A stretch of DNA of 52,003 nt from a virus (IMGVR_UViG_3300032163_000019:1-52003), one strand, 5' to 3'. Positions 1-52,003 are shown, counted from the first letter of the stretch. Numbers and translations: made by a program. Notes: generated by a model from the sequence alone, not told the origin.

Positions 1-92
1 AAAACTGGTCCGTGGATTATGCGTTTGATCCGCTTGATGTGACGGACTATCAGAGTGACGGGGTGCGGGAGGTTATCGCCGGGCGGTCTCAG
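1..92. repeat. Terminal overlap identical to 51912..52003 (circular or circularly permuted assembly)
   Basis: The first 92 nt equal the last 92 nt, and a reading frame continues across the join. Caveat: the same sequence also occurs internally at 51093. Confidence 0.9.
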
Positions 93-308
93 TGGTCTGG
101 ATCGTTTGACGGCGATAAAGACGGGGCCCCGTTGTCCGTTGGCGTCATTGTTTATGTCGCGTTAAATGAGGATAAATCATCTAATGCGGGTACGTGGGTA
201 GGCCAGGCGTTGTTGACTGGGATTAGCGCGGCGGCGCCCTCCGATGGAGTGGTGACGTACAGCTATAAGTTTGAGGGTACGGGACCTCTTGAAATACCCA
301 CGGCATAA
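1..308 (+). CDS. 3' part of the second tail-tube-like protein (gene starts at 51416 and spans the junction, 267 aa in total)
   Basis: In frame with the ORF from ATG 51416; near-identical to the C-terminal part of 51029..51400 (NWSVDY...WSGSFDG...VVTYSYKFEGTG). Confidence 0.85.
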   Translation, partial: NWSVDYAFDPLDVTDYQSDGVREVIAGRSQWSGSFDGDKDGAPLSVGVIVYVALNEDKSSNAGTWVGQALLTGISAAAPSDGVVTYSYKFEGTGPLEIPTA

Positions 309-311
309 CGT

Positions 312-620
312 ATGGCGTATGCCGGGGAGGGCGAGTATGGAATTCTCCGAGTAAACGGTAACGTAATCGGAGGGTTTATACAGTGGGGGATAGGGATAAC
401 AATTTCGCAAAAACTCGCTATCCCGCATAAATGGAAGGCGTCGGCCAGGTCATGGTTACTAATGGAGGTAGTCGAAGGCAACCTTTGCGAGGCGTCGTTT
501 TACAAAATACAGGAGGATAAAGAAATCTTGTTGAGTAAAGAAAATGTTACTTTCGTTTGTGGTTCAAACGAAAGAGGGAAATGGGTTAACAGCCTATTTG
601 AAATGTATAAAACGGAGTGA
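312..620 (+). CDS. Small tail protein, possibly a divergent tail-tube-fold paralog
   Basis: Lies between tube and chaperone; N-terminus GEYGILRVNGNVIGGFIQW echoes GKSGAVTVAAGEVNGIKNW of the tube protein. Confidence 0.5.
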   Translation: MAYAGEGEYGILRVNGNVIGGFIQWGIGITISQKLAIPHKWKASARSWLLMEVVEGNLCEASFYKIQEDKEILLSKENVTFVCGSNERGKWVNSLFEMYKTE

Positions 621-1108
621 TTGAAATGAGCGGTATTTCTAGTAGCGGAAACGGGATAAACGTGGACATTGATTTTGGCGGGAAAATTTATACGATGTCC
701 GCGATGACGATTGGGATTTACAAAAAGATCGCGGGTAAGTTGCAATCGGACAAGCTATCGTTTGTAAGCGGGTTGATTAACGCCATCCCGAAAGACATTC
801 CCGGATACCAAGATATGATTCGCGGGATAATCAAAACTGACGGGAGGAAAGTTACGGACGTTGAAATACGGGATTATCTCGGTACGACGGACGGAGGGAT
901 GTACGCCATGTGGCTTTGTTTTAGTATTAACCATCCCTACTTTACGTTCGACGACTTTATGCGCCTGCTTACGCCTGAAAATATGGATAAGATAAAAATA
1001 GCGCAACTATCGGCCAGTGGCGAGGCCCTGGTTTCAGGTAGTCCGGCGGGAAACGCGGAGGCCGCGGACACAACGGGAAACGCGGGGGCCGGGGTAATCC
1101 CGGCCTAA
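617..1108 (+). CDS. Tail assembly chaperone (lambda gpG-like)
   Basis: Lies between tail tube and tape measure; in-frame G GGA AAC slippery heptamers near the 3' end. Confidence 0.75.
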   Translation: MIEMSGISSSGNGINVDIDFGGKIYTMSAMTIGIYKKIAGKLQSDKLSFVSGLINAIPKDIPGYQDMIRGIIKTDGRKVTDVEIRDYLGTTDGGMYAMWLCFSINHPYFTFDDFMRLLTPENMDKIKIAQLSASGEALVSGSPAGNAEAADTTGNAGAGVIPA

Positions 1109-1365
1109 CTGATTGGGATTTTAACTTCGCGTTATTGAGCCATTGGTATGGGTTTTCCATACCGGACATTGACGCGATGACGTTTGACGCGGTGGATATG
1201 TATTTACAGCAGATATCAAACGTCCACGGTTTGGTTAATGTTAAAAATTTCAGGCCCTCGCGTAAACGTTTATCCGACGATTGTGACGGTAACAAAAGTA
1301 TGACTAAGCATGATATACTAAACTTCATGGTTAATACTATGAAATATTCTTTGCCACAAAAGTAA
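1042..1365 (+). CDS. -1 frame extension of the tail chaperone (gpGT-like)
   Basis: Open -1 frame reading DWDFNFALLSHWYGFSIPDIDAMT, with no good independent start, ending just before the tape measure. Confidence 0.75.
   Translation, partial: SGGKRGGRGHNGKRGGRGNPGLTDWDFNFALLSHWYGFSIPDIDAMTFDAVDMYLQQISNVHGLVNVKNFRPSRKRLSDDCDGNKSMTKHDILNFMVNTMKYSLPQK
1048..1081 (+). promoter_or_regulatory. Two -1 ribosomal frameshift heptamers GGGAAAC (1048-1054, 1075-1081)
   Basis: Both are in X XXY YYZ phase in the chaperone frame; the -1 frame is open from 1042 to 1365. Confidence 0.8.
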
Positions 1366-1368
1366 CGT

Positions 1369-4300
1369 ATGGCGGAAATACTCGGCGAAGCCGTTGTCCA
1401 GGTTAAGGCGGATTTATCCGCCTTAAGGAAAGATTTTGCCGCGGCCCAAGATGATTTGAAACGCGGCGCGAATGAAGTAGAAGCCAGCGTATCCGCCAGT
1501 TACGCGACGTTGGCGGCGAACGTGGCAAAAATAATGGGCGGGGTATTCACCGTAAAACAGGTAATAGACTTCGCCACTGAAAGTGTAAATGCTTTCGCGG
1601 AACAAGAACTGGCTTTGACGAAACTACAGGCGGTAATCACCGCCACGGGCCATGCGGCTGGGTTTACGACGGCGCAACTATCCGCTCAAGCCGGCGAATT
1701 ACAAAAAACTACCGTGTTTGGCGATGACGCTATTAACAGTATGCAGGCGTTACTCGCTACATTCCGTGAAATTAAGGGGGATCAGTTTAGAGACGCGACG
1801 GTTGCCGCATTAAATTTATCCACAATAATGGGGGGCGATCTGCGGGGGGCCGCATTGCAGTTGGGAAAAGCGCTGCAAGATCCGGAACAGGGGTTGATGG
1901 CCCTCCGCCGGTCTGGCATATCGTTTAACGATACCCAGCAAAGCATGATAGTAGGACTAGTAAACGCGGGCCAGATGGCCGAGGCGCAAGCGTTAATTCT
2001 GAAAGAAATACGTACTGAGATGGAGGGGGCCGCAGTCGCCGCTGGGAGTACGTTTGCGGGCGCTTTAGCGATTGCCAAAAACGCGACGGGGGAATTGAGC
2101 GAGCAGTTAGGCGCCCTGCTAGCCGGGGGATTATTGCCCTTTATACAAAGGAATACCGACGCTACTAATAAGCTTACTGAGTCTGGAGATGCGGCGTTCG
2201 CGTTGGCTGGAGTATTGCAGGCGCTATTGGTGCCGTTAAATTATTTAGCTCTTGCGGCAATTACCGTGTCATCCGCGTTTCAAGGCGCGTGGTCAGTTAT
2301 CCGACGTGAGTTTGACGCCGTCGTTCTGGTTGTGTTAGGCGGCATAAATAAACTGATACAGGGATTCGTTTCGTTGGTGAATTTTACTACCCGCGTGGGG
2401 GACGCCGTAAGGTCCGTTTTGCCTAACTTGCGCTTGATCAAAAAAACGCAACAAGACATGGCCGATAGCGCAAAAATGAATAAAGCCGCAAAAGCGTTTG
2501 GCGATTATGTAGCGGGCGTAAAAATGACCGCGGCGGAAAGTGAGAAAAGCACGGTTAAAATCGCCAATGACTGGGTCACATCAGGCATGAGTATAAATAG
2601 ATCATTTAACGCCGCGGCCACGGGTATCGGGGAAGCCCTGTACGGGACTACCGTGGCGTCGAAAAATGCGGCCGATTCGCGAAAAAAACACTTAGACGAC
2701 TTGGCGATAAAAGAAAAAGATTATAGCTGGTTATTGCAAGGACTATCCAAAGTAAATGCGGATGCTATAATCAGCGATGCTAACAAACGATATATGGCAA
2801 GCAAGAAGTTGGGTGAAAAGGAGATGGCTAAGCTGGCCGCTACATTAGCGTTTGCGGGAGATGTGGCGCGGCAAAAAGCTGCGGCTATGAAAGCCGCTTG
2901 GGCTACCACTCCGGGCTTTTTCGCCGATATGGGGGAGAAAATTAAAACGTCATTGAAGGAAATGATGTCTGGCGGAACGGAGGAAGGGGCGGCCTGGGCC
3001 GCTGGACTTATCGCCACTGTAGGGGAAGTCGCCACGGCGACTCAGGCGATAATCAGCGCGGTAACGGACGTGTTATCTGTGGCGAAAGATGTAGCTGGGG
3101 CCATATTGGGGGTAGTTGGCGCGATGGTGGGAGGTGTGGCATCGCTTCCAGGTATGATTATTAGTAATGTCCAATCGATCATTGATTTACCGAAACAGTT
3201 GATGGATGGGATTACTGGTTTTAGCGATAAGTTAGCGGCGGCCCCGAATATTTTGGGGGATTTAACTTCGCAATTGCCGGAATTTCTGGATACGATAATA
3301 GCGGCCGCCCCGGCGTTTATAGAGTCGTTGACTACTAATATTCCGATATTAATTACCACGCTCGCCGAAAAATTGCCGGAATTAATCCCGGCATTTTTGA
3401 GTATAGTAGATGCTTTTTTGCAGGCGCTAGTTGATAATGCCGGTGTGATAGTGGACATGTTTATTACTATAGCTTTAGCTTTCATCGATAAAGTGATAGA
3501 AATATTGCCGACGTTGATCCCGGTATTAATTGACGCGGCCATTAAATTTATTATCGCGCTGATTTCCCGAATACCCGACGTGATAAAAGCGCTGGTTGAC
3601 GCTTTACCGCTGATAATAGACGGATTAATCGAAGCTTTGCCGGCATTTATAGAAGCGATAATTTTAGCGGTCCCGCAAATTATCATGGCGCTTGTTAATG
3701 GCGCCCCAAAAATTATACTCAAATTAATTTCCGCAATACCGGAGTTGATGAGCAAAATGGCGCAAGGTTTTTGGAACGCTATAAGTAAACTCCTCCCGTC
3801 ATGGCTCACTGATATTTTTGGTGGCGGAGGCGCGGATACGCGCTCACAAGTGGAAAAAGCGCAAGCGGAAGTGGCGGGGGCGGAACAACGAGGTAAACTC
3901 GCCATGAAAGGGAGTGAAGAAGCGAAACAAGCGGCCAAAGATTTGGCGGCCGCGAAACAGGCATTAGCGGACGCGCAAGCGGCGGCCGCGGCGGCGCCAC
4001 CCTCAGGTGATGGTACGATTCCCACTACCGATGGCGGAGGAACTGGTGGCGGAGGCGCGGGTGGCGGAGGCGCGGGTGGCGGAGGCGCGGGTGGCGGAGG
4101 CGCGGGTGGCGGAGGCGCTGGTGGCGGAGGCGCGGGTGGCGGAGGCGCGGGTGGCGGAGGCGCTGGTACGATTGACGTTGCGGCGTGGCAAGCTATCGTC
4201 ACCGCGTTAACTGACATAATAGCGAGTCTTAATGCTACTACCAGCGGGATGGCGAGCGTTATGGGGGCCGCGGCCTCTACCATGGCCGATATCCTCGCGG

Positions 4301-4884
4301 CGGCCGCTACTTCCGCGGCCGCTATTCTCACCGCTAGCGGGGAAACGCTATCGATTATACTAGTCACCGGGGTAACGGATATTATCGATAAATTCATCGC
4401 GGGTGCTAAACTATTTGCGCTTACGATGTACGCTGATATGGAGCCGTTGATAAAGGCGTTAGCGATATTGTTTATCGATAAAATTAACGCCGGCATTAAA
4501 CAGGCGATGGATGATTTAGGGATGTTGGGCAACGATATCGCGGAGGTGATTAAGGCCGCCCTCGCTAGCGGCAAAGGCGCCACGTCCAGTTTCGCGGCTG
4601 GGGGCCTTATCGGCGGGTCATGGAACGGCAAGCTGGATACCAGAGGGGACACAGAGTTGGCGCGCGTTATGCCGGGTGAGTTTATCGTACCGCGCACGGC
4701 TGTTAACGCTACCACGTTACCCGCGCTGGAAACAATGCGACGGACGGGAGAAGTGAGTTCTCCAGGACAAGGACGAAGTTCAAATAATATTACCGTAAAT
4801 ATAGGCGGATCGTTGGTGACGGAATCGGGGTTGATTGATTCGATTGAAGAGGCGTTAACTCGCCGGTTGAGATTGGAGCATTGA
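1369..4884 (+). CDS. Tape measure protein
   Basis: 1171 aa, Ala-rich; N-terminal LGEAVVQVKADLS, LGKALQDPEQG region, amphipathic repeats, C-terminal FAAGG...PGEFIV motif. Confidence 0.93.
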   Translation: MAEILGEAVVQVKADLSALRKDFAAAQDDLKRGANEVEASVSASYATLAANVAKIMGGVFTVKQVIDFATESVNAFAEQELALTKLQAVITATGHAAGFTTAQLSAQAGELQKTTVFGDDAINSMQALLATFREIKGDQFRDATVAALNLSTIMGGDLRGAALQLGKALQDPEQGLMALRRSGISFNDTQQSMIVGLVNAGQMAEAQALILKEIRTEMEGAAVAAGSTFAGALAIAKNATGELSEQLGALLAGGLLPFIQRNTDATNKLTESGDAAFALAGVLQALLVPLNYLALAAITVSSAFQGAWSVIRREFDAVVLVVLGGINKLIQGFVSLVNFTTRVGDAVRSVLPNLRLIKKTQQDMADSAKMNKAAKAFGDYVAGVKMTAAESEKSTVKIANDWVTSGMSINRSFNAAATGIGEALYGTTVASKNAADSRKKHLDDLAIKEKDYSWLLQGLSKVNADAIISDANKRYMASKKLGEKEMAKLAATLAFAGDVARQKAAAMKAAWATTPGFFADMGEKIKTSLKEMMSGGTEEGAAWAAGLIATVGEVATATQAIISAVTDVLSVAKDVAGAILGVVGAMVGGVASLPGMIISNVQSIIDLPKQLMDGITGFSDKLAAAPNILGDLTSQLPEFLDTIIAAAPAFIESLTTNIPILITTLAEKLPELIPAFLSIVDAFLQALVDNAGVIVDMFITIALAFIDKVIEILPTLIPVLIDAAIKFIIALISRIPDVIKALVDALPLIIDGLIEALPAFIEAIILAVPQIIMALVNGAPKIILKLISAIPELMSKMAQGFWNAISKLLPSWLTDIFGGGGADTRSQVEKAQAEVAGAEQRGKLAMKGSEEAKQAAKDLAAAKQALADAQAAAAAAPPSGDGTIPTTDGGGTGGGGAGGGGAGGGGAGGGGAGGGGAGGGGAGGGGAGGGGAGTIDVAAWQAIVTALTDIIASLNATTSGMASVMGAAASTMADILAAAATSAAAILTASGETLSIILVTGVTDIIDKFIAGAKLFALTMYADMEPLIKALAILFIDKINAGIKQAMDDLGMLGNDIAEVIKAALASGKGATSSFAAGGLIGGSWNGKLDTRGDTELARVMPGEFIVPRTAVNATTLPALETMRRTGEVSSPGQGRSSNNITVNIGGSLVTESGLIDSIEEALTRRLRLEH
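4045..4164 (+). repeat. 15-bp tandem repeat x8 (GGTGGCGGAGGCGCG) encoding (GGGGA)8 in the tape measure
   Basis: Read directly from the sequence. Confidence 0.95.
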
Positions 4885-4888
4885 CACA

Positions 4889-5980
4889 ATGGCGGTAGGT
4901 AAATGTAGGTTTTTGTATGATGATTTAGTGGTGAAACCTGCGACGATAATCACGCCGAACTCATGGAAACGCGGCCAAATACTGGCGCCATTAAAAAGCG
5001 GTACGGGATCGGCCATCCTCACTCCCGAAGGTATTTATTCTTACGGAAACGACCTGGAATATACCATCGTAATTGATTCTATCACCGCGGGGACGGGAAT
5101 AGGACAGGCCACCTACAAATGGAAAACAAGCCAGAATAGTGGGTGGGCGGCGTCGGGGGTGGCCACATCCTCGGTAGCTACCGCGCTAAATAACGGAGTT
5201 ACCATCAAGTGGACGGCGGGCGGAACTTTTGCGTTAAACGATACTTGGTATTTTAAGGCGATAAACCGTTTTTCCGGAGAGAAACTTAGAGATTATAACA
5301 GGGACACATCGTACAGGTCAGGCGATGTAACGGGGACAAAAACGATAGTATTCGACATGATGTCGGCGATGTCCGCGAACAGTATAATTATTTACGATCA
5401 TAACTTTACGTCCGCCGCTACTATAACGCTAGAAGCTAACGCTACCGATAGTTGGGGGACGCCCGCGTTTACGGAAACGATACCATGGGCCACCTTAAAA
5501 ATACTGCGGTATCTGGCGGCCACGCCTTCGTACAGATATTTCCGCTTATCTATTACGGATAGTAGCAACCCGGATGGGTACATTGAAATAGGGGAACTGT
5601 TTTTAGGGGAGTATATGGAATTGACGCGGACGGCGCTCCCGCAATTTTCGCAAGCCATAACGTTGGCTATAACGGAAGGGCGGAACAGGTACAACGCGGT
5701 CAGGAAACGGTTTCATAATTTTATTAATCGGTTTGACGGTACGCTACAGTTTTTAACGGACGCCGATATCGTAAAGTTGGATGCGCTGGTGAGCGGGATA
5801 GCGGATAGGGAACTGGAAACGATCCGTCCGATATATTTTAATTTAAACGCTAATGATACTAGCGTGTTTCATTTAATGGAATGGGTATCTTACGATAAAC
5901 GGTTGATAGAGCGGAGTGCGAACGTAAATTATTATGCGGTGTCGCTTACATTGAGCGAAGCCAGTAGTAATAAGAGCTAA
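4889..5980 (+). CDS. Tail tip (distal-tail-like) protein with a beta-sandwich, discoidin-like insert
   Basis: Follows the tape measure; YRYFRLSITD...YIEIGELFLG motif. Confidence 0.65.
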   Translation: MAVGKCRFLYDDLVVKPATIITPNSWKRGQILAPLKSGTGSAILTPEGIYSYGNDLEYTIVIDSITAGTGIGQATYKWKTSQNSGWAASGVATSSVATALNNGVTIKWTAGGTFALNDTWYFKAINRFSGEKLRDYNRDTSYRSGDVTGTKTIVFDMMSAMSANSIIIYDHNFTSAATITLEANATDSWGTPAFTETIPWATLKILRYLAATPSYRYFRLSITDSSNPDGYIEIGELFLGEYMELTRTALPQFSQAITLAITEGRNRYNAVRKRFHNFINRFDGTLQFLTDADIVKLDALVSGIADRELETIRPIYFNLNANDTSVFHLMEWVSYDKRLIERSANVNYYAVSLTLSEASSNKS

Positions 5981-5983
5981 GCG

Positions 5984-6490
5984 ATGTTGCGTTTTGGGTA
6001 TGAATTTTATAGACGAGTCGTCACGGGGGAACAACCCACTATCTATATAACCGTAACTACCCATGCGGGCATTCGCGTATTCGCGGAAAAACAGCTCAAC
6101 GACCATTTTGATATAGCGTCATTATTGTTAGACGGCTCATTTTTGTTGGGTGGATCGGTTACATTGGGTAGTATGACGGAGTACATGGCGTCGAAAGAGC
6201 CGTTATTAATAGCTTATGACAACATACAGCGCACGATGGCTCCGCGTAAAAAAGATTTACTGAGTGGGTATATGTCAAAACAGCAAAGTTCGTTTACCGC
6301 CGTTTTAAATAATGCGGATAAAGCGCTCGGTAAACTAATGGCCAACGAGCCGTTTATTACGCGGCCACTTGTAGTTTACTTGGGGTATGACGAAATACCG
6401 TATAGCGACCACGTAAAATTATTTAGCGGCGTTATCAACGAAATATTCGTTGATAACATGTCTTTGCGATTAACGGCGGTTGAAAACTAA
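5984..6490 (+). CDS. Tail tip structural protein
   Basis: Context; LFSGVINEI-type hub motif. Confidence 0.55.
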   Translation: MLRFGYEFYRRVVTGEQPTIYITVTTHAGIRVFAEKQLNDHFDIASLLLDGSFLLGGSVTLGSMTEYMASKEPLLIAYDNIQRTMAPRKKDLLSGYMSKQQSSFTAVLNNADKALGKLMANEPFITRPLVVYLGYDEIPYSDHVKLFSGVINEIFVDNMSLRLTAVEN

Positions 6491-6499
6491 ATATTAAAT

Positions 6500-7717
6500 A
6501 TGACGATTCGCCTGGATTCTGTTTTTGTAATGGCTAAAGCCGGACGGTACGCTCAACCGTCACAAACGGGGGATGTACTACCCATAGTATATGGCGATTT
6601 AACGGACGGGATCAAGGGGAACTGGACATTGCCGCGTATTGACGTGGCGAGTAACACGTATTGTTTTGCGGGACACGAAACGTTATCCGTGGCTAACGGA
6701 AACAGCATTAGTATTTACAGTAATGACGTACTGGTTTCCGCGTCGGATTATGCGTTTAGCGCGTCTAATAATTACGCCGGTAAAGGAGTAATTTCCACGA
6801 TTATTTTTTCCACGCCTCCCGCTCAAAACGCTAAAATATCGGCGCGCGGCAAAGGCAAACCATCCGTCAGCGGGGGATCAACGCTGATGGAAAACGTGGT
6901 TGACATGATTTATGATTATATAGTTAACGTTACCGGGGCGGCCAGTATAACGGATTTTGATACGGTATCAAAATCTGTAGCGCGAAATAATTTTGAGTCG
7001 CAGGGCTATACGGCGGCGGGCGTTATAGCGGAGGATGTAGTTGTTTGGGATACCGTGAGCGGTATGATAGCGTCGTTCATGGGGAACGTTTTCGTAAATT
7101 CAGCGGCGCAAATAATTACAAACATTAATACCGGCGCGTTCTCCGGACAAATAGCGGATATCTTCAGCGGGGGAGACGCTGATTTTGTGGGCGCCCGCTT
7201 GCTTGCGATGAACATTATAAACAGGGCCCCGGCATACTATGCGTATAATTACGTCGGTAAACAGTTTAGCGCATATACCAACGATGACTTGCAGGCGGAT
7301 TTAATATCCGCCGTTATCTATGGCGTGTCCCAGCCAATTGATCCGCTTCAACTATTTTTTAACAGAAAATTAGCCGGAGTCAATGCCCTGCAACGATTGA
7401 TAGTATCGGCGCAAGGGGCGCAAGATGGCGTGTGGGAAATTGAGTTTGTGGACAACACGTTAAAACACGCCAACATTGATATAGGCGATTTTATTGTGGC
7501 TAGCGTTGACCTGTTGTACACGCATAACGGGGAGCCGTGGATCAATACCATCTTTAAGGTGCTCGAACTGAACATGGATTTTAACAAAAATACGATACGG
7601 TTTCGCTGTTTGAATACTGGGTATTGGTTATGCGCCGTGGCGCCGTTACTGGACGGGTCATCGTTGTTGGATGGTACGTGGGTATTAGGCGGAGAAAGAG
7701 ACTTGACTTCGTATTGA
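6500..7717 (+). CDS. Baseplate hub / tail tip protein
   Basis: LPIVYGD N-terminal motif and IDIGDFI C-terminal motif typical of tail hub proteins; context. Confidence 0.6.
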   Translation: MTIRLDSVFVMAKAGRYAQPSQTGDVLPIVYGDLTDGIKGNWTLPRIDVASNTYCFAGHETLSVANGNSISIYSNDVLVSASDYAFSASNNYAGKGVISTIIFSTPPAQNAKISARGKGKPSVSGGSTLMENVVDMIYDYIVNVTGAASITDFDTVSKSVARNNFESQGYTAAGVIAEDVVVWDTVSGMIASFMGNVFVNSAAQIITNINTGAFSGQIADIFSGGDADFVGARLLAMNIINRAPAYYAYNYVGKQFSAYTNDDLQADLISAVIYGVSQPIDPLQLFFNRKLAGVNALQRLIVSAQGAQDGVWEIEFVDNTLKHANIDIGDFIVASVDLLYTHNGEPWINTIFKVLELNMDFNKNTIRFRCLNTGYWLCAVAPLLDGSSLLDGTWVLGGERDLTSY

Positions 7718-7731
7718 TTCCGGTATAATAT
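7703..7731 (+). promoter_or_regulatory. Sigma70-like promoter upstream of the tail fibre gene
   Basis: TTGACT-17 nt-TAATAT (overlapping TATAAT), then AAGGA RBS and ATG 7754. Confidence 0.55.
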
Positions 7732-7753
7732 ATTTTATTAAAGGAAACAGGTA

Positions 7754-9103
7754 ATGACGGACACAAACAGGGTAGCGCAATATACGGAAGAGGCGGTAGG
7801 AGCCAATCATCCGTCTAAATCACAAGTGGTTGACCGCCACAGCGGGTATTTCCACGATAACGCGGGACGGCATAAATGGCGGGGTGGATCGAACGTCGCG
7901 TCCGCGGCGAGCATATCTATTCCTGATAATGAAAATTATTTCATAGTCACCGGGGCGGTGACTATCGCCGGGATAGCCGCTACCACGAGCGGAGGATCGA
8001 CTGTAGATACGGGCGTTACCATCAGGCTAAAATTTAATAGCGCATTAACGTTAACGCATAATGCTACGTCGTTTATAATGCCGCCCGGAAAATCGGTGAC
8101 GGTGTTAGCGGGAAGTTTCGCGGAAGCCATACACCTGGGCTCGGGGAACTGGGCTGTTTTATCCGTCGCCGTATTGGTGGCGGGCTGGACGGGGGCGCGG
8201 GAAGGTTTAGTTAGTATTAATAATGCGACTAACCCTAACTACCAGGTGGATATTACGGCGGACACGCTCACAGTCACGAGTACGGGCGGAACGCGCATAG
8301 ATTTAACCGCGGTTAGCCAGACCGTTGACATTACCGCCGTGGGGGTTAGCGGCAGGGATACGTCGGCCGCGGAGATGGTTTCCGCGTGGTATGAAATATA
8401 TATCATCGCCAAAAATGACGGGACGACCGCATCCCTGTTAAAGTTGGCGTCGTTATCCGGCGCGACGACGGGCGTGACCGCCAACAAACTGGTGGCGTCG
8501 GCCGCTTTATTTGTAACTAACGGAGTGGCCGTTGGCGATCTTGTCATGAACGATACTAGTGGTACAACTACCACGGTTTCCGCGATTGATTCCGAAACGC
8601 AACTGGCATTGGCCGCCGATATATTCACGGGGTCTCCCCGTAATTACCGGGTATTTTTAAATCGACTTCCCGTATTGCCCACGGATTATACTTACAAAAC
8701 TTTCATTGGATATCGGTATAACGATTCAGCCGGGAATTTCCGTAAAATCATACAGTTGGGAAACACTATTCGTTTTGACGAACAGGTTACGGATGGAAGC
8801 GCGTTAACGCCATCAACCACCTGGACAACCGTGATTTTATCGATCCCCCCTAAAGCGCGGCAAGCGTTTATGACGGCGTTTGAGCTCGCCGGGGACGCGG
8901 CTAACGCCACGAGTCAGTGGCGAACAAAAGGGAGCGCCGCTACGACTGGGCATAGCATTACTAATATCGTGACGTCGGGAATGCGCGAGGTAAACTCATT
9001 TATGGCGTTAACCGACGTGTACCAACGGGTGGAGGTTAATTTTAACGGTGCTACCTCGAGCATACTATATTTATACACAGACGGGTATATTCTATCCCTG
9101 TAA
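7754..9103 (+). CDS. Tail fibre / receptor-binding protein
   Basis: Thr/Ala/Ser-rich; WYEIYII and LPTDYTYKTFIG motifs typical of tail fibres; end of tail module. Confidence 0.75.
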   Translation: MTDTNRVAQYTEEAVGANHPSKSQVVDRHSGYFHDNAGRHKWRGGSNVASAASISIPDNENYFIVTGAVTIAGIAATTSGGSTVDTGVTIRLKFNSALTLTHNATSFIMPPGKSVTVLAGSFAEAIHLGSGNWAVLSVAVLVAGWTGAREGLVSINNATNPNYQVDITADTLTVTSTGGTRIDLTAVSQTVDITAVGVSGRDTSAAEMVSAWYEIYIIAKNDGTTASLLKLASLSGATTGVTANKLVASAALFVTNGVAVGDLVMNDTSGTTTTVSAIDSETQLALAADIFTGSPRNYRVFLNRLPVLPTDYTYKTFIGYRYNDSAGNFRKIIQLGNTIRFDEQVTDGSALTPSTTWTTVILSIPPKARQAFMTAFELAGDAANATSQWRTKGSAATTGHSITNIVTSGMREVNSFMALTDVYQRVEVNFNGATSSILYLYTDGYILSL

Positions 9104-9123
9104 CGATTGGCGGAGAAACTGAT

Positions 9124-9543
9124 ATGAATTACGTGGTAAGGGTGGCGGACGGGGCGGTAGTCGAGGCGGGAAACAGCCCGTTTGAGCGCAGGTCTTTGGA
9201 CGCTAATTATGTTATTGCCACGGGGCCAGATAATCCCGGAGATATACGGCATTTATACGGAGAAACGGGTAGCGCGGGGACGTTAACTATCCGCAAACGA
9301 TCACAAGCGGAGATTGACGCGCTGTATGTTGCGGATGCGGAGTTAGCGGCCCGGCCAGCCACGGCGTTAATGGTAATAAAAACGCAACTAAAAGCGCTGT
9401 TGGAGGAATCGCCTCAACAAATCATGTCCCGAACGGGAGCGTTAGACGCCGCGGGAGTACGCGCGGAAATAGGCCGCATCGAGGTATTGATAAAGTATTT
9501 AATACCGTCGATTAAACGGACGTTACAGGAGGACGTGGCGTAA
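9124..9543 (+). CDS. Hypothetical protein, possibly tail fibre chaperone
   Basis: GGAG RBS; immediately follows the fibre gene. Confidence 0.5.
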   Translation: MNYVVRVADGAVVEAGNSPFERRSLDANYVIATGPDNPGDIRHLYGETGSAGTLTIRKRSQAEIDALYVADAELAARPATALMVIKTQLKALLEESPQQIMSRTGALDAAGVRAEIGRIEVLIKYLIPSIKRTLQEDVA

Positions 9544-9545
9544 CA

Positions 9546-9953
9546 ATGGGCCATACGAATGCGATGAAAAAAGTAATTATAGTTCGGTCATCCCAGGACG
9601 CCGCCGGTACCGCCGGTTATTTGTTGGGCGACGGTGTTATAGTCGCCACGTTAGAGTTGCCCTGGAAAAATAATGAGCGGGCGGTCTCATGTATTCCTGA
9701 TGGCGATTATGTTTGTTCCCCCAATGATACGGGGGCGCATAAATACTATACCGTGGACAACGTACCCGGCAGGACGGACATTGAATTTCATACCGGGAAT
9801 TACGTTAAAGATTCGCAAGGGTGTATTTTAGTCGGGGAGTACACGCGGAACGTTGACGGCAGTTGGATACTGTACGATTCGCTTGGAGGGATGAACAAAG
9901 TCAGGCGTTTTATCGGTAAAAACCAGTTCATGCTGAAAGTAATAACATTATAA
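9546..9953 (+). CDS. DUF5675-like (L,D-transpeptidase-like) putative endolysin
   Basis: TLELPW...SCIPDGDY...VPGRTDIEFHTGN...DSQGCILVG signature; next to the holin. Confidence 0.8.
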   Translation: MGHTNAMKKVIIVRSSQDAAGTAGYLLGDGVIVATLELPWKNNERAVSCIPDGDYVCSPNDTGAHKYYTVDNVPGRTDIEFHTGNYVKDSQGCILVGEYTRNVDGSWILYDSLGGMNKVRRFIGKNQFMLKVITL

Positions 9954-9963
9954 GGAGGATTTT

Positions 9964-10197
9964 ATGTACATTGATAAATCGGCGTGGGACAGTAAAAAAT
10001 TCAAGGGCTACTTGGCGGGTATTTTGAGTATCGTGTTTACCGCCGTGTTGGCTCCGCGATTAGGGCCAGTCACTGGGATTGTGACGGATTATCTTGCTAA
10101 CAACGTCGCCGAGTTACTGCTCACATTTTTGACGGCGGTGTACATTTACGTCCAGGGCCGCATCGATCATGCGATGGCGTCGCCTCCGTCCGCCTGA
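9964..10197 (+). CDS. Putative holin
   Basis: 77 aa, two hydrophobic segments, SKKF start and YIYVQGRID end; AAGGAGG RBS. Confidence 0.75.
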   Translation: MYIDKSAWDSKKFKGYLAGILSIVFTAVLAPRLGPVTGIVTDYLANNVAELLLTFLTAVYIYVQGRIDHAMASPPSA

Positions 10198-10278
10198 GGC
10201 TAACGGGAGGGAAGAATGTTTGACCCAACAGACCGCTAACCCCAAAAGTCACCTCCGTCCGTCGGAGGCTAACGGAGG
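10179..10278. repeat. Two imperfect 31-32 nt palindromic direct repeats separated by 37 nt
   Basis: GTCGCCTCCGTCCGCCTGAGGCTAACGGGAGG (10179-10210) and GTCACCTCCGTCCGTCGGAGGCTAACGGAGG (10248-10278). Confidence 0.8.
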
Positions 10279-10303
10279 CCGAACCACTTGCCTGGTTCGG
10301 CCT
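10276..10303. terminator. 11-bp hairpin between convergent holin and HTH genes
   Basis: AGGCCGAACCA-cttgcc-TGGTTCGGCCT; only a weak U-tract. Confidence 0.5.
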
Positions 10304-10307
10304 TCCC

Positions 10308-10538
10308 TTATTTCGCCACCGGGGCGGGTTCGCTGGTATGAAATCGTTTCAACGTGGAAATATAATCAGATAAATCCACCGGGTTATATCGGACGGATTT
10401 TCCGAGTTTTAAAAATCGTGGGCCACCACCCGCCCACCGGGTTTTAATAACCCATGCCTTCGACATATGAAGGATTGCCGCCGCTTCGGCGGTGTTCAGT
10501 AACTTATTAATATTTAAAGAGTTATTCATGATTCCCAT
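10308..10538 (-). CDS. AlpA/excisionase-like (HTH_17) DNA-binding protein; start may be ATG 10529
   Basis: LLNTAEAAAIL...RWAGGGPRFLKLGKSVRY motif; the only convincing minus-strand gene. Confidence 0.85.
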   Translation of the reverse strand: MGIMNNSLNINKLLNTAEAAAILHMSKAWVIKTRWAGGGPRFLKLGKSVRYNPVDLSDYISTLKRFHTSEPAPVAK

Positions 10539-10831
10539 CTCCGATTAGAGTTTGTAATGCGTGCCATATGAATATTATCACCCACCAGCGGAATGATGTA
10601 TACCCACAAATGAGGGGGGGTCTTGTGTGTACTAAAGATGGAGACGGAGGGGAGAGTTTAGCGGGGGAATTCAGACTTGACGTTTTTTATCCGCTTTTTG
10701 ATACGGCTGTAGGCCTCTTCAACCAGGTGTTCGCCTCCCTTTAAACCCCCAAACCCCGTGGCCGCCAACCAGCGGGATGTCGCGCCACCCGTGCGGCGGC
10801 CATATATCCGTATCCCCTGGGATAACACTGC

Positions 10832-10990
10832 GACGGTATGCGGGCGGTATGCTGAGGTTTGTATACGTATGCAAGAAATCAATGAGTTACTGGTTACATA
10901 CCGCCATATCAGCAATAACGCTACTTTCTAAAAAAAATAAAAATAATTTTTCTAAAAATTCCCCGCGTATATGGTGGCGATATGCGCGCT
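10832..10990. other. Origin-like element A: inverted iterons around an IHF-consensus site, then an A/T tract
   Basis: GACGGTATGC and GGCGGTATGC, TATACGTAT, AATCAATGAGTTA (WATCAANNNNTTR, 10877-10889), CATACCGCC and CATATCAGC, CGCTACTTT plus A-tract. Confidence 0.55.
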
Positions 10991-11035
10991 TCGGGCCGCA
11001 AAAGTAGGTGGGGCGTATTTTTTTAAAAAAAAAAC

Positions 11036-11064
11036 TTGACAACGCGATTTTATTGGGATAATAT
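11036..11064 (+). promoter_or_regulatory. Sigma70-like promoter for the replication operon
   Basis: A/T tract, then TTGACA-17 nt-TAATAT. Confidence 0.7.
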
Positions 11065-11072
11065 ACGCAACA

Positions 11073-11231
11073 TGTGACGCGGTTGCATTTTGAGGCCCTC
11101 GCCGTCTGCTTCCCATCTCCCTCCTTGGTGGGGGCCTCAAAATGCAACCGCGTCACAACCGCAAGTTACCGGTTACGGCGTTTACGCTCATACCGGGAGA
11201 GCCCCTCCTTGTAGGGGGGGCCTTCTTGCGG
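11073..11231 (+). ncRNA. Structured leader or sRNA candidate: 26-bp perfect hairpin plus a branched domain
   Basis: TGTGACGCGGTTGCATTTTGAGGCCC (11073-11098) is the exact reverse complement of 11132-11157; CCGCAAG/CTTGCGG (11159-11231) closes two inner hairpins. Confidence 0.6.
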
Positions 11232-11266
11232 AAAAATGAATTGTTTGAGAATCAGAGAATGGCAGA

Positions 11267-12736
11267 ATGGCGGAAATAAAATCATCGTTGTTCGGACACC
11301 AACAGATTGCCCTCGAACGGATGGAGGGGAAAGTCGCCTTCGCCCTGTTCCCCGAACCCGGAACCGGGAAGAGCCGCATTATCTTGGAGGATAGCCTGGC
11401 GCTATATCGAGGGAGCAAAATAAATTTACTTGTGGTAATCGCTCCGGCGGGCGTAGATCGAAAATGGCGCGATGAATGCGAGCGCTGGTTGCCAGATTCC
11501 GTCGAATCGCCGTGGAGTTGGCATCTATACCGTAATTCCGCGGCCAAAATAGCCGAAGCGCGCCGCGCCGAATTCGTTGACGACGTAAAACGCGGAGATT
11601 GTTTCTGCATCGTGGCGTTTTCGGTCGATAGTATTATTACCGCCCAAGGGTATACGTTTATCAAAAAACTGTTGGAGGCGGGACCCGCCGTCTTGGCTAT
11701 CGACGAATCAACTAAAATTAAAAACCCGAAGGCGTTGCGTACCAAAGCCGCTTTAAGATTAGGCCAGATGGCGAAATACCGGCGAATTTTGACCGGAACG
11801 CCCCTTACGCAGAGCGTGGCGGATTTATACTCCCAGTTTCAGTTTCTCGACGAGGGAATATTGGGGATAAAATCGTACTTCGCTTACCGAAAGCGTTATC
11901 AAAACATGGCCATTGGGTATGGGCCGGGTGGGCGGACGTTTACCACATTTATGGGGATTCGCAACGAAGAGGGCTTGCTCGCTAAAATAAAACCCTATTC
12001 ATACCGCGTATCTAAAGCGGACTGTCTGGATTTACCCCGAAAAATCTACACTAGCCATTACGTGGAGCTATCAAAAAAACAGCGACTGGTGTATAACCAG
12101 TTAAAAAACGACTTTATAACGGAGCTATCGAGGGAAACGATTATTACGGCGGAAATGGCGTTAACGCGGTTTGGGAAACTACAACAGGTAGTTAGCAATT
12201 TCGTTACGGATAATTTGGGCGTTACGCATACTGTGGATGAGGAGCAATGTCCGCGTGAAGCCGCGCTGGTTGACTTGATCCAGTTACACGCGCCCGGTAC
12301 TAAATTTGTTATCTGGGCGAAATTTAAACGCGAAATAAAAAATATCGTCGCGTATTTGAGAACAAATTTTCCGCATGACAATATTGTTGAATATCACGGC
12401 GATGTGGCTGATGATATGCGTCATGAAAACGTGGTCAGGTTTCAGACCGATCCCGACTGTTTATTTTTCGTAGCGAACGCTATGACGGCTGGGTTAGGCC
12501 TTGACTTGTTCGCGGCGCATAACGTAATTTATTACTCTAACACGTTTAGCCTAGAGGCGCGGTTACAGAGTGAGGATCGGTGTCATCGTCCCGGCCAGGT
12601 AAATTGCGTTACCTACTACGATTTTGAGGCCGTGGATACGATTGATAGTAAGATTTTAGCGGCTATCCACGCTAAAAAATCTTTAGCGGAAACGATTACC
12701 GGTAAGTTGGGTAGGACGTCATCAAACATTTTTTAG
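11267..12736 (+). CDS. SNF2-family (SF2) helicase
   Basis: EPGTGKS, IDEST, LTGTP, GLGLDL and QSEDRCHRPGQ motifs. Confidence 0.92.
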   Translation: MAEIKSSLFGHQQIALERMEGKVAFALFPEPGTGKSRIILEDSLALYRGSKINLLVVIAPAGVDRKWRDECERWLPDSVESPWSWHLYRNSAAKIAEARRAEFVDDVKRGDCFCIVAFSVDSIITAQGYTFIKKLLEAGPAVLAIDESTKIKNPKALRTKAALRLGQMAKYRRILTGTPLTQSVADLYSQFQFLDEGILGIKSYFAYRKRYQNMAIGYGPGGRTFTTFMGIRNEEGLLAKIKPYSYRVSKADCLDLPRKIYTSHYVELSKKQRLVYNQLKNDFITELSRETIITAEMALTRFGKLQQVVSNFVTDNLGVTHTVDEEQCPREAALVDLIQLHAPGTKFVIWAKFKREIKNIVAYLRTNFPHDNIVEYHGDVADDMRHENVVRFQTDPDCLFFVANAMTAGLGLDLFAAHNVIYYSNTFSLEARLQSEDRCHRPGQVNCVTYYDFEAVDTIDSKILAAIHAKKSLAETITGKLGRTSSNIF

Positions 12737-12745
12737 GAGGCGAAG

Positions 12746-13081
12746 GTGGATAAAATGAACGAAGCATTGCTGAAAAGCGCTCATAAATATTTACGGTTGT
12801 TGTGGGCGGCGCACACGAAGGTGTTTATTACAGTGGCGGAACACGACATCCAAATACTTCTTCATGCTGCGTCTAAAGACGCACAGGACGATAAAGCTTT
12901 GCGAGATTGTGTGTATCAATTGTTTTTAGGGTTGAATGTTGTTTTTGGTAAATCTATAGAGGCGGCATTGGGCCAGACGTTAATGACTGGGGGGCGGGTA
13001 GAGTTTCCGGAGGAGCTACTTTCGCCTGATTGTCCTTCTTCCGCCGCTAAGGAAAACGCCGCTAAATCTACCTATAATTAA
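12746..13081 (+). CDS. Hypothetical protein
   Basis: AGGAGG RBS, GTG start, operon context. Confidence 0.65.
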   Translation: MDKMNEALLKSAHKYLRLLWAAHTKVFITVAEHDIQILLHAASKDAQDDKALRDCVYQLFLGLNVVFGKSIEAALGQTLMTGGRVEFPEELLSPDCPSSAAKENAAKSTYN

Positions 13082-13095
13082 GGCGTGAAAATATT

Positions 13096-13542
13096 ATGAA
13101 CAAAATATACCCCACGGCAACCCACTTGTACAAAACGGCGAACGGCGAACTGGCGGAAATGTATGACCTCACCGCGGCGGAGGAATATGGGACATTGCAA
13201 TTGCCGTTGTTCGATCACGTTTTATTGCAACGGGATTTAGCCGCAAGTATTGCGGGAGCGCGATGGCGGATGCGGGCATTCGATAAACATGATTATCTCC
13301 TGCTGGTAGGAGACCCATTAGCCATAGTTTTAGCGTCAATATTCGCGGCATACGCTACCGGCGGGGATTTTCATATTTTGAAGTGGAATCGCCGTTACGC
13401 GGCATATGATAAGATTTTTATTAACATTAACGACATGGAGGGTAACGGAAATGAACAGCGAGGAACGGTTGACGTGGGGGGTGGAAAACGACTCGAAAAT
13501 GTCCGACGACATTTTGGAATCTCCCGCATTATCGGGAAGTGA
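13096..13542 (+). CDS. Conserved phage replication-module hypothetical protein
   Basis: DYLLLVGDP...ILKWNRR motif; context. Confidence 0.65.
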   Translation: MNKIYPTATHLYKTANGELAEMYDLTAAEEYGTLQLPLFDHVLLQRDLAASIAGARWRMRAFDKHDYLLLVGDPLAIVLASIFAAYATGGDFHILKWNRRYAAYDKIFININDMEGNGNEQRGTVDVGGGKRLENVRRHFGISRIIGK

Positions 13543-14056
13543 TTTAGCCGCGGTGACGGCGTTGATCGATGCGTTATCCGCCACGCAGGCGCGGCGAGAA
13601 CGGCTTGAAGAGGAACTTAAGATCACGAACCAGGAGATAATCACGTTGACTGATTCGTTGATCCCGGATAAATTGCGATCGGTAGGTTTGCGAGCGCTGA
13701 CCATGACGGACGGGCGGCAAATAACGATTAAGGCGATGCTTTTCGTCACCATAACGGAGGCGAGAAAAAGTACCGCTTACGCATGGTTGCATACGCACGG
13801 GCTAGGGGATATTATTAAAACGGAGGCCGTCATCCGTTTATTAAATGATTCTCCATTAACATTCGCGAAAGTGAAAGCTGCGATTTCAGCGTTACCGGGA
13901 GGGGCGGGGGAAGTGGAATTGAAAGAGTCTATTCACCCTGCCACCCTCAAAGCCTGCATTAGGGAGCAGGTGGATAATGGGAACGCCGAATTTTATAGCG
14001 AAGAGACGCGGAAATTATTCGGAATGCACGAGATCAATCGTGCGGTAATAAAATAA
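13451..14056 (+). CDS. Conserved phage replication-module protein (coiled coil plus WLxxxGLGDIIK and IHPATLKA motifs)
   Basis: GGAGG RBS before ATG 13451; the motifs recur in SSB-adjacent genes of PolA phages. Confidence 0.7.
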   Translation: MNSEERLTWGVENDSKMSDDILESPALSGSDLAAVTALIDALSATQARRERLEEELKITNQEIITLTDSLIPDKLRSVGLRALTMTDGRQITIKAMLFVTITEARKSTAYAWLHTHGLGDIIKTEAVIRLLNDSPLTFAKVKAAISALPGGAGEVELKESIHPATLKACIREQVDNGNAEFYSEETRKLFGMHEINRAVIK

Positions 14057-14075
14057 ACACTTTAAGGAGGAACAC

Positions 14076-14849
14076 GTGGAAATTCAGAAAACGGAAACAT
14101 TAACGAACATAATCCCGGCGGCGCTTATGGCTGGGATGGAAGCGGATGCTGGGCTAGGGTATGAAACCCTGGACGTTGATAGCAAAGCGAAACCGTTCTT
14201 GATTTTGATTCAGGAAACCACGCCGATGGCCAAGAAGAGTAACGCCGATTACGTGCCCGGAGTGGAAGCCGGTATGTTTTTCAATACCGTGACAAAAGAA
14301 TACGTCACGGGAGAGGCGGGAGTACGCGTGATCCCGTGTGGGTATCGGCGCGTATTCATCGAGCGGGAACGCCCCCTCGATGGGGCCTACATCAGGACTG
14401 TGGATATCGGGGATCAGGCCGTGCGAGACGCCCGCAACGTCGAAGAAAACGGCAAGAAACTGCTGGTTACGCCGAATGGTACAAAGCTGGTTGATACGCG
14501 CTACCATTTTTGTTTAGCGGCAATGGGAGACGGGGCGTTTGAGCCCGTAGTGATAACGCTAAAGTCGAGTCAAATATCAAAAAGCAAAACGTGGAACAGC
14601 ATCATGGAACGTTGCAAAGTTCGCGCGGCGACGGGCGCTATACTCCAAGTAGCTCCGTGGTGGCAAATCTATAACGTCACCAGTAAACCCGAAAGCGCAA
14701 AAGATCATAGCTGGTTTGGGTGGGACATAAAATTCGCCGGGGTTGTCCAGGACGGTAATTTAGCGACGGCTGGGAGGGCGTTTTACAACCTCGTAATTAA
14801 TGGCGGGGTTAGCCCCGATGAAAAACATGAGGACGTCACGCCGTTTTAA
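14076..14849 (+). CDS. Putative single-stranded DNA-binding protein
   Basis: AAGGAGG RBS; PFLILIQ, KSSQISKSKTWNS and WFGW motifs; acidic C-terminus EDVTPF. Confidence 0.65.
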   Translation: MEIQKTETLTNIIPAALMAGMEADAGLGYETLDVDSKAKPFLILIQETTPMAKKSNADYVPGVEAGMFFNTVTKEYVTGEAGVRVIPCGYRRVFIERERPLDGAYIRTVDIGDQAVRDARNVEENGKKLLVTPNGTKLVDTRYHFCLAAMGDGAFEPVVITLKSSQISKSKTWNSIMERCKVRAATGAILQVAPWWQIYNVTSKPESAKDHSWFGWDIKFAGVVQDGNLATAGRAFYNLVINGGVSPDEKHEDVTPF

Positions 14850-14860
14850 TTTAGCGGAAG

Positions 14861-15020
14861 CGGTAAGGGGTTAAACGTAAAGGGGGGAAAGGCCAGTCGT
14901 TCCCTCGATTAGATAAAACGCTTACCGGAACGGCGTCGTACGTGGTTATGTATTTATCACCAACAACGCCCGTGGCTCACAACTCGGCATCCCGTTTTTG
15001 GAGTGCGACGCCGTTCCGGT
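14861..15020 (+). ncRNA. Structured intergenic RNA candidate upstream of primase
   Basis: 15-bp perfect stem ACCGGAACGGCGTCG (14924-14938) / CGACGCCGTTCCGGT (15006-15020); competing stem CGGTAAG/CTTACCG (14861/14921). Confidence 0.5.
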
Positions 15021-15039
15021 TATTTTTAATGGGTAAATC

Positions 15040-16590
15040 GTGACGCAGAATTTGGCGGAACAGTTTTACGACTTGTTCCGCGGGCTGGACAGGGCCCACG
15101 GAAGTTTTGAAATCACGCATAGCGAGGCGGGGAAATTACGGGGAAAGGCGTTTACGCGACAGTCTCCCGTGACAACGCAGTTATGGGAGGATCACCTCGC
15201 GGGGAAACTAGGGTTAGGCGTCGTTCCGTTGAATGATTCCAGCTTGTGCGGATGGGGCGTGATCGACATCGACAAAAAAGAATATAGTGACATTAACCAT
15301 GCGGCAATCGAACGGAAAATAAACGCGAACAAAATGCCGCTGGTAGTATGTCGGAGTAAAAGCGGTGACGCGCATTTGTTTTTATTTTTAGAGACTCCCA
15401 TTGAGGCGGTGCACGTCCGCAAAACACTTCTTGCGTGGGCGTTTGAATTGGGTTTCCCGAAGGCGGAAATATTTCCGAAACAGGACAAACTAGCAGGGGA
15501 AAACGACGTCGGAAATTGGCTGAACATGCCGTATTTCGACGCAAAACAGACGTTACGGTATGGCATAAAAGACGGCGTCCCGCTTTTATCGGCGGAAGAA
15601 TTCGTTCAGTATTGCCGAAGCAAAAAGGCGTCGCTAGATTTTTTGCTGAATTTTAAAGTCGCGTGTGACCCGGAATTTGACGACGCCCCCCCGTGTATAC
15701 AGTATTATGTTAAAAATAAATTCACGAATAATTTGAATAGCGCCTTGTTTTCAATGGGCGTGTTCGCTCGCCAGAAGTTTCCGGATGTGTGGGAAGCGAA
15801 AATAGACGAATACAATATTCGTTTCATGAAGCCTGGTACGTCAAAAGAGGTCCAGACTATCGTCAAAAGTCTCGGTAAGAAAGCTTACTACTATAAATGC
15901 AATGACGAACCGCTCCGTTCCCAATGCAATCGCGTCGTTTGCAAAACGCGGAAATACGGGTTGACACACGCCACAACCGATGATATCGGCATTGTGATTG
16001 ACGGTATGCAAAAATTAAACACGACGCCTCCGATCTGGTTTGTCAACGTACAGGGAACGGACGGGGCGAAACATCGGATAGAACTAGCGGAGACAAAAGA
16101 GTTACTAAACCAAAGAGGATTTAATCAGCGTTGTGTTGACGCTATGAATTTTTTCCCGATATTGTTGAACGCAAAAATATGGCGGGACATAGTCCAAAAA
16201 GCGCTTGATACTTGCCAAACAATCGACGCCCCCGCGGAGGCGTCGGCGGAAGGAGCGTTATCCGATTCCTTGCATATGTTTTTAACAGGTAGGGCGCAAG
16301 GCAAAAGTAGAGAGGATATTCGGACAAATCGTCCATGGTTAAACGATGATGACGGATTTTATTACTTTAAGGCGGAAGCGTTTTTTAACTATATCAAACA
16401 ACAGGGTGGGCAATGGTATGTTGGGTGGACGCGCCAAAAATTCTTTAGCAAACTAAAAGACCAGGGCGTTTCCTCGGATCAACTATTCGGGGTGGGCAGG
16501 GTATGGAAAATTAATTCGGTTAAGGTGGAAAAACAACCGGAAGTTTTGCCGACGCCAAACATGGCGCCTGCTGATGATACGCCTTTTTAA
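15040..16590 (+). CDS. Archaeo-eukaryotic-type primase (prim-pol family) with a Cys-rich accessory domain
   Basis: WGVIDID, RSKSGDAHLFLF, EIFPKQ, GNWLNMPYF and PPC...C..C motifs. Confidence 0.85.
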   Translation: MTQNLAEQFYDLFRGLDRAHGSFEITHSEAGKLRGKAFTRQSPVTTQLWEDHLAGKLGLGVVPLNDSSLCGWGVIDIDKKEYSDINHAAIERKINANKMPLVVCRSKSGDAHLFLFLETPIEAVHVRKTLLAWAFELGFPKAEIFPKQDKLAGENDVGNWLNMPYFDAKQTLRYGIKDGVPLLSAEEFVQYCRSKKASLDFLLNFKVACDPEFDDAPPCIQYYVKNKFTNNLNSALFSMGVFARQKFPDVWEAKIDEYNIRFMKPGTSKEVQTIVKSLGKKAYYYKCNDEPLRSQCNRVVCKTRKYGLTHATTDDIGIVIDGMQKLNTTPPIWFVNVQGTDGAKHRIELAETKELLNQRGFNQRCVDAMNFFPILLNAKIWRDIVQKALDTCQTIDAPAEASAEGALSDSLHMFLTGRAQGKSREDIRTNRPWLNDDDGFYYFKAEAFFNYIKQQGGQWYVGWTRQKFFSKLKDQGVSSDQLFGVGRVWKINSVKVEKQPEVLPTPNMAPADDTPF

Positions 16591-16615
16591 TGACTGTTTA
16601 ACGGAAGGACGTAGA

Positions 16616-17239
16616 ATGGGAAACGCTAATCCAATCGCTAAAGCGGAGGAAACGAGTCAACATATGGCGGTGTTGATTAAGCAAAAATCTTCCCGCTATT
16701 TTGACGACTTGTTAAAATCAACTTGCGGACCGGATTTACTAGCATTAAGTTTGTTCCCGAACGCCAAAGAAATTACTGAATCGTTTGCGTTATATCACGC
16801 ATACCACAAGTTTTTGCGCAAGACCGTATCGGATCAAACGCAGGTAGTCGTGATAGGCGATGGATCGACGCCGCGAACAGCCGCGTTGTTCGCGTTTAAA
16901 ACTAAACATGTTTGCTCCTCCATTGATCCTGGGTTGCGCGAAGACACTAATTGGGATGGTATTGATAATTTATACACGTATAAAATGCCGTTACGTGGGT
17001 ACTGTTTTCCACGCGGCATTCCGTCACACACCATCATTATCCTCCCGCATAGCCATGTCCCTCACGCGGAATTAACGTCGTTTTTGAAAATGTTACGGCG
17101 ATGGGATTGTATTTCGATGGCGTGTTGCGTGGAAAATGAGGGCGTATTTCAGAGCTCCCCGGACATTGAGTATGCGGATTGGGGCGTATGGAGCCCTCAC
17201 CGCATGATTAAAATCTGGAGGGGTAAGTGCGGCATTTAA
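16616..17239 (+). CDS. Hypothetical protein with a Rossmann/SAM-methyltransferase-like motif
   Basis: VVIGDGSTPRTAALF...SIDP; function uncertain. Confidence 0.5.
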   Translation: MGNANPIAKAEETSQHMAVLIKQKSSRYFDDLLKSTCGPDLLALSLFPNAKEITESFALYHAYHKFLRKTVSDQTQVVVIGDGSTPRTAALFAFKTKHVCSSIDPGLREDTNWDGIDNLYTYKMPLRGYCFPRGIPSHTIIILPHSHVPHAELTSFLKMLRRWDCISMACCVENEGVFQSSPDIEYADWGVWSPHRMIKIWRGKCGI

Positions 17240-18744
17240 TCTTCGGGCCGCCCGGTACGGGTAAAACCACGCGATTGCTCGATGTAGTAGACGCGCGATT
17301 GCAGGCCGGAGTTAAACCGGTTGATATTGGTTATATATCTTACACTAAAAAGGCGGTTCAAGAAGCGGTTTGGCGGGCGAAAAAGAAGTTCGGTTTATGC
17401 GAGGATGATCTTCGTCATTTTCGAACTCTTCATAGCATGGCGTTTCGGGCATTGGGGATGACTACGGAACGCATGTTGGGCAAAAAACATCTGGCCGAAT
17501 TTGGCGATTTAGTCGGCCATGACTTTACGGATAACCGTTACCAAATCGAGGATGGGTTGCCGCAATGCGGCGGGCGTCAGGGGGATTTATTATTATCATT
17601 GGTGCAACTAGCGCGGGCAAAACAACTGCATATATCCACTATATGGCGGATGTACCAGCCGGCCTGTACTCTAGCGGAGCTTACCCAGTTTGACGCGGCA
17701 TACGCTGCATACCGAAAAGAGGCGAGCATATATGATTATACCGACTTGTTAGAGGCGGGGGTGGCGAGTGCGGAGTTTCCGCAATTTGACACGTTGATAA
17801 TCGACGAGGCGCAAGATTTATACCCATTACAGTGGGCGGTCATCGAAAAATTAATGACGAAGGCAAAGGCCGTCTGGATAGGAGGGGATCCGGATCAGGC
17901 CATTTACGAGTGGGCGGGAGCCGATCCGTCATATTTGTTAGCGCTTTACCGCTCGGGTAAATGGCGGGCGGAACAATTGGAACAGAGTTACAGATTACCT
18001 GCGACTGTACACGATGTGGCGTTAACGGTTATACGCCGGTGTGACTATTCATACCCGAAAACATACCGTCCGCGTAATGCGCGGGGGAGCGTTAATTTTA
18101 TTAACTATTGGCCCGATTTGGAGTTTGACAACGGACAGAGTTGGTATCTGCTGGGACGCAACGGGTACTTGCTAAATGATTTTAAAGAGTTTTTGACGGC
18201 GCAAGGTTTGGCCTTTACATATCGCCATGCGCGGGCGGTAAATAGCGCGGAGGTGGCGGGGATATTGGCGTGGGAACGGGGGCGGCGCGGGGAATTAATC
18301 CCGTATGACGATTGTATGAAAATTTATGATTACATGATATCCGGACGGCAGATTAAAAGGGGCGGAAAAATTAGCTTGACAAACGCTCCACAACGCGATT
18401 ACACTTTGGCGGAATTGAAAACAGAATATGGATTGTTGACGTTGGCTCCGTGGTTTGAGAGCCTGATAAAAATACCGGAACAACGGCGAGATTATTATAG
18501 GGCCATGTTACGGCGGGGACAACGACTAACCTCCGCTCCGTTGTTACACATAGACACTATCCACGGGGTAAAGGGGGGCGAGGCGGAAAATGTGTTGCTA
18601 CTAACGGATATGGCGGGGCAAAGTTTTCGCGGATACCAGGAACACGCGGACGCTGAACACCGCGTATTTTACGTGGGTATTACGCGGGCGAAACAGAATT
18701 TGCATATCGTGTCCCCGCAAGGTACGTATTTTTATACCGTCTAA
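17227..18744 (+). CDS. UvrD/Rep-like SF1 helicase
   Basis: GPPGTGKT, IIDEAQD, GDPDQAIY, QSYR, TIHGVKGGE and YVGITRAK motifs. Confidence 0.93.
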   Translation: MRHLIFGPPGTGKTTRLLDVVDARLQAGVKPVDIGYISYTKKAVQEAVWRAKKKFGLCEDDLRHFRTLHSMAFRALGMTTERMLGKKHLAEFGDLVGHDFTDNRYQIEDGLPQCGGRQGDLLLSLVQLARAKQLHISTIWRMYQPACTLAELTQFDAAYAAYRKEASIYDYTDLLEAGVASAEFPQFDTLIIDEAQDLYPLQWAVIEKLMTKAKAVWIGGDPDQAIYEWAGADPSYLLALYRSGKWRAEQLEQSYRLPATVHDVALTVIRRCDYSYPKTYRPRNARGSVNFINYWPDLEFDNGQSWYLLGRNGYLLNDFKEFLTAQGLAFTYRHARAVNSAEVAGILAWERGRRGELIPYDDCMKIYDYMISGRQIKRGGKISLTNAPQRDYTLAELKTEYGLLTLAPWFESLIKIPEQRRDYYRAMLRRGQRLTSAPLLHIDTIHGVKGGEAENVLLLTDMAGQSFRGYQEHADAEHRVFYVGITRAKQNLHIVSPQGTYFYTV

Positions 18745-18763
18745 CACAAAAGGAGGAACATAC

Positions 18764-19708
18764 GTGTTAACCAGTTACCCGAAGGTTTATAGCCTGGGGC
18801 ATCGTTACATCGCGCAAATTATGGAGGGCGACGTTACGGTTGAGGAGAAAATCGACGGCTCCCAAATTAGTTTTGGCCGCGACGCCGACGGCGCATTAAC
18901 GGCGAGATCGAAGGGACAACAACTTTTTTTTACCGGCGTAACTGGAATGTTTACGCTGGGGCTGGAGCAAATATACGCGCGGAAAGATTTGTTACCGCTC
19001 GGTGTGACTTACCGCGGGGAATATTTGCAGAAACCAAAACACAATACGATAGCGTATAGCCGCATCCCAAAAGATCACATCATCATATATGATATTGAGG
19101 ACGCTTACGGAAACCCCGTAAGCCGCGCGCAAAAAGAAGACATGGCGCATGATATCGGGTTTGAGGTTGTCCCAGGTTTTGTTACGCCCGGTTGGAGCAA
19201 AGGTAGTTTTGAGGCGTTACTAAAAACGACGTCTATCTTGGGAGGTGAAACGATTGAGGGAGTCGTAATAAAAAACTATATGCAGTGTACTGACGATAAA
19301 AAATACATGGTGGGGAAATACGTCAACGACATATTTAAAGAACGACATGGTAAAGAATGGAAAGTGGGCAACCCCAGCGGCAAGGATTTTATCCAGCGCA
19401 TTGGCGATGATTTAAAAACGGATGCGCGATATCAAAAGGCCAAGCAGGCGCTTATAAATGCGGGTACGTGTACCCATAGTCCCGCGGATATCGGGGATTT
19501 TTTGAAAATGCTTCACGCGGATATCGACGCGGAAGACGCGGACGATATAGCCGCGGCGTTAACCGCTCATTTTCTCCCCCAAATAAAACGGCATGTTTGC
19601 AGGGGCGCCGCGGAATGGTATAAACAATCGGTGCGGGTGGAGGTATTTCCGGAGGGCACGGTTGATGATACGTTGATAACAAATAAACAAAAGGAGAGCG
19701 GACAATGA
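18764..19708 (+). CDS. RNA ligase (Rnl2-like nucleotidyltransferase)
   Basis: EEKIDGS motif I, RGEY, YDI, EGVVIK and KYV motifs. Confidence 0.8.
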   Translation: MLTSYPKVYSLGHRYIAQIMEGDVTVEEKIDGSQISFGRDADGALTARSKGQQLFFTGVTGMFTLGLEQIYARKDLLPLGVTYRGEYLQKPKHNTIAYSRIPKDHIIIYDIEDAYGNPVSRAQKEDMAHDIGFEVVPGFVTPGWSKGSFEALLKTTSILGGETIEGVVIKNYMQCTDDKKYMVGKYVNDIFKERHGKEWKVGNPSGKDFIQRIGDDLKTDARYQKAKQALINAGTCTHSPADIGDFLKMLHADIDAEDADDIAAALTAHFLPQIKRHVCRGAAEWYKQSVRVEVFPEGTVDDTLITNKQKESGQ

Positions 19709-20679
19709 CGATGGAATTAAAGCCGGCCATTATTTTGGCGGGCAAGTTTTTGGGAAACGAAGACAGTCCTCATGCGGGGTATGGTTATATTAATTTTACC
19801 GGGGAACGCATTGAGGCGATTAACGGGGTCACGGGGATCAGCATCCCATGTGCCACTGAGGTTAAAGCTACTTGCGAAGGGCGGCGACTCGCCGCGTTCG
19901 CAAAAGATTCCGCGACACTCAGTTTGACGCAAAAAGAACACGGAAGCGTTGTGGCGAAAGACGGCAGAATCAGAGTTACGCTTGATACCATTGACAATAT
20001 CGAGCCGCTGGACTTTTCCCCCCGTGCGACGGTTGTCACGATTCCCGATGATGATTGCGAGAAAATAAAAACCGCGTTCGCCTTTATACTACCGCAAGAT
20101 CAGCGCATGTTTACGTCTACCGTATACATTAATGGCGGGTATATATACACGGCGGACGGCGGTTATGCCAGCCGTCAACCGACGACGTTGGACATACCTG
20201 GCGGGTGGATATTGCCGGTTGAGGCGAGCGTTATTTTTTCCGCATTGGGGAATCCGGAATCTATTAGCTATTCCGAAACGTCATTTTTATTTACTTACGC
20301 CAATGGAGTCGTGGCGGAATGCCGCGCGAAAGAAGGCGCGTGGCCGAAAATCGAAGAGGTCTATGCTCAGAGTACTCCGGCATATACCGCGCTTCCGCCA
20401 TCGTTTCAGGCGGACGTTAAACGCATGGTGTCCTCCGCCCCGAAAAGCGGCATAGCGATAATGACGATAGATAAAACGGGTTTGGCCGTTGGCGAAAGCG
20501 TGATCGTTGATGGGTATGATTTTTTGATGACGGAAGCGGTCACTCTCCAGCTAAAATACATGGGGCTTATGGCCCCATATATCGACGGAATTAGTTTTGA
20601 TCGAAGTGGCGACGCCGCGCTCGCTTGCGGCAAACTGGACGGGAGCTTGGATGCGCTCATCATGCCGTGTCGCAAATGA
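19705..20679 (+). CDS. DNA polymerase sliding clamp (beta-subunit-like)
   Basis: 324 aa; IEAING, YTADG, GAWPKIEEV and terminal ALIMPCR match the DnaN pattern. Confidence 0.7.
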   Translation: MTMELKPAIILAGKFLGNEDSPHAGYGYINFTGERIEAINGVTGISIPCATEVKATCEGRRLAAFAKDSATLSLTQKEHGSVVAKDGRIRVTLDTIDNIEPLDFSPRATVVTIPDDDCEKIKTAFAFILPQDQRMFTSTVYINGGYIYTADGGYASRQPTTLDIPGGWILPVEASVIFSALGNPESISYSETSFLFTYANGVVAECRAKEGAWPKIEEVYAQSTPAYTALPPSFQADVKRMVSSAPKSGIAIMTIDKTGLAVGESVIVDGYDFLMTEAVTLQLKYMGLMAPYIDGISFDRSGDAALACGKLDGSLDALIMPCRK

Positions 20680-22970
20680 GCGCTACTAATATATCCTACA
20701 GGGATATCGTGTTGGCGAAACAATTGGCCAATGCGGAGGGCGTTATGCGCGCGCCTTTCGCCTTGGATAACGCCGCGTATCTTGACCCGTTTCAAAAAGC
20801 GATTGTTTTGTGGGCGTTACGGAAAGGGAAAGCCGCGATATTTGCTGATTGCGGATTGGGGAAAACGAGGATGCAGTTGGAATGGGCGGCGCAAATATGT
20901 AAGGCGAGCCCAGGGGGGAAAGCTCTAATCCTCGCGCCATTAGCCGTGACGGATCAAACGGCGAAGGAGGGGGATAGTATAGAGATACCGGTTAACGTTT
21001 GCGATAGGCAAGAGGACGTTATCGTTGGTATAAATATCACTAACTATGAAAGTCTCCATAAATTCGTTCCCGACGAATTTATCGCCGTCGTACTTGACGA
21101 AAGTAGCATTTTGAAATCGTACATGGGAAAGGTAAAACAAAACATATTGAACGTGTTTTTTGACACGCAATATAAACTGGCGTGTACGGCTACTCCCGCT
21201 CCGAACGATCATTTAGAGTTGGGTAATCATGCGCAGTTTTTAAACGTTATGAACTCGAACGAAATGATTGCTCGGTGGTTTTTAAACGATACTAAACACA
21301 CGGGGAATTACCGGCTAAAACAACATGCCACGGAATCGTTTTGGGAATGGGTGGGGACATGGGCGGTTTGTTTGGGGAAACCATCGGATATAGGCGACTA
21401 TGACGATTCTAAATTTCGTCTCCCCGCGCTGAAAATTAACGAGATCGTTATCGACGTTGACCAGACGGAAAAAGCCCCGCCTGGGCGGATGTTTCGTACC
21501 GTCGATATGTCCGCGACGTCTATCCATACGGAATTGCGTTTGACGGCGGAAGCCCGCGCAAAAAAGGCCGCCGAAATTGTAAACGCTAAAGATGATTATT
21601 TCATTGTTTGGTGTAACACAAACTACGAAGCTGATCTACTTAAAAAATATATTCTGCGGGCGGTTGAGGTACGCGGCTCTGAACCGTCGGACATCAAGAA
21701 GCGAAAGCTAGCGGAGTACGGCGATGCGAAGCATAAAATAATTATTACCAAACCGAGTATCGCCGGGTTTGGGTTGAACTGGCAACATTGCAATAACGTC
21801 GTTTTTGTGGGGTTATCGTATAGTTTTGAGAATTTGTACCAGGCGCTACGCCGATCATACAGGTTTGGCCAAACAGAAACCGTCAACGCTTACGTCATTT
21901 CCGCGTCCACGGAGTTAGACATCAGGGAGTCGATCTGGCGTAAAATGAACCAGCATGACATTATGAGGGAGAACATGGTTATGTCCACGAAGAGTTTTGG
22001 GAATGAAGACGCAAAAAAAGCATTAACGGGATTTACGCACAAGACGGTTACGGGAGATCGCTGGGAAATGCGGCTTGGCGACTGCGTGGAAGTTATGAAC
22101 GGTATGAAAGATAGTACCGTGGACTTCTCCATTTTTTCGCCGCCATTCGCCAACCTATATATTTATTCCGACTCCATGTATGATATGGGTAATTGTAGCG
22201 GAGACGCGGAATTTTTTAATCAGTTTGGGTTTGCCGCGAAAGAACTATATCGCCTTATGCGGCCAGGGAGACTTTGCGCGGTACATTGCAAAGACTTGGT
22301 TGATTACCGAGGGCGTGACGGACGCGCCGGGTTGCGCGATTTTCCCGGTAAAATTATCAGTACGTTCGAGGAACACGGCTGGAAATATCATAGTCGTGTT
22401 ACCATTTGGAAAGATCCGGTGGTGGAAATGCAACGGACCAAAGCGCACGGATTGCTCCATAGGCAGGTATGCGCGGATTCGACTTTTTCTCGGCAAGGCC
22501 TCCCCGATTATTTGCTCATTTTCCGCAAATGGGAAGAATCGGAAAATATAATACCCGTTAATGGCGGTGACGCCGCCCATAGATTTGAATCGTATATCGG
22601 GGAAAACGCTCCGCGAAGTATCGAAGCCGGGAACGATAAACGGACGCATTCTATCGATGTCTGGCAACGGTACGCTTCCCCCGTGTGGTTTGATATCAAC
22701 CAGATGAACGTTTTAAATATCGTCGCGGGGCGGGAATCACGCGATGAAAAACACATCTGCCCATTACAGCTTGACGTAATTAAACGCGCCGTCCACCTAT
22801 GGTCAAACCCCGGTGATACCGTCTTCAGTCCGTTCGCCGGAATCGGAAGCGAAGGCGTTCCCTCGCTGGAAATGGGGCGGAAATTTATCGGGGTAGAGTT
22901 AAAGGAATCTTACTTTGACGCCGCGTGTAAACATTTGTACGCGGCTACAATGCAACCTAAACTCATTTAA
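20676..22970 (+). CDS. SF2 helicase fused to an N4/N6 DNA methyltransferase
   Basis: DCGLGKT, LDESS and RRSYRFGQ, followed by GDC, FSPPF, HICPLQ and PFAGIGSE. Confidence 0.9.
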   Translation: MSATNISYRDIVLAKQLANAEGVMRAPFALDNAAYLDPFQKAIVLWALRKGKAAIFADCGLGKTRMQLEWAAQICKASPGGKALILAPLAVTDQTAKEGDSIEIPVNVCDRQEDVIVGINITNYESLHKFVPDEFIAVVLDESSILKSYMGKVKQNILNVFFDTQYKLACTATPAPNDHLELGNHAQFLNVMNSNEMIARWFLNDTKHTGNYRLKQHATESFWEWVGTWAVCLGKPSDIGDYDDSKFRLPALKINEIVIDVDQTEKAPPGRMFRTVDMSATSIHTELRLTAEARAKKAAEIVNAKDDYFIVWCNTNYEADLLKKYILRAVEVRGSEPSDIKKRKLAEYGDAKHKIIITKPSIAGFGLNWQHCNNVVFVGLSYSFENLYQALRRSYRFGQTETVNAYVISASTELDIRESIWRKMNQHDIMRENMVMSTKSFGNEDAKKALTGFTHKTVTGDRWEMRLGDCVEVMNGMKDSTVDFSIFSPPFANLYIYSDSMYDMGNCSGDAEFFNQFGFAAKELYRLMRPGRLCAVHCKDLVDYRGRDGRAGLRDFPGKIISTFEEHGWKYHSRVTIWKDPVVEMQRTKAHGLLHRQVCADSTFSRQGLPDYLLIFRKWEESENIIPVNGGDAAHRFESYIGENAPRSIEAGNDKRTHSIDVWQRYASPVWFDINQMNVLNIVAGRESRDEKHICPLQLDVIKRAVHLWSNPGDTVFSPFAGIGSEGVPSLEMGRKFIGVELKESYFDAACKHLYAATMQPKLI

Positions 22971-22981
22971 GGAGGGATATC

Positions 22982-23128
22982 GTGGGATTGGATTTACGCG
23001 CGCTATGGACAGATGACGGTGAAACGTATCGAGCGGCGAAAGCTTTGCTTGAAGAAACAGCGGCGGCGCTCGAACCAAAGAAAAACCGTGATGACGATGA
23101 TGACGATGACGATGACGATGCAAACTAA
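22982..23128 (+). CDS. 48-aa protein with a poly-Asp tail (not in the ORF track)
   Basis: AAGGAGG RBS and GTG start; MGLDLRALW...KKNRDDDDDDDDDDAN. Confidence 0.65.
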   Translation: MGLDLRALWTDDGETYRAAKALLEETAAALEPKKNRDDDDDDDDDDAN

Positions 23129-23396
23129 AAAACACAGCGCATACGAGGCTTGCGCAAATACCGCTATAGGGTTTGGCGTATCATGGGCGTTGACCTTTTA
23201 TGTGTTGCCATACTATTTAGGCGTGAGCGCCACGAAACGCACGGCTACCATGATAGTGATAATTTATACTATCGCATCGATAGTCCGTTCGTATTTAATC
23301 CGGCGCGCATTTAACTATGTGAACGGCCCGGCGGAATCCGGGAGTAATAAAAATCAGGAGGAAAAAGATGAACGCAGAAAAAACGAACTCTGCTGA
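23118..23396 (+). CDS. Small phage membrane protein (MQTKKHSAYEACANTAIGF...IRRAFN type); C-terminus reads through the cassette leader
   Basis: Two hydrophobic segments; this type usually accompanies phage methyltransferases. Confidence 0.7.
   Translation: MQTKKHSAYEACANTAIGFGVSWALTFYVLPYYLGVSATKRTATMIVIIYTIASIVRSYLIRRAFNYVNGPAESGSNKNQEEKDERRKNELC
23324..23367 (+). repeat. Cassette leader element, displaced copy
   Basis: CGGCCCGGCGGAATCCGGGAGTAATAAAAAT-CAGGAGG matches the copies at 32.3-35.9 kb. Confidence 0.9.
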
Positions 23397-24174
23397 ATTT
23401 GATTTCGGCGACGGGAAGGGTCAAGTCCCGGCCCACAAACACACTAATGGCGGAGGCTGGGTGGCCGATACCGCGTCCGTGGCCGACTCCGCATACGTCG
23501 GCCCGGATGCGCGGGTATTTGGCCGGGCGCGGATACGCGGGGAGGCCCGCGTGGATGGCCAATCGATAGTGAGCGAAAATGCCCGCGTGGGCGGCCAATC
23601 GATAGTGAGCGGAAATGCGCGGATAAGCGGGGAGGCCCGCGTGTATGGCCAATCGATAGTGAGCGGAAATGCCTGCGTGGATGGCCAATCGATAGTGAGC
23701 GGAAATGCCCGCGTGTATGGCCAATCGATAGTGAGCGGAAATGCTTGCGTGTATGGCCAATCGATAGTGAGCGGAAATGCCTGCGTGTATGGCCAATCGA
23801 TAGTGAGCGAAAATGCCCGCGTGGGCGGCCAATCGATAGTGAGCGAAAATGCACGGATAAGCGGGGCGGCCCGCGTGGGCGGCCAATCGATAGTGGGGGG
23901 AAATGCGTGGGTGGGCGGAAATGCGCGGATAAGCGGTAATGAAAATAAGGAGGAAACGTTGAACAAGAGAAAAAACATGAAAGAGGATAAAGAAGAGACG
24001 AAGGAATACATAACAGGGATAGAGGTGTTGTTGATAGCATGGCAAAACGCCAAAAAAGCAAGAGTAATGGCGCAAAATGCTCTAATCACCGCGGAAGCGG
24101 CCGCAAAAAAAGCATTTTGGCATGAGGTGGAGGCGGAAGGAAAGTGGAGGCGGGCAAACAACGATGCGGAGTGA
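23368..24174 (+). CDS. Hexapeptide-repeat (left-handed beta-helix) protein, paralog 1, fused to an Ala/Trp helical protein
   Basis: EFDFGDGKGQVPAHKHTNGGGWVADTA head and NARVYG/QSIVSG repeats; internal RBS AAGGAGG at 23947 before in-frame TTG 23959 and ATG 23977. Confidence 0.85.
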   Translation: MNAEKTNSAEFDFGDGKGQVPAHKHTNGGGWVADTASVADSAYVGPDARVFGRARIRGEARVDGQSIVSENARVGGQSIVSGNARISGEARVYGQSIVSGNACVDGQSIVSGNARVYGQSIVSGNACVYGQSIVSGNACVYGQSIVSENARVGGQSIVSENARISGAARVGGQSIVGGNAWVGGNARISGNENKEETLNKRKNMKEDKEETKEYITGIEVLLIAWQNAKKARVMAQNALITAEAAAKKAFWHEVEAEGKWRRANNDAE

Positions 24175-24188
24175 AGGGGTATATTTTA

Positions 24189-24959
24189 ATGAAAACAATT
24201 CAAAGAGAGGCGGCTACTATGAGTATATTCCACCTATTACATATTAGCGATTTACACGGCGTTAACCCGTTCCCGTTGGCGCAACCGCAGTGGGTACAGC
24301 ATACTATTATTACGGGGGATATGGCGGACAACGGCGATTTATCCGAATATGAAACGATAGCGCTTTGGTATAACGCGCAACCCGCGGGGTCTGTTTCGAT
24401 CCTCCCCGGCAACCATGATGTTTGTAAGGGCGGTAATATTTATGATGATAGATGCGTCATGCGATGGAAAAAAACGTTTGGCGATGATTTTTTTATGGGG
24501 AAGAAAATGCCGCTCACGAAAGGACTAAAAGACGAAGTATTATCACATGGCGGCTATCCCATACACATAGTACAACTAAATAGCGTAGCGATGACCGTAT
24601 CGCCGTTTGATTTTGCGCAGGGGGAAATTGGGACCGCTCAATTAAACGCCTTGGACGTCGCGTTGACTATGGCGCAAGACGCGGGGGCCTATATCATTTT
24701 AGCGCTACATCACCACCCGTTTATACACGGAGAGACAACTATGAGACTCATTGATAGTAGCAAGCTACTATCAATCGTCCACGGCCGCGTGAATTTAATG
24801 CTGTTTGGCCATCAACACATCGCGGATCATTGGGTTAATCGCTGGGGAATACCGCATATATTGGCGGCTCCCGGATTTAAAGACGAACGATGGGGATGGC
24901 GAATCGACGTCGATCTCATTAATCGCCGCGTACAAAATATACAGCCGACGTTTGTATGA
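24189..24959 (+). CDS. Calcineurin-like metallophosphoesterase
   Basis: SDLH, TGD, PGNHD, HHHP and GHQH motifs. Confidence 0.9.
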   Translation: MKTIQREAATMSIFHLLHISDLHGVNPFPLAQPQWVQHTIITGDMADNGDLSEYETIALWYNAQPAGSVSILPGNHDVCKGGNIYDDRCVMRWKKTFGDDFFMGKKMPLTKGLKDEVLSHGGYPIHIVQLNSVAMTVSPFDFAQGEIGTAQLNALDVALTMAQDAGAYIILALHHHPFIHGETTMRLIDSSKLLSIVHGRVNLMLFGHQHIADHWVNRWGIPHILAAPGFKDERWGWRIDVDLINRRVQNIQPTFV

Positions 24960-25768
24960 CAACGCGCGAAATAACCGAACGATCTAAAACACAATTAAAG
25001 CTACTCGATTTGTTTTCGGGTATCGGCGGATTCAGCCTGGGCATGGAACGCACAGGAGGTTTCCAGACCGTGGCGTTTTGCGAGCAAAGCCCGTTTTGCC
25101 GGGCGGTACTACAAAAGCATTGGCCAACCGTACCCATATATCCCGATATTAAAAACCTTACTTATGATGGACTTAAACGAAATGGTATATCAGCAGTTGA
25201 CATTATTACGGGAGGATTCCCCTGCCAAGACATTTCCCACGCCGGAAAGCAAGCGGGGATTATCCACGGGAAACGCAGTAGTTTATGGAACGAATACCTA
25301 CGCCTCATTGGCGATATACGACCGCAGTTCGCGGTTGTGGAAAATGTCCCAAACTTACTTACCGGAGATCGAGGAAGTTGGTTCGGCCGCCTTTTGGGGG
25401 ACTTGGCCGAAATCGGGTATGATGCGGAATGGCATTGTATATCCGCGTCGCAACTTGGGTATTACCACAAACGCAACCGTATCTGGATTGTGGCCTACCC
25501 CTGCGGCGAGCGACGGCAAAATATATTCACGCAAACTCAAATTAATAAGTTTTTGGAAGCATATAAAAAAGGGTACGCATTGTGCGCCATCCCTCCAATA
25601 CCTCGCATTAATGAGATATACCCCGATGGAATCAGTGGCGATATACGGTTCCATGATGGGGTTTCCGCGCGAGTGGCTCAATTTAAAGCGTTCGGAAACG
25701 CCATCATCCCCGATATCGCCGAACTGCTAGGGCGATTGATAATGAGCACGATTGATAATGCAAAGTAA
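24956..25768 (+). CDS. C5-cytosine DNA methyltransferase, large (alpha) subunit
   Basis: LFSGIGG, GGFPCQ, ENV, HKRNRIW and GNAI motifs. Confidence 0.92.
   Translation: MTTREITERSKTQLKLLDLFSGIGGFSLGMERTGGFQTVAFCEQSPFCRAVLQKHWPTVPIYPDIKNLTYDGLKRNGISAVDIITGGFPCQDISHAGKQAGIIHGKRSSLWNEYLRLIGDIRPQFAVVENVPNLLTGDRGSWFGRLLGDLAEIGYDAEWHCISASQLGYYHKRNRIWIVAYPCGERRQNIFTQTQINKFLEAYKKGYALCAIPPIPRINEIYPDGISGDIRFHDGVSARVAQFKAFGNAIIPDIAELLGRLIMSTIDNAK
25164..25730 (+). CDS. Overlapping alternate-frame small (beta) subunit of the C5 methyltransferase (M.EcoHK31I-like)
   Basis: WPKSGMMRNG, LWPTPAASD and MMGFPREW (motif IX-like) in the +1 frame. Confidence 0.7.
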   Translation: MMDLNEMVYQQLTLLREDSPAKTFPTPESKRGLSTGNAVVYGTNTYASLAIYDRSSRLWKMSQTYLPEIEEVGSAAFWGTWPKSGMMRNGIVYPRRNLGITTNATVSGLWPTPAASDGKIYSRKLKLISFWKHIKKGTHCAPSLQYLALMRYTPMESVAIYGSMMGFPREWLNLKRSETPSSPISPNC

Positions 25769-27644
25769 TATGTTTACGACTCATAACGCCCCCGCATGGG
25801 AGCCTCCGCGTGACTTGCCAAACTTCGCGCAAGCTAAAATAATATCCATCGATACGGAAACGTTTGACCCGTTTATAAAAGAAAAAGGTCCCGGTTATAT
25901 CCGGAAAGACGGGTATTTATTAGGCGTGTCTATCGCCACTGATGACGGATACAAACAGTATTTTCCCATGCGCCACAAACAGGGTAATAATATTGAGCCC
26001 GCGGTTATACGGCGATGGCTAAACGATCAGTTGTCCGGGGATCAACTAAAAGTGGGAGCGAACATCGCATATGACCTGGGGTGGTTACGCTCCGAGGGGG
26101 TTACGCTCCGAGGGCCGTATCATTGTACACACATATGTGAACGCTTGATTGATGAGAATGCCGATTGGCCTTCCCTTGATCGGCTCGCCGGAAAATATTT
26201 AGGGCTATCTAAAAACGATCATATAATTGCGGAATACGTGGCGAACCGGTTTGGCGGTAAAGCGGAACGCGCGAATTACGGATCGAAAATCCATGAGTGT
26301 CCCGCCGAAATTGTGGGGCTGTATGCGGAGGCGGACGCCCAATTACCGATTGATATTTACCGTAAACAAATGGCGGTTATTGAGGCGGACGCCTTGATGA
26401 CCGTGTACAAATTAGAAATGGGATTAATACCGCTAGTGCAGGATATGCAATGGCGTGGCATTCGCGTGGACATGGAAAAAGCCGCCATTACAAAAGTTAC
26501 CACTAAACAAAAGCTGGCGGAGGCTTACGACGTTTTGGAAAAATTAACGTGGCGCGGAATAAGCGCGGGATCGTCCGATGATTTGGCCAAAGTTTTTGCG
26601 GATGCGGGAGTCGCGGTTAAAAAAACGGAAACGGGACGTCCCGAATTTACGCAAGGGTTTTTGAAACGCTTACATCATCCTACCGCTGACGCTATCCTGG
26701 AGTTCAGACGACTCCAGAAATTTGATTCCACGTTCGTTGACGCGATTATTAATTATACCCTTGACGGGAGAATACATACCCAGCTTAATCAGGTAGGAGC
26801 GAAGACTCGCCGGTTTTCGTCCAGTAACCCTAACCTGCAGAATCTGCCGGCGCGTGACGATGAGTTTGGGCCTTTGATCCGTTCAATATTTTTACCGGAG
26901 GACGGAGAACAATTATACTCATTCGATTACTCTCAAATTGAGTATAGATATTTAGTCCACCTGGGGAACGACGCCGCGGCTAAAAAGTTAAAGGCCGATT
27001 ATACGACTAATAGCGCGACTGATATTCACCAGGTAGTGTCGGATATGTTGGGCGTGGATCGGAAACAGGGGAAGAGCTTGAACTTTGGAATCGTTTACGG
27101 CCTGGGTATCGGGGCCCTGGCCAACAGTTTAAACAGATCAGAGGAGGAGGCCCGTCTGTTGAAAGCGGAGTACAACGCCTGCTTCCCCTTTGCCTCCGCC
27201 CTTACGGATAAAGCCAAAGACAGGGTTAATAAAATCGGGTACATAAAAACTTTACTCGGAGGACGAAGGCGGTTTGACGCATGGGAACCGCGTCAATGGG
27301 GTTTACGGAGCGGGTGTACGCCGTTACAAAAGGAAGCCGCCACGGCGAAATGGGGGGACAACATCCAAAGAGCATATGGATACTCGGCGTTAAACGCGGC
27401 TGTACAAGGGAGCGCCGCCGATATTATAAAGCGAGCGATGCTGGACCTTTACACCAGCGGCAACAAAAATATCGCCGTGCCGTTAATGACAATCCATGAC
27501 GAACTATTATATAGTTTTCCGTTGACAGCGCGCGCGGAAAGCGATATAATTACCGTAAAAAATATCATGGAAACATGCGTCCAACTATCATTACCATTAG
27601 TAGTGGACATGGCGACGGGCCATGATTGGGGCACCCTGAAATAA
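25758..27644 (+). CDS. polA: Family A DNA polymerase with 3'-5' exonuclease
   Basis: DTET and ANIAYD exonuclease motifs; RFSSSNPNLQN, DYSQIE, KSLNFGIVYG, QGSAAD and IHDE. Confidence 0.95.
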   Translation: MQSNMFTTHNAPAWEPPRDLPNFAQAKIISIDTETFDPFIKEKGPGYIRKDGYLLGVSIATDDGYKQYFPMRHKQGNNIEPAVIRRWLNDQLSGDQLKVGANIAYDLGWLRSEGVTLRGPYHCTHICERLIDENADWPSLDRLAGKYLGLSKNDHIIAEYVANRFGGKAERANYGSKIHECPAEIVGLYAEADAQLPIDIYRKQMAVIEADALMTVYKLEMGLIPLVQDMQWRGIRVDMEKAAITKVTTKQKLAEAYDVLEKLTWRGISAGSSDDLAKVFADAGVAVKKTETGRPEFTQGFLKRLHHPTADAILEFRRLQKFDSTFVDAIINYTLDGRIHTQLNQVGAKTRRFSSSNPNLQNLPARDDEFGPLIRSIFLPEDGEQLYSFDYSQIEYRYLVHLGNDAAAKKLKADYTTNSATDIHQVVSDMLGVDRKQGKSLNFGIVYGLGIGALANSLNRSEEEARLLKAEYNACFPFASALTDKAKDRVNKIGYIKTLLGGRRRFDAWEPRQWGLRSGCTPLQKEAATAKWGDNIQRAYGYSALNAAVQGSAADIIKRAMLDLYTSGNKNIAVPLMTIHDELLYSFPLTARAESDIITVKNIMETCVQLSLPLVVDMATGHDWGTLK

Positions 27645-27665
27645 TTTATGCAAAGGAGATACACT

Positions 27666-27827
27666 GTGTACAAACAACGTTCCGTGGCCGCGATTGTGTT
27701 AACCACAGTTAACGCGGTTATTGCGGGCATGATACTACTGTTGATCCTCCTGTTAGGGGGACTATTAGCGGGAACAATAATCGCGGCTGTTGTGGCGCCG
27801 ATCGCATACATGATATCGTGGTTTTAG
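27666..27827 (+). CDS. 53-aa membrane protein (not in the ORF track)
   Basis: AAGGAG RBS and GTG start; almost entirely hydrophobic. Confidence 0.65.
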   Translation: MYKQRSVAAIVLTTVNAVIAGMILLLILLLGGLLAGTIIAAVVAPIAYMISWF

Positions 27828-28075
27828 TTCGACGTTGTGGCGATTGCCTTGACTGGCATCGCCAAGCCATCTATATCGACGGGGAAGAGCAGGGTATTTG
27901 TGAGGACACCGAACGTATGGCCCGGTTTACCGCATATACCACGCGGCGCGATAAGTGCGAACGGTTTGTCGCGCGTCCGCTGGCCATGCCGGCGAACAGT
28001 ATGCCGGCGAACAACATGTCGATAAAAAAGAGAAGAGGAAAGGGAAAGGGAAAAGGAAAAGGAAAAGGAAAATGA
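27818..28075 (+). CDS. Small Cys-containing hypothetical protein
   Basis: CxxC...C...C pattern; GK-repeat tail. Confidence 0.55.
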   Translation: MVLVRRCGDCLDWHRQAIYIDGEEQGICEDTERMARFTAYTTRRDKCERFVARPLAMPANSMPANNMSIKKRRGKGKGKGKGKGK

Positions 28076-28461
28076 AATTCAAGTTCAAATCTGAATCGAC
28101 GTTACGGCGGAAGATACTTGCGGTATTGCGAAAAGATGGATTCGCCGTATGGCCCATGGAAAACACGGTAGCCGTGGGAATGCCGGATATTTACGGCGTA
28201 ACGCCACAGGGGGATTGCTTTTGGATCGAAATAAAAGTAGGAAAAAACATATACGCAAACGATGGGAGCGCGAAACGCCAGCGTATATGGCATAGCGCGT
28301 ATTTGGCGAATGGGGGAAAAAACTTGTTCCGACTGCATTTTATGTCACCGATTACGGGGTTGTGGCGGTTAACCACCATCGTCGACGGAGGACAGTTTGA
28401 CGACTCGGTAAAATCGCGTTGTAAACATACACTCACAAGGAGTCTCGCATGGAGGATCTAA
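28072..28461 (+). CDS. VRR-NUC / Holliday junction resolvase-like PD-(D/E)xK nuclease
   Basis: ESTL...GMPDI...FWIEIK...QRIW motifs. Confidence 0.8.
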   Translation: MKFKFKSESTLRRKILAVLRKDGFAVWPMENTVAVGMPDIYGVTPQGDCFWIEIKVGKNIYANDGSAKRQRIWHSAYLANGGKNLFRLHFMSPITGLWRLTTIVDGGQFDDSVKSRCKHTLTRSLAWRI

Positions 28462-28643
28462 AATTAATACGGCGTATCATTAATTGGTGGCGGGACAAAC
28501 GCCACCAGGTTACGTTGTGGCAAGACAAACGCCGCCGACATAGGCGGCTCATCCAACTCGCTCTGGATGACGCGGCCAAACAACGTCGCGCCAAAACGAC
28601 ATTGCGCGGCCATCGCGTGACCACGAAACAACTAAACAACTAA
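28449..28643 (+). CDS. Basic hypothetical protein
   Basis: AAGGAG RBS. Confidence 0.5.
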   Translation: MEDLKLIRRIINWWRDKRHQVTLWQDKRRRHRRLIQLALDDAAKQRRAKTTLRGHRVTTKQLNN

Positions 28644-28680
28644 ACAACTAAACAACTAAACAACTAAACAACTAAACAAC
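28626..28680 (+). repeat. 8-bp tandem repeat AAACAACT, about 7 copies
   Basis: Read directly; spans a stop codon and abuts the next RBS. Confidence 0.95.
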
Positions 28681-28691
28681 GGAGATAAATA

Positions 28692-28898
28692 ATGACAGCC
28701 AGGGAGCTAATGATGCTACTGATGAAGTGTCCGACGGAAACGCCTGTAATGTTGGGGGATCATCCCAAAAGCAAAGCTGGCGCTAACATAATGAGTCCGG
28801 TTTGCGCGGCGGCGCCGTATAAAATCGCCGATACGGACAAGATATATTGTGACGATGACGTATCGTACACGGGAAAGGTGTTTGTACTATGGCCATGA
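28692..28898 (+). CDS. Hypothetical protein
   Basis: GGAG RBS; MTARELMMLLMKCP start common in phage proteins. Confidence 0.65.
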   Translation: MTARELMMLLMKCPTETPVMLGDHPKSKAGANIMSPVCAAAPYKIADTDKIYCDDDVSYTGKVFVLWP

Positions 28899-29086
28899 AC
28901 GACGTCGCCGCGTGCCACGGCAAAGATTGCGGTAAAAAACAAACATGCCATCGGTATTTATTAGGCGAGCGACGCATAAAGAGAGCGCTCAAATACCCGG
29001 AGGAAAAAACAAACGGGTATTACGCCTGCTTTGATGACGATCCCACTTGTGACGCTTATGCGGAGGGATATGACGATGGAAAATGA
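28889..29086 (+). CDS. Small Cys-rich hypothetical protein
   Basis: DVAACHGKDCGKKQTCHRY motif. Confidence 0.65.
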   Translation: MAMNDVAACHGKDCGKKQTCHRYLLGERRIKRALKYPEEKTNGYYACFDDDPTCDAYAEGYDDGK

Positions 29087-29861
29087 AAATGAAAATGAAA
29101 ATGAAAATGAAAATGAAAATGAAATGACGGAAGGCGAAAACAATAAACCGGTTTCCCCGCCTAAACGGGTAATAGCGAAACCGATTGAATACCGCCCAAA
29201 CGGAGCGCCTATATTTGCGCGTGACCCAGCGCGGCAAAACCGCGTCATTTGCGGCGCAAAAAAACACAAACAAAACGCTATTTGCCGCAGGTCCCCCGTT
29301 GTTGGCCGAGGCCGCTGTAAATTGCACGGGGGTAAAACATTGCAAGGAGCCGCGGTGCCGGGATACCGGCACGGGCGCCATAGCAAGTATCTCCCCGCCG
29401 GGTTGCTGGTAAAATATGACGTCGCGCAAAACGATCCCAACCTATTATCTTTGCGCGAAGAAATCGTTTTAGTGGACACGCGCTTAAACGATCTGCTCTC
29501 CAAACTACACATCGAGGGGGACGAACCGCTTTGGGGTAAGCTGGGTAAAGCGTGGGAAAACTTTACTTCCGCCACCACGGAGGATAAGGCCGCTTCGGCG
29601 AAAAACGACGTACAAAAAATTATTGATCTCGGTATTCAGGAGACGGGGACATGGCGAGAAATATATTCCGTGGTGGATCAACGCCGAAAACTGGTTGAAG
29701 GCGAAGTGAAACGCTTCCAGGTGATGGGGCAAATGATAACCGCCGAACGGTTAACGATGATCCTGGGTAAATTGGCGGAATCAATAAAAGCAAACGTCAC
29801 TGACCCGCGCCAAATGCGAACCGTTATTACCGATATTACGAATATTATTACCGGTAAATAA
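29076..29861 (+). CDS. Terminase small subunit-like protein with an HGGxSTG-type domain
   Basis: CGAK...CRR...GRCKLHGGKT...HGRHSKYLP; abuts the large terminase. Confidence 0.75.
   Translation: MENENENENENENENEMTEGENNKPVSPPKRVIAKPIEYRPNGAPIFARDPARQNRVICGAKKHKQNAICRRSPVVGRGRCKLHGGKTLQGAAVPGYRHGRHSKYLPAGLLVKYDVAQNDPNLLSLREEIVLVDTRLNDLLSKLHIEGDEPLWGKLGKAWENFTSATTEDKAASAKNDVQKIIDLGIQETGTWREIYSVVDQRRKLVEGEVKRFQVMGQMITAERLTMILGKLAESIKANVTDPRQMRTVITDITNIITGK
29079..29120 (+). repeat. GAAAAT x7 encoding (EN)7
   Basis: Read directly from the sequence. Confidence 0.95.
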
Positions 29862-31249
29862 TGGAACTCCTTATCGCGAATGACCCGGAAACGCTGGAAC
29901 AACGCGCGTTAAAACAATTCCTCCGCGATTTGGATACGACGCGAATCGATGACAATTTCCATACGTGGCTAAAAACCGTCACGCCATACTGGCATTGGGA
30001 TTGGGATCATCAAATATATCTGTATCCGTATCTGGAGAAAGTCGTTTCCGGCGATATCAAACGATTGATTATTTCGATGCCGCCGCGCCACGGGAAAACA
30101 GAAATGATAACCGTCCGCCTACCCATCTATCTCCTCGAAAGGTGGCCGTATAAAAAAGTTATACTAGGGGCGTACAACCAAACCGTCGCTAACAATTTTT
30201 CGCGCAAAAGTTTGAAGGTGGCGAAAAACCGGTTGAACCTTAGCCGCGATAAGCAGGCCGCCAGCGAATGGGAAACGGCGGAAAACGGCGGATACAGAGC
30301 CGTGGGCGTCGGTTCCGGAATTACCGGGTTTGGCGGAGACCTCATTTTAATTGACGATCCCGTCAAAAATATCGAAGAAGCTCGAAGCAGGCTGTACCAG
30401 GAAAAAACGTTCGACTGGTATAAAAACGATTTAGCCACGCGCCTAGAGCCCGACGGACGGATGATAATAATTATGACCCGCTGGAGTGACGGCGATCTCG
30501 CCGGACGAATTATGGCGAGCGAGGAAGGCCCCGATTTTACGGTGATAAATTTACCGGCATTAGCGGAAACAAACGATCCGTTAGGGCGCGTCGAGGGAAC
30601 GGCGCTTTGTCCCGCTCGATATGACGCCACTGATTTATGGCTTTTAAAACGACGGATGGGGCAAGATTTTTATGCGTTGTACCAAGGGTCTCCCGTCGCG
30701 GCGGAGGGAGCCATGTTCAAGGCGGACTGGTGGAATTACTATAAAGAGCTCCCGGATAAAACGCTGTGGAAGCGGCGGATCGTCTCCATGGATACCGCAT
30801 TTAAAACGGGGAAGGCGTCCGATTATACCGCCATTATTTGCGCCATAGAAACTACAAACGGTAAAATTTATATAACTAATGTCATCCGCGAAAAACTGGA
30901 ATTCCCGGAATTAAAACGAAGGCTGACTTCCATCATCCAGGAATTCCCCGTGGACGCATTGTTGATCGAAGACAAAGCGTCCGGGCAAAGCCTCGTCCAG
31001 GAGTTACAACGCGGTACGGGCCTTCCCGTTTTGCCCATCAAAGTTTCCGCCGATAAAATTAGCAGAGCGGCGGCCGCGGCGCCAACAATTGAAGCCGGTA
31101 ATATTTATATTAAAGACGGAGCCGATTGGGTGGCGGAATTTATTTTCGAGTTATCCAGATTTCCGGCGGGGGCGCATGACGATCAAACCGACGCTCTCAC
31201 GCAACTAATCAACTGGGTTCGAGGCGGATCGGGAGATATGATATGGTAG
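29861..31249 (+). CDS. terL: Terminase large subunit
   Basis: MPPRHGKT, ILIDDP, MTRW, LYQG, IEDKASG and HDDQTDA motifs. Confidence 0.95.
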   Translation: MELLIANDPETLEQRALKQFLRDLDTTRIDDNFHTWLKTVTPYWHWDWDHQIYLYPYLEKVVSGDIKRLIISMPPRHGKTEMITVRLPIYLLERWPYKKVILGAYNQTVANNFSRKSLKVAKNRLNLSRDKQAASEWETAENGGYRAVGVGSGITGFGGDLILIDDPVKNIEEARSRLYQEKTFDWYKNDLATRLEPDGRMIIIMTRWSDGDLAGRIMASEEGPDFTVINLPALAETNDPLGRVEGTALCPARYDATDLWLLKRRMGQDFYALYQGSPVAAEGAMFKADWWNYYKELPDKTLWKRRIVSMDTAFKTGKASDYTAIICAIETTNGKIYITNVIREKLEFPELKRRLTSIIQEFPVDALLIEDKASGQSLVQELQRGTGLPVLPIKVSADKISRAAAAAPTIEAGNIYIKDGADWVAEFIFELSRFPAGAHDDQTDALTQLINWVRGGSGDMIW

Positions 31250-31261
31250 CGTTATACCCAC

Positions 31262-31306
31262 ATTACGGGCGCGAGGATTTTGAAGGCGGAGAATTATCAT
31301 GGATAG
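31262..31306 (+). pseudogene. Probable 3' remnant of a HigB/RelE-type toxin gene
   Basis: Start-less frame ITGARILKAENYHG* overlaps the higA start and resembles HigB C-termini ending in D/N-Y-H. Confidence 0.5.
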
Positions 31307-31595
31307 TACGATGAATTACGTTTCCCCGGTTCCTATTCCACCAGGAGAAACGCTTAAAGATGTTTTGGCGGAAAAGAGGATGACCCAGACCGACCTGGCC
31401 ATGCGGATGGGCCGCCCGATAAAGACCATCAATGGCGTCATCAAGGGAGACACGCCGATCACCGCCACAACCGCCGTTCAACTGGAATACGCCTTAAACG
31501 TCCCTGCGTATTTCTGGTTGAACCTGGAATCGGCGTACCAGACGGCGCGGGCGCTCTACCTCCCCCCCCCTCCCATAGGATGCGTACCAATATAA
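31299..31595 (+). CDS. higA: HigA-family antitoxin / HTH-XRE protein (orphan)
   Basis: PPGETL...MTQTDLAMRMGRP.KTIN..IKG...IT..TA.QLE..L.VPA.FWLNLE..Y signature. Confidence 0.85.
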   Translation: MDSTMNYVSPVPIPPGETLKDVLAEKRMTQTDLAMRMGRPIKTINGVIKGDTPITATTAVQLEYALNVPAYFWLNLESAYQTARALYLPPPPIGCVPI

Positions 31596-31600
31596 TAGAT

Positions 31601-31616
31601 TGCAATATCCATGCCG
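31601..31616 (-). promoter_or_regulatory. Reverse-oriented sigma54-like -24/-12 element
   Basis: The minus strand reads CGGCATGGATATTGCA (GG-N10-GC). Confidence 0.5.
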
Positions 31617-31627
31617 GTCAAATAGCG

Positions 31628-31754
31628 TAACGTTTCGGCTTAACGTTTCGTTCGATGTTTTAACATTTTAGCGCATCGAAACGTTAAAATATTAGCCGCC
31701 CATAAACATAACCCTTTGATTTTATTGCAGTTTTACTTTGGTACGCGGTATGCA
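31628..31754 (+). promoter_or_regulatory. Sigma54-type promoter with IHF site and upstream repeats, heading the accessory island
   Basis: TGGTACGCGGTATGCA (GG-N10-GC, 31739-31754); TAACCCTTTGATT is the reverse IHF consensus (31709-31721); TAACGTTTCG x2 plus an inverted copy (31628-31686). Confidence 0.7.
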
Positions 31755-31802
31755 ATATTAAGGATTGTACGGCGGAATCAAACAAAAGAATGGGAGGGAA
31801 AA

Positions 31803-32069
31803 ATGAAAATGAAAATGACCTGCAGAACCAATAGCACCGGCAAGGTAACCCTCGCATACGCTACTGTGGACGGCCGCGTCGAGAGGAGTTTTTTTACTCC
31901 ACGAAACGGCGGCTACATCTGGGAGGAATTCCTTGGCCGTCCGGGAACGTTAGGCCAGCAGGTGGGTCCCCGGCTGGGGCATAGCGGCAATATGTTATCA
32001 TGTTCCCGGATCGAAAATCTCGCCGTTGTAATTCGCCGAGAATATCGCGCGCTAAGGAGGGGAAAATGA
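31803..32069 (+). CDS. Hypothetical protein, first gene of the island
   Basis: GGGAGG RBS; follows the sigma54 promoter. Confidence 0.7.
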   Translation: MKMKMTCRTNSTGKVTLAYATVDGRVERSFFTPRNGGYIWEEFLGRPGTLGQQVGPRLGHSGNMLSCSRIENLAVVIRREYRALRRGK

Positions 32070-32302
32070 ACACAAAAAACCTGTTGATAGCCACTATCGC
32101 GGCCAGCCATCCGGAAGGAGGGCGCGTCAAAATCGTATGCCAGCGGGATGGAGACCGGCTCCGCTGGTACGGGGTGGAGGGCGCCGATCTCCAGGATACC
32201 GAGGTATCCGTGGCATTGGCCGCTGGAATCGAAGCCGCCAAGCTGGCTTGCCACGCGGCGTGGGGCGCACCCTGCTGGGAATTGCGGCCAAACTGGAGAT
32301 AA
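32066..32302 (+). CDS. Hypothetical protein
   Basis: AAGGAGG RBS; ATGA overlap with the previous gene. Confidence 0.7.
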   Translation: MNTKNLLIATIAASHPEGGRVKIVCQRDGDRLRWYGVEGADLQDTEVSVALAAGIEAAKLACHAAWGAPCWELRPNWR

Positions 32303-32370
32303 TCAGGGCAAGTTGCCCACCCGGCCCGGCGATTTCCGGGAGTAATAAAAAACATAAAGAGGAGGAGGAT

Positions 32371-32628
32371 ATGGACACGACGACGAAAACGAACCGCGCC
32401 TATATAACGCGGGGACTGGGCAACGGTACTGTCTTTGACCAGCGCGTTTTTGGAACGCATAAAAACGCCGTGACGTATGTCGCCCATGTGCGGGCGGAAA
32501 CATGCCAATGCAATAGCGTGGTGGAGGGGCCGGATAGCATCGGCTGCCAACACGTGGGAGTGCACGCTCTGGTTTTCACGTCAAAAATATCCCGGAAACG
32601 GGGCGTGATTTTTGCGGGCGCGTTTTGA
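32371..32628 (+). CDS. Hypothetical cassette gene
   Basis: Leader plus GGAGGAGG RBS. Confidence 0.7.
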   Translation: MDTTTKTNRAYITRGLGNGTVFDQRVFGTHKNAVTYVAHVRAETCQCNSVVEGPDSIGCQHVGVHALVFTSKISRKRGVIFAGAF

Positions 32629-32696
32629 TTAAAACTATGAAAAGCGGGGAAAAAACATGTTAGACAAAAAACACAGTCTAAAAGGAAGGGAAAATC

Positions 32697-33158
32697 ATGG
32701 GATGGGAATCGATCACCGCAACATGCGGCCACAGATATAATGAGCAGATGTACGGGCCGCATAAAGGCCGGGATAGCCGGGTGAAGTGGCTCTCCGAGCG
32801 GATATGCCCTGACTGCCTGGCGGCGGAGCGGGCCAGTGAGGCCGCTAAAGCAGGCGAGCGGGCAAAATCGTCCGGCCTGCCGGCCCTCACCGGCTCCCCA
32901 AAACAAATCGTTTGGGCGGAGCAGATCCGCCAGACGGCCCTCCCGCGGATCGCCGAAGCCCTGGCCCAGGCGCGAAGCAGAATCAAAGCCGGACTCAATG
33001 CGGAGCAGGCCACGCGGGCGGACCGCTACTTGGAGATAATCGAGGGTATGGGCGGTAACGCCTCCGCCGTCTGGTGGATCGATCACCGCAATTACCTCCA
33101 GTCCGCCACGATCCAAGCGGACGCCCAAGCCGCCCTCAAAACGGAGCTGGGGTTATGA
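32697..33158 (+). CDS. Conserved phage protein with a Zn-binding N-terminus and LTGSxKQIxWAExIR / WWIDxR motifs
   Basis: CGH...CPDC; the motif recurs in phage early genes; function unknown. Confidence 0.8.
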   Translation: MGWESITATCGHRYNEQMYGPHKGRDSRVKWLSERICPDCLAAERASEAAKAGERAKSSGLPALTGSPKQIVWAEQIRQTALPRIAEALAQARSRIKAGLNAEQATRADRYLEIIEGMGGNASAVWWIDHRNYLQSATIQADAQAALKTELGL

Positions 33159-33213
33159 AGGGCATCCACACTACAAAAACACAAACAGGAACTGAAAAAC
33201 AAGGAGAAAAACC

Positions 33214-33411
33214 GTGGACACGGCAATAGATTGGGCGGCCTGGACGGCGGCCAAGGCGTTGAGGTTGAGGCGGGCGGCGGAACGGGCGGCGGGATCGGCG
33301 GCGGAGGCGATGGCGAGGGCGGAGCAGGCGGAACGGGCGGCGGAACGGGCGGCGGCCAGGGCGCGAGGGGAAATCGTGGACTGGGATTATTGGCAAAACG
33401 AGGAGGACTAG
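33214..33411 (+). CDS. Ala-rich helical protein (AAW family)
   Basis: AAGGAG RBS; AAERAA repeats. Confidence 0.65.
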   Translation: MDTAIDWAAWTAAKALRLRRAAERAAGSAAEAMARAEQAERAAERAAARARGEIVDWDYWQNEED

Positions 33412-33414
33412 ATT

Positions 33415-33657
33415 ATGGCCGACGATGATGAGGATACTAACTACAACGATAAGCTGAGTGTTTTGGACGACGCGGAAACAGCCTTTGCTACGGCCCTGGC
33501 CGCGGCGGAATTAGCGAACGCCCAGGAAGCGCCGCGTGAAATACAAATAGGACTGTGGCGAAACGCCCGCCAAGCCAGGAAACTGGCGGAGGATGCGGCA
33601 TGGAGTTGTTTTTTGGATGTGGAAAAAGCCGCGGGCCGATGCAACAACGGGCGGTAA
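33415..33657 (+). CDS. Acidic Ala-rich helical protein (AEDAAW family)
   Basis: GAGGAGG RBS. Confidence 0.7.
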   Translation: MADDDEDTNYNDKLSVLDDAETAFATALAAAELANAQEAPREIQIGLWRNARQARKLAEDAAWSCFLDVEKAAGRCNNGR

Positions 33658-33710
33658 TCGCTACCCGGCCCGGCGGAAACCGGGAGTAATAAAAAACATG
33701 AAAAGGAAAA

Positions 33711-33959
33711 GTGAGGAAGAAAGTGTTAGACAAAGAACACAACCTAAAAATGCTAAATAAAGCGGCATACGACGCGGAGGACGCCGCGGAAGACGCCAGA
33801 TTAGCCGCGGAAGACGCACTTGACAAACTAAACCTGGCCAGGGCCACGTGGGAGGAAGCGGACCAAGCCTCGTGGGTGGCGGAGCGCGCCGCATGGGCCG
33901 CCAGAATGGGAGTGGAAAAAGCGGAAGACGCGGCTGAGGACGGCGAAAACCGAGAGTAA
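33711..33959 (+). CDS. Ala/Glu-rich helical protein (AEDAA/AAW family)
   Basis: Follows a leader; its stop codon lies inside the next leader. Confidence 0.7.
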   Translation: MRKKVLDKEHNLKMLNKAAYDAEDAAEDARLAAEDALDKLNLARATWEEADQASWVAERAAWAARMGVEKAEDAAEDGENRE

Positions 33960-33967
33960 TGAAAAAC

Positions 33968-34201
33968 ATGAAAAAGAAAATAATAGTGGGAATTACCCCC
34001 GCCACCCCCACCGCTTGCTCTTGGTTAGGGTGGAAGGATGATTGCGTCATGGAGGATGATCGACGGGGTTCATATTGCCTGGCGTTTGGGGTCAGGCTGA
34101 AAAGGGAACGGGGCAAAACCTCCCGCCTCGCGGAGTGCGTCAAGGCGGAAACCGGGAGTAATAAAAATCATAAAAACAAGGAGGAAAACGATGGACACTG
34201 A
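33968..34201 (+). CDS. Cys-containing hypothetical cassette gene
   Basis: Follows the degenerate leader and reads through the next one. Confidence 0.55.
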   Translation: MKKKIIVGITPATPTACSWLGWKDDCVMEDDRRGSYCLAFGVRLKRERGKTSRLAECVKAETGSNKNHKNKEENDGH

Positions 34202-34733
34202 GTTTGATTTCGACGACGGGAAGGGTCCTATCCCGGCTCACAAACATTCCAACGGAGGAGGCTGGGTTGCGGACACCGCGTCCGTGGCCGACACAGCGCA
34301 CGTCGGCCCGGATGCCTGGGTAAGCGAAAATGCCTGGGTGGGCGATAATGCCCGCGTGACGGAAAATGCCCGCGTGGGCGGAACTGCCCGCGTGTATGGC
34401 CAATCGATAGTGAGCGGAAATGCCTGGGTGGGCGATAATGCCCGCGTGACGGAAAATGCCCGCGTGGGCGGAAATGCCTGGGTAAGCGAAAATGCCTGGG
34501 TGACGGAAAATGCCCGCGTGGGCGGAAATGCCTGGGTAAGCGAAAATGCCTGGGTGACGGAAAATGCCTGGGTGGGCGATAATGCCCGCGTGAGCGGAAA
34601 TGCCCGCGTGTATGGCCAGTCGATAGTGAGCGGAAATGCCCGCGTGTATGGCCAGTCGATAGTGAGCGGAAATGCGCGGATAAGCGGGGAGGCCCGCGTG
34701 TATGGAGATATGGAGGAAACGGGACGATTATGA
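34191..34733 (+). CDS. Hexapeptide-repeat (LbH) protein, paralog 2
   Basis: EFDFDDGKGPIPAHKHSNGGGWVADTA head plus NAWVxx/NARVxx repeats. Confidence 0.88.
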   Translation: MDTEFDFDDGKGPIPAHKHSNGGGWVADTASVADTAHVGPDAWVSENAWVGDNARVTENARVGGTARVYGQSIVSGNAWVGDNARVTENARVGGNAWVSENAWVTENARVGGNAWVSENAWVTENAWVGDNARVSGNARVYGQSIVSGNARVYGQSIVSGNARISGEARVYGDMEETGRL

Positions 34734-34755
34734 ACGGGGAGGAGGGGGAACGCGC

Positions 34756-35019
34756 ATGAAAAAAAGAACGGTAATAAAAATCATTACGGCGAGACAACGA
34801 CTCATCTGGAACATGGCGTGTGAAAAAGCCGAACACGCTATGCAAGAACTCCAAAAACTAATGACTATTATACACTGGGGAACTCGGCGTAAAATAATCA
34901 TCAGACCCCTGGGCCGAACGATTATTGATGATTTTTTGGAACGCGATCTCGCGCGGGACGATAATTATGCGGCCCTGTTCGCATTTATGATCCGCCAAAA
35001 CAGAGTTACAAGGGGATAA
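34756..35019 (+). CDS. Hypothetical protein
   Basis: GGAGG RBS. Confidence 0.6.
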   Translation: MKKRTVIKIITARQRLIWNMACEKAEHAMQELQKLMTIIHWGTRRKIIIRPLGRTIIDDFLERDLARDDNYAALFAFMIRQNRVTRG

Positions 35020-35021
35020 TT

Positions 35022-35237
35022 ATGTTTATGTATCACCAACACAGGGCGCTCTCCAGTAGAGTGCTCGCCGTACAATTATTGCATCCAGACGGGTATTGGA
35101 CGGCGTACATCGACGCCGTCGAAGGGCTTAATCACCGCGTCGAGGCCCACGAAGTAGCCAGGACGGGTACAAAACTTTCCATGACATTGGCTTGCGTGGT
35201 GTTCCCCGGTTTTGATCGGTCACTTTACCAAGGGTAA
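35022..35237 (+). CDS. Hypothetical protein
   Basis: WTAYIDAV.G..H..E...VA..GTKL motif; operon context. Confidence 0.65.
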   Translation: MFMYHQHRALSSRVLAVQLLHPDGYWTAYIDAVEGLNHRVEAHEVARTGTKLSMTLACVVFPGFDRSLYQG

Positions 35238-35305
35238 ATAAACGGTACAGCCCGGCCCAGCGGAAACCGGGAGTAATAAAAACCATGAAAACAAGGAGGA
35301 AAACG

Positions 35306-35503
35306 ATGGACACGAAGATTAAGATAAGTAAAGAAAAAATATTAGCGGCGCTAAACGACGCTCGCATGGCATATCGCGTGGCCAAGAGTGCCGCGGAAGC
35401 GGCGAAACAAGCGGCTTGGGAGGCGGAGGACGCTGCGTGGAAGGCGGAGGTAACAGTTTGGGAACAGGAGCGAACGCTCCTGGGAGCGGAGCGAAAATTA
35501 TGA
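35306..35503 (+). CDS. Ala-rich helical protein (AAWEAEDAAW family)
   Basis: Leader plus AAGGAGG RBS. Confidence 0.75.
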   Translation: MDTKIKISKEKILAALNDARMAYRVAKSAAEAAKQAAWEAEDAAWKAEVTVWEQERTLLGAERKL

Positions 35504-35540
35504 TAACGACGGCCCGGCGATATCCGGGAGTAATAAAAAT

Positions 35541-35903
35541 ATGGAGGACGGAAAAATGGAAATGAAACAGATAGTGCTGAACGCCATGGGCTGGCCCCAA
35601 TATGAGGGCACCCTGAACCTCTATCGAGCGGCGGCGGATAACCTCGACGCCGCGAATAGCGCATGTGGCGGATATCACCGGGTGGAGGCGGAGGAGGCGA
35701 AGGAGGCATACGATGACGTGGCGCGAGTGGCCAAGCTTTTCCCCGGCGCGGCGGCTTATGCGCAGGCAAGATCATTCCGCGCCGCCGCGAATGCGCTTAG
35801 ATCAGCGGCTGGGTTGCGGGCCATGGAGCGGATCGAGGCCGGAGAAGACCCAGCTTTGGTGGTAGTGGAGATGAAAAGGGAGTGGAGGGCGGCGGCGGAA
35901 TAG
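35541..35903 (+). CDS. Hypothetical cassette gene (start may be 35556)
   Basis: Follows a leader; FPGAAAY...AMERIEAGE motif. Confidence 0.7.
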   Translation: MEDGKMEMKQIVLNAMGWPQYEGTLNLYRAAADNLDAANSACGGYHRVEAEEAKEAYDDVARVAKLFPGAAAYAQARSFRAAANALRSAAGLRAMERIEAGEDPALVVVEMKREWRAAAE

Positions 35904-35974
35904 GGGCGGTAACGCCCACCCGGCCCGGCGGATTCCGGGAGTAAGAAAAAACATGAAAACAAGGAGGAAAAACC

Positions 35975-36490
35975 ATGAACACAGTTGAGTTTGATTTCGA
36001 GGACGGAAATGGGCCCGTCCCGGCCCACAGACACTGCAATGGCGGAGGCTGGGTGGCCGACTCCGCGTCCGTGGCCGCTACCGCATACGTCGGCCCGGAG
36101 GCTCGCGTCTACGGGAGGGCGGTAGTGCGCGATCACGCGAGCGTGGACGATCACGCGATCGTGTGCGATCAGGCGCTCGTGTGCGATCAGGTGCTCGTGT
36201 GCGATCAGGCGCTCGTGGGCGATCACGCGATCGTGCGCGGAAATGCGATCGTGGGCGGTCAGGCGCTCGTGCGCGAAAATGCGATCGTGTGCGATCAGGC
36301 GATCGTGGGCGATCACGCGATCGTGTGCGATCAGGCGGTAGTGCGCGATCACGCGATCGTGGGCGATCAGGCGCTCGTGTGCGATCAGGCGATCATGCGC
36401 GGCCGCGCGGTAGTAGGCGGGGACTCGCAATTGAGCGAGTGGGATATAGCCGGCGGCAACCACCCCTCGATCATGGGAGAAAATAAATGA
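35975..36490 (+). CDS. Hexapeptide-repeat (LbH) protein, paralog 3
   Basis: Same head domain; DHAIVC/DQALVC repeats. Confidence 0.88.
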   Translation: MNTVEFDFEDGNGPVPAHRHCNGGGWVADSASVAATAYVGPEARVYGRAVVRDHASVDDHAIVCDQALVCDQVLVCDQALVGDHAIVRGNAIVGGQALVRENAIVCDQAIVGDHAIVCDQAVVRDHAIVGDQALVCDQAIMRGRAVVGGDSQLSEWDIAGGNHPSIMGENK

Positions 36491-36491
36491 T

Positions 36492-36686
36492 ATCGCCGGA
36501 GCCGGTTTGCAATGGCGGCGCCCGCCCCTTGGGGACGTGGCTGAAAAGCGACGGCGCTTGCGGCCATCGTGAAAGCGGGCCGGTTCCGGTGATTTATAAA
36601 AAGGAAGACCGGCTGGCCGCCCTCTCACGCCGGTTTTCTTTGCGGGCCGGGCGGGTCCTCACCGTCCGGCCTTTTTAACCGCAAAG
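36492..36686 (+). ncRNA. Structured RNA candidate followed by an intrinsic terminator
   Basis: 19-bp stem 36492-36510/36575-36593 with G-U pairs; hairpin 36602-36640. Confidence 0.5.
36645..36676 (+). terminator. Rho-independent terminator
   Basis: GGCCGGGCGG-7 nt-CCGTCCGGCC-TTTTT. Confidence 0.7.
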
Positions 36687-36693
36687 GATCGGT

Positions 36694-36780
36694 ATGAAAA
36701 TCATAATTATCAGGATCAAATGTAGCGCCAAAGATTGGCGCCGGGCGTGGCTGGCCGCCGTGGCCCGGCTGAACAACTAA
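36694..36780 (+). CDS. 28-aa small ORF (not in the ORF track)
   Basis: AAAGGA RBS; MKIIIIRIKCSAKDWRRAWLAAVARLNN. Confidence 0.4.
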   Translation: MKIIIIRIKCSAKDWRRAWLAAVARLNN

Positions 36781-36801
36781 AACAAGGAGGAAAAACTATC
36801 T

Positions 36802-37122
36802 ATGAACACAACTGAATTTGATTTCAAGGATGGGCAAGGCCCAGTCCCGGCTCACAAACATCCCAGAGGGGGTGGGTGGGTAGCCAATACTGCATATGTG
36901 GCCGATACTGTGTATATCGGACCAGATGCGCGTGTTTTCGACAAGGCATTTGTATGCGGAAATGCGCGGATAAGCGGGGAGGCCCGCGTGTGCGGCCAAG
37001 CGGTAGTGAGCGGATATGCAATCGTGCTTGGGACTGCAATCGTTGGTGGGACCGCGGAAGTTGCTGAGAATGCCCGCGTGGGCGAAGACACCCGCATAGG
37101 CGACGGGAGGGTCATAGAATAG
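36802..37122 (+). CDS. Hexapeptide-repeat (LbH) protein, paralog 4
   Basis: EFDFKDGQGPVPAHKHPRGGGWVANTA head; shorter repeat tract. Confidence 0.88.
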   Translation: MNTTEFDFKDGQGPVPAHKHPRGGGWVANTAYVADTVYIGPDARVFDKAFVCGNARISGEARVCGQAVVSGYAIVLGTAIVGGTAEVAENARVGEDTRIGDGRVIE

Positions 37123-37163
37123 ACTATAACCACAAGTAAGAAAAATAAGAAAAAGGAAAAAGA

Positions 37164-37610
37164 ATGCCGGAAACTAGTACCTCGCTCGACGAGCGCTTGC
37201 GGCGCGCGAAAGAAAACGTTGTGGCAACAACGCACGCGGCCAGCGTCGCCAAGGAAACATTGATCCACTTAATGCGCGAAACGCAAAAAAAATACTGGAA
37301 GCTAAGGCTGGACGCAGGTTCAGCGTTCGCGGAAAAAAGTTACGAAGCGGCGCACGCGGCCATCGTCGCGCAAAAAATGGGGGAAAAGGATTGGGCGGCC
37401 GCGGAAGACGCCGCGCGTCAAGCGGCGTGGGATTTTGCGGAGGCCAAAGAAGAAGCTTGGTTAGCGATGGAAAAAGAAACGCTACAAATAGTTTGGGACA
37501 CGTGGGAAACAAACCACGAAACGGCAACCGCGCAAAACCATGACGACTCAGCCTACTGGCGCGACGCGGAAATCGAAAACAGGAAAACCGATGAACAAAA
37601 TGACAGATGA
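37164..37610 (+). CDS. Ala-rich helical protein (AEDAARQAAW family)
   Basis: AAGGA RBS; motif shared with other island genes. Confidence 0.7.
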   Translation: MPETSTSLDERLRRAKENVVATTHAASVAKETLIHLMRETQKKYWKLRLDAGSAFAEKSYEAAHAAIVAQKMGEKDWAAAEDAARQAAWDFAEAKEEAWLAMEKETLQIVWDTWETNHETATAQNHDDSAYWRDAEIENRKTDEQNDR

Positions 37611-37882
37611 TCGTTATGACAAACAGGAGTGATAAAAATAAGGAGGAGGGGAATACGGAGGCTTCATCTGTCGAGTCGGGAATAAAGGGGACAGCCTATG
37701 ATGAGCTTCGCGCCTTCGTTCTCTCCCTGACGGCGATCCAGTCTACAAGTATGATTGCCACTTGGATGGAGGAAATAGCCAGTAGCGAAAAAAAAGGACT
37801 GCATCTAAAATTTGAACACGGACACATTGTGTCCGAACCGGAAAACATAACGCATAACACAAACGAAAGGAACGTAAAATGA
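37607..37882 (+). CDS. Hypothetical protein
   Basis: ATGA overlaps at both ends. Confidence 0.5.
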   Translation: MIVMTNRSDKNKEEGNTEASSVESGIKGTAYDELRAFVLSLTAIQSTSMIATWMEEIASSEKKGLHLKFEHGHIVSEPENITHNTNERNVK

Positions 37883-38211
37883 AAACAGTATTATTTTTTC
37901 AAGGCGCCGTGGCGGGATTCCGGACGTGGCTGGAACGGAGCCGCGTCGTCGCGACGTTTGATATTCCTGGAGATTTTGAATGTCATTTTAGACACGCGGG
38001 TCCTTGCCCATTTCTGAAATGTGGGTCAAATATTAACGGGGGAAGATGTGTTATATTCAAGGAGGTAATTTTAATACCGCAAGACGTTAGCTCTGAAGAC
38101 GAGGACGCGGATGATGAAGATTACATCAATACATGGTACGCAAAAGACGCCCGATGTTCCCGCGCATTCGGATTACGCGGGGCCCAGGTTTTTTTGTCGG
38201 TAAAAAAATAA
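37879..38211 (+). CDS. Cys-containing hypothetical protein with an acidic patch
   Basis: AAGGA RBS. Confidence 0.6.
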   Translation: MKTVLFFQGAVAGFRTWLERSRVVATFDIPGDFECHFRHAGPCPFLKCGSNINGGRCVIFKEVILIPQDVSSEDEDADDEDYINTWYAKDARCSRAFGLRGAQVFLSVKK

Positions 38212-38633
38212 CTTATGCTACGCTACGCCATGTATGCTATAATTGTTAGCGCCGTTTTTACGCGGGCCAGCGCAAACTGGCTCCCTATACGCCCGTAAAC
38301 AGTCTCCGGTTGCGCGCCTTTTTATGGCTGGAAATGTCCCGCGAACGCCGATACTTTTACCCGCAATTCCCTTCCGCAAAAAATATTTTTTACGCCAAAA
38401 TTATCCTCGTTTTACCGCCCAGTTCAGCCCCAAAACTACCCCTCCGCCAGTAGCCGTTTGCCGTACCAAAACGTTTCAGTTTTTTTAGCGGAAACAAGGC
38501 GGTATAAAGGCGTTATGGAGGCGGTATTGGTGATATGGCGGGGGAGACAAAAGATGATAAAAGTGGTATAAAAATTAGGACAAATATTTTAACATATTTC
38601 AATAAGCGCCGAAACGTAACGGCTGGTGGGACT

Positions 38634-38785
38634 TGGTGATATGCTGGTGATATGGATTTTTCCTTTATACGTATAGCAAAAACAATGGGTTATGTACTAG
38701 CATATCACCATATCACCTATATCGCTACTTTTAAAAAAAAAAAAAAAAAACTTTTCCCGTACGCGTACGCATAGTGGTATCGCGT
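38634..38785. other. Origin-like element B: inverted iterons around an IHF-like site, then A18
   Basis: TGGTGATATG x2, TATACGTATA, AAACAATGGGTTA, CATATCACC x2, CGCTACTTTT plus 18 A. Confidence 0.6.
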
Positions 38786-38909
38786 TTTTTGCCAGTTTGG
38801 CGCCGACTTAGTTTTGTTTTTTTAACGGCGCCCCCGCAGCCTCCAAAAAGTACCGCGACCGCGGGGCGGTTCTCGCCGCTCCAAAAACTACCGCCGGTAA
38901 AAAAATCAG

Positions 38910-38939
38910 TTGACAACGAAATCGAAATTCGGCAATAAT
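38910..38939 (+). promoter_or_regulatory. Sigma70-like promoter for the head genes
   Basis: TTGACA-18 nt-AATAAT upstream of the portal. Confidence 0.55.
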
Positions 38940-38969
38940 GCGGAAAGTATAAATTTAAACTTATTATGG

Positions 38970-40376
38970 GTGGGTAAAATCAGCTTGTCTCGATATTGGC
39001 CGTTCGCCACTTCCAAAAGCGCTCCCCCCGTCGCCGTATCGTTCGACGCTAAAATCGCCGCGGCGATTATATCCCCCTGGCAAGAATCAAAACCGCTCTA
39101 CCGCATAAACGATCTGCAAGGCCAGGTCAACGCATATAGCAAATGGGTTTACCGTTGCGTCCAGGTTATCGCCGACGCGGCGTGTAGCGTTCCTTTTCGT
39201 TTGTTCACCGTGCAAACAAATTCTAACCAGGTTAAAGGTTTTCGACACAAGGTTGTCGAAAAGAAAAAGCTGGATTGGATGGAGGCGAATAACCCAGCGG
39301 TTAGAAATGCTATACGCAAAGCAAGCGGCGTGATGGTGGAGGTCCAGGACCATCCGTATTTTGAGCTTATGAGGACGGTTAACCCGTTCATGAATAATAT
39401 CGATATTCAAAAAACCAAGTTCATATCCGATCGGTTAACTGGGAATTCTTACTGGTACAAGGTCAAGGACAAGGCCGGGCGTATAGTTGAGCTATGGCCG
39501 TTGGCGCCGCAGAACATGGCGGTTATACCGTCGAGCAAGAATTTTATTGATGGGTACGAATACCGGAATGGCGGCAAGAAAATTAGGTTTGAGGAGCATG
39601 AGATAATCCATTTCAAGGACCCGTCTCCGTTTGATCCATATTACGGCATGTCCCCTTTGGCGGCCGCGGTGACTCCGGTAACGCTTCAGGCGTATATGGA
39701 TAAATTTAATACCGACTTGTTCGCCAACATGGCGCGGCCAGAGGTTATACTATCGAGTGAGAATACTCTTACCGATGACATGGTGACGAAGATCAAGACG
39801 CGGTGGAAAGAGTTTACGGGGTTTGCGCAAGGCAGGAGCGGAGACGTCGTGGTGATGGGTAGCGGGTTGAGGATTGAACGGTTGACGATGAATCCGCAAG
39901 AATTGAGTTACAATGAATCGGCGGTCATGCGGCGGAATGAGATATTCGGGATTTTTGGAGTGCCATTGACGAAGGCGGACCCATCGCAGATAGCGGCCAA
40001 CAATGAGGCGAGCGATATTCAGTTTTTGCGAGACACGGTATATCCGTTGTTGGTTCGTGACCAGGAAAAGCTCAACGAAAAGTTGCTATCGGAATATGAT
40101 GACAGGTTGTTCGGCGCGTATGATGATCCCATTCCCGCTAACCGTCAGTTTGAAATGACGCGGAACATTGAGTACGTTAAGGCGGGGATTAAAACGCGGA
40201 ATGAGGTGCGGGTAGAAGAGGGATTGGAGCCGTTACCGCCGAGTGAGGGGGATGTTATACCGCCGTTTCAAGGGGCGGGTATACCGGGGGTGGCCCCCAA
40301 TATATCGTCCGCGGCAGGTGTGAAAGATATTGCGGAAGGAGTAAGGAAAGCGTTGTATGGGCGGTATATCCGATGA
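38970..40376 (+). CDS. HK97-family portal protein (start uncertain)
   Basis: WVYRCV, LTGNSYW, ELWPL, EIIHF, YGMSPL, FGVP and TRNEVR...GLEP motifs. Confidence 0.93.
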   Translation: MGKISLSRYWPFATSKSAPPVAVSFDAKIAAAIISPWQESKPLYRINDLQGQVNAYSKWVYRCVQVIADAACSVPFRLFTVQTNSNQVKGFRHKVVEKKKLDWMEANNPAVRNAIRKASGVMVEVQDHPYFELMRTVNPFMNNIDIQKTKFISDRLTGNSYWYKVKDKAGRIVELWPLAPQNMAVIPSSKNFIDGYEYRNGGKKIRFEEHEIIHFKDPSPFDPYYGMSPLAAAVTPVTLQAYMDKFNTDLFANMARPEVILSSENTLTDDMVTKIKTRWKEFTGFAQGRSGDVVVMGSGLRIERLTMNPQELSYNESAVMRRNEIFGIFGVPLTKADPSQIAANNEASDIQFLRDTVYPLLVRDQEKLNEKLLSEYDDRLFGAYDDPIPANRQFEMTRNIEYVKAGIKTRNEVRVEEGLEPLPPSEGDVIPPFQGAGIPGVAPNISSAAGVKDIAEGVRKALYGRYIR

Positions 40377-40388
40377 CGGGGGCGTTAA

Positions 40389-41150
40389 ATGTGTTTTGAG
40401 TGTGAGATGACAAAGGCGGTTAGCGGACATCGGCGGGCGGTTACGGCGCGGTTTCTGAGGCGCACGGGGGAATACGAGGATCGGTTGGCGCGTAAACTAA
40501 TACCGTATTTTGGTAAGCAAAAAAAAGTTGTGTTGGCGCTACTACACGCTACGGCCACAAAATCTATTACCGATGTAGAACAGGCGGCCTGGGATGACTT
40601 GGACGCGGAGCTTCAGGCGTTGATAAAACCGTTGTACGATGAGATTATACTATCTACCGGGGGGATCATAGCGGCGGACATAGGCGCGTCGTTTAGCGTT
40701 TTAAACGACCGCGTATTGGCGTTTGTGGAAAGCAAGTTGGCTAAGATCGTTGATTGCAATCGTACAACGCAAGACGCCATTGAAGCCGTGTTGCGAGCGG
40801 GGCTCGAACATGGCGATGATATACAATTTATCGCTAACGGTATTGAGGGCGTGTTTGAGGACGCGATTGGCAACAGGGCGGTTGTCATAGCGCGGACGGA
40901 GGTTATTGGCGCGTCTAACTGGGCCACGTTTGAGGCATACACTCAGAGCGAGGTAGTGGCGCTCAAAGAATGGTTAACTACCGTGGATGGGCGGCAACGT
41001 CCGGCGCATGAGGACGCCAACAACCAGGCGGTGCCGCTGAAAGAGCCGTTTATCGTTGACGGTGAGGAGCTCATGTACCCAGGGGATCCGGCGGGATCGG
41101 CGGAAAATATAATTCAATGCAGGTGTACGCTGGTTGCGGTAATAAAATAA
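40389..41150 (+). CDS. Minor head morphogenesis protein (SPP1 gp7 / Mu gpF family)
   Basis: RAVVIARTE, KEWLT..DGR.RPAH and YPGDP...IIQCRC motifs. Confidence 0.9.
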   Translation: MCFECEMTKAVSGHRRAVTARFLRRTGEYEDRLARKLIPYFGKQKKVVLALLHATATKSITDVEQAAWDDLDAELQALIKPLYDEIILSTGGIIAADIGASFSVLNDRVLAFVESKLAKIVDCNRTTQDAIEAVLRAGLEHGDDIQFIANGIEGVFEDAIGNRAVVIARTEVIGASNWATFEAYTQSEVVALKEWLTTVDGRQRPAHEDANNQAVPLKEPFIVDGEELMYPGDPAGSAENIIQCRCTLVAVIK

Positions 41151-41154
41151 ATGC

Positions 41155-41182
41155 TTGACGTGGGTATTATTTACCGTATAAT
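41155..41182 (+). promoter_or_regulatory. Sigma70-like promoter upstream of the prohead protease
   Basis: TTGACG-16 nt-TATAAT. Confidence 0.55.
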
Positions 41183-41218
41183 AATACTGTGCTTGAGTTA
41201 AATGATGAAGGATGGCTT

Positions 41219-42739
41219 ATGAGCGATGATTTTTCTCTTGGCGATAAACGATCCGTTGATTGCCGATCTCGCAAAGAGTTTGACGATGCGGAACGGAGTC
41301 TGGTGGCGTATGCGTCCACGGAGACGGTTGATCGTGACGCCGAAATTGTTAAAGGCGACGCCTGGGATTTTACCCGGTATAAAACTAATCCCGTTGTATT
41401 ACTATCCCACGATAGTAAATCCTTACCCGTGGCCAAGGTTGTTTGGATTAAAAACGGCGTGGACGGGTTGCAGTTTAAAGCGCAGTTCGCGTCTACCCCG
41501 GCGGCGCTGGAGGTATACCAGTTGTATAAGGAGGGTATTTTAAGCGCCTTTTCCGCTGGGTTTATCGCTAAAACATGGGCGGAGGGTAAAACGTTTGACG
41601 ACGCCAGATATAAAAAAGCGAAGCGTGTGTATACCGACGTGGAACTGCTGGAAATCTCTTGTGTGAGTATTCCGTCGTGTCCAGACGCGCTGGTACAGCG
41701 GACGGTTAAGGGGTTCATCAAGGACAAGTTGCTGGAAGCCAGTTTGCGTTCCGTGTTGGCCGAAGTGATTAATAAATCCTATACTCACACTGACGAGGTG
41801 GTGGCGGATGAACCCGATTGGGGGAGCGTTGATAAATCATCGTTGCCGCGTGAGGCGTTTGCCCCTGTACCGGTGGAGGGATCGAACAAAAGTGATTGGA
41901 GTTATCCGCATCATTATGTCGTGGGTGGGGGTAATAAAGATGACGCCGGTATTTATACGGACGGTATTCTTTATTTGCATACGGGGGGATTAAATGCCGC
42001 CTGGGCCGCGGCGCAAGGGGCGCGTTCGGGGGAGCAAGCCGCTGCGGATGTTATCGCGCATTTAGAGGCGCACAGGGAAGCGTTGAAACTGAGCGCGGAA
42101 TCGGCCACGGACGGCGCGGCCACGGCGGAAGCGAAAACGAAACAATACGCTGTTAAAACGATTGGATTGGCGGGTACGCCGTCGGTGTTTGATATCATCG
42201 ACGCGATCAGATATGCTTTGTCTGTAACGCCCGCGGGGTTCAGCGTGATCCATGTGGAGGATATGTTCCCCGTATCAGCGTTGAGCGGGGGATGTATTGT
42301 GGAGCTAGAGACGGCTAATAATCCTACTACTTCTACTTATTGGCATTACGATTACCGGTACGATGTGGCGTCTAATGTGGCGACTATGTTTAACCCAGTC
42401 GCCGTCGAAGAGATGTATGCGCGGAAATTCGCGGGCAATAAAGTTACTAAAGCGGGCCGTGAACTTAGCGCAAAAAATATCGCCACATTGACTGAATGCG
42501 CGTCAACGATGCGCGGTACGGCGGGAATGATTGAGGGGATGTTGAAAGGCAAGGCGCTTATTCCGATTGACACCGCTCCCACGATTGACAGGGCCCCCAC
42601 GATTGACATCGCTCCCACGATTGACATAACCGACTTGCGGCAGTTAATGAAAGCCGCGATTGACAGGGCTACTGTAGCGTTTGATATTAATATCATGATA
42701 CAACGCGCTATTGACAAGCGGATGGGCAGGTTGACGTGA
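41219..42739 (+). CDS. HK97-family prohead protease with long C-terminal extensions
   Basis: ASTETVDRDAEIV, NPVVLLSHD, FSAGF and ELLEISCVSIP; YPHH domain; KAGRELSAKN. Confidence 0.9.
   Translation: MSDDFSLGDKRSVDCRSRKEFDDAERSLVAYASTETVDRDAEIVKGDAWDFTRYKTNPVVLLSHDSKSLPVAKVVWIKNGVDGLQFKAQFASTPAALEVYQLYKEGILSAFSAGFIAKTWAEGKTFDDARYKKAKRVYTDVELLEISCVSIPSCPDALVQRTVKGFIKDKLLEASLRSVLAEVINKSYTHTDEVVADEPDWGSVDKSSLPREAFAPVPVEGSNKSDWSYPHHYVVGGGNKDDAGIYTDGILYLHTGGLNAAWAAAQGARSGEQAAADVIAHLEAHREALKLSAESATDGAATAEAKTKQYAVKTIGLAGTPSVFDIIDAIRYALSVTPAGFSVIHVEDMFPVSALSGGCIVELETANNPTTSTYWHYDYRYDVASNVATMFNPVAVEEMYARKFAGNKVTKAGRELSAKNIATLTECASTMRGTAGMIEGMLKGKALIPIDTAPTIDRAPTIDIAPTIDITDLRQLMKAAIDRATVAFDINIMIQRAIDKRMGRLT
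42566..42628 (+). repeat. 18-bp tandem repeat x3.5 (IDxAPT)
   Basis: ATTGACAnnGCyCCCACG units. Confidence 0.9.
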
Positions 42740-42819
42740 CGTGAATGTGACCCGGCATAAATGACTTTTAGCGGGGTAGTAATAGGATTAGTAACTTAAC
42801 TTTTTTGAGGATACGGAAA

Positions 42820-44076
42820 ATGACTAAGGACGAAACGGACGCTCTCCTGAAAAGCGTAAGCGATAACGTGGGTATGAAATTTCAGGAATACGGCGCCGCG
42901 ATTGGGGAGGCCGTGGACAAAGCCGTGGACGCCCACTTGGGAGGGATGGCTCCTCACAACAGGAAAAACATTCACGGCGGGGCGGTGACGGTGAGGGAAC
43001 CGTTGCCGGATATACTCGCCAACAGGGGTAAGTTTTTTCAGACCGTCCACAAGGCGGCAACCGATGGCGGCGTTAAAATCAAACTGGCGGAAGCGCTGGA
43101 ACTGTATTGGAAAACCAAGGCTCCGAGCGGTATGAATACCGTGATGTCGGCGGACGGCGGCTTTTTGCCCACGGCGGAAATTATGGCGGAGATTAAAGCG
43201 GATACCTATGATACGGGCGGTCTGCTGGCCAGTTGCGACGTAATGCCTCTGGGCGGTAACAACGACTCGCTGATTTGGAAGGAGCTTGTTAATGAGGATC
43301 GGTCTACCGCCGGAGCGTTTGGCGGTATTCGCGCTTATCGAAACTCGGAGGGGGCCACTGTCGCATTCAGCGGTATGAAATTTAGAGAACGCGAAATCCG
43401 GGTAAAAGACATGATGGCGCTTGTCCCGGTGACTAACCAGTTGTTAGGCGACGCCACTTCTTTGGGGGCGTTCATTGGTAATTATACTCCGGCGGCTTTC
43501 AACGATTTGGCGGACGAGGAAATATACCGTGGTAATGGAGCGGGCGAATGTTTGGGCGTGTTGGACGCCGCATGTACCCTTTCCGTGGCCAAGGAAACTA
43601 ACCAGGCCGCGGACACTATCCTGTTTGAAAACATCCAGAAGATGTTTATAAATTTCGATCCCGCTAAACTGGCGGGGGCGAAATTTTATATTAACCCGCA
43701 CGCTCAGGCCCAATTGTGGAAAATGAGTTTGCCAGTTGGTACTGGAGGTAGCGCCGTGTATATCCCCGGCGGTACGATTGACAAAGCCCCGTTTGGTACT
43801 CTTATGGGTATCCCGGTAGTGGCCAATCATACACTGTCCAAGTTGGGGGACAAGGGGGATATCATGCTCGCCAACTTCAAGGATTACCTTGTCGTGGATA
43901 AGGGTGGGATTGATGGCGCGGAATCGATGCACGTTTTGTTCGCCACGAACGAGATGATGTTTCGGTTTGTCTGGAGGATTAACGGAATGCCAAAACCCGT
44001 TGCTACCATTACTCCGAAACACGGCAACACGGGGGACAAGTTGTCTTCGTTCGTGACTTTGGCGGAACGGGCTTAA
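42820..44076 (+). CDS. Major capsid protein (HK97 fold)
   Basis: ADGGFL, GNGAGECLGV, TLMGIPV, LGDKGDI and FRFVWRINGMP motifs. Confidence 0.93.
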   Translation: MTKDETDALLKSVSDNVGMKFQEYGAAIGEAVDKAVDAHLGGMAPHNRKNIHGGAVTVREPLPDILANRGKFFQTVHKAATDGGVKIKLAEALELYWKTKAPSGMNTVMSADGGFLPTAEIMAEIKADTYDTGGLLASCDVMPLGGNNDSLIWKELVNEDRSTAGAFGGIRAYRNSEGATVAFSGMKFREREIRVKDMMALVPVTNQLLGDATSLGAFIGNYTPAAFNDLADEEIYRGNGAGECLGVLDAACTLSVAKETNQAADTILFENIQKMFINFDPAKLAGAKFYINPHAQAQLWKMSLPVGTGGSAVYIPGGTIDKAPFGTLMGIPVVANHTLSKLGDKGDIMLANFKDYLVVDKGGIDGAESMHVLFATNEMMFRFVWRINGMPKPVATITPKHGNTGDKLSSFVTLAERA

Positions 44077-44086
44077 CAAGTAACGA

Positions 44087-44126
44087 TCTTATTACCGCAT
44101 GGGTTAAGCGCCTTGCGGTAATAAGA
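44087..44126 (+). terminator. 13-bp hairpin after the capsid gene (terminator or mRNA stabiliser)
   Basis: TCTTATTACCGCA / TGCGGTAATAAGA; no strong U-tract. Confidence 0.55.
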
Positions 44127-44145
44127 ATATAAATGGAGATTGACG

Positions 44146-44613
44146 ATGGCTATTTTTACTGAAGAGGCGCAAGTCTCGCAGGGGTTGTCCCCGCAAGAGC
44201 TCAATGGTGGCGCTAAAACTTCTGACTGGATTGGGGTGGGCAATTACGATCACGTGACCGCGTTTGTGTATATCGGGGCGCACGGGGCGGCCACCACGTT
44301 GACCGTCAACGAGGCGTCCGATAACGCCGGTACTGGCCCCACTACCATGGCGTTTAAATATCGCAAAACGGCGACGACTCTGGTTGACGATTGGGGCGCG
44401 GTTATTTCCGTGGCCGCCACGGGCGTGGCCACCAGCGGTTCAGTCGCCGGGCAGATTTACGCTATCGAGATCGATAGTTCCGATCTTTTGGCGGGTAACG
44501 ACTTTGTTCAGATTGGGTTGTCTAACCCAGGGGCGTCCGTCATAGCGAGCGTGATGTTTGTTGGTTCGCACGGCCGCGTTAAACAGGAGGTCCCCGTTTC
44601 GTTGCAATCCTAA
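44146..44613 (+). CDS. Capsid decoration/cement-like protein
   Basis: Follows the capsid gene; beta-rich; YAIEIDSSDL motif. Confidence 0.6.
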   Translation: MAIFTEEAQVSQGLSPQELNGGAKTSDWIGVGNYDHVTAFVYIGAHGAATTLTVNEASDNAGTGPTTMAFKYRKTATTLVDDWGAVISVAATGVATSGSVAGQIYAIEIDSSDLLAGNDFVQIGLSNPGASVIASVMFVGSHGRVKQEVPVSLQS

Positions 44614-44636
44614 TGTGACGTAATAGGGTTATTACT

Positions 44637-44861
44637 ATGGAAAAGGATATTGGGCTTCGCTTGCTGGAAAGCGTTGAGGTGGGCGGAAAACTTATCCCGA
44701 TGGGTACGTTTATCCGGTTGCCGTATGACGCATTTCTGCAAGCGTTTCCGGAGTATAGGACGGCTCCAAAATCGTTCATAGAATCGGCGGTGAATAAAGC
44801 CGTCGATTCTATCACTACTATCAAACGCGGGCGCGGTAGGCCCGCTAAATCATTAATTTAG
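44637..44861 (+). CDS. Small head-region protein with an AT-hook-like RGRGRP tail
   Basis: Context and motif. Confidence 0.6.
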   Translation: MEKDIGLRLLESVEVGGKLIPMGTFIRLPYDAFLQAFPEYRTAPKSFIESAVNKAVDSITTIKRGRGRPAKSLI

Positions 44862-44872
44862 GAGACGGTAAT

Positions 44873-45433
44873 ATGCCTGTTACTTTGATCGGCGCCAGGT
44901 GGGTGGGCGGATACCTGGAGTTGTATAATACCGTCACTGGATCGACTATTGTCACGGTTAATACCGCCGGTATTTCCAGGGCGAGCCAAGAGCGTGTGAT
45001 GAACATTTCGGCGAAAGCTGGAGCTACGGCTGGGTGGACCGTTGGTGGCGGGGCGGTTAACGTCGGTATTTTGGCGACGCTTCCTGCGTCGCAAACGTCA
45101 TCGACGTTGGTTGTCCCCATCACAGGGCTTAAGGTGGGAGACACTATCACAGCGTTTAAACTTAACGCTCAGATTGAGAGCGCTGGCGGCGCGGTGACTT
45201 TGGACGCGGACTTGCGGAAACGGACTTGCGCGGCGGGCGACTTTTCGGATGCCTCCGTGGGCGCTATTACTCAGGTGGCGGTGACGGCGGATACGGCGGT
45301 AGCTTCCGCCAAAACCGGGTTGTCCGATACCGTGGCTGCGGATGAGGTATTTTACGTTTTACTTACCGGTACTACCGCGGCGGTGACTGACATTGACCTG
45401 GGATCGATTACGGTTACGGTTACTGAGTCGTAA
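44873..45433 (+). CDS. Virion structural protein (Thr/Ala/Val-rich)
   Basis: AGGAG RBS; composition and context. Confidence 0.6.
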   Translation: MPVTLIGARWVGGYLELYNTVTGSTIVTVNTAGISRASQERVMNISAKAGATAGWTVGGGAVNVGILATLPASQTSSTLVVPITGLKVGDTITAFKLNAQIESAGGAVTLDADLRKRTCAAGDFSDASVGAITQVAVTADTAVASAKTGLSDTVAADEVFYVLLTGTTAAVTDIDLGSITVTVTES

Positions 45434-45494
45434 TTATAATGCTTACCGCATTCTCGGTGCGGGACTGAACCATTGAGTATGGGAGTTTAATGTT

Positions 45495-45875
45495 ATGGCT
45501 GGTAGTAGCGCCTCGGTTACATACGAGGAGGAAAACCCGGTTAAAAAGATACTGATTGACTGGGTATCGGATGACGCGACTGGGGCGGTATCCGTGAGTA
45601 CAAAAAAGATTACCGGACGTATAGTCAGGCTAGTCACCGATCCGGGGGCGGCGGCCCCCACGGCGGCGTATGACGTGACGTTAACCGATCCGGAAGGACT
45701 GGATGTATTGAAAGGATTGGGTGCGGATAGATCGGCCACGGTAACGGAGGACGTTAATATTGTTTATACCGGCACGAGTGACCACCCGTATGTCAACGAT
45801 GTGTTGGCGTTGAACATTACTAATGCCGGGAACAGCAAAAACGGGCAAGTAATAATTTACACTATCGGTGGGTAG
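45495..45875 (+). CDS. Virion structural protein
   Basis: TDPG..APT..YD motif; context. Confidence 0.6.
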   Translation: MAGSSASVTYEEENPVKKILIDWVSDDATGAVSVSTKKITGRIVRLVTDPGAAAPTAAYDVTLTDPEGLDVLKGLGADRSATVTEDVNIVYTGTSDHPYVNDVLALNITNAGNSKNGQVIIYTIGG

Positions 45876-45878
45876 GGC

Positions 45879-47504
45879 ATGGCCATGCTTGCGGGTAAAT
45901 ATAATTCGCGTTATCAGGTTAAACGCGAATATGTGGGGGTATCGGGAGATGTTAAACCGAATGACCTTGACCTCCCCGTTGGATCGACGTTTTACGAAAC
46001 CGATACAGAACGAGATTATGTTTACACGGGGAGTTACTGGAGACGGCATAGCAAAAATGTAACGATGTCATTGAGCGATTCGTCCGCCGTGGATGCCTTT
46101 GGTAAACTCCGTGTGGCGTCGCCGGTAACGTTGTTCGATGATAAAAATATCCATTCGCGGAACGAGGCGTTGTGGGAAGAGCCGCTTATTGGGGCGGTCA
46201 TCGTCCATGGGGCGGTGACGGGGGGCCCGTTTGTAGCGGGTGAAATCATCACGGGCGGTACTAGTGGGAGTGTGGGGAATATTTCCGCCGTTAACAGTAT
46301 TGCGTCAACGATTACGTATTCCGTAAACCATAATGATTTTATAGTTGGCGAAACCATCACGGGCGGTACTAGCGGCGCTACCGCGGCGGTAATAAGTTTT
46401 GATACTGGATCACATATTTTATACGATAGAAATACGGCGTCCGTGATTTTACAGTGCGGCGCTATCGCGGGGGATCAAGCGGTTCGCCAAACGCACAGAT
46501 ACTTTCCGGGGATATTTGGAAAATCACAAGAGATTTTTGGCACGGTGAATTTTGGCGCCGCCGTGTCGAATGTACGCAAGCGGTGGGGATACTTTGATAT
46601 TAGTAATGGCTTGTTCGTTGAGCAGACGATATCGGGGATATCGTTTGTAGTGAGGTCTAAAACTACGGGGGCGGTGATAGATACGCTTATCCCGCAAGCG
46701 AACTGGAGCGTGGATAAGATGGACGGTGGCGGACCGAGTGGCGCCGCATTAGATTTTACAAAGACGCAACTTATAGTAATAGATTTTCAGTGGGGCGGGG
46801 CGGGGCGTATCCGGTTCGGTTTTTTTTACAAAGGCCGGTTGATTTACGCGCATGAACAGAATTATGTGAACGTGGTGACGTCGGTATATATGTCAACGTT
46901 ATCGTTGCCGCTTCGCGCGGAGGTGGCGAATACCGGCGGTACGGTTGGCGTTAATACTATGCGTATGATTTGCGGAACGATAGTTAGTAACGGCGGTGAA
47001 TCGATGGTTGGAAACGGATATACCGTTTCAAACGATATTGTGGGAAGGGCCGTGACGGCCACGGCGGCGGTTCCAATTATCGCCGTCCGCGTAAAAAGCG
47101 CGCATCCGAACGGCGGTGATAACCGTATCGCGGCGGAGTTGTACGGAATGGGTATATTTTGTACGGGTAATAATATACACTACGAATTACGTCGTATACA
47201 TGATCCATCGTCCATGACCGCCACGTGGGCGGATGTAGGTAACGGTAGCGGGCTGGAATTCAGCGTTAACATCGCCGCTATATCTGGTGGGCGGATGAAT
47301 CTTGTGGAAGAGGGATACGCCGCGGTGAGCCAAGGGGGAAAGGGAAGCGAGACGTTGGTGGCGGTTACCACTAGACGAGACCAATACCGTTATATAATGC
47401 AAAACTATAACTCTACAAACTCGGAAGTGTTCGCCGTATTTGCGCAATCGTTGGGCGGAAACGCTACGGCGTATGCGCATTTAACGTGGATAGAAACCGA
47501 ATAA
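45879..47504 (+). CDS. Large virion protein (head fibre/spike-like)
   Basis: DAFGKLRV, GEIITGGTSG repeats and IDFQWGGAGRIRFG lectin-like region. Confidence 0.6.
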   Translation: MAMLAGKYNSRYQVKREYVGVSGDVKPNDLDLPVGSTFYETDTERDYVYTGSYWRRHSKNVTMSLSDSSAVDAFGKLRVASPVTLFDDKNIHSRNEALWEEPLIGAVIVHGAVTGGPFVAGEIITGGTSGSVGNISAVNSIASTITYSVNHNDFIVGETITGGTSGATAAVISFDTGSHILYDRNTASVILQCGAIAGDQAVRQTHRYFPGIFGKSQEIFGTVNFGAAVSNVRKRWGYFDISNGLFVEQTISGISFVVRSKTTGAVIDTLIPQANWSVDKMDGGGPSGAALDFTKTQLIVIDFQWGGAGRIRFGFFYKGRLIYAHEQNYVNVVTSVYMSTLSLPLRAEVANTGGTVGVNTMRMICGTIVSNGGESMVGNGYTVSNDIVGRAVTATAAVPIIAVRVKSAHPNGGDNRIAAELYGMGIFCTGNNIHYELRRIHDPSSMTATWADVGNGSGLEFSVNIAAISGGRMNLVEEGYAAVSQGGKGSETLVAVTTRRDQYRYIMQNYNSTNSEVFAVFAQSLGGNATAYAHLTWIETE

Positions 47505-47511
47505 TAATGGT

Positions 47512-47808
47512 ATGGATACAAATACTTTGAGCGATGACAAGCGGCATGGTGGCGGAGCCATTCAAAGCATGACGCTAAAACTGGATATGATGCTGTCGGA
47601 CGTGGCGGCTATCAAAACAGATTTAAAAATCATTGAGACCAAACTAGACATGATCGACGGGCGGGGTTGTTCAAAATCAAATGAACAATTGGAAATGTTG
47701 GACGGGAAAATAAACGCGCTTGGCGCGAAAGTGAGCGCTATGGCCGGAGCCGCGGCGGTAGTGAGTATTATTTTTTCAACCGTATTAGCCAAGCTAGGAA
47801 TGAAATAA
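47512..47808 (+). CDS. Coiled-coil protein with a C-terminal membrane anchor
   Basis: Heptad pattern plus hydrophobic tail. Confidence 0.6.
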   Translation: MDTNTLSDDKRHGGGAIQSMTLKLDMMLSDVAAIKTDLKIIETKLDMIDGRGCSKSNEQLEMLDGKINALGAKVSAMAGAAAVVSIIFSTVLAKLGMK

Positions 47809-48647
47809 TGTCGCTACTTAGTTTAACGACGGACGTGTTGCCGTATTTGAAGATGGCCGCGGATGATAGTTACGGGAATGTATCCCGTATCCATCTGGCG
47901 ATGGAGAAATACGCCGAGACTTGCTGTAACAGAGTTTTTGAATCCGATACTTACGAGGAAAAAATACCGTCATTTGTTGGGGGGAACGTCAACCTAAAAA
48001 ACTATCCCATCATTTCCGTTAGTAACGTAACGACGGAACTTTTGCGGGTAGTACGTGTGCGAAACACTAATGCGTACACTACCGCTACGGTACAGGTGAC
48101 TAGTACGGGGGTTATTCTCGCTTATAACGGCGCGGTGAACACGGTTTTATTTTCCGCGTACTCCACGCTAGGAGCGGTAGTAACCCAGATTAATGCCGTT
48201 GGTAGTGGTTGGGACGCGCAAATAGCTAGCTCCGCTTATGCCGGCATACTATCCACGAGTTTAATGCTTGAGTATGGCCAGGCGGCCATTGATAACAGGG
48301 AAGTATGGCTGACTGTACTCGGCGCTAATATTGGTTATACGATACTGGACGCTGACGCTGGGGTACTCAACACGGCGCCGCCGTTTGCGTATACGTCGGT
48401 GGCGCGAACGCTTGATCGCCCGTTGTACGTGGTTTATACGGCTGGATATACCGTGATTCCCAAAGATTTAAAGCAAGCGATACTTACGCTAATAGCGTAC
48501 CAATATGGACGGGTAATGGCTGGGGCAGAAGGCGTAAACTCATTTAGCATCGCCGATTATTCGGTGACATACGATGGTGGCGGTAATAGCGGGATTTTGC
48601 GTTCAGTAATGCGTTTGTTGGACAACTACAAAAACATAGTGTTTTGA
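47808..48647 (+). CDS. Head-tail connector (adaptor) with an insertion domain
   Basis: ETCCNRVF, LKNYPI and YTAGYTVIPKDLKQA motifs. Confidence 0.8.
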   Translation: MSLLSLTTDVLPYLKMAADDSYGNVSRIHLAMEKYAETCCNRVFESDTYEEKIPSFVGGNVNLKNYPIISVSNVTTELLRVVRVRNTNAYTTATVQVTSTGVILAYNGAVNTVLFSAYSTLGAVVTQINAVGSGWDAQIASSAYAGILSTSLMLEYGQAAIDNREVWLTVLGANIGYTILDADAGVLNTAPPFAYTSVARTLDRPLYVVYTAGYTVIPKDLKQAILTLIAYQYGRVMAGAEGVNSFSIADYSVTYDGGGNSGILRSVMRLLDNYKNIVF

Positions 48648-48649
48648 TT

Positions 48650-48970
48650 ATGGCGTTGATTGGGCCTAAAGTTTCCGTTACGCAACAGCGGGCGACGCGC
48701 GTGGCGGACGGTATTGGCGGATTTACGGAAACGTGGGCCGCCGTGGAAACGATGAACGTAACATTAAGTCCTATGAGCGAAACGGAAAAATTGCAGTACA
48801 GCAAAGATACTACCACGACTATTTATACGTTACACGTGGATCATGGCGGACGGGATATCAGGACGCAAGATAGATTTTTGTATGGGGCAAAAGTTTTGAA
48901 CGTCATTGCGGCGCCCATCCCTATGAGTATGTTATTTATGTACCGGTGCATTTTGATGGAAGTGCGTTAG
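48650..48970 (+). CDS. Head closure protein (SPP1 gp16-like)
   Basis: DGIGGFTETW motif; position. Confidence 0.8.
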   Translation: MALIGPKVSVTQQRATRVADGIGGFTETWAAVETMNVTLSPMSETEKLQYSKDTTTTIYTLHVDHGGRDIRTQDRFLYGAKVLNVIAAPIPMSMLFMYRCILMEVR

Positions 48971-48991
48971 TTTATTTTGAGAGGATACGCT

Positions 48992-49711
48992 ATGAACTGG
49001 AAATCGATATTGGATTTTATAAAACGGCTGTTGGCGACTTTGCTGAAGGTGAACGCCGCGCCGTCCGTGGTTGCGCCGTCCGTGGTTGCGCCGTCCGTGG
49101 TTGCGCCGTCCGTGGTTGCGCCGTCCGTGGTTGCGCCGTCCGTTGTGGGCGCTGATATTAAATATGGCCCTTTTGAGGGAGGCGAAAGTTATACGTTTGA
49201 TACTCCGCCTAGCGCGCTATCGTTAAACGTCGCATTTTCGTTTGAAGGATTGGACCATCGAAAATGCGCGGATTACGACGCCTGGCTATGGGCTATTAGA
49301 GGCCGGAGCGATTCCGGAGCGGAGTACAACGTTCAGTTGCACGTTTACAGAGAGTCCACGCTTGGCGTGGATATTAGATTTATTACGCAAAACCACGGTA
49401 TCCCTTCCCACGGTAAATCTTTTTCAGAATACCCGGATCATATACCGCGGGTAGAACTATTTCCCGGAAATAGATACGATGTGCGCATCGTGGGGCCAGT
49501 ACGTCATACGGAAAAAGATTACATGGTCTGGAGGATGACGTGGGAGTGCGCGGGAGTGCGCGTGGGCACGTGGGAGGTACTATATATGGGATTGTTTAGC
49601 GCCATAGAATCCATGCGCGTGGGCAATGGAGGTATTTTTGAAGGGAAACACGGCAGGGCCGCTCAAGACGCCCCGCTGACCGTAATTAACCCAGTCGCGC
49701 GCTTCGGCTAA
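48992..49711 (+). CDS. Inserted hypothetical protein with an (APSVV)6 linker
   Basis: GAGGA RBS; amphipathic N-terminus, repeat linker, beta-rich domain. Confidence 0.65.
   Translation: MNWKSILDFIKRLLATLLKVNAAPSVVAPSVVAPSVVAPSVVAPSVVAPSVVGADIKYGPFEGGESYTFDTPPSALSLNVAFSFEGLDHRKCADYDAWLWAIRGRSDSGAEYNVQLHVYRESTLGVDIRFITQNHGIPSHGKSFSEYPDHIPRVELFPGNRYDVRIVGPVRHTEKDYMVWRMTWECAGVRVGTWEVLYMGLFSAIESMRVGNGGIFEGKHGRAAQDAPLTVINPVARFG
49058..49147 (+). repeat. 15-bp tandem repeat x6 (GCGCCGTCCGTGGTT)
   Basis: Read directly from the sequence. Confidence 0.95.
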
Positions 49712-49716
49712 AACCA

Positions 49717-50142
49717 ATGTTTATGATTACTCAACTGGTACTGGCCGCGGTGATGGCGGCCGCCGTCACCACTTCGGCGGTTAAACCCGTGAACTCCACG
49801 GAGGAAGCGGTAAGAGTATTCATACAAAAATACTACCAAGGTGATAAAGCTTATGCCGCCAGGTTTTTAGGCGAATATTGGTATCCGGGCAACCGGAACG
49901 AAATTATGATTCGGGCTTACGCTAACACCGCGTCGAAAGCGACACTTGAAAAAGTGGCCATCGTATTCAGTGATTCCCCGGGGGGAACGTTGATTATTTC
50001 CGTTTCTATCCTGGGTAGTAGGCCGGAAGGTTCGTTCACCGGAACATTTGTTTTTACCGTGTATGAAGGCAAAATACTCAGCCTCTTGCCGGTTGAACGG
50101 ATGAAACGTAACGACAAAACTCCTAAAATATTATACCACTAG
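49717..50142 (+). CDS. Hypothetical protein with a signal-peptide-like N-terminus
   Basis: LVLAAVMAAAVTTSA. Confidence 0.6.
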   Translation: MFMITQLVLAAVMAAAVTTSAVKPVNSTEEAVRVFIQKYYQGDKAYAARFLGEYWYPGNRNEIMIRAYANTASKATLEKVAIVFSDSPGGTLIISVSILGSRPEGSFTGTFVFTVYEGKILSLLPVERMKRNDKTPKILYH

Positions 50143-50145
50143 TAT

Positions 50146-50550
50146 ATGGCGGATATAAAATGGTACGGGGAAAAGGAGTATCAGCGCCTGTTTGTCATCG
50201 TACAAAAAAACATGCTTACCGCGGCGATAGTCATCGAAAGCCAGATAAAGCGCGTAATCAACCGGAAAAAGATCGTTGATACCGGGCGGTTATTATCTAG
50301 CATAACGTTTGCGACGGGCGCTGGTGAAAGTAGTAGCGTATCGGGAGCCGCGGCAAAAGCGGGAGACAGCGCCATATCTTCCCCCGGCAATACCGCTACA
50401 TTGATTACGGCGCGGGCGGGAACAAGGGTACATTACGCTCCCCATTTGGAATTCGGAACGGAGAAAATGGCCGCAAGACCGTTTATTCGGACGGGGTTCG
50501 CCGAAGCGAAAGCCCAGGTTGTAAAAATATTACTTCGCCGTAATGTATAA
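50146..50550 (+). CDS. HK97 gp10-like tail completion protein
   Basis: VDTGRLLSSI and YAPHLEFGTEKMAARPF motifs. Confidence 0.88.
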   Translation: MADIKWYGEKEYQRLFVIVQKNMLTAAIVIESQIKRVINRKKIVDTGRLLSSITFATGAGESSSVSGAAAKAGDSAISSPGNTATLITARAGTRVHYAPHLEFGTEKMAARPFIRTGFAEAKAQVVKILLRRNV

Positions 50551-50553
50551 ACT

Positions 50554-50982
50554 ATGAATGAATCGTTTATTGAACCGTTAACGGCTAGCGTATACGGCAA
50601 ACTCACGGTGTCTAATGCTTTCGCCACGGCGATGGGTGGCCGCATTTTTTATGAGCAGTATAAAAGCGTTGACGGATCATTGCCGGTTACGTTTCCGTAT
50701 GCGATATTTTTTTACGTGGCGGATACGCCGGAATACACGTTTACGTCGAACAAAGAAAACGTGTTGTTACAGATATCCGTTTTCGATACCGCATCGTCCG
50801 CGGTGAGTATGCTCGCATATATTAGCCAGTTGACGGCGTTAATGGATTTTGTTTCGTTAACGCCAACTGGATGGACGTTGATCGAGTGCAGGCGGCAAAG
50901 CATTGACGTCATATCGCCGGACGCGGTTAAAGGAGCGCGGCACGGGGTGGTAACGTATCGGATACTGGGTCAAAAGGTATGA
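50554..50982 (+). CDS. Tail terminator (DUF3168-like)
   Basis: FPYA, QISVFD and HGVVTYR motifs; precedes the tube gene. Confidence 0.8.
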   Translation: MNESFIEPLTASVYGKLTVSNAFATAMGGRIFYEQYKSVDGSLPVTFPYAIFFYVADTPEYTFTSNKENVLLQISVFDTASSAVSMLAYISQLTALMDFVSLTPTGWTLIECRRQSIDVISPDAVKGARHGVVTYRILGQKV

Positions 50983-51028
50983 TACAATAATCGTATGGAT
51001 AATATAACCATTTTAAGGAGATTTTATA

Positions 51029-51400
51029 ATGGCTGCTATCACTGGTAAATCTGGAGCGGTCACTGTGGCCGCTGGCGAGGTTAACGGTATAAAAAACTGG
51101 TCCGTGGATTATGCGTTTGATCCGCTTGATGTGACGGACTATCAGAGTGACGGGGTGCGGGAGGTTATCGCCGGGCGGTCTCAGTGGTCTGGATCGTTTG
51201 ACGGCGATAAAGACGGGGCTCCGCTAACCACGATAGGAACTGTTGTGGCGCTTGTGCTGAAAGAGTCAGACACCGCTAATCAGCAGTGGAGCGGCCAGGC
51301 GTTGTTGACTGGGATTAGCGCGGCGGCGCCCTCCGATGGCGTGGTGACTTACAGCTACAAATTTGAGGGAACGGGCGTTCTCACTTTGGCCACGGCGTAA
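51029..51400 (+). CDS. Tail tube (major tail) protein
   Basis: AAGGAG RBS; MAAITGKSG...WSVD...WSGSFDG...FEGTG pattern. Confidence 0.82.
   Translation: MAAITGKSGAVTVAAGEVNGIKNWSVDYAFDPLDVTDYQSDGVREVIAGRSQWSGSFDGDKDGAPLTTIGTVVALVLKESDTANQQWSGQALLTGISAAAPSDGVVTYSYKFEGTGVLTLATA
51086..51219 (+). repeat. 134-bp identical direct repeat shared with 51905..52003 plus 93..127
   Basis: Direct comparison; a second 47-bp identical block at 51293-51339 equals 201-247. Confidence 0.9.
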
Positions 51401-51415
51401 CAGGAGGTATTAACT

Positions 51416-52003
51416 ATGGCGGCTATAACGGGTAAAACGGGCAGGCTATACGGCGCTCCGTTACTGGTGGAAGATTGCGAAGACACGTGGGGGGAACATG
51501 TCGAGGGGGGGGTAACGTTATCTACGATCACCGGTAAGGACATTAACGGCGGTAATGCTGTACGCGCTACCGCCGTTACGGTAGGCGCGGGGGCGTTGTT
51601 AATGTCGGAGGCGATTACTAAAAATCTTACCGCATACCACGGTATATCTTTTTGGGTCAGATCGAGCGTGAATACGGCGGCGGGTGATTTACGTTTACTT
51701 TTGGACGATAACGCGGAATGCGTTTCACCGTTGGAAAACTTGCTAATCCCGGCATTGACGGCGAACACATGGAGGTTGTGTAACTTGCGGTTAGCCACCC
51801 CGTCGTTGTTGGGAGCAGTGATATCTGTAGGACTGTATCAGCAGGTAAATTTGGCGGATGGAACATTTGATGTTGATTCCGTGTACGCGCTAAAAGAAGT
51901 CGCGGGTATAAAAAACTGGTCCGTGGATTATGCGTTTGATCCGCTTGATGTGACGGACTATCAGAGTGACGGGGTGCGGGAGGTTATCGCCGGGCGGTCT
52001 CAG
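51416..52003 (+). CDS. 5' part of the second tail-tube protein, carrying an inserted carbohydrate-binding-like domain (not in the ORF track)
   Basis: CAGGAGG RBS and MAAITGKTG start; about 145-aa insert (LVEDCED...NLTAYHGISFWVRSS...NTWRL...FDVDSV), then rejoins the tube sequence. Confidence 0.82.
   Translation, partial: MAAITGKTGRLYGAPLLVEDCEDTWGEHVEGGVTLSTITGKDINGGNAVRATAVTVGAGALLMSEAITKNLTAYHGISFWVRSSVNTAAGDLRLLLDDNAECVSPLENLLIPALTANTWRLCNLRLATPSLLGAVISVGLYQQVNLADGTFDVDSVYALKEVAGIKNWSVDYAFDPLDVTDYQSDGVREVIAGRSQ

What the first reader, a model, noticed from the sequence alone, without database searches (positions are those of the whole stretch)
32306..37650. Integrase-free gene-cassette array built on a conserved hairpin-RBS leader (top candidate for a new system)
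Seen: at least 8 copies (23324, 32315, 33663, 33941, 34144, 35251, 35510, 35914; remnants at about 36762, 37135, 37621) of CCCGG-N6-CCGGG-AGTAATAAAAA-(CATGAAAAC)-AAGGAGG sit just before start codons of small genes. The stem is conserved in most full copies while the loop varies (CGGAAT, CGATTT, CGGAAA, CGATAT, CGGATT). Three copies have an extra GGGC..GCCC-type hairpin upstream. Upstream ORFs stop in or read through the element, and cargo genes are often paralogous. Known analogues are the PeSL elements of T4-type phages and mycobacteriophage start-associated sequences, but this motif has no sigma70 boxes and no integron integrase is present. Inference: a portable expression and recombination unit (RNA processing, antitermination or translation element) that lets the phage shuffle, amplify and fuse host-interaction genes.
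Basis: partly seen in the sequence, partly recalled or inferred. Interest (0 to 1): 0.8.

Follow-up and report, generated by a model that had tools for sequence, protein, structure and literature searches.

The report
Repeated hairpin leader before phage genes
A 52-kb phage carries eight copies of one short hairpin-plus-ribosome-site leader in front of unrelated small accessory genes; it resembles the repeated regulatory cassettes known from other phages, probably drives expression of these genes, and as a side effect lets them be duplicated, swapped and fused.

Summary
The window is a complete 52,003-bp phage genome with terminal repeats. It holds eight strong copies of a leader, all on the + strand: 5-bp GC stem, 6-nt loop, AGTAATAAAAA, an A-rich spacer and a strong Shine-Dalgarno site. 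Seven lie at 32.3-36.0 kb, between the large terminase and portal genes. One lies at 23.3 kb. Weaker remnants follow.

The leader precedes at least four unrelated gene families. It is better conserved than third codon positions of the paralogous cargo. Leader similarity disagrees with cargo similarity, and two copies are cut at the same point of the 5' arm, where upstream ORFs run into them.

It is not a sigma70 promoter, an intrinsic terminator, an Rfam family or an integron attC site. No recombinase was found. No relative carrying it was found in the viral, metagenome, genome or phage collections.

Best reading (0.45): an intercistronic RNA leader that insulates, stabilises and translates each small gene. 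Its repeats also act as incidental crossover points. A promoter-type cassette of the PeSL kind is the main rival. I rate it a new variant of a known kind (PeSL, SAS/ESAS), of moderate interest. A dedicated "cassette system" is not shown.

The parts
23324..23367 (+). Leader copy c23324 (short form): hairpin 23327-23342, A-tail, AGGAGG, ATG at 23368. It is the only copy outside the array.
   Evidence: (59.6 bits). Homology to the array copies starts exactly at 23323/23324.
23368..24174 (+). YdcK-type beta-solenoid gene (268 aa) with a K/E-rich linker and an A/E/W-rich coil tail. It is probably a fusion of two cassettes.
   Evidence: Pfam PF18836. Paralogue of 34191, 35975 and 36802. The tail is only weakly like 33415, 35306 and 37164 (E 0.013-0.18 in a 21-protein set).
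23926..23982 (+). Degenerate leader read in frame inside 23368-24174, at the border between the solenoid and the coil.
   Evidence: Covariance-model hits of 16.5 and 14.7 bits. Local alignment score is 34, against a maximum of 31 in 1976 other windows. The margin is small, and the best other windows are real ribosome sites.
31299..31595 (+). HigA-family HTH antitoxin gene at the head of the accessory region. It is the only recognisable DNA-binding protein nearby.
   Evidence: TIGR02607 at 50.4 bits, cut-off 47.7. PF01381. phrog_1381.
32306..32370 (+). Leader copy c32315 (long form): extra GC hairpin, then ACCCGG, then the hairpin at 32325-32340, A-tail and SD. The downstream gene is 32371-32628 (85 aa, no family).
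   Evidence: (58.1 bits).
32639..32696 (+). Partial leader plus the first codons of a 33723-type gene, sitting in front of 32697-33158 (phrog_16123).
   Evidence: 32639-32683 matches 33706-33749 at 82%. phrog_16123 at E 5.6e-29.
33187..33213 (+). 3' part of the leader only (A-rich tract plus AAGGAG), before the coil gene 33214-33411.
   Evidence: Alignment A1. Sequence read.
33648..33722 (+). Leader copy c33663 (long form). The stop codon of 33415-33657 lies in the loop of the extra hairpin. The downstream coil gene is 33723-33959.
   Evidence: (64.2 bits).
33939..33967 (+). Leader copy c33941, 5' arm lost (stem 3/5). Its TAA ends the upstream gene, and the ATG of 33968-34201 follows two bases after the A-tail.
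   Evidence: (51.2 bits).
34141..34190 (+). Leader copy c34144, 5' arm lost (stem 3/5). It is translated as the tail of 33968-34201. The downstream YdcK-type gene is 34191-34733.
   Evidence: (53.6 bits). It is 52/54 identical to c35251 from the loop into codon 3.
35251..35305 (+). Leader copy c35251, before the coil gene 35306-35503.
   Evidence: (59.1 bits).
35510..35555 (+). Leader copy c35510 (short form), before 35556-35903 (115 aa, no family).
   Evidence: (52.2 bits).
35904..35974 (+). Leader copy c35914 (long form), before the YdcK-type gene 35975-36490.
   Evidence: (59.3 bits).
36608..36677 (+). Two hairpins each followed by a T-run. They look like intrinsic terminators inside the array.
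   Evidence: Terminator-like site at 36652-36668. The second site (about 36608-36641) I read by eye.
36762..36801 (+). Remnant: the 5' arm and the SD part without the A-tail, before the short YdcK-type gene 36802-37122.
   Evidence: Sequence. Homology to other copies starts at 36779. A contig of run X2 stops matching at 36771.
37104..37163 (+). Remnant A-tail plus a weak SD, before the coil gene 37164-37610.
   Evidence: Covariance model 16.4 bits, E 0.02.
37612..37646 (+). Remnant inside ORF 37607-37882.
   Evidence: 3 mismatches. Covariance model 14.5 bits, E 0.073.
27522..27550 (+). Perfect sigma70-type promoter (TTGACA-17-TATAAT). It is the nearest upstream candidate for transcribing the terminase genes and the array.
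   Evidence: 12 of 12 positions.
38910..38939 (+). Sigma70-type promoter (TTGACA-18-AATAAT) after a 700-nt non-coding stretch. It marks the start of the portal/head operon and the right-hand limit of the array.
   Evidence: 11 of 12 positions. Sequence.

Best explanation
The element is a 40-70-nt intercistronic leader cassette, found only in this phage among the collections searched, that acts in the mRNA.

**Proposed mechanism**
1. The accessory genes between the large terminase and portal genes are transcribed on the + strand. Transcription starts from ordinary sigma70-type promoters further upstream, the nearest being the perfect one at 27522.
2. In that long transcript a GC hairpin forms within about 10-20 nt after the stop codon of the preceding gene. 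The long form has two hairpins.
3. Directly behind the hairpin comes an invariant AGUAAUAAAAA, a structure-free A-rich tract and a strong Shine-Dalgarno site.
4. The hairpin closes off the upstream cistron. It acts as a barrier to exonucleases or as the edge of a processing site.
5. The open A-rich/SD part loads ribosomes whatever lies upstream. Each small gene is therefore an insulated, well-translated unit.

**Side effect.** The same 30-55 nt stand eight or more times in direct orientation within 4 kb, with one more copy 9 kb away. They therefore also serve as crossover and slippage points for the general recombination machinery. This duplicates, swaps, truncates and fuses the genes. No dedicated recombinase is involved.

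**Shown:** the copies, their position relative to stops and starts, their conservation, the disagreement between leader and cargo, and the junctions.

**Inferred:** that the element acts as RNA, what the hairpin does, and that recombination between copies made the pattern.
For: - **Position.** In the 6 copies with an intact element, the upstream stop codon lies 9-22 nt before the inverted repeat. The start codon lies 14-27 nt after the A-tail, with an SD (GAGG to AAGGAGG) 2-8 nt before the start.
- **Open ribosome site.** In 7 of 8 folded copies the SD and start are unpaired in the minimum-energy fold. In the eighth, c35914, two SD bases pair in that fold but none in its centroid fold. c35251 also shows a weak helix upstream of its SD that its centroid lacks.
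- **Not a transcription signal of the usual kinds.** No sigma70-like site and no + strand terminator-like site coincides with any of the 8 copies. Near-consensus sigma70 promoters stand at 27522 and 38910 and at 11036 (read).
- **Constraint.**
  - Mean pairwise identity is 95.5% in the A-tail and 78.8% in the 16-nt repeat, where the differences sit mostly in 4 loop positions.
  - For the three YdcK paralogues that carry a copy, the 27-nt core is identical at 71 of 81 positions. Third codon positions of the conserved N-terminal domain are identical at 87 of 144 (Fisher p = 1.6e-5).
- **Portability.**
  - The element precedes YdcK-type solenoids (3 full copies plus a remnant), A/E/W-rich coil genes, and the unrelated 85-aa, 77-aa and 115-aa genes.
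  - c34144 (before a solenoid gene) and c35251 (before a coil gene) are 52/54 identical from the loop into codon 3. They match at only 20/60 positions downstream and 10/40 upstream.
  - Homology of the 23.3-kb locus to the array begins exactly at the hairpin.
- **Junctions.** c33941 and c34144 both lose the first three bases of the 5' arm, and in both the upstream ORF runs into the element.
- **Second study.** In run X2 a 945-nt contig matches only 33967-34150, that is, from the end of one copy to the start of the next. Another contig stops matching at 36771, in the remnant 5' arm.
Against: - **No RNA data.** Nothing here shows that the element acts as RNA.
- **No covariation.** The stem is either intact or broken, with no compensatory change, so an RNA hairpin cannot be told from a DNA inverted repeat.
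- **Folding energy is unremarkable.** z-scores against shuffles run from -0.93 to +0.83.
- **The A-tail is too well conserved.** It is nearly invariant, which is more than a mere unstructured spacer needs. This points to sequence-specific recognition: a promoter element, a nuclease site or a protein site.
- **The hairpin may be dispensable.** Two of 8 copies lack a hairpin, yet the genes behind them are intact.
- **Concerted evolution.** Gene conversion between copies could mimic purifying selection.
- **Thin breakpoint evidence.** It rests on three boundaries from short contigs laid at 80% likeness. Intergenic spacers are natural mosaic borders in any case.
Confidence: 0.45

Rival explanations
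1. It is a promoter-type regulatory cassette of the PeSL kind. The invariant A-tail (TAATAAAA) would be a -10-like element, read by host RNA polymerase that a phage factor has redirected or that uses an unknown sigma. The stem-loop in the spacer/-35 position would act as an attenuator or factor site. Each accessory gene would then be its own transcription unit.
For: - The A-tail is the best conserved part: 95.5% mean pairwise identity.
- The overall order (stem-loop, A/T-rich box, SD, start) is that described for PeSLs, where the stem-loop commonly lies between the -35 and -10 boxes or overlaps the -10 box (PMC2839356, passages).
- In an unrelated IMG/VR contig (L022) the YdcK-type gene is preceded by a repeated sigma70 promoter cassette at the equivalent place.
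- Terminator-like hairpins inside the array (about 36608-36677) would need a restart for the genes at 36802-38211, which have only remnants.
Against: - 0 of 8 copies pass the sigma70 scan, and by eye no TTGACA-like hexamer lies 16-18 nt upstream. The real promoters of this genome are near-consensus.
- No hexamer in the A-tail has both the A at -11 and the T at -7.
- In c23324 and c35510 the SD starts 2-3 nt after the A-tail. A start 6-8 nt behind a TAATAA box would therefore fall inside the SD.
- No sigma-like or RNA polymerase gene was hit in the proteins scanned. Many small ORFs have no family at all, so this is weak.
Confidence: 0.22
2. It is a DNA operator array, stoperator-like. The 5-N6-5 inverted repeat would be bound by a dimeric phage or host DNA-binding protein, for example the HigA-type HTH protein at 31299-31595. 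That protein would silence or time the accessory genes by blocking initiation or elongation.
For: - The perfect 5-bp half-sites with a fixed 6-bp spacer and a variable centre have the geometry of a dimer operator.
- An HTH protein is encoded at the head of the region.
- For the ESAS repeats of Cluster K mycobacteriophages, the authors favoured DNA-binding sites because departures from the consensus did not keep RNA pairing (PMC3203893, passages).
Against: - The conserved CG at loop positions 1-2 and the invariant one-sided A-tail are asymmetric.
- The HTH protein is a HigA-family antitoxin that passes NCBIfam's equivalog cut-off. It is more likely cargo than a regulator.
- Two copies have lost one half-site.
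- No lysogeny genes were found.
Confidence: 0.1
3. It has no function of its own. An ordinary strong ribosome site with a chance hairpin was copied along with its gene in serial duplications, and gene conversion between copies keeps them alike.
For: - Four of the genes behind copies or remnants are paralogues.
- The copies are clustered.
- The folding energy is not exceptional.
- The element was not found in any other record searched.
Against: - The element stands before at least four unrelated gene families.
- Homology between copies ends within a few bases of the start codon.
- The core is more conserved than third codon positions of the paralogues (p = 1.6e-5).
- The loop varies while the stem and tail do not.
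Confidence: 0.1
4. It is a dedicated site of a cassette-exchange system, integron-like but without a known integrase. The hairpin would be recognised by a specific phage enzyme that excises and inserts gene cassettes.
For: - Breakpoints fall in or at the hairpin.
- Many array proteins have no family, so an unknown enzyme cannot be excluded.
Against: - No integrase, recombinase or transposase family was hit in 28 of 29 + strand ORFs of 180 aa or more.
- The site is 16 nt, perfect, and on the 5' side of each gene together with its ribosome site. This is unlike attC.
- The only joints in the contigs laid lie inside the internally repetitive YdcK gene, not at the element.
- Plain homologous recombination explains every pattern seen.
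Confidence: 0.04

Closest known systems
PeSL (promoter-early stem-loop) cassettes of T4-type phages (PMC2839356 and PMC4122927; abstracts and passages read)
   Same: - Both are short composite motifs repeated in intergenic spacers of a hyperplastic region rich in small genes without known homologues.
- Both hold a stem-loop and end in an SD and a start codon.
- In PeSLs, unrelated genes are flanked by the same motif, crossovers were mapped in or next to the stem-loop, and no dedicated recombinase is known.
   Different: - PeSLs contain strong sigma70-like -35/-10 boxes with an upstream AT-rich region, and their stem-loops terminate transcription. Here no sigma70 boxes are found, and no T-run follows the stem.
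- The host virus differs: this is a 52-kb genome with a tape-measure gene, not a T4-type myovirus.
- Mini-circles and indels between close relatives are shown for PeSLs. They are not shown here.
Start-associated sequences and extended SAS (SAS/ESAS) of Cluster K mycobacteriophages (PMC3203893 passages; PMC12699233 passages)
   Same: - Both are asymmetric conserved sequences, in one orientation, tied to the translation starts of a subset of non-structural genes of different families.
- In both, about half the copies are preceded by an inverted repeat with a variable centre.
- Both are private to one phage lineage.
- The function of SAS/ESAS was still untested in 2025.
   Different: - SAS is a 13-mer that contains the SD and lies 3-7 bp from the start. 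ESAS arms are 17 bp with a 4-13 bp spacer.
- Here the conserved core (5-bp arms, fixed 6-nt centre, 11-nt A-tail) lies 14-27 nt before the start, and the SD is a separate part.
- There is no sequence similarity.
Integron gene cassettes (attC sites plus IntI). Features recalled from general knowledge; the comparison with PeSL is made in PMC2839356.
   Same: Both are arrays of small, co-oriented, often orphan genes separated by a repeated imperfect-palindrome site.
   Different: - No tyrosine recombinase was found.
- The repeat lies 5' of each gene and carries its ribosome site.
- It is 16 nt and perfect, not a 57-141-nt imperfect attC with extrahelical bases.
Intercistronic processing and stabiliser hairpins, and 5' stabilisers (T7 RNase III sites; SP82 and STAB-SD polypurine stabilisers of Gram-positive bacteria).
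   Same: In both, a hairpin at the end of one cistron sits directly before the leader of the next in a long phage transcript. A strong SD near a 5' end protects the mRNA.
   Different: A 5-bp stem is far too short for RNase III. No cleavage data exist here. The host is unknown.

Membership tests
PeSL | Sigma70-like early promoter (-35 and -10 boxes, upstream AT-rich tract) inside the motif | tested here: not met
   0 of 8 copies coincide with a promoter-like site in the scan of 22500-39000. No TTGACA-like hexamer is seen by eye at the right spacing.
PeSL | Stable stem-loop within the motif | tested here: met
   The stem is a perfect 5 bp in 5 of 8 copies. A sixth copy pairs through a duplicated arm.
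PeSL | SD and start codon at the 3' end; located in a region of variable small genes | tested here: met
   Seven of 8 copies lie at 32.3-36.0 kb, among genes mostly without a family.
PeSL | Indels and replacements between close relatives are bounded by the motif; mini-circles form | tested here: inconclusive
   Only three block ends from short contigs of run X2 fall at motif edges. No relative could be fetched. Circles cannot be tested with contigs.
SAS/ESAS | 13-bp asymmetric consensus that contains the SD, 3-7 bp before the start codon | tested here: not met
   The conserved core ends 14-27 nt before the start in 7 copies and 2 nt before it in c33941. The SD is separate and variable. The consensus sequence is different (PMC3203893).
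SAS/ESAS | One orientation, before non-structural genes of different families, private to the lineage | tested here: met
   Pattern scans of four collections gave only chance-level single hits.
Integron | IntI-type tyrosine recombinase next to the array | tested here: not met
   No integrase or recombinase family was hit in 28 of 29 non-nested + strand ORFs of 180 aa or more. Minus-strand ORFs and the ORF that runs off the 3' end were not scanned.
Integron | attC: a long imperfect palindrome at the 3' end of each promoterless cassette | tested here: not met
   The repeat is a 16-nt perfect inverted repeat fused to the downstream ribosome site.
Intrinsic terminator | GC hairpin followed by a T-run on the transcribed strand | tested here: not met
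   The hairpin is followed by AGTAATAAAAA. None of the 8 copies is among the terminator-like sites.
Any Rfam family | Match at the gathering score | tested here: not met
   0 matches in the whole window at gathering threshold. The best match at a copy is RF02619 at 21.1 bits against a gathering score of 115.

The most novel reading that the evidence does not exclude
The hairpin leader is the working part of an integrase-free gene-cassette economy. The hairpin would be a preferred break or template-switch point, perhaps for an unrecognised phage protein. "Leader plus gene" units would then be excised, captured and exchanged between co-infecting phages, each arriving with ready-made expression signals. 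That would be a phage counterpart of the integron, built on a 5' leader instead of a 3' attC.
Probability: 0.1. Interest if true: 0.75.

Novelty: new variant of a known kind. Interest (0 to 1): 0.45.

Why it matters
Accessory regions are where phages keep host-takeover and counter-defence genes. How these regions gain, lose and express such genes is only partly understood.

This genome offers a compact case: eight copies in 4 kb, with junctions caught in the act, including a probable gene fusion through a leader read in frame. It extends the PeSL and SAS/ESAS idea to an unrelated phage lineage and to a motif without a recognisable promoter.

If the hairpin plus A-tail proves to be a portable insulator and translation module, it would also be a useful part for building synthetic operons. 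The function of the comparable SAS/ESAS motifs was still untested in 2025 (PMC12699233). A tractable second example could help settle what such start-linked repeats do.

Tried and rejected
**Searches for relatives that carry the motif**
- The 16-mer in viral contigs gave 10 single hits, none with the hairpin.
- Hairpin plus tail in metagenome contigs gave 1 hit, in a GC-rich 258-kb contig without a leader.
- Hairpin plus AGTAA in viral contigs gave 32 single hits.
- Two of those hits looked leader-like (L052, L042) and were followed up.
  - L052 lies in a 50-kb phage record with 63.7% GC.
  - That record has one copy only, and 2 of my 86 crude ORF translations match it. It is not a relative.
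- Genome contigs gave 4 single hits in unrelated MAGs.
- The model R1 scores these control loci at 30 bits or less.

**Searches for relatives by protein or DNA**
- Phage DNA search: no match.
- Large terminase: 28-34% identity in IMG/VR and up to 37.6% in named phages.
- Portal: none.
- Primase: up to 35.7%.
- YdcK-type gene: 11 loci, none with the leader.
- 32697 gene: 2 distant loci.
- 35556 gene: none.
- The tools say that records very near the window may be left out.

**Sequencing runs**
- No RNA holder was listed, so nothing can be said on expression.
- Run X2 leaves parts of the stretch without cover. I draw nothing from that.
- X1 may be the source sample.
- An X1 contig on 34144-34322 with many differences is most simply the window's own 23.3-kb paralogue. 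This is my inference.
- The two joints at 34322-34423 lie in the repetitive YdcK gene.

- Rfam: nothing.
- tRNA: none.

**Ideas considered and dropped**
- **Activator site at -41.5.** The -10 box would then fall on the SD.
- **Archaeal TATA/BRE.** The start would fall behind the SD, and the genome has bacterial consensus promoters.
- **Terminator on the minus strand.** The T-run comes before the hairpin.

**Ideas noted but untested (both factor motifs are recalled)**
- The A-tail reads as four A-R-N triplets, the Hfq distal-face type.
- 5 of 8 loops hold GGA, as CsrA sites do.

**Literature**
- Searches for a like motif and for YdcK in phages found nothing relevant.
- Supplementary files of the papers were not opened.

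Full report
**What the window is.**
- The window is a complete virus record of 52,003 bp with a 92-bp direct terminal repeat.
- The annotated genes all lie on the + strand.
- PHROG, Pfam and NCBIfam scans give this layout:

| Region | Content |
|---|---|
| 1-10.4 kb | tape measure and tail genes |
| 11.3-27.6 kb | replication block: helicases, primase, RNA ligase, a helicase-methylase fusion, a C5-methylase, family A DNA polymerase |
| 29861-31249 | large terminase |
| 31299-31595 | HigA-family HTH antitoxin |
| up to about 38.2 kb | some twenty small genes |
| next 700 nt | non-coding stretch |
| 38910 onwards | portal, head protease, major head protein |

- The small-gene block has 55-58% G+C, against about 49% elsewhere.
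- Near-consensus sigma70 promoters stand at 27522 (12 of 12 positions) and 38910 (11 of 12), and at 11036 (read). The host therefore uses ordinary bacterial promoters.

**Check of the observation.**
- The inverted repeat CCCGG-N6-CCGGG occurs 5 times against 0.13 expected.
- Its 3' arm plus AGTAATAAAAA occurs 11 times with up to 3 mismatches, against 1.14 expected.
- With up to 1 mismatch all 7 matches are on the + strand, and the reversed control has none.
- A covariance model of the eight copies scores them at 51-64 bits. The next hit in the window is 16.5 bits.
- Three copies are a long form with an extra GC hairpin and a duplicated CCCGG.
- Two copies (33941, 34144) have lost the first three bases of the 5' arm.
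- Remnants stand at 36762, about 37135 and about 37621. I add partial leaders at about 33187 and 32639.

**Anatomy.**
- In the six intact copies the upstream stop codon ends 9-22 nt before the repeat.
- After the 11-nt A-tail come 14-27 nt of A-rich sequence, with an SD (up to AAGGAGG) 2-8 nt before the start.
- Folding gives the 5-bp stem. It leaves the SD and start unpaired in 7 of 8 copies. In c35914 two SD bases pair in the minimum-energy fold but not in the centroid.
- The folding energies are not better than shuffles: z runs from -0.93 to +0.83.
- Variation sits in four loop positions. The stem, the first two loop bases (CG) and the A-tail hardly vary: mean pairwise identity is 95.5% in the tail and 78.8% in the repeat.

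**What it is not.**
- It is not a sigma70 promoter or an intrinsic terminator by the consensus scan: 0 of 8 copies.
- It is not an Rfam family.
- It is not an attC site next to an integrase. No recombinase family was hit in 28 of 29 non-nested + strand ORFs of 180 aa or more.

**Is it more than a co-duplicated upstream region?**
- *Cargo families.*
  - Four YdcK-type beta-solenoid genes are paralogues (23368, 34191, 35975, 36802).
  - There is a loose family of A/E/W-rich coil genes (33214, 33415, 33723, 35306, 37164).
  - Several genes have no similarity to the others (32371, 33968, 35556).
  - The element stands before members of all these groups.
- *Conservation against the paralogues.* For the three solenoid genes that carry a copy, the 27-nt core is identical at 71 of 81 positions. 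Third codon positions of their conserved N-terminal domain are identical at 87 of 144 (p = 1.6e-5).
- *Leader against cargo.* The leader of the solenoid gene 34191 is 52/54 identical, from the loop into the third codon, to the leader of the unrelated coil gene 35306. Similarity drops to 20/60 and 10/40 on either side.
- *Remote copy.* Homology between the remote locus at 23.3 kb and the array begins exactly at the hairpin.
- *Conclusion.* The element is either under selection or kept alike by conversion, and it has moved independently of its cargo.

**Junctions.**
- In c33941 the upstream gene ends at the element's TAA.
- In c34144 the upstream gene reads through the whole element, which encodes its last residues.
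- The 268-aa gene at 23368 has three parts. It begins with a solenoid domain. A K/E-rich linker follows, whose DNA resembles a degenerate leader read in frame: covariance model 16.5 and 14.7 bits, and alignment score 34 against at most 31 in 1976 other windows, a small margin. It ends in a coil tail.
- The adjacent pair 36802 plus 37164 looks like the unfused state of that gene.
- Contigs of a second study (X2) share single pieces at about 93-97% identity:
  - 31261-31554;
  - 33967-34150, a block running from the end of one copy to the start of the next, inside a 945-nt contig whose flanks do not fit;
  - 35927-36508.
- One X2 contig stops matching at 36771, in a remnant arm.
- These are three informative boundaries only. 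They come from short contigs laid at 80% likeness.

**Mechanism.**
- I favour an RNA-level leader (0.45). The array would be read from upstream promoters. The hairpin right behind each stop codon closes the upstream cistron, and the open A-rich/SD tract loads ribosomes.
- Repeats in direct orientation then act as incidental crossover and slippage points.
- The main weakness is the near-invariant A-tail. It suggests a sequence-specific reader, so a PeSL-type promoter cassette that needs an unknown factor stays a serious rival (0.22). Against that rival, in two copies the SD begins 2-3 nt after the tail, too close for a start site between them.
- An operator reading (0.10), a neutral hitch-hiker (0.10) and a dedicated recombination site (0.04) follow.
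- The stem shows no compensatory change, so RNA and DNA readings cannot be separated by sequence alone.

**Comparison with what is known.**
- PeSLs of T4-type phages share the stem-loop, the SD and start, the setting among orphan genes, the crossovers in the stem-loop and the lack of a recombinase. They differ in having strong sigma70 promoters and working terminators (PMC2839356, PMC4122927).
- SAS/ESAS of Cluster K mycobacteriophages share the start-linked asymmetric motif with an upstream inverted repeat and a private distribution. Their function was still untested in 2025. Sequence, sizes and spacing differ (PMC3203893, PMC12699233).
- The element fails the defining promoter feature of PeSL and the sequence definition of SAS. 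I therefore file it as a new variant of this kind, not as a member of either family.

**Distribution.**
- Pattern scans of the viral, metagenome and genome collections gave only chance-level single hits.
- One lead (L052) proved to be unrelated.
- Protein searches found only distant relatives.

**Verdict.** The feature is real, non-random and probably functional. "New system" is not supported. Interest 0.45.

Noticed in passing
window 31299-31595: A HigA-family antitoxin (TIGR02607, 50.4 bits against a cut-off of 47.7) sits alone directly after the large terminase gene, with no HigB-like ORF beside it. It may be a counter-defence gene. A contig of run X2 shares just this gene (31261-31554).
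   Followed up: partly
window 23368-24174 (linker 23926-23982): This is a probable fusion of a YdcK-type solenoid cassette and a coil cassette. The join is a degenerate leader read in frame, which still holds AAGGAGG followed by TTG and ATG codons. An internal start is therefore possible.
   Followed up: partly
window 10450-11260 and 38220-38960: These are two long non-coding regions. They share a 90-nt repeat (10862-10952 against 38666-38756, 77%) and long A/T runs. Each ends in a near-consensus sigma70 promoter (11036 and 38910). They are probably the two main control regions of the genome.
   Followed up: no
window 27522-27550: A perfect TTGACA-17-TATAAT promoter lies inside the 3' end of the DNA polymerase gene. 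It faces the small genes, the terminase genes and the array.
   Followed up: no
window 1-283, 51086-51375, 51905-52003: There are repeats around the genome ends beyond the 92-bp terminal repeat. 1-283 matches 51093-51375 at 84%, and 51086-51184 is identical to 51905-52003. The ORF that runs off the 3' end appears to continue at the 5' end.
   Followed up: no
window 34300-34700, 36118-36420, 23537-23940: The YdcK-type genes are built of many diverged internal tandem units. Units of 18 nt are seen in the homologues of other contigs. Their copy number differs between the paralogues.
   Followed up: no
window 36487-36678: The 63-aa ORF overlaps two terminator-like hairpins and a weak sub-threshold Rfam hit (ar14, 26.4 bits against a gathering score of 58.8). 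It is probably not a gene. A contig of run X1 joins this piece to a different upstream sequence at 36479.
   Followed up: no
L022 3934-3979 and 6692-6737: An unrelated IMG/VR contig carries a repeated sigma70 promoter cassette. One copy lies directly before its YdcK-type gene. In that phage the same kind of gene has its own promoter.
   Followed up: no
window 18764-19708, 24144-24959, 20625-22970, 24956-25768: The replication block holds an RNA ligase, a metallophosphoesterase, a helicase-methyltransferase fusion and a C5 cytosine methylase. These could be RNA-repair and anti-restriction functions. The leader's arms contain CCGG.
   Followed up: no
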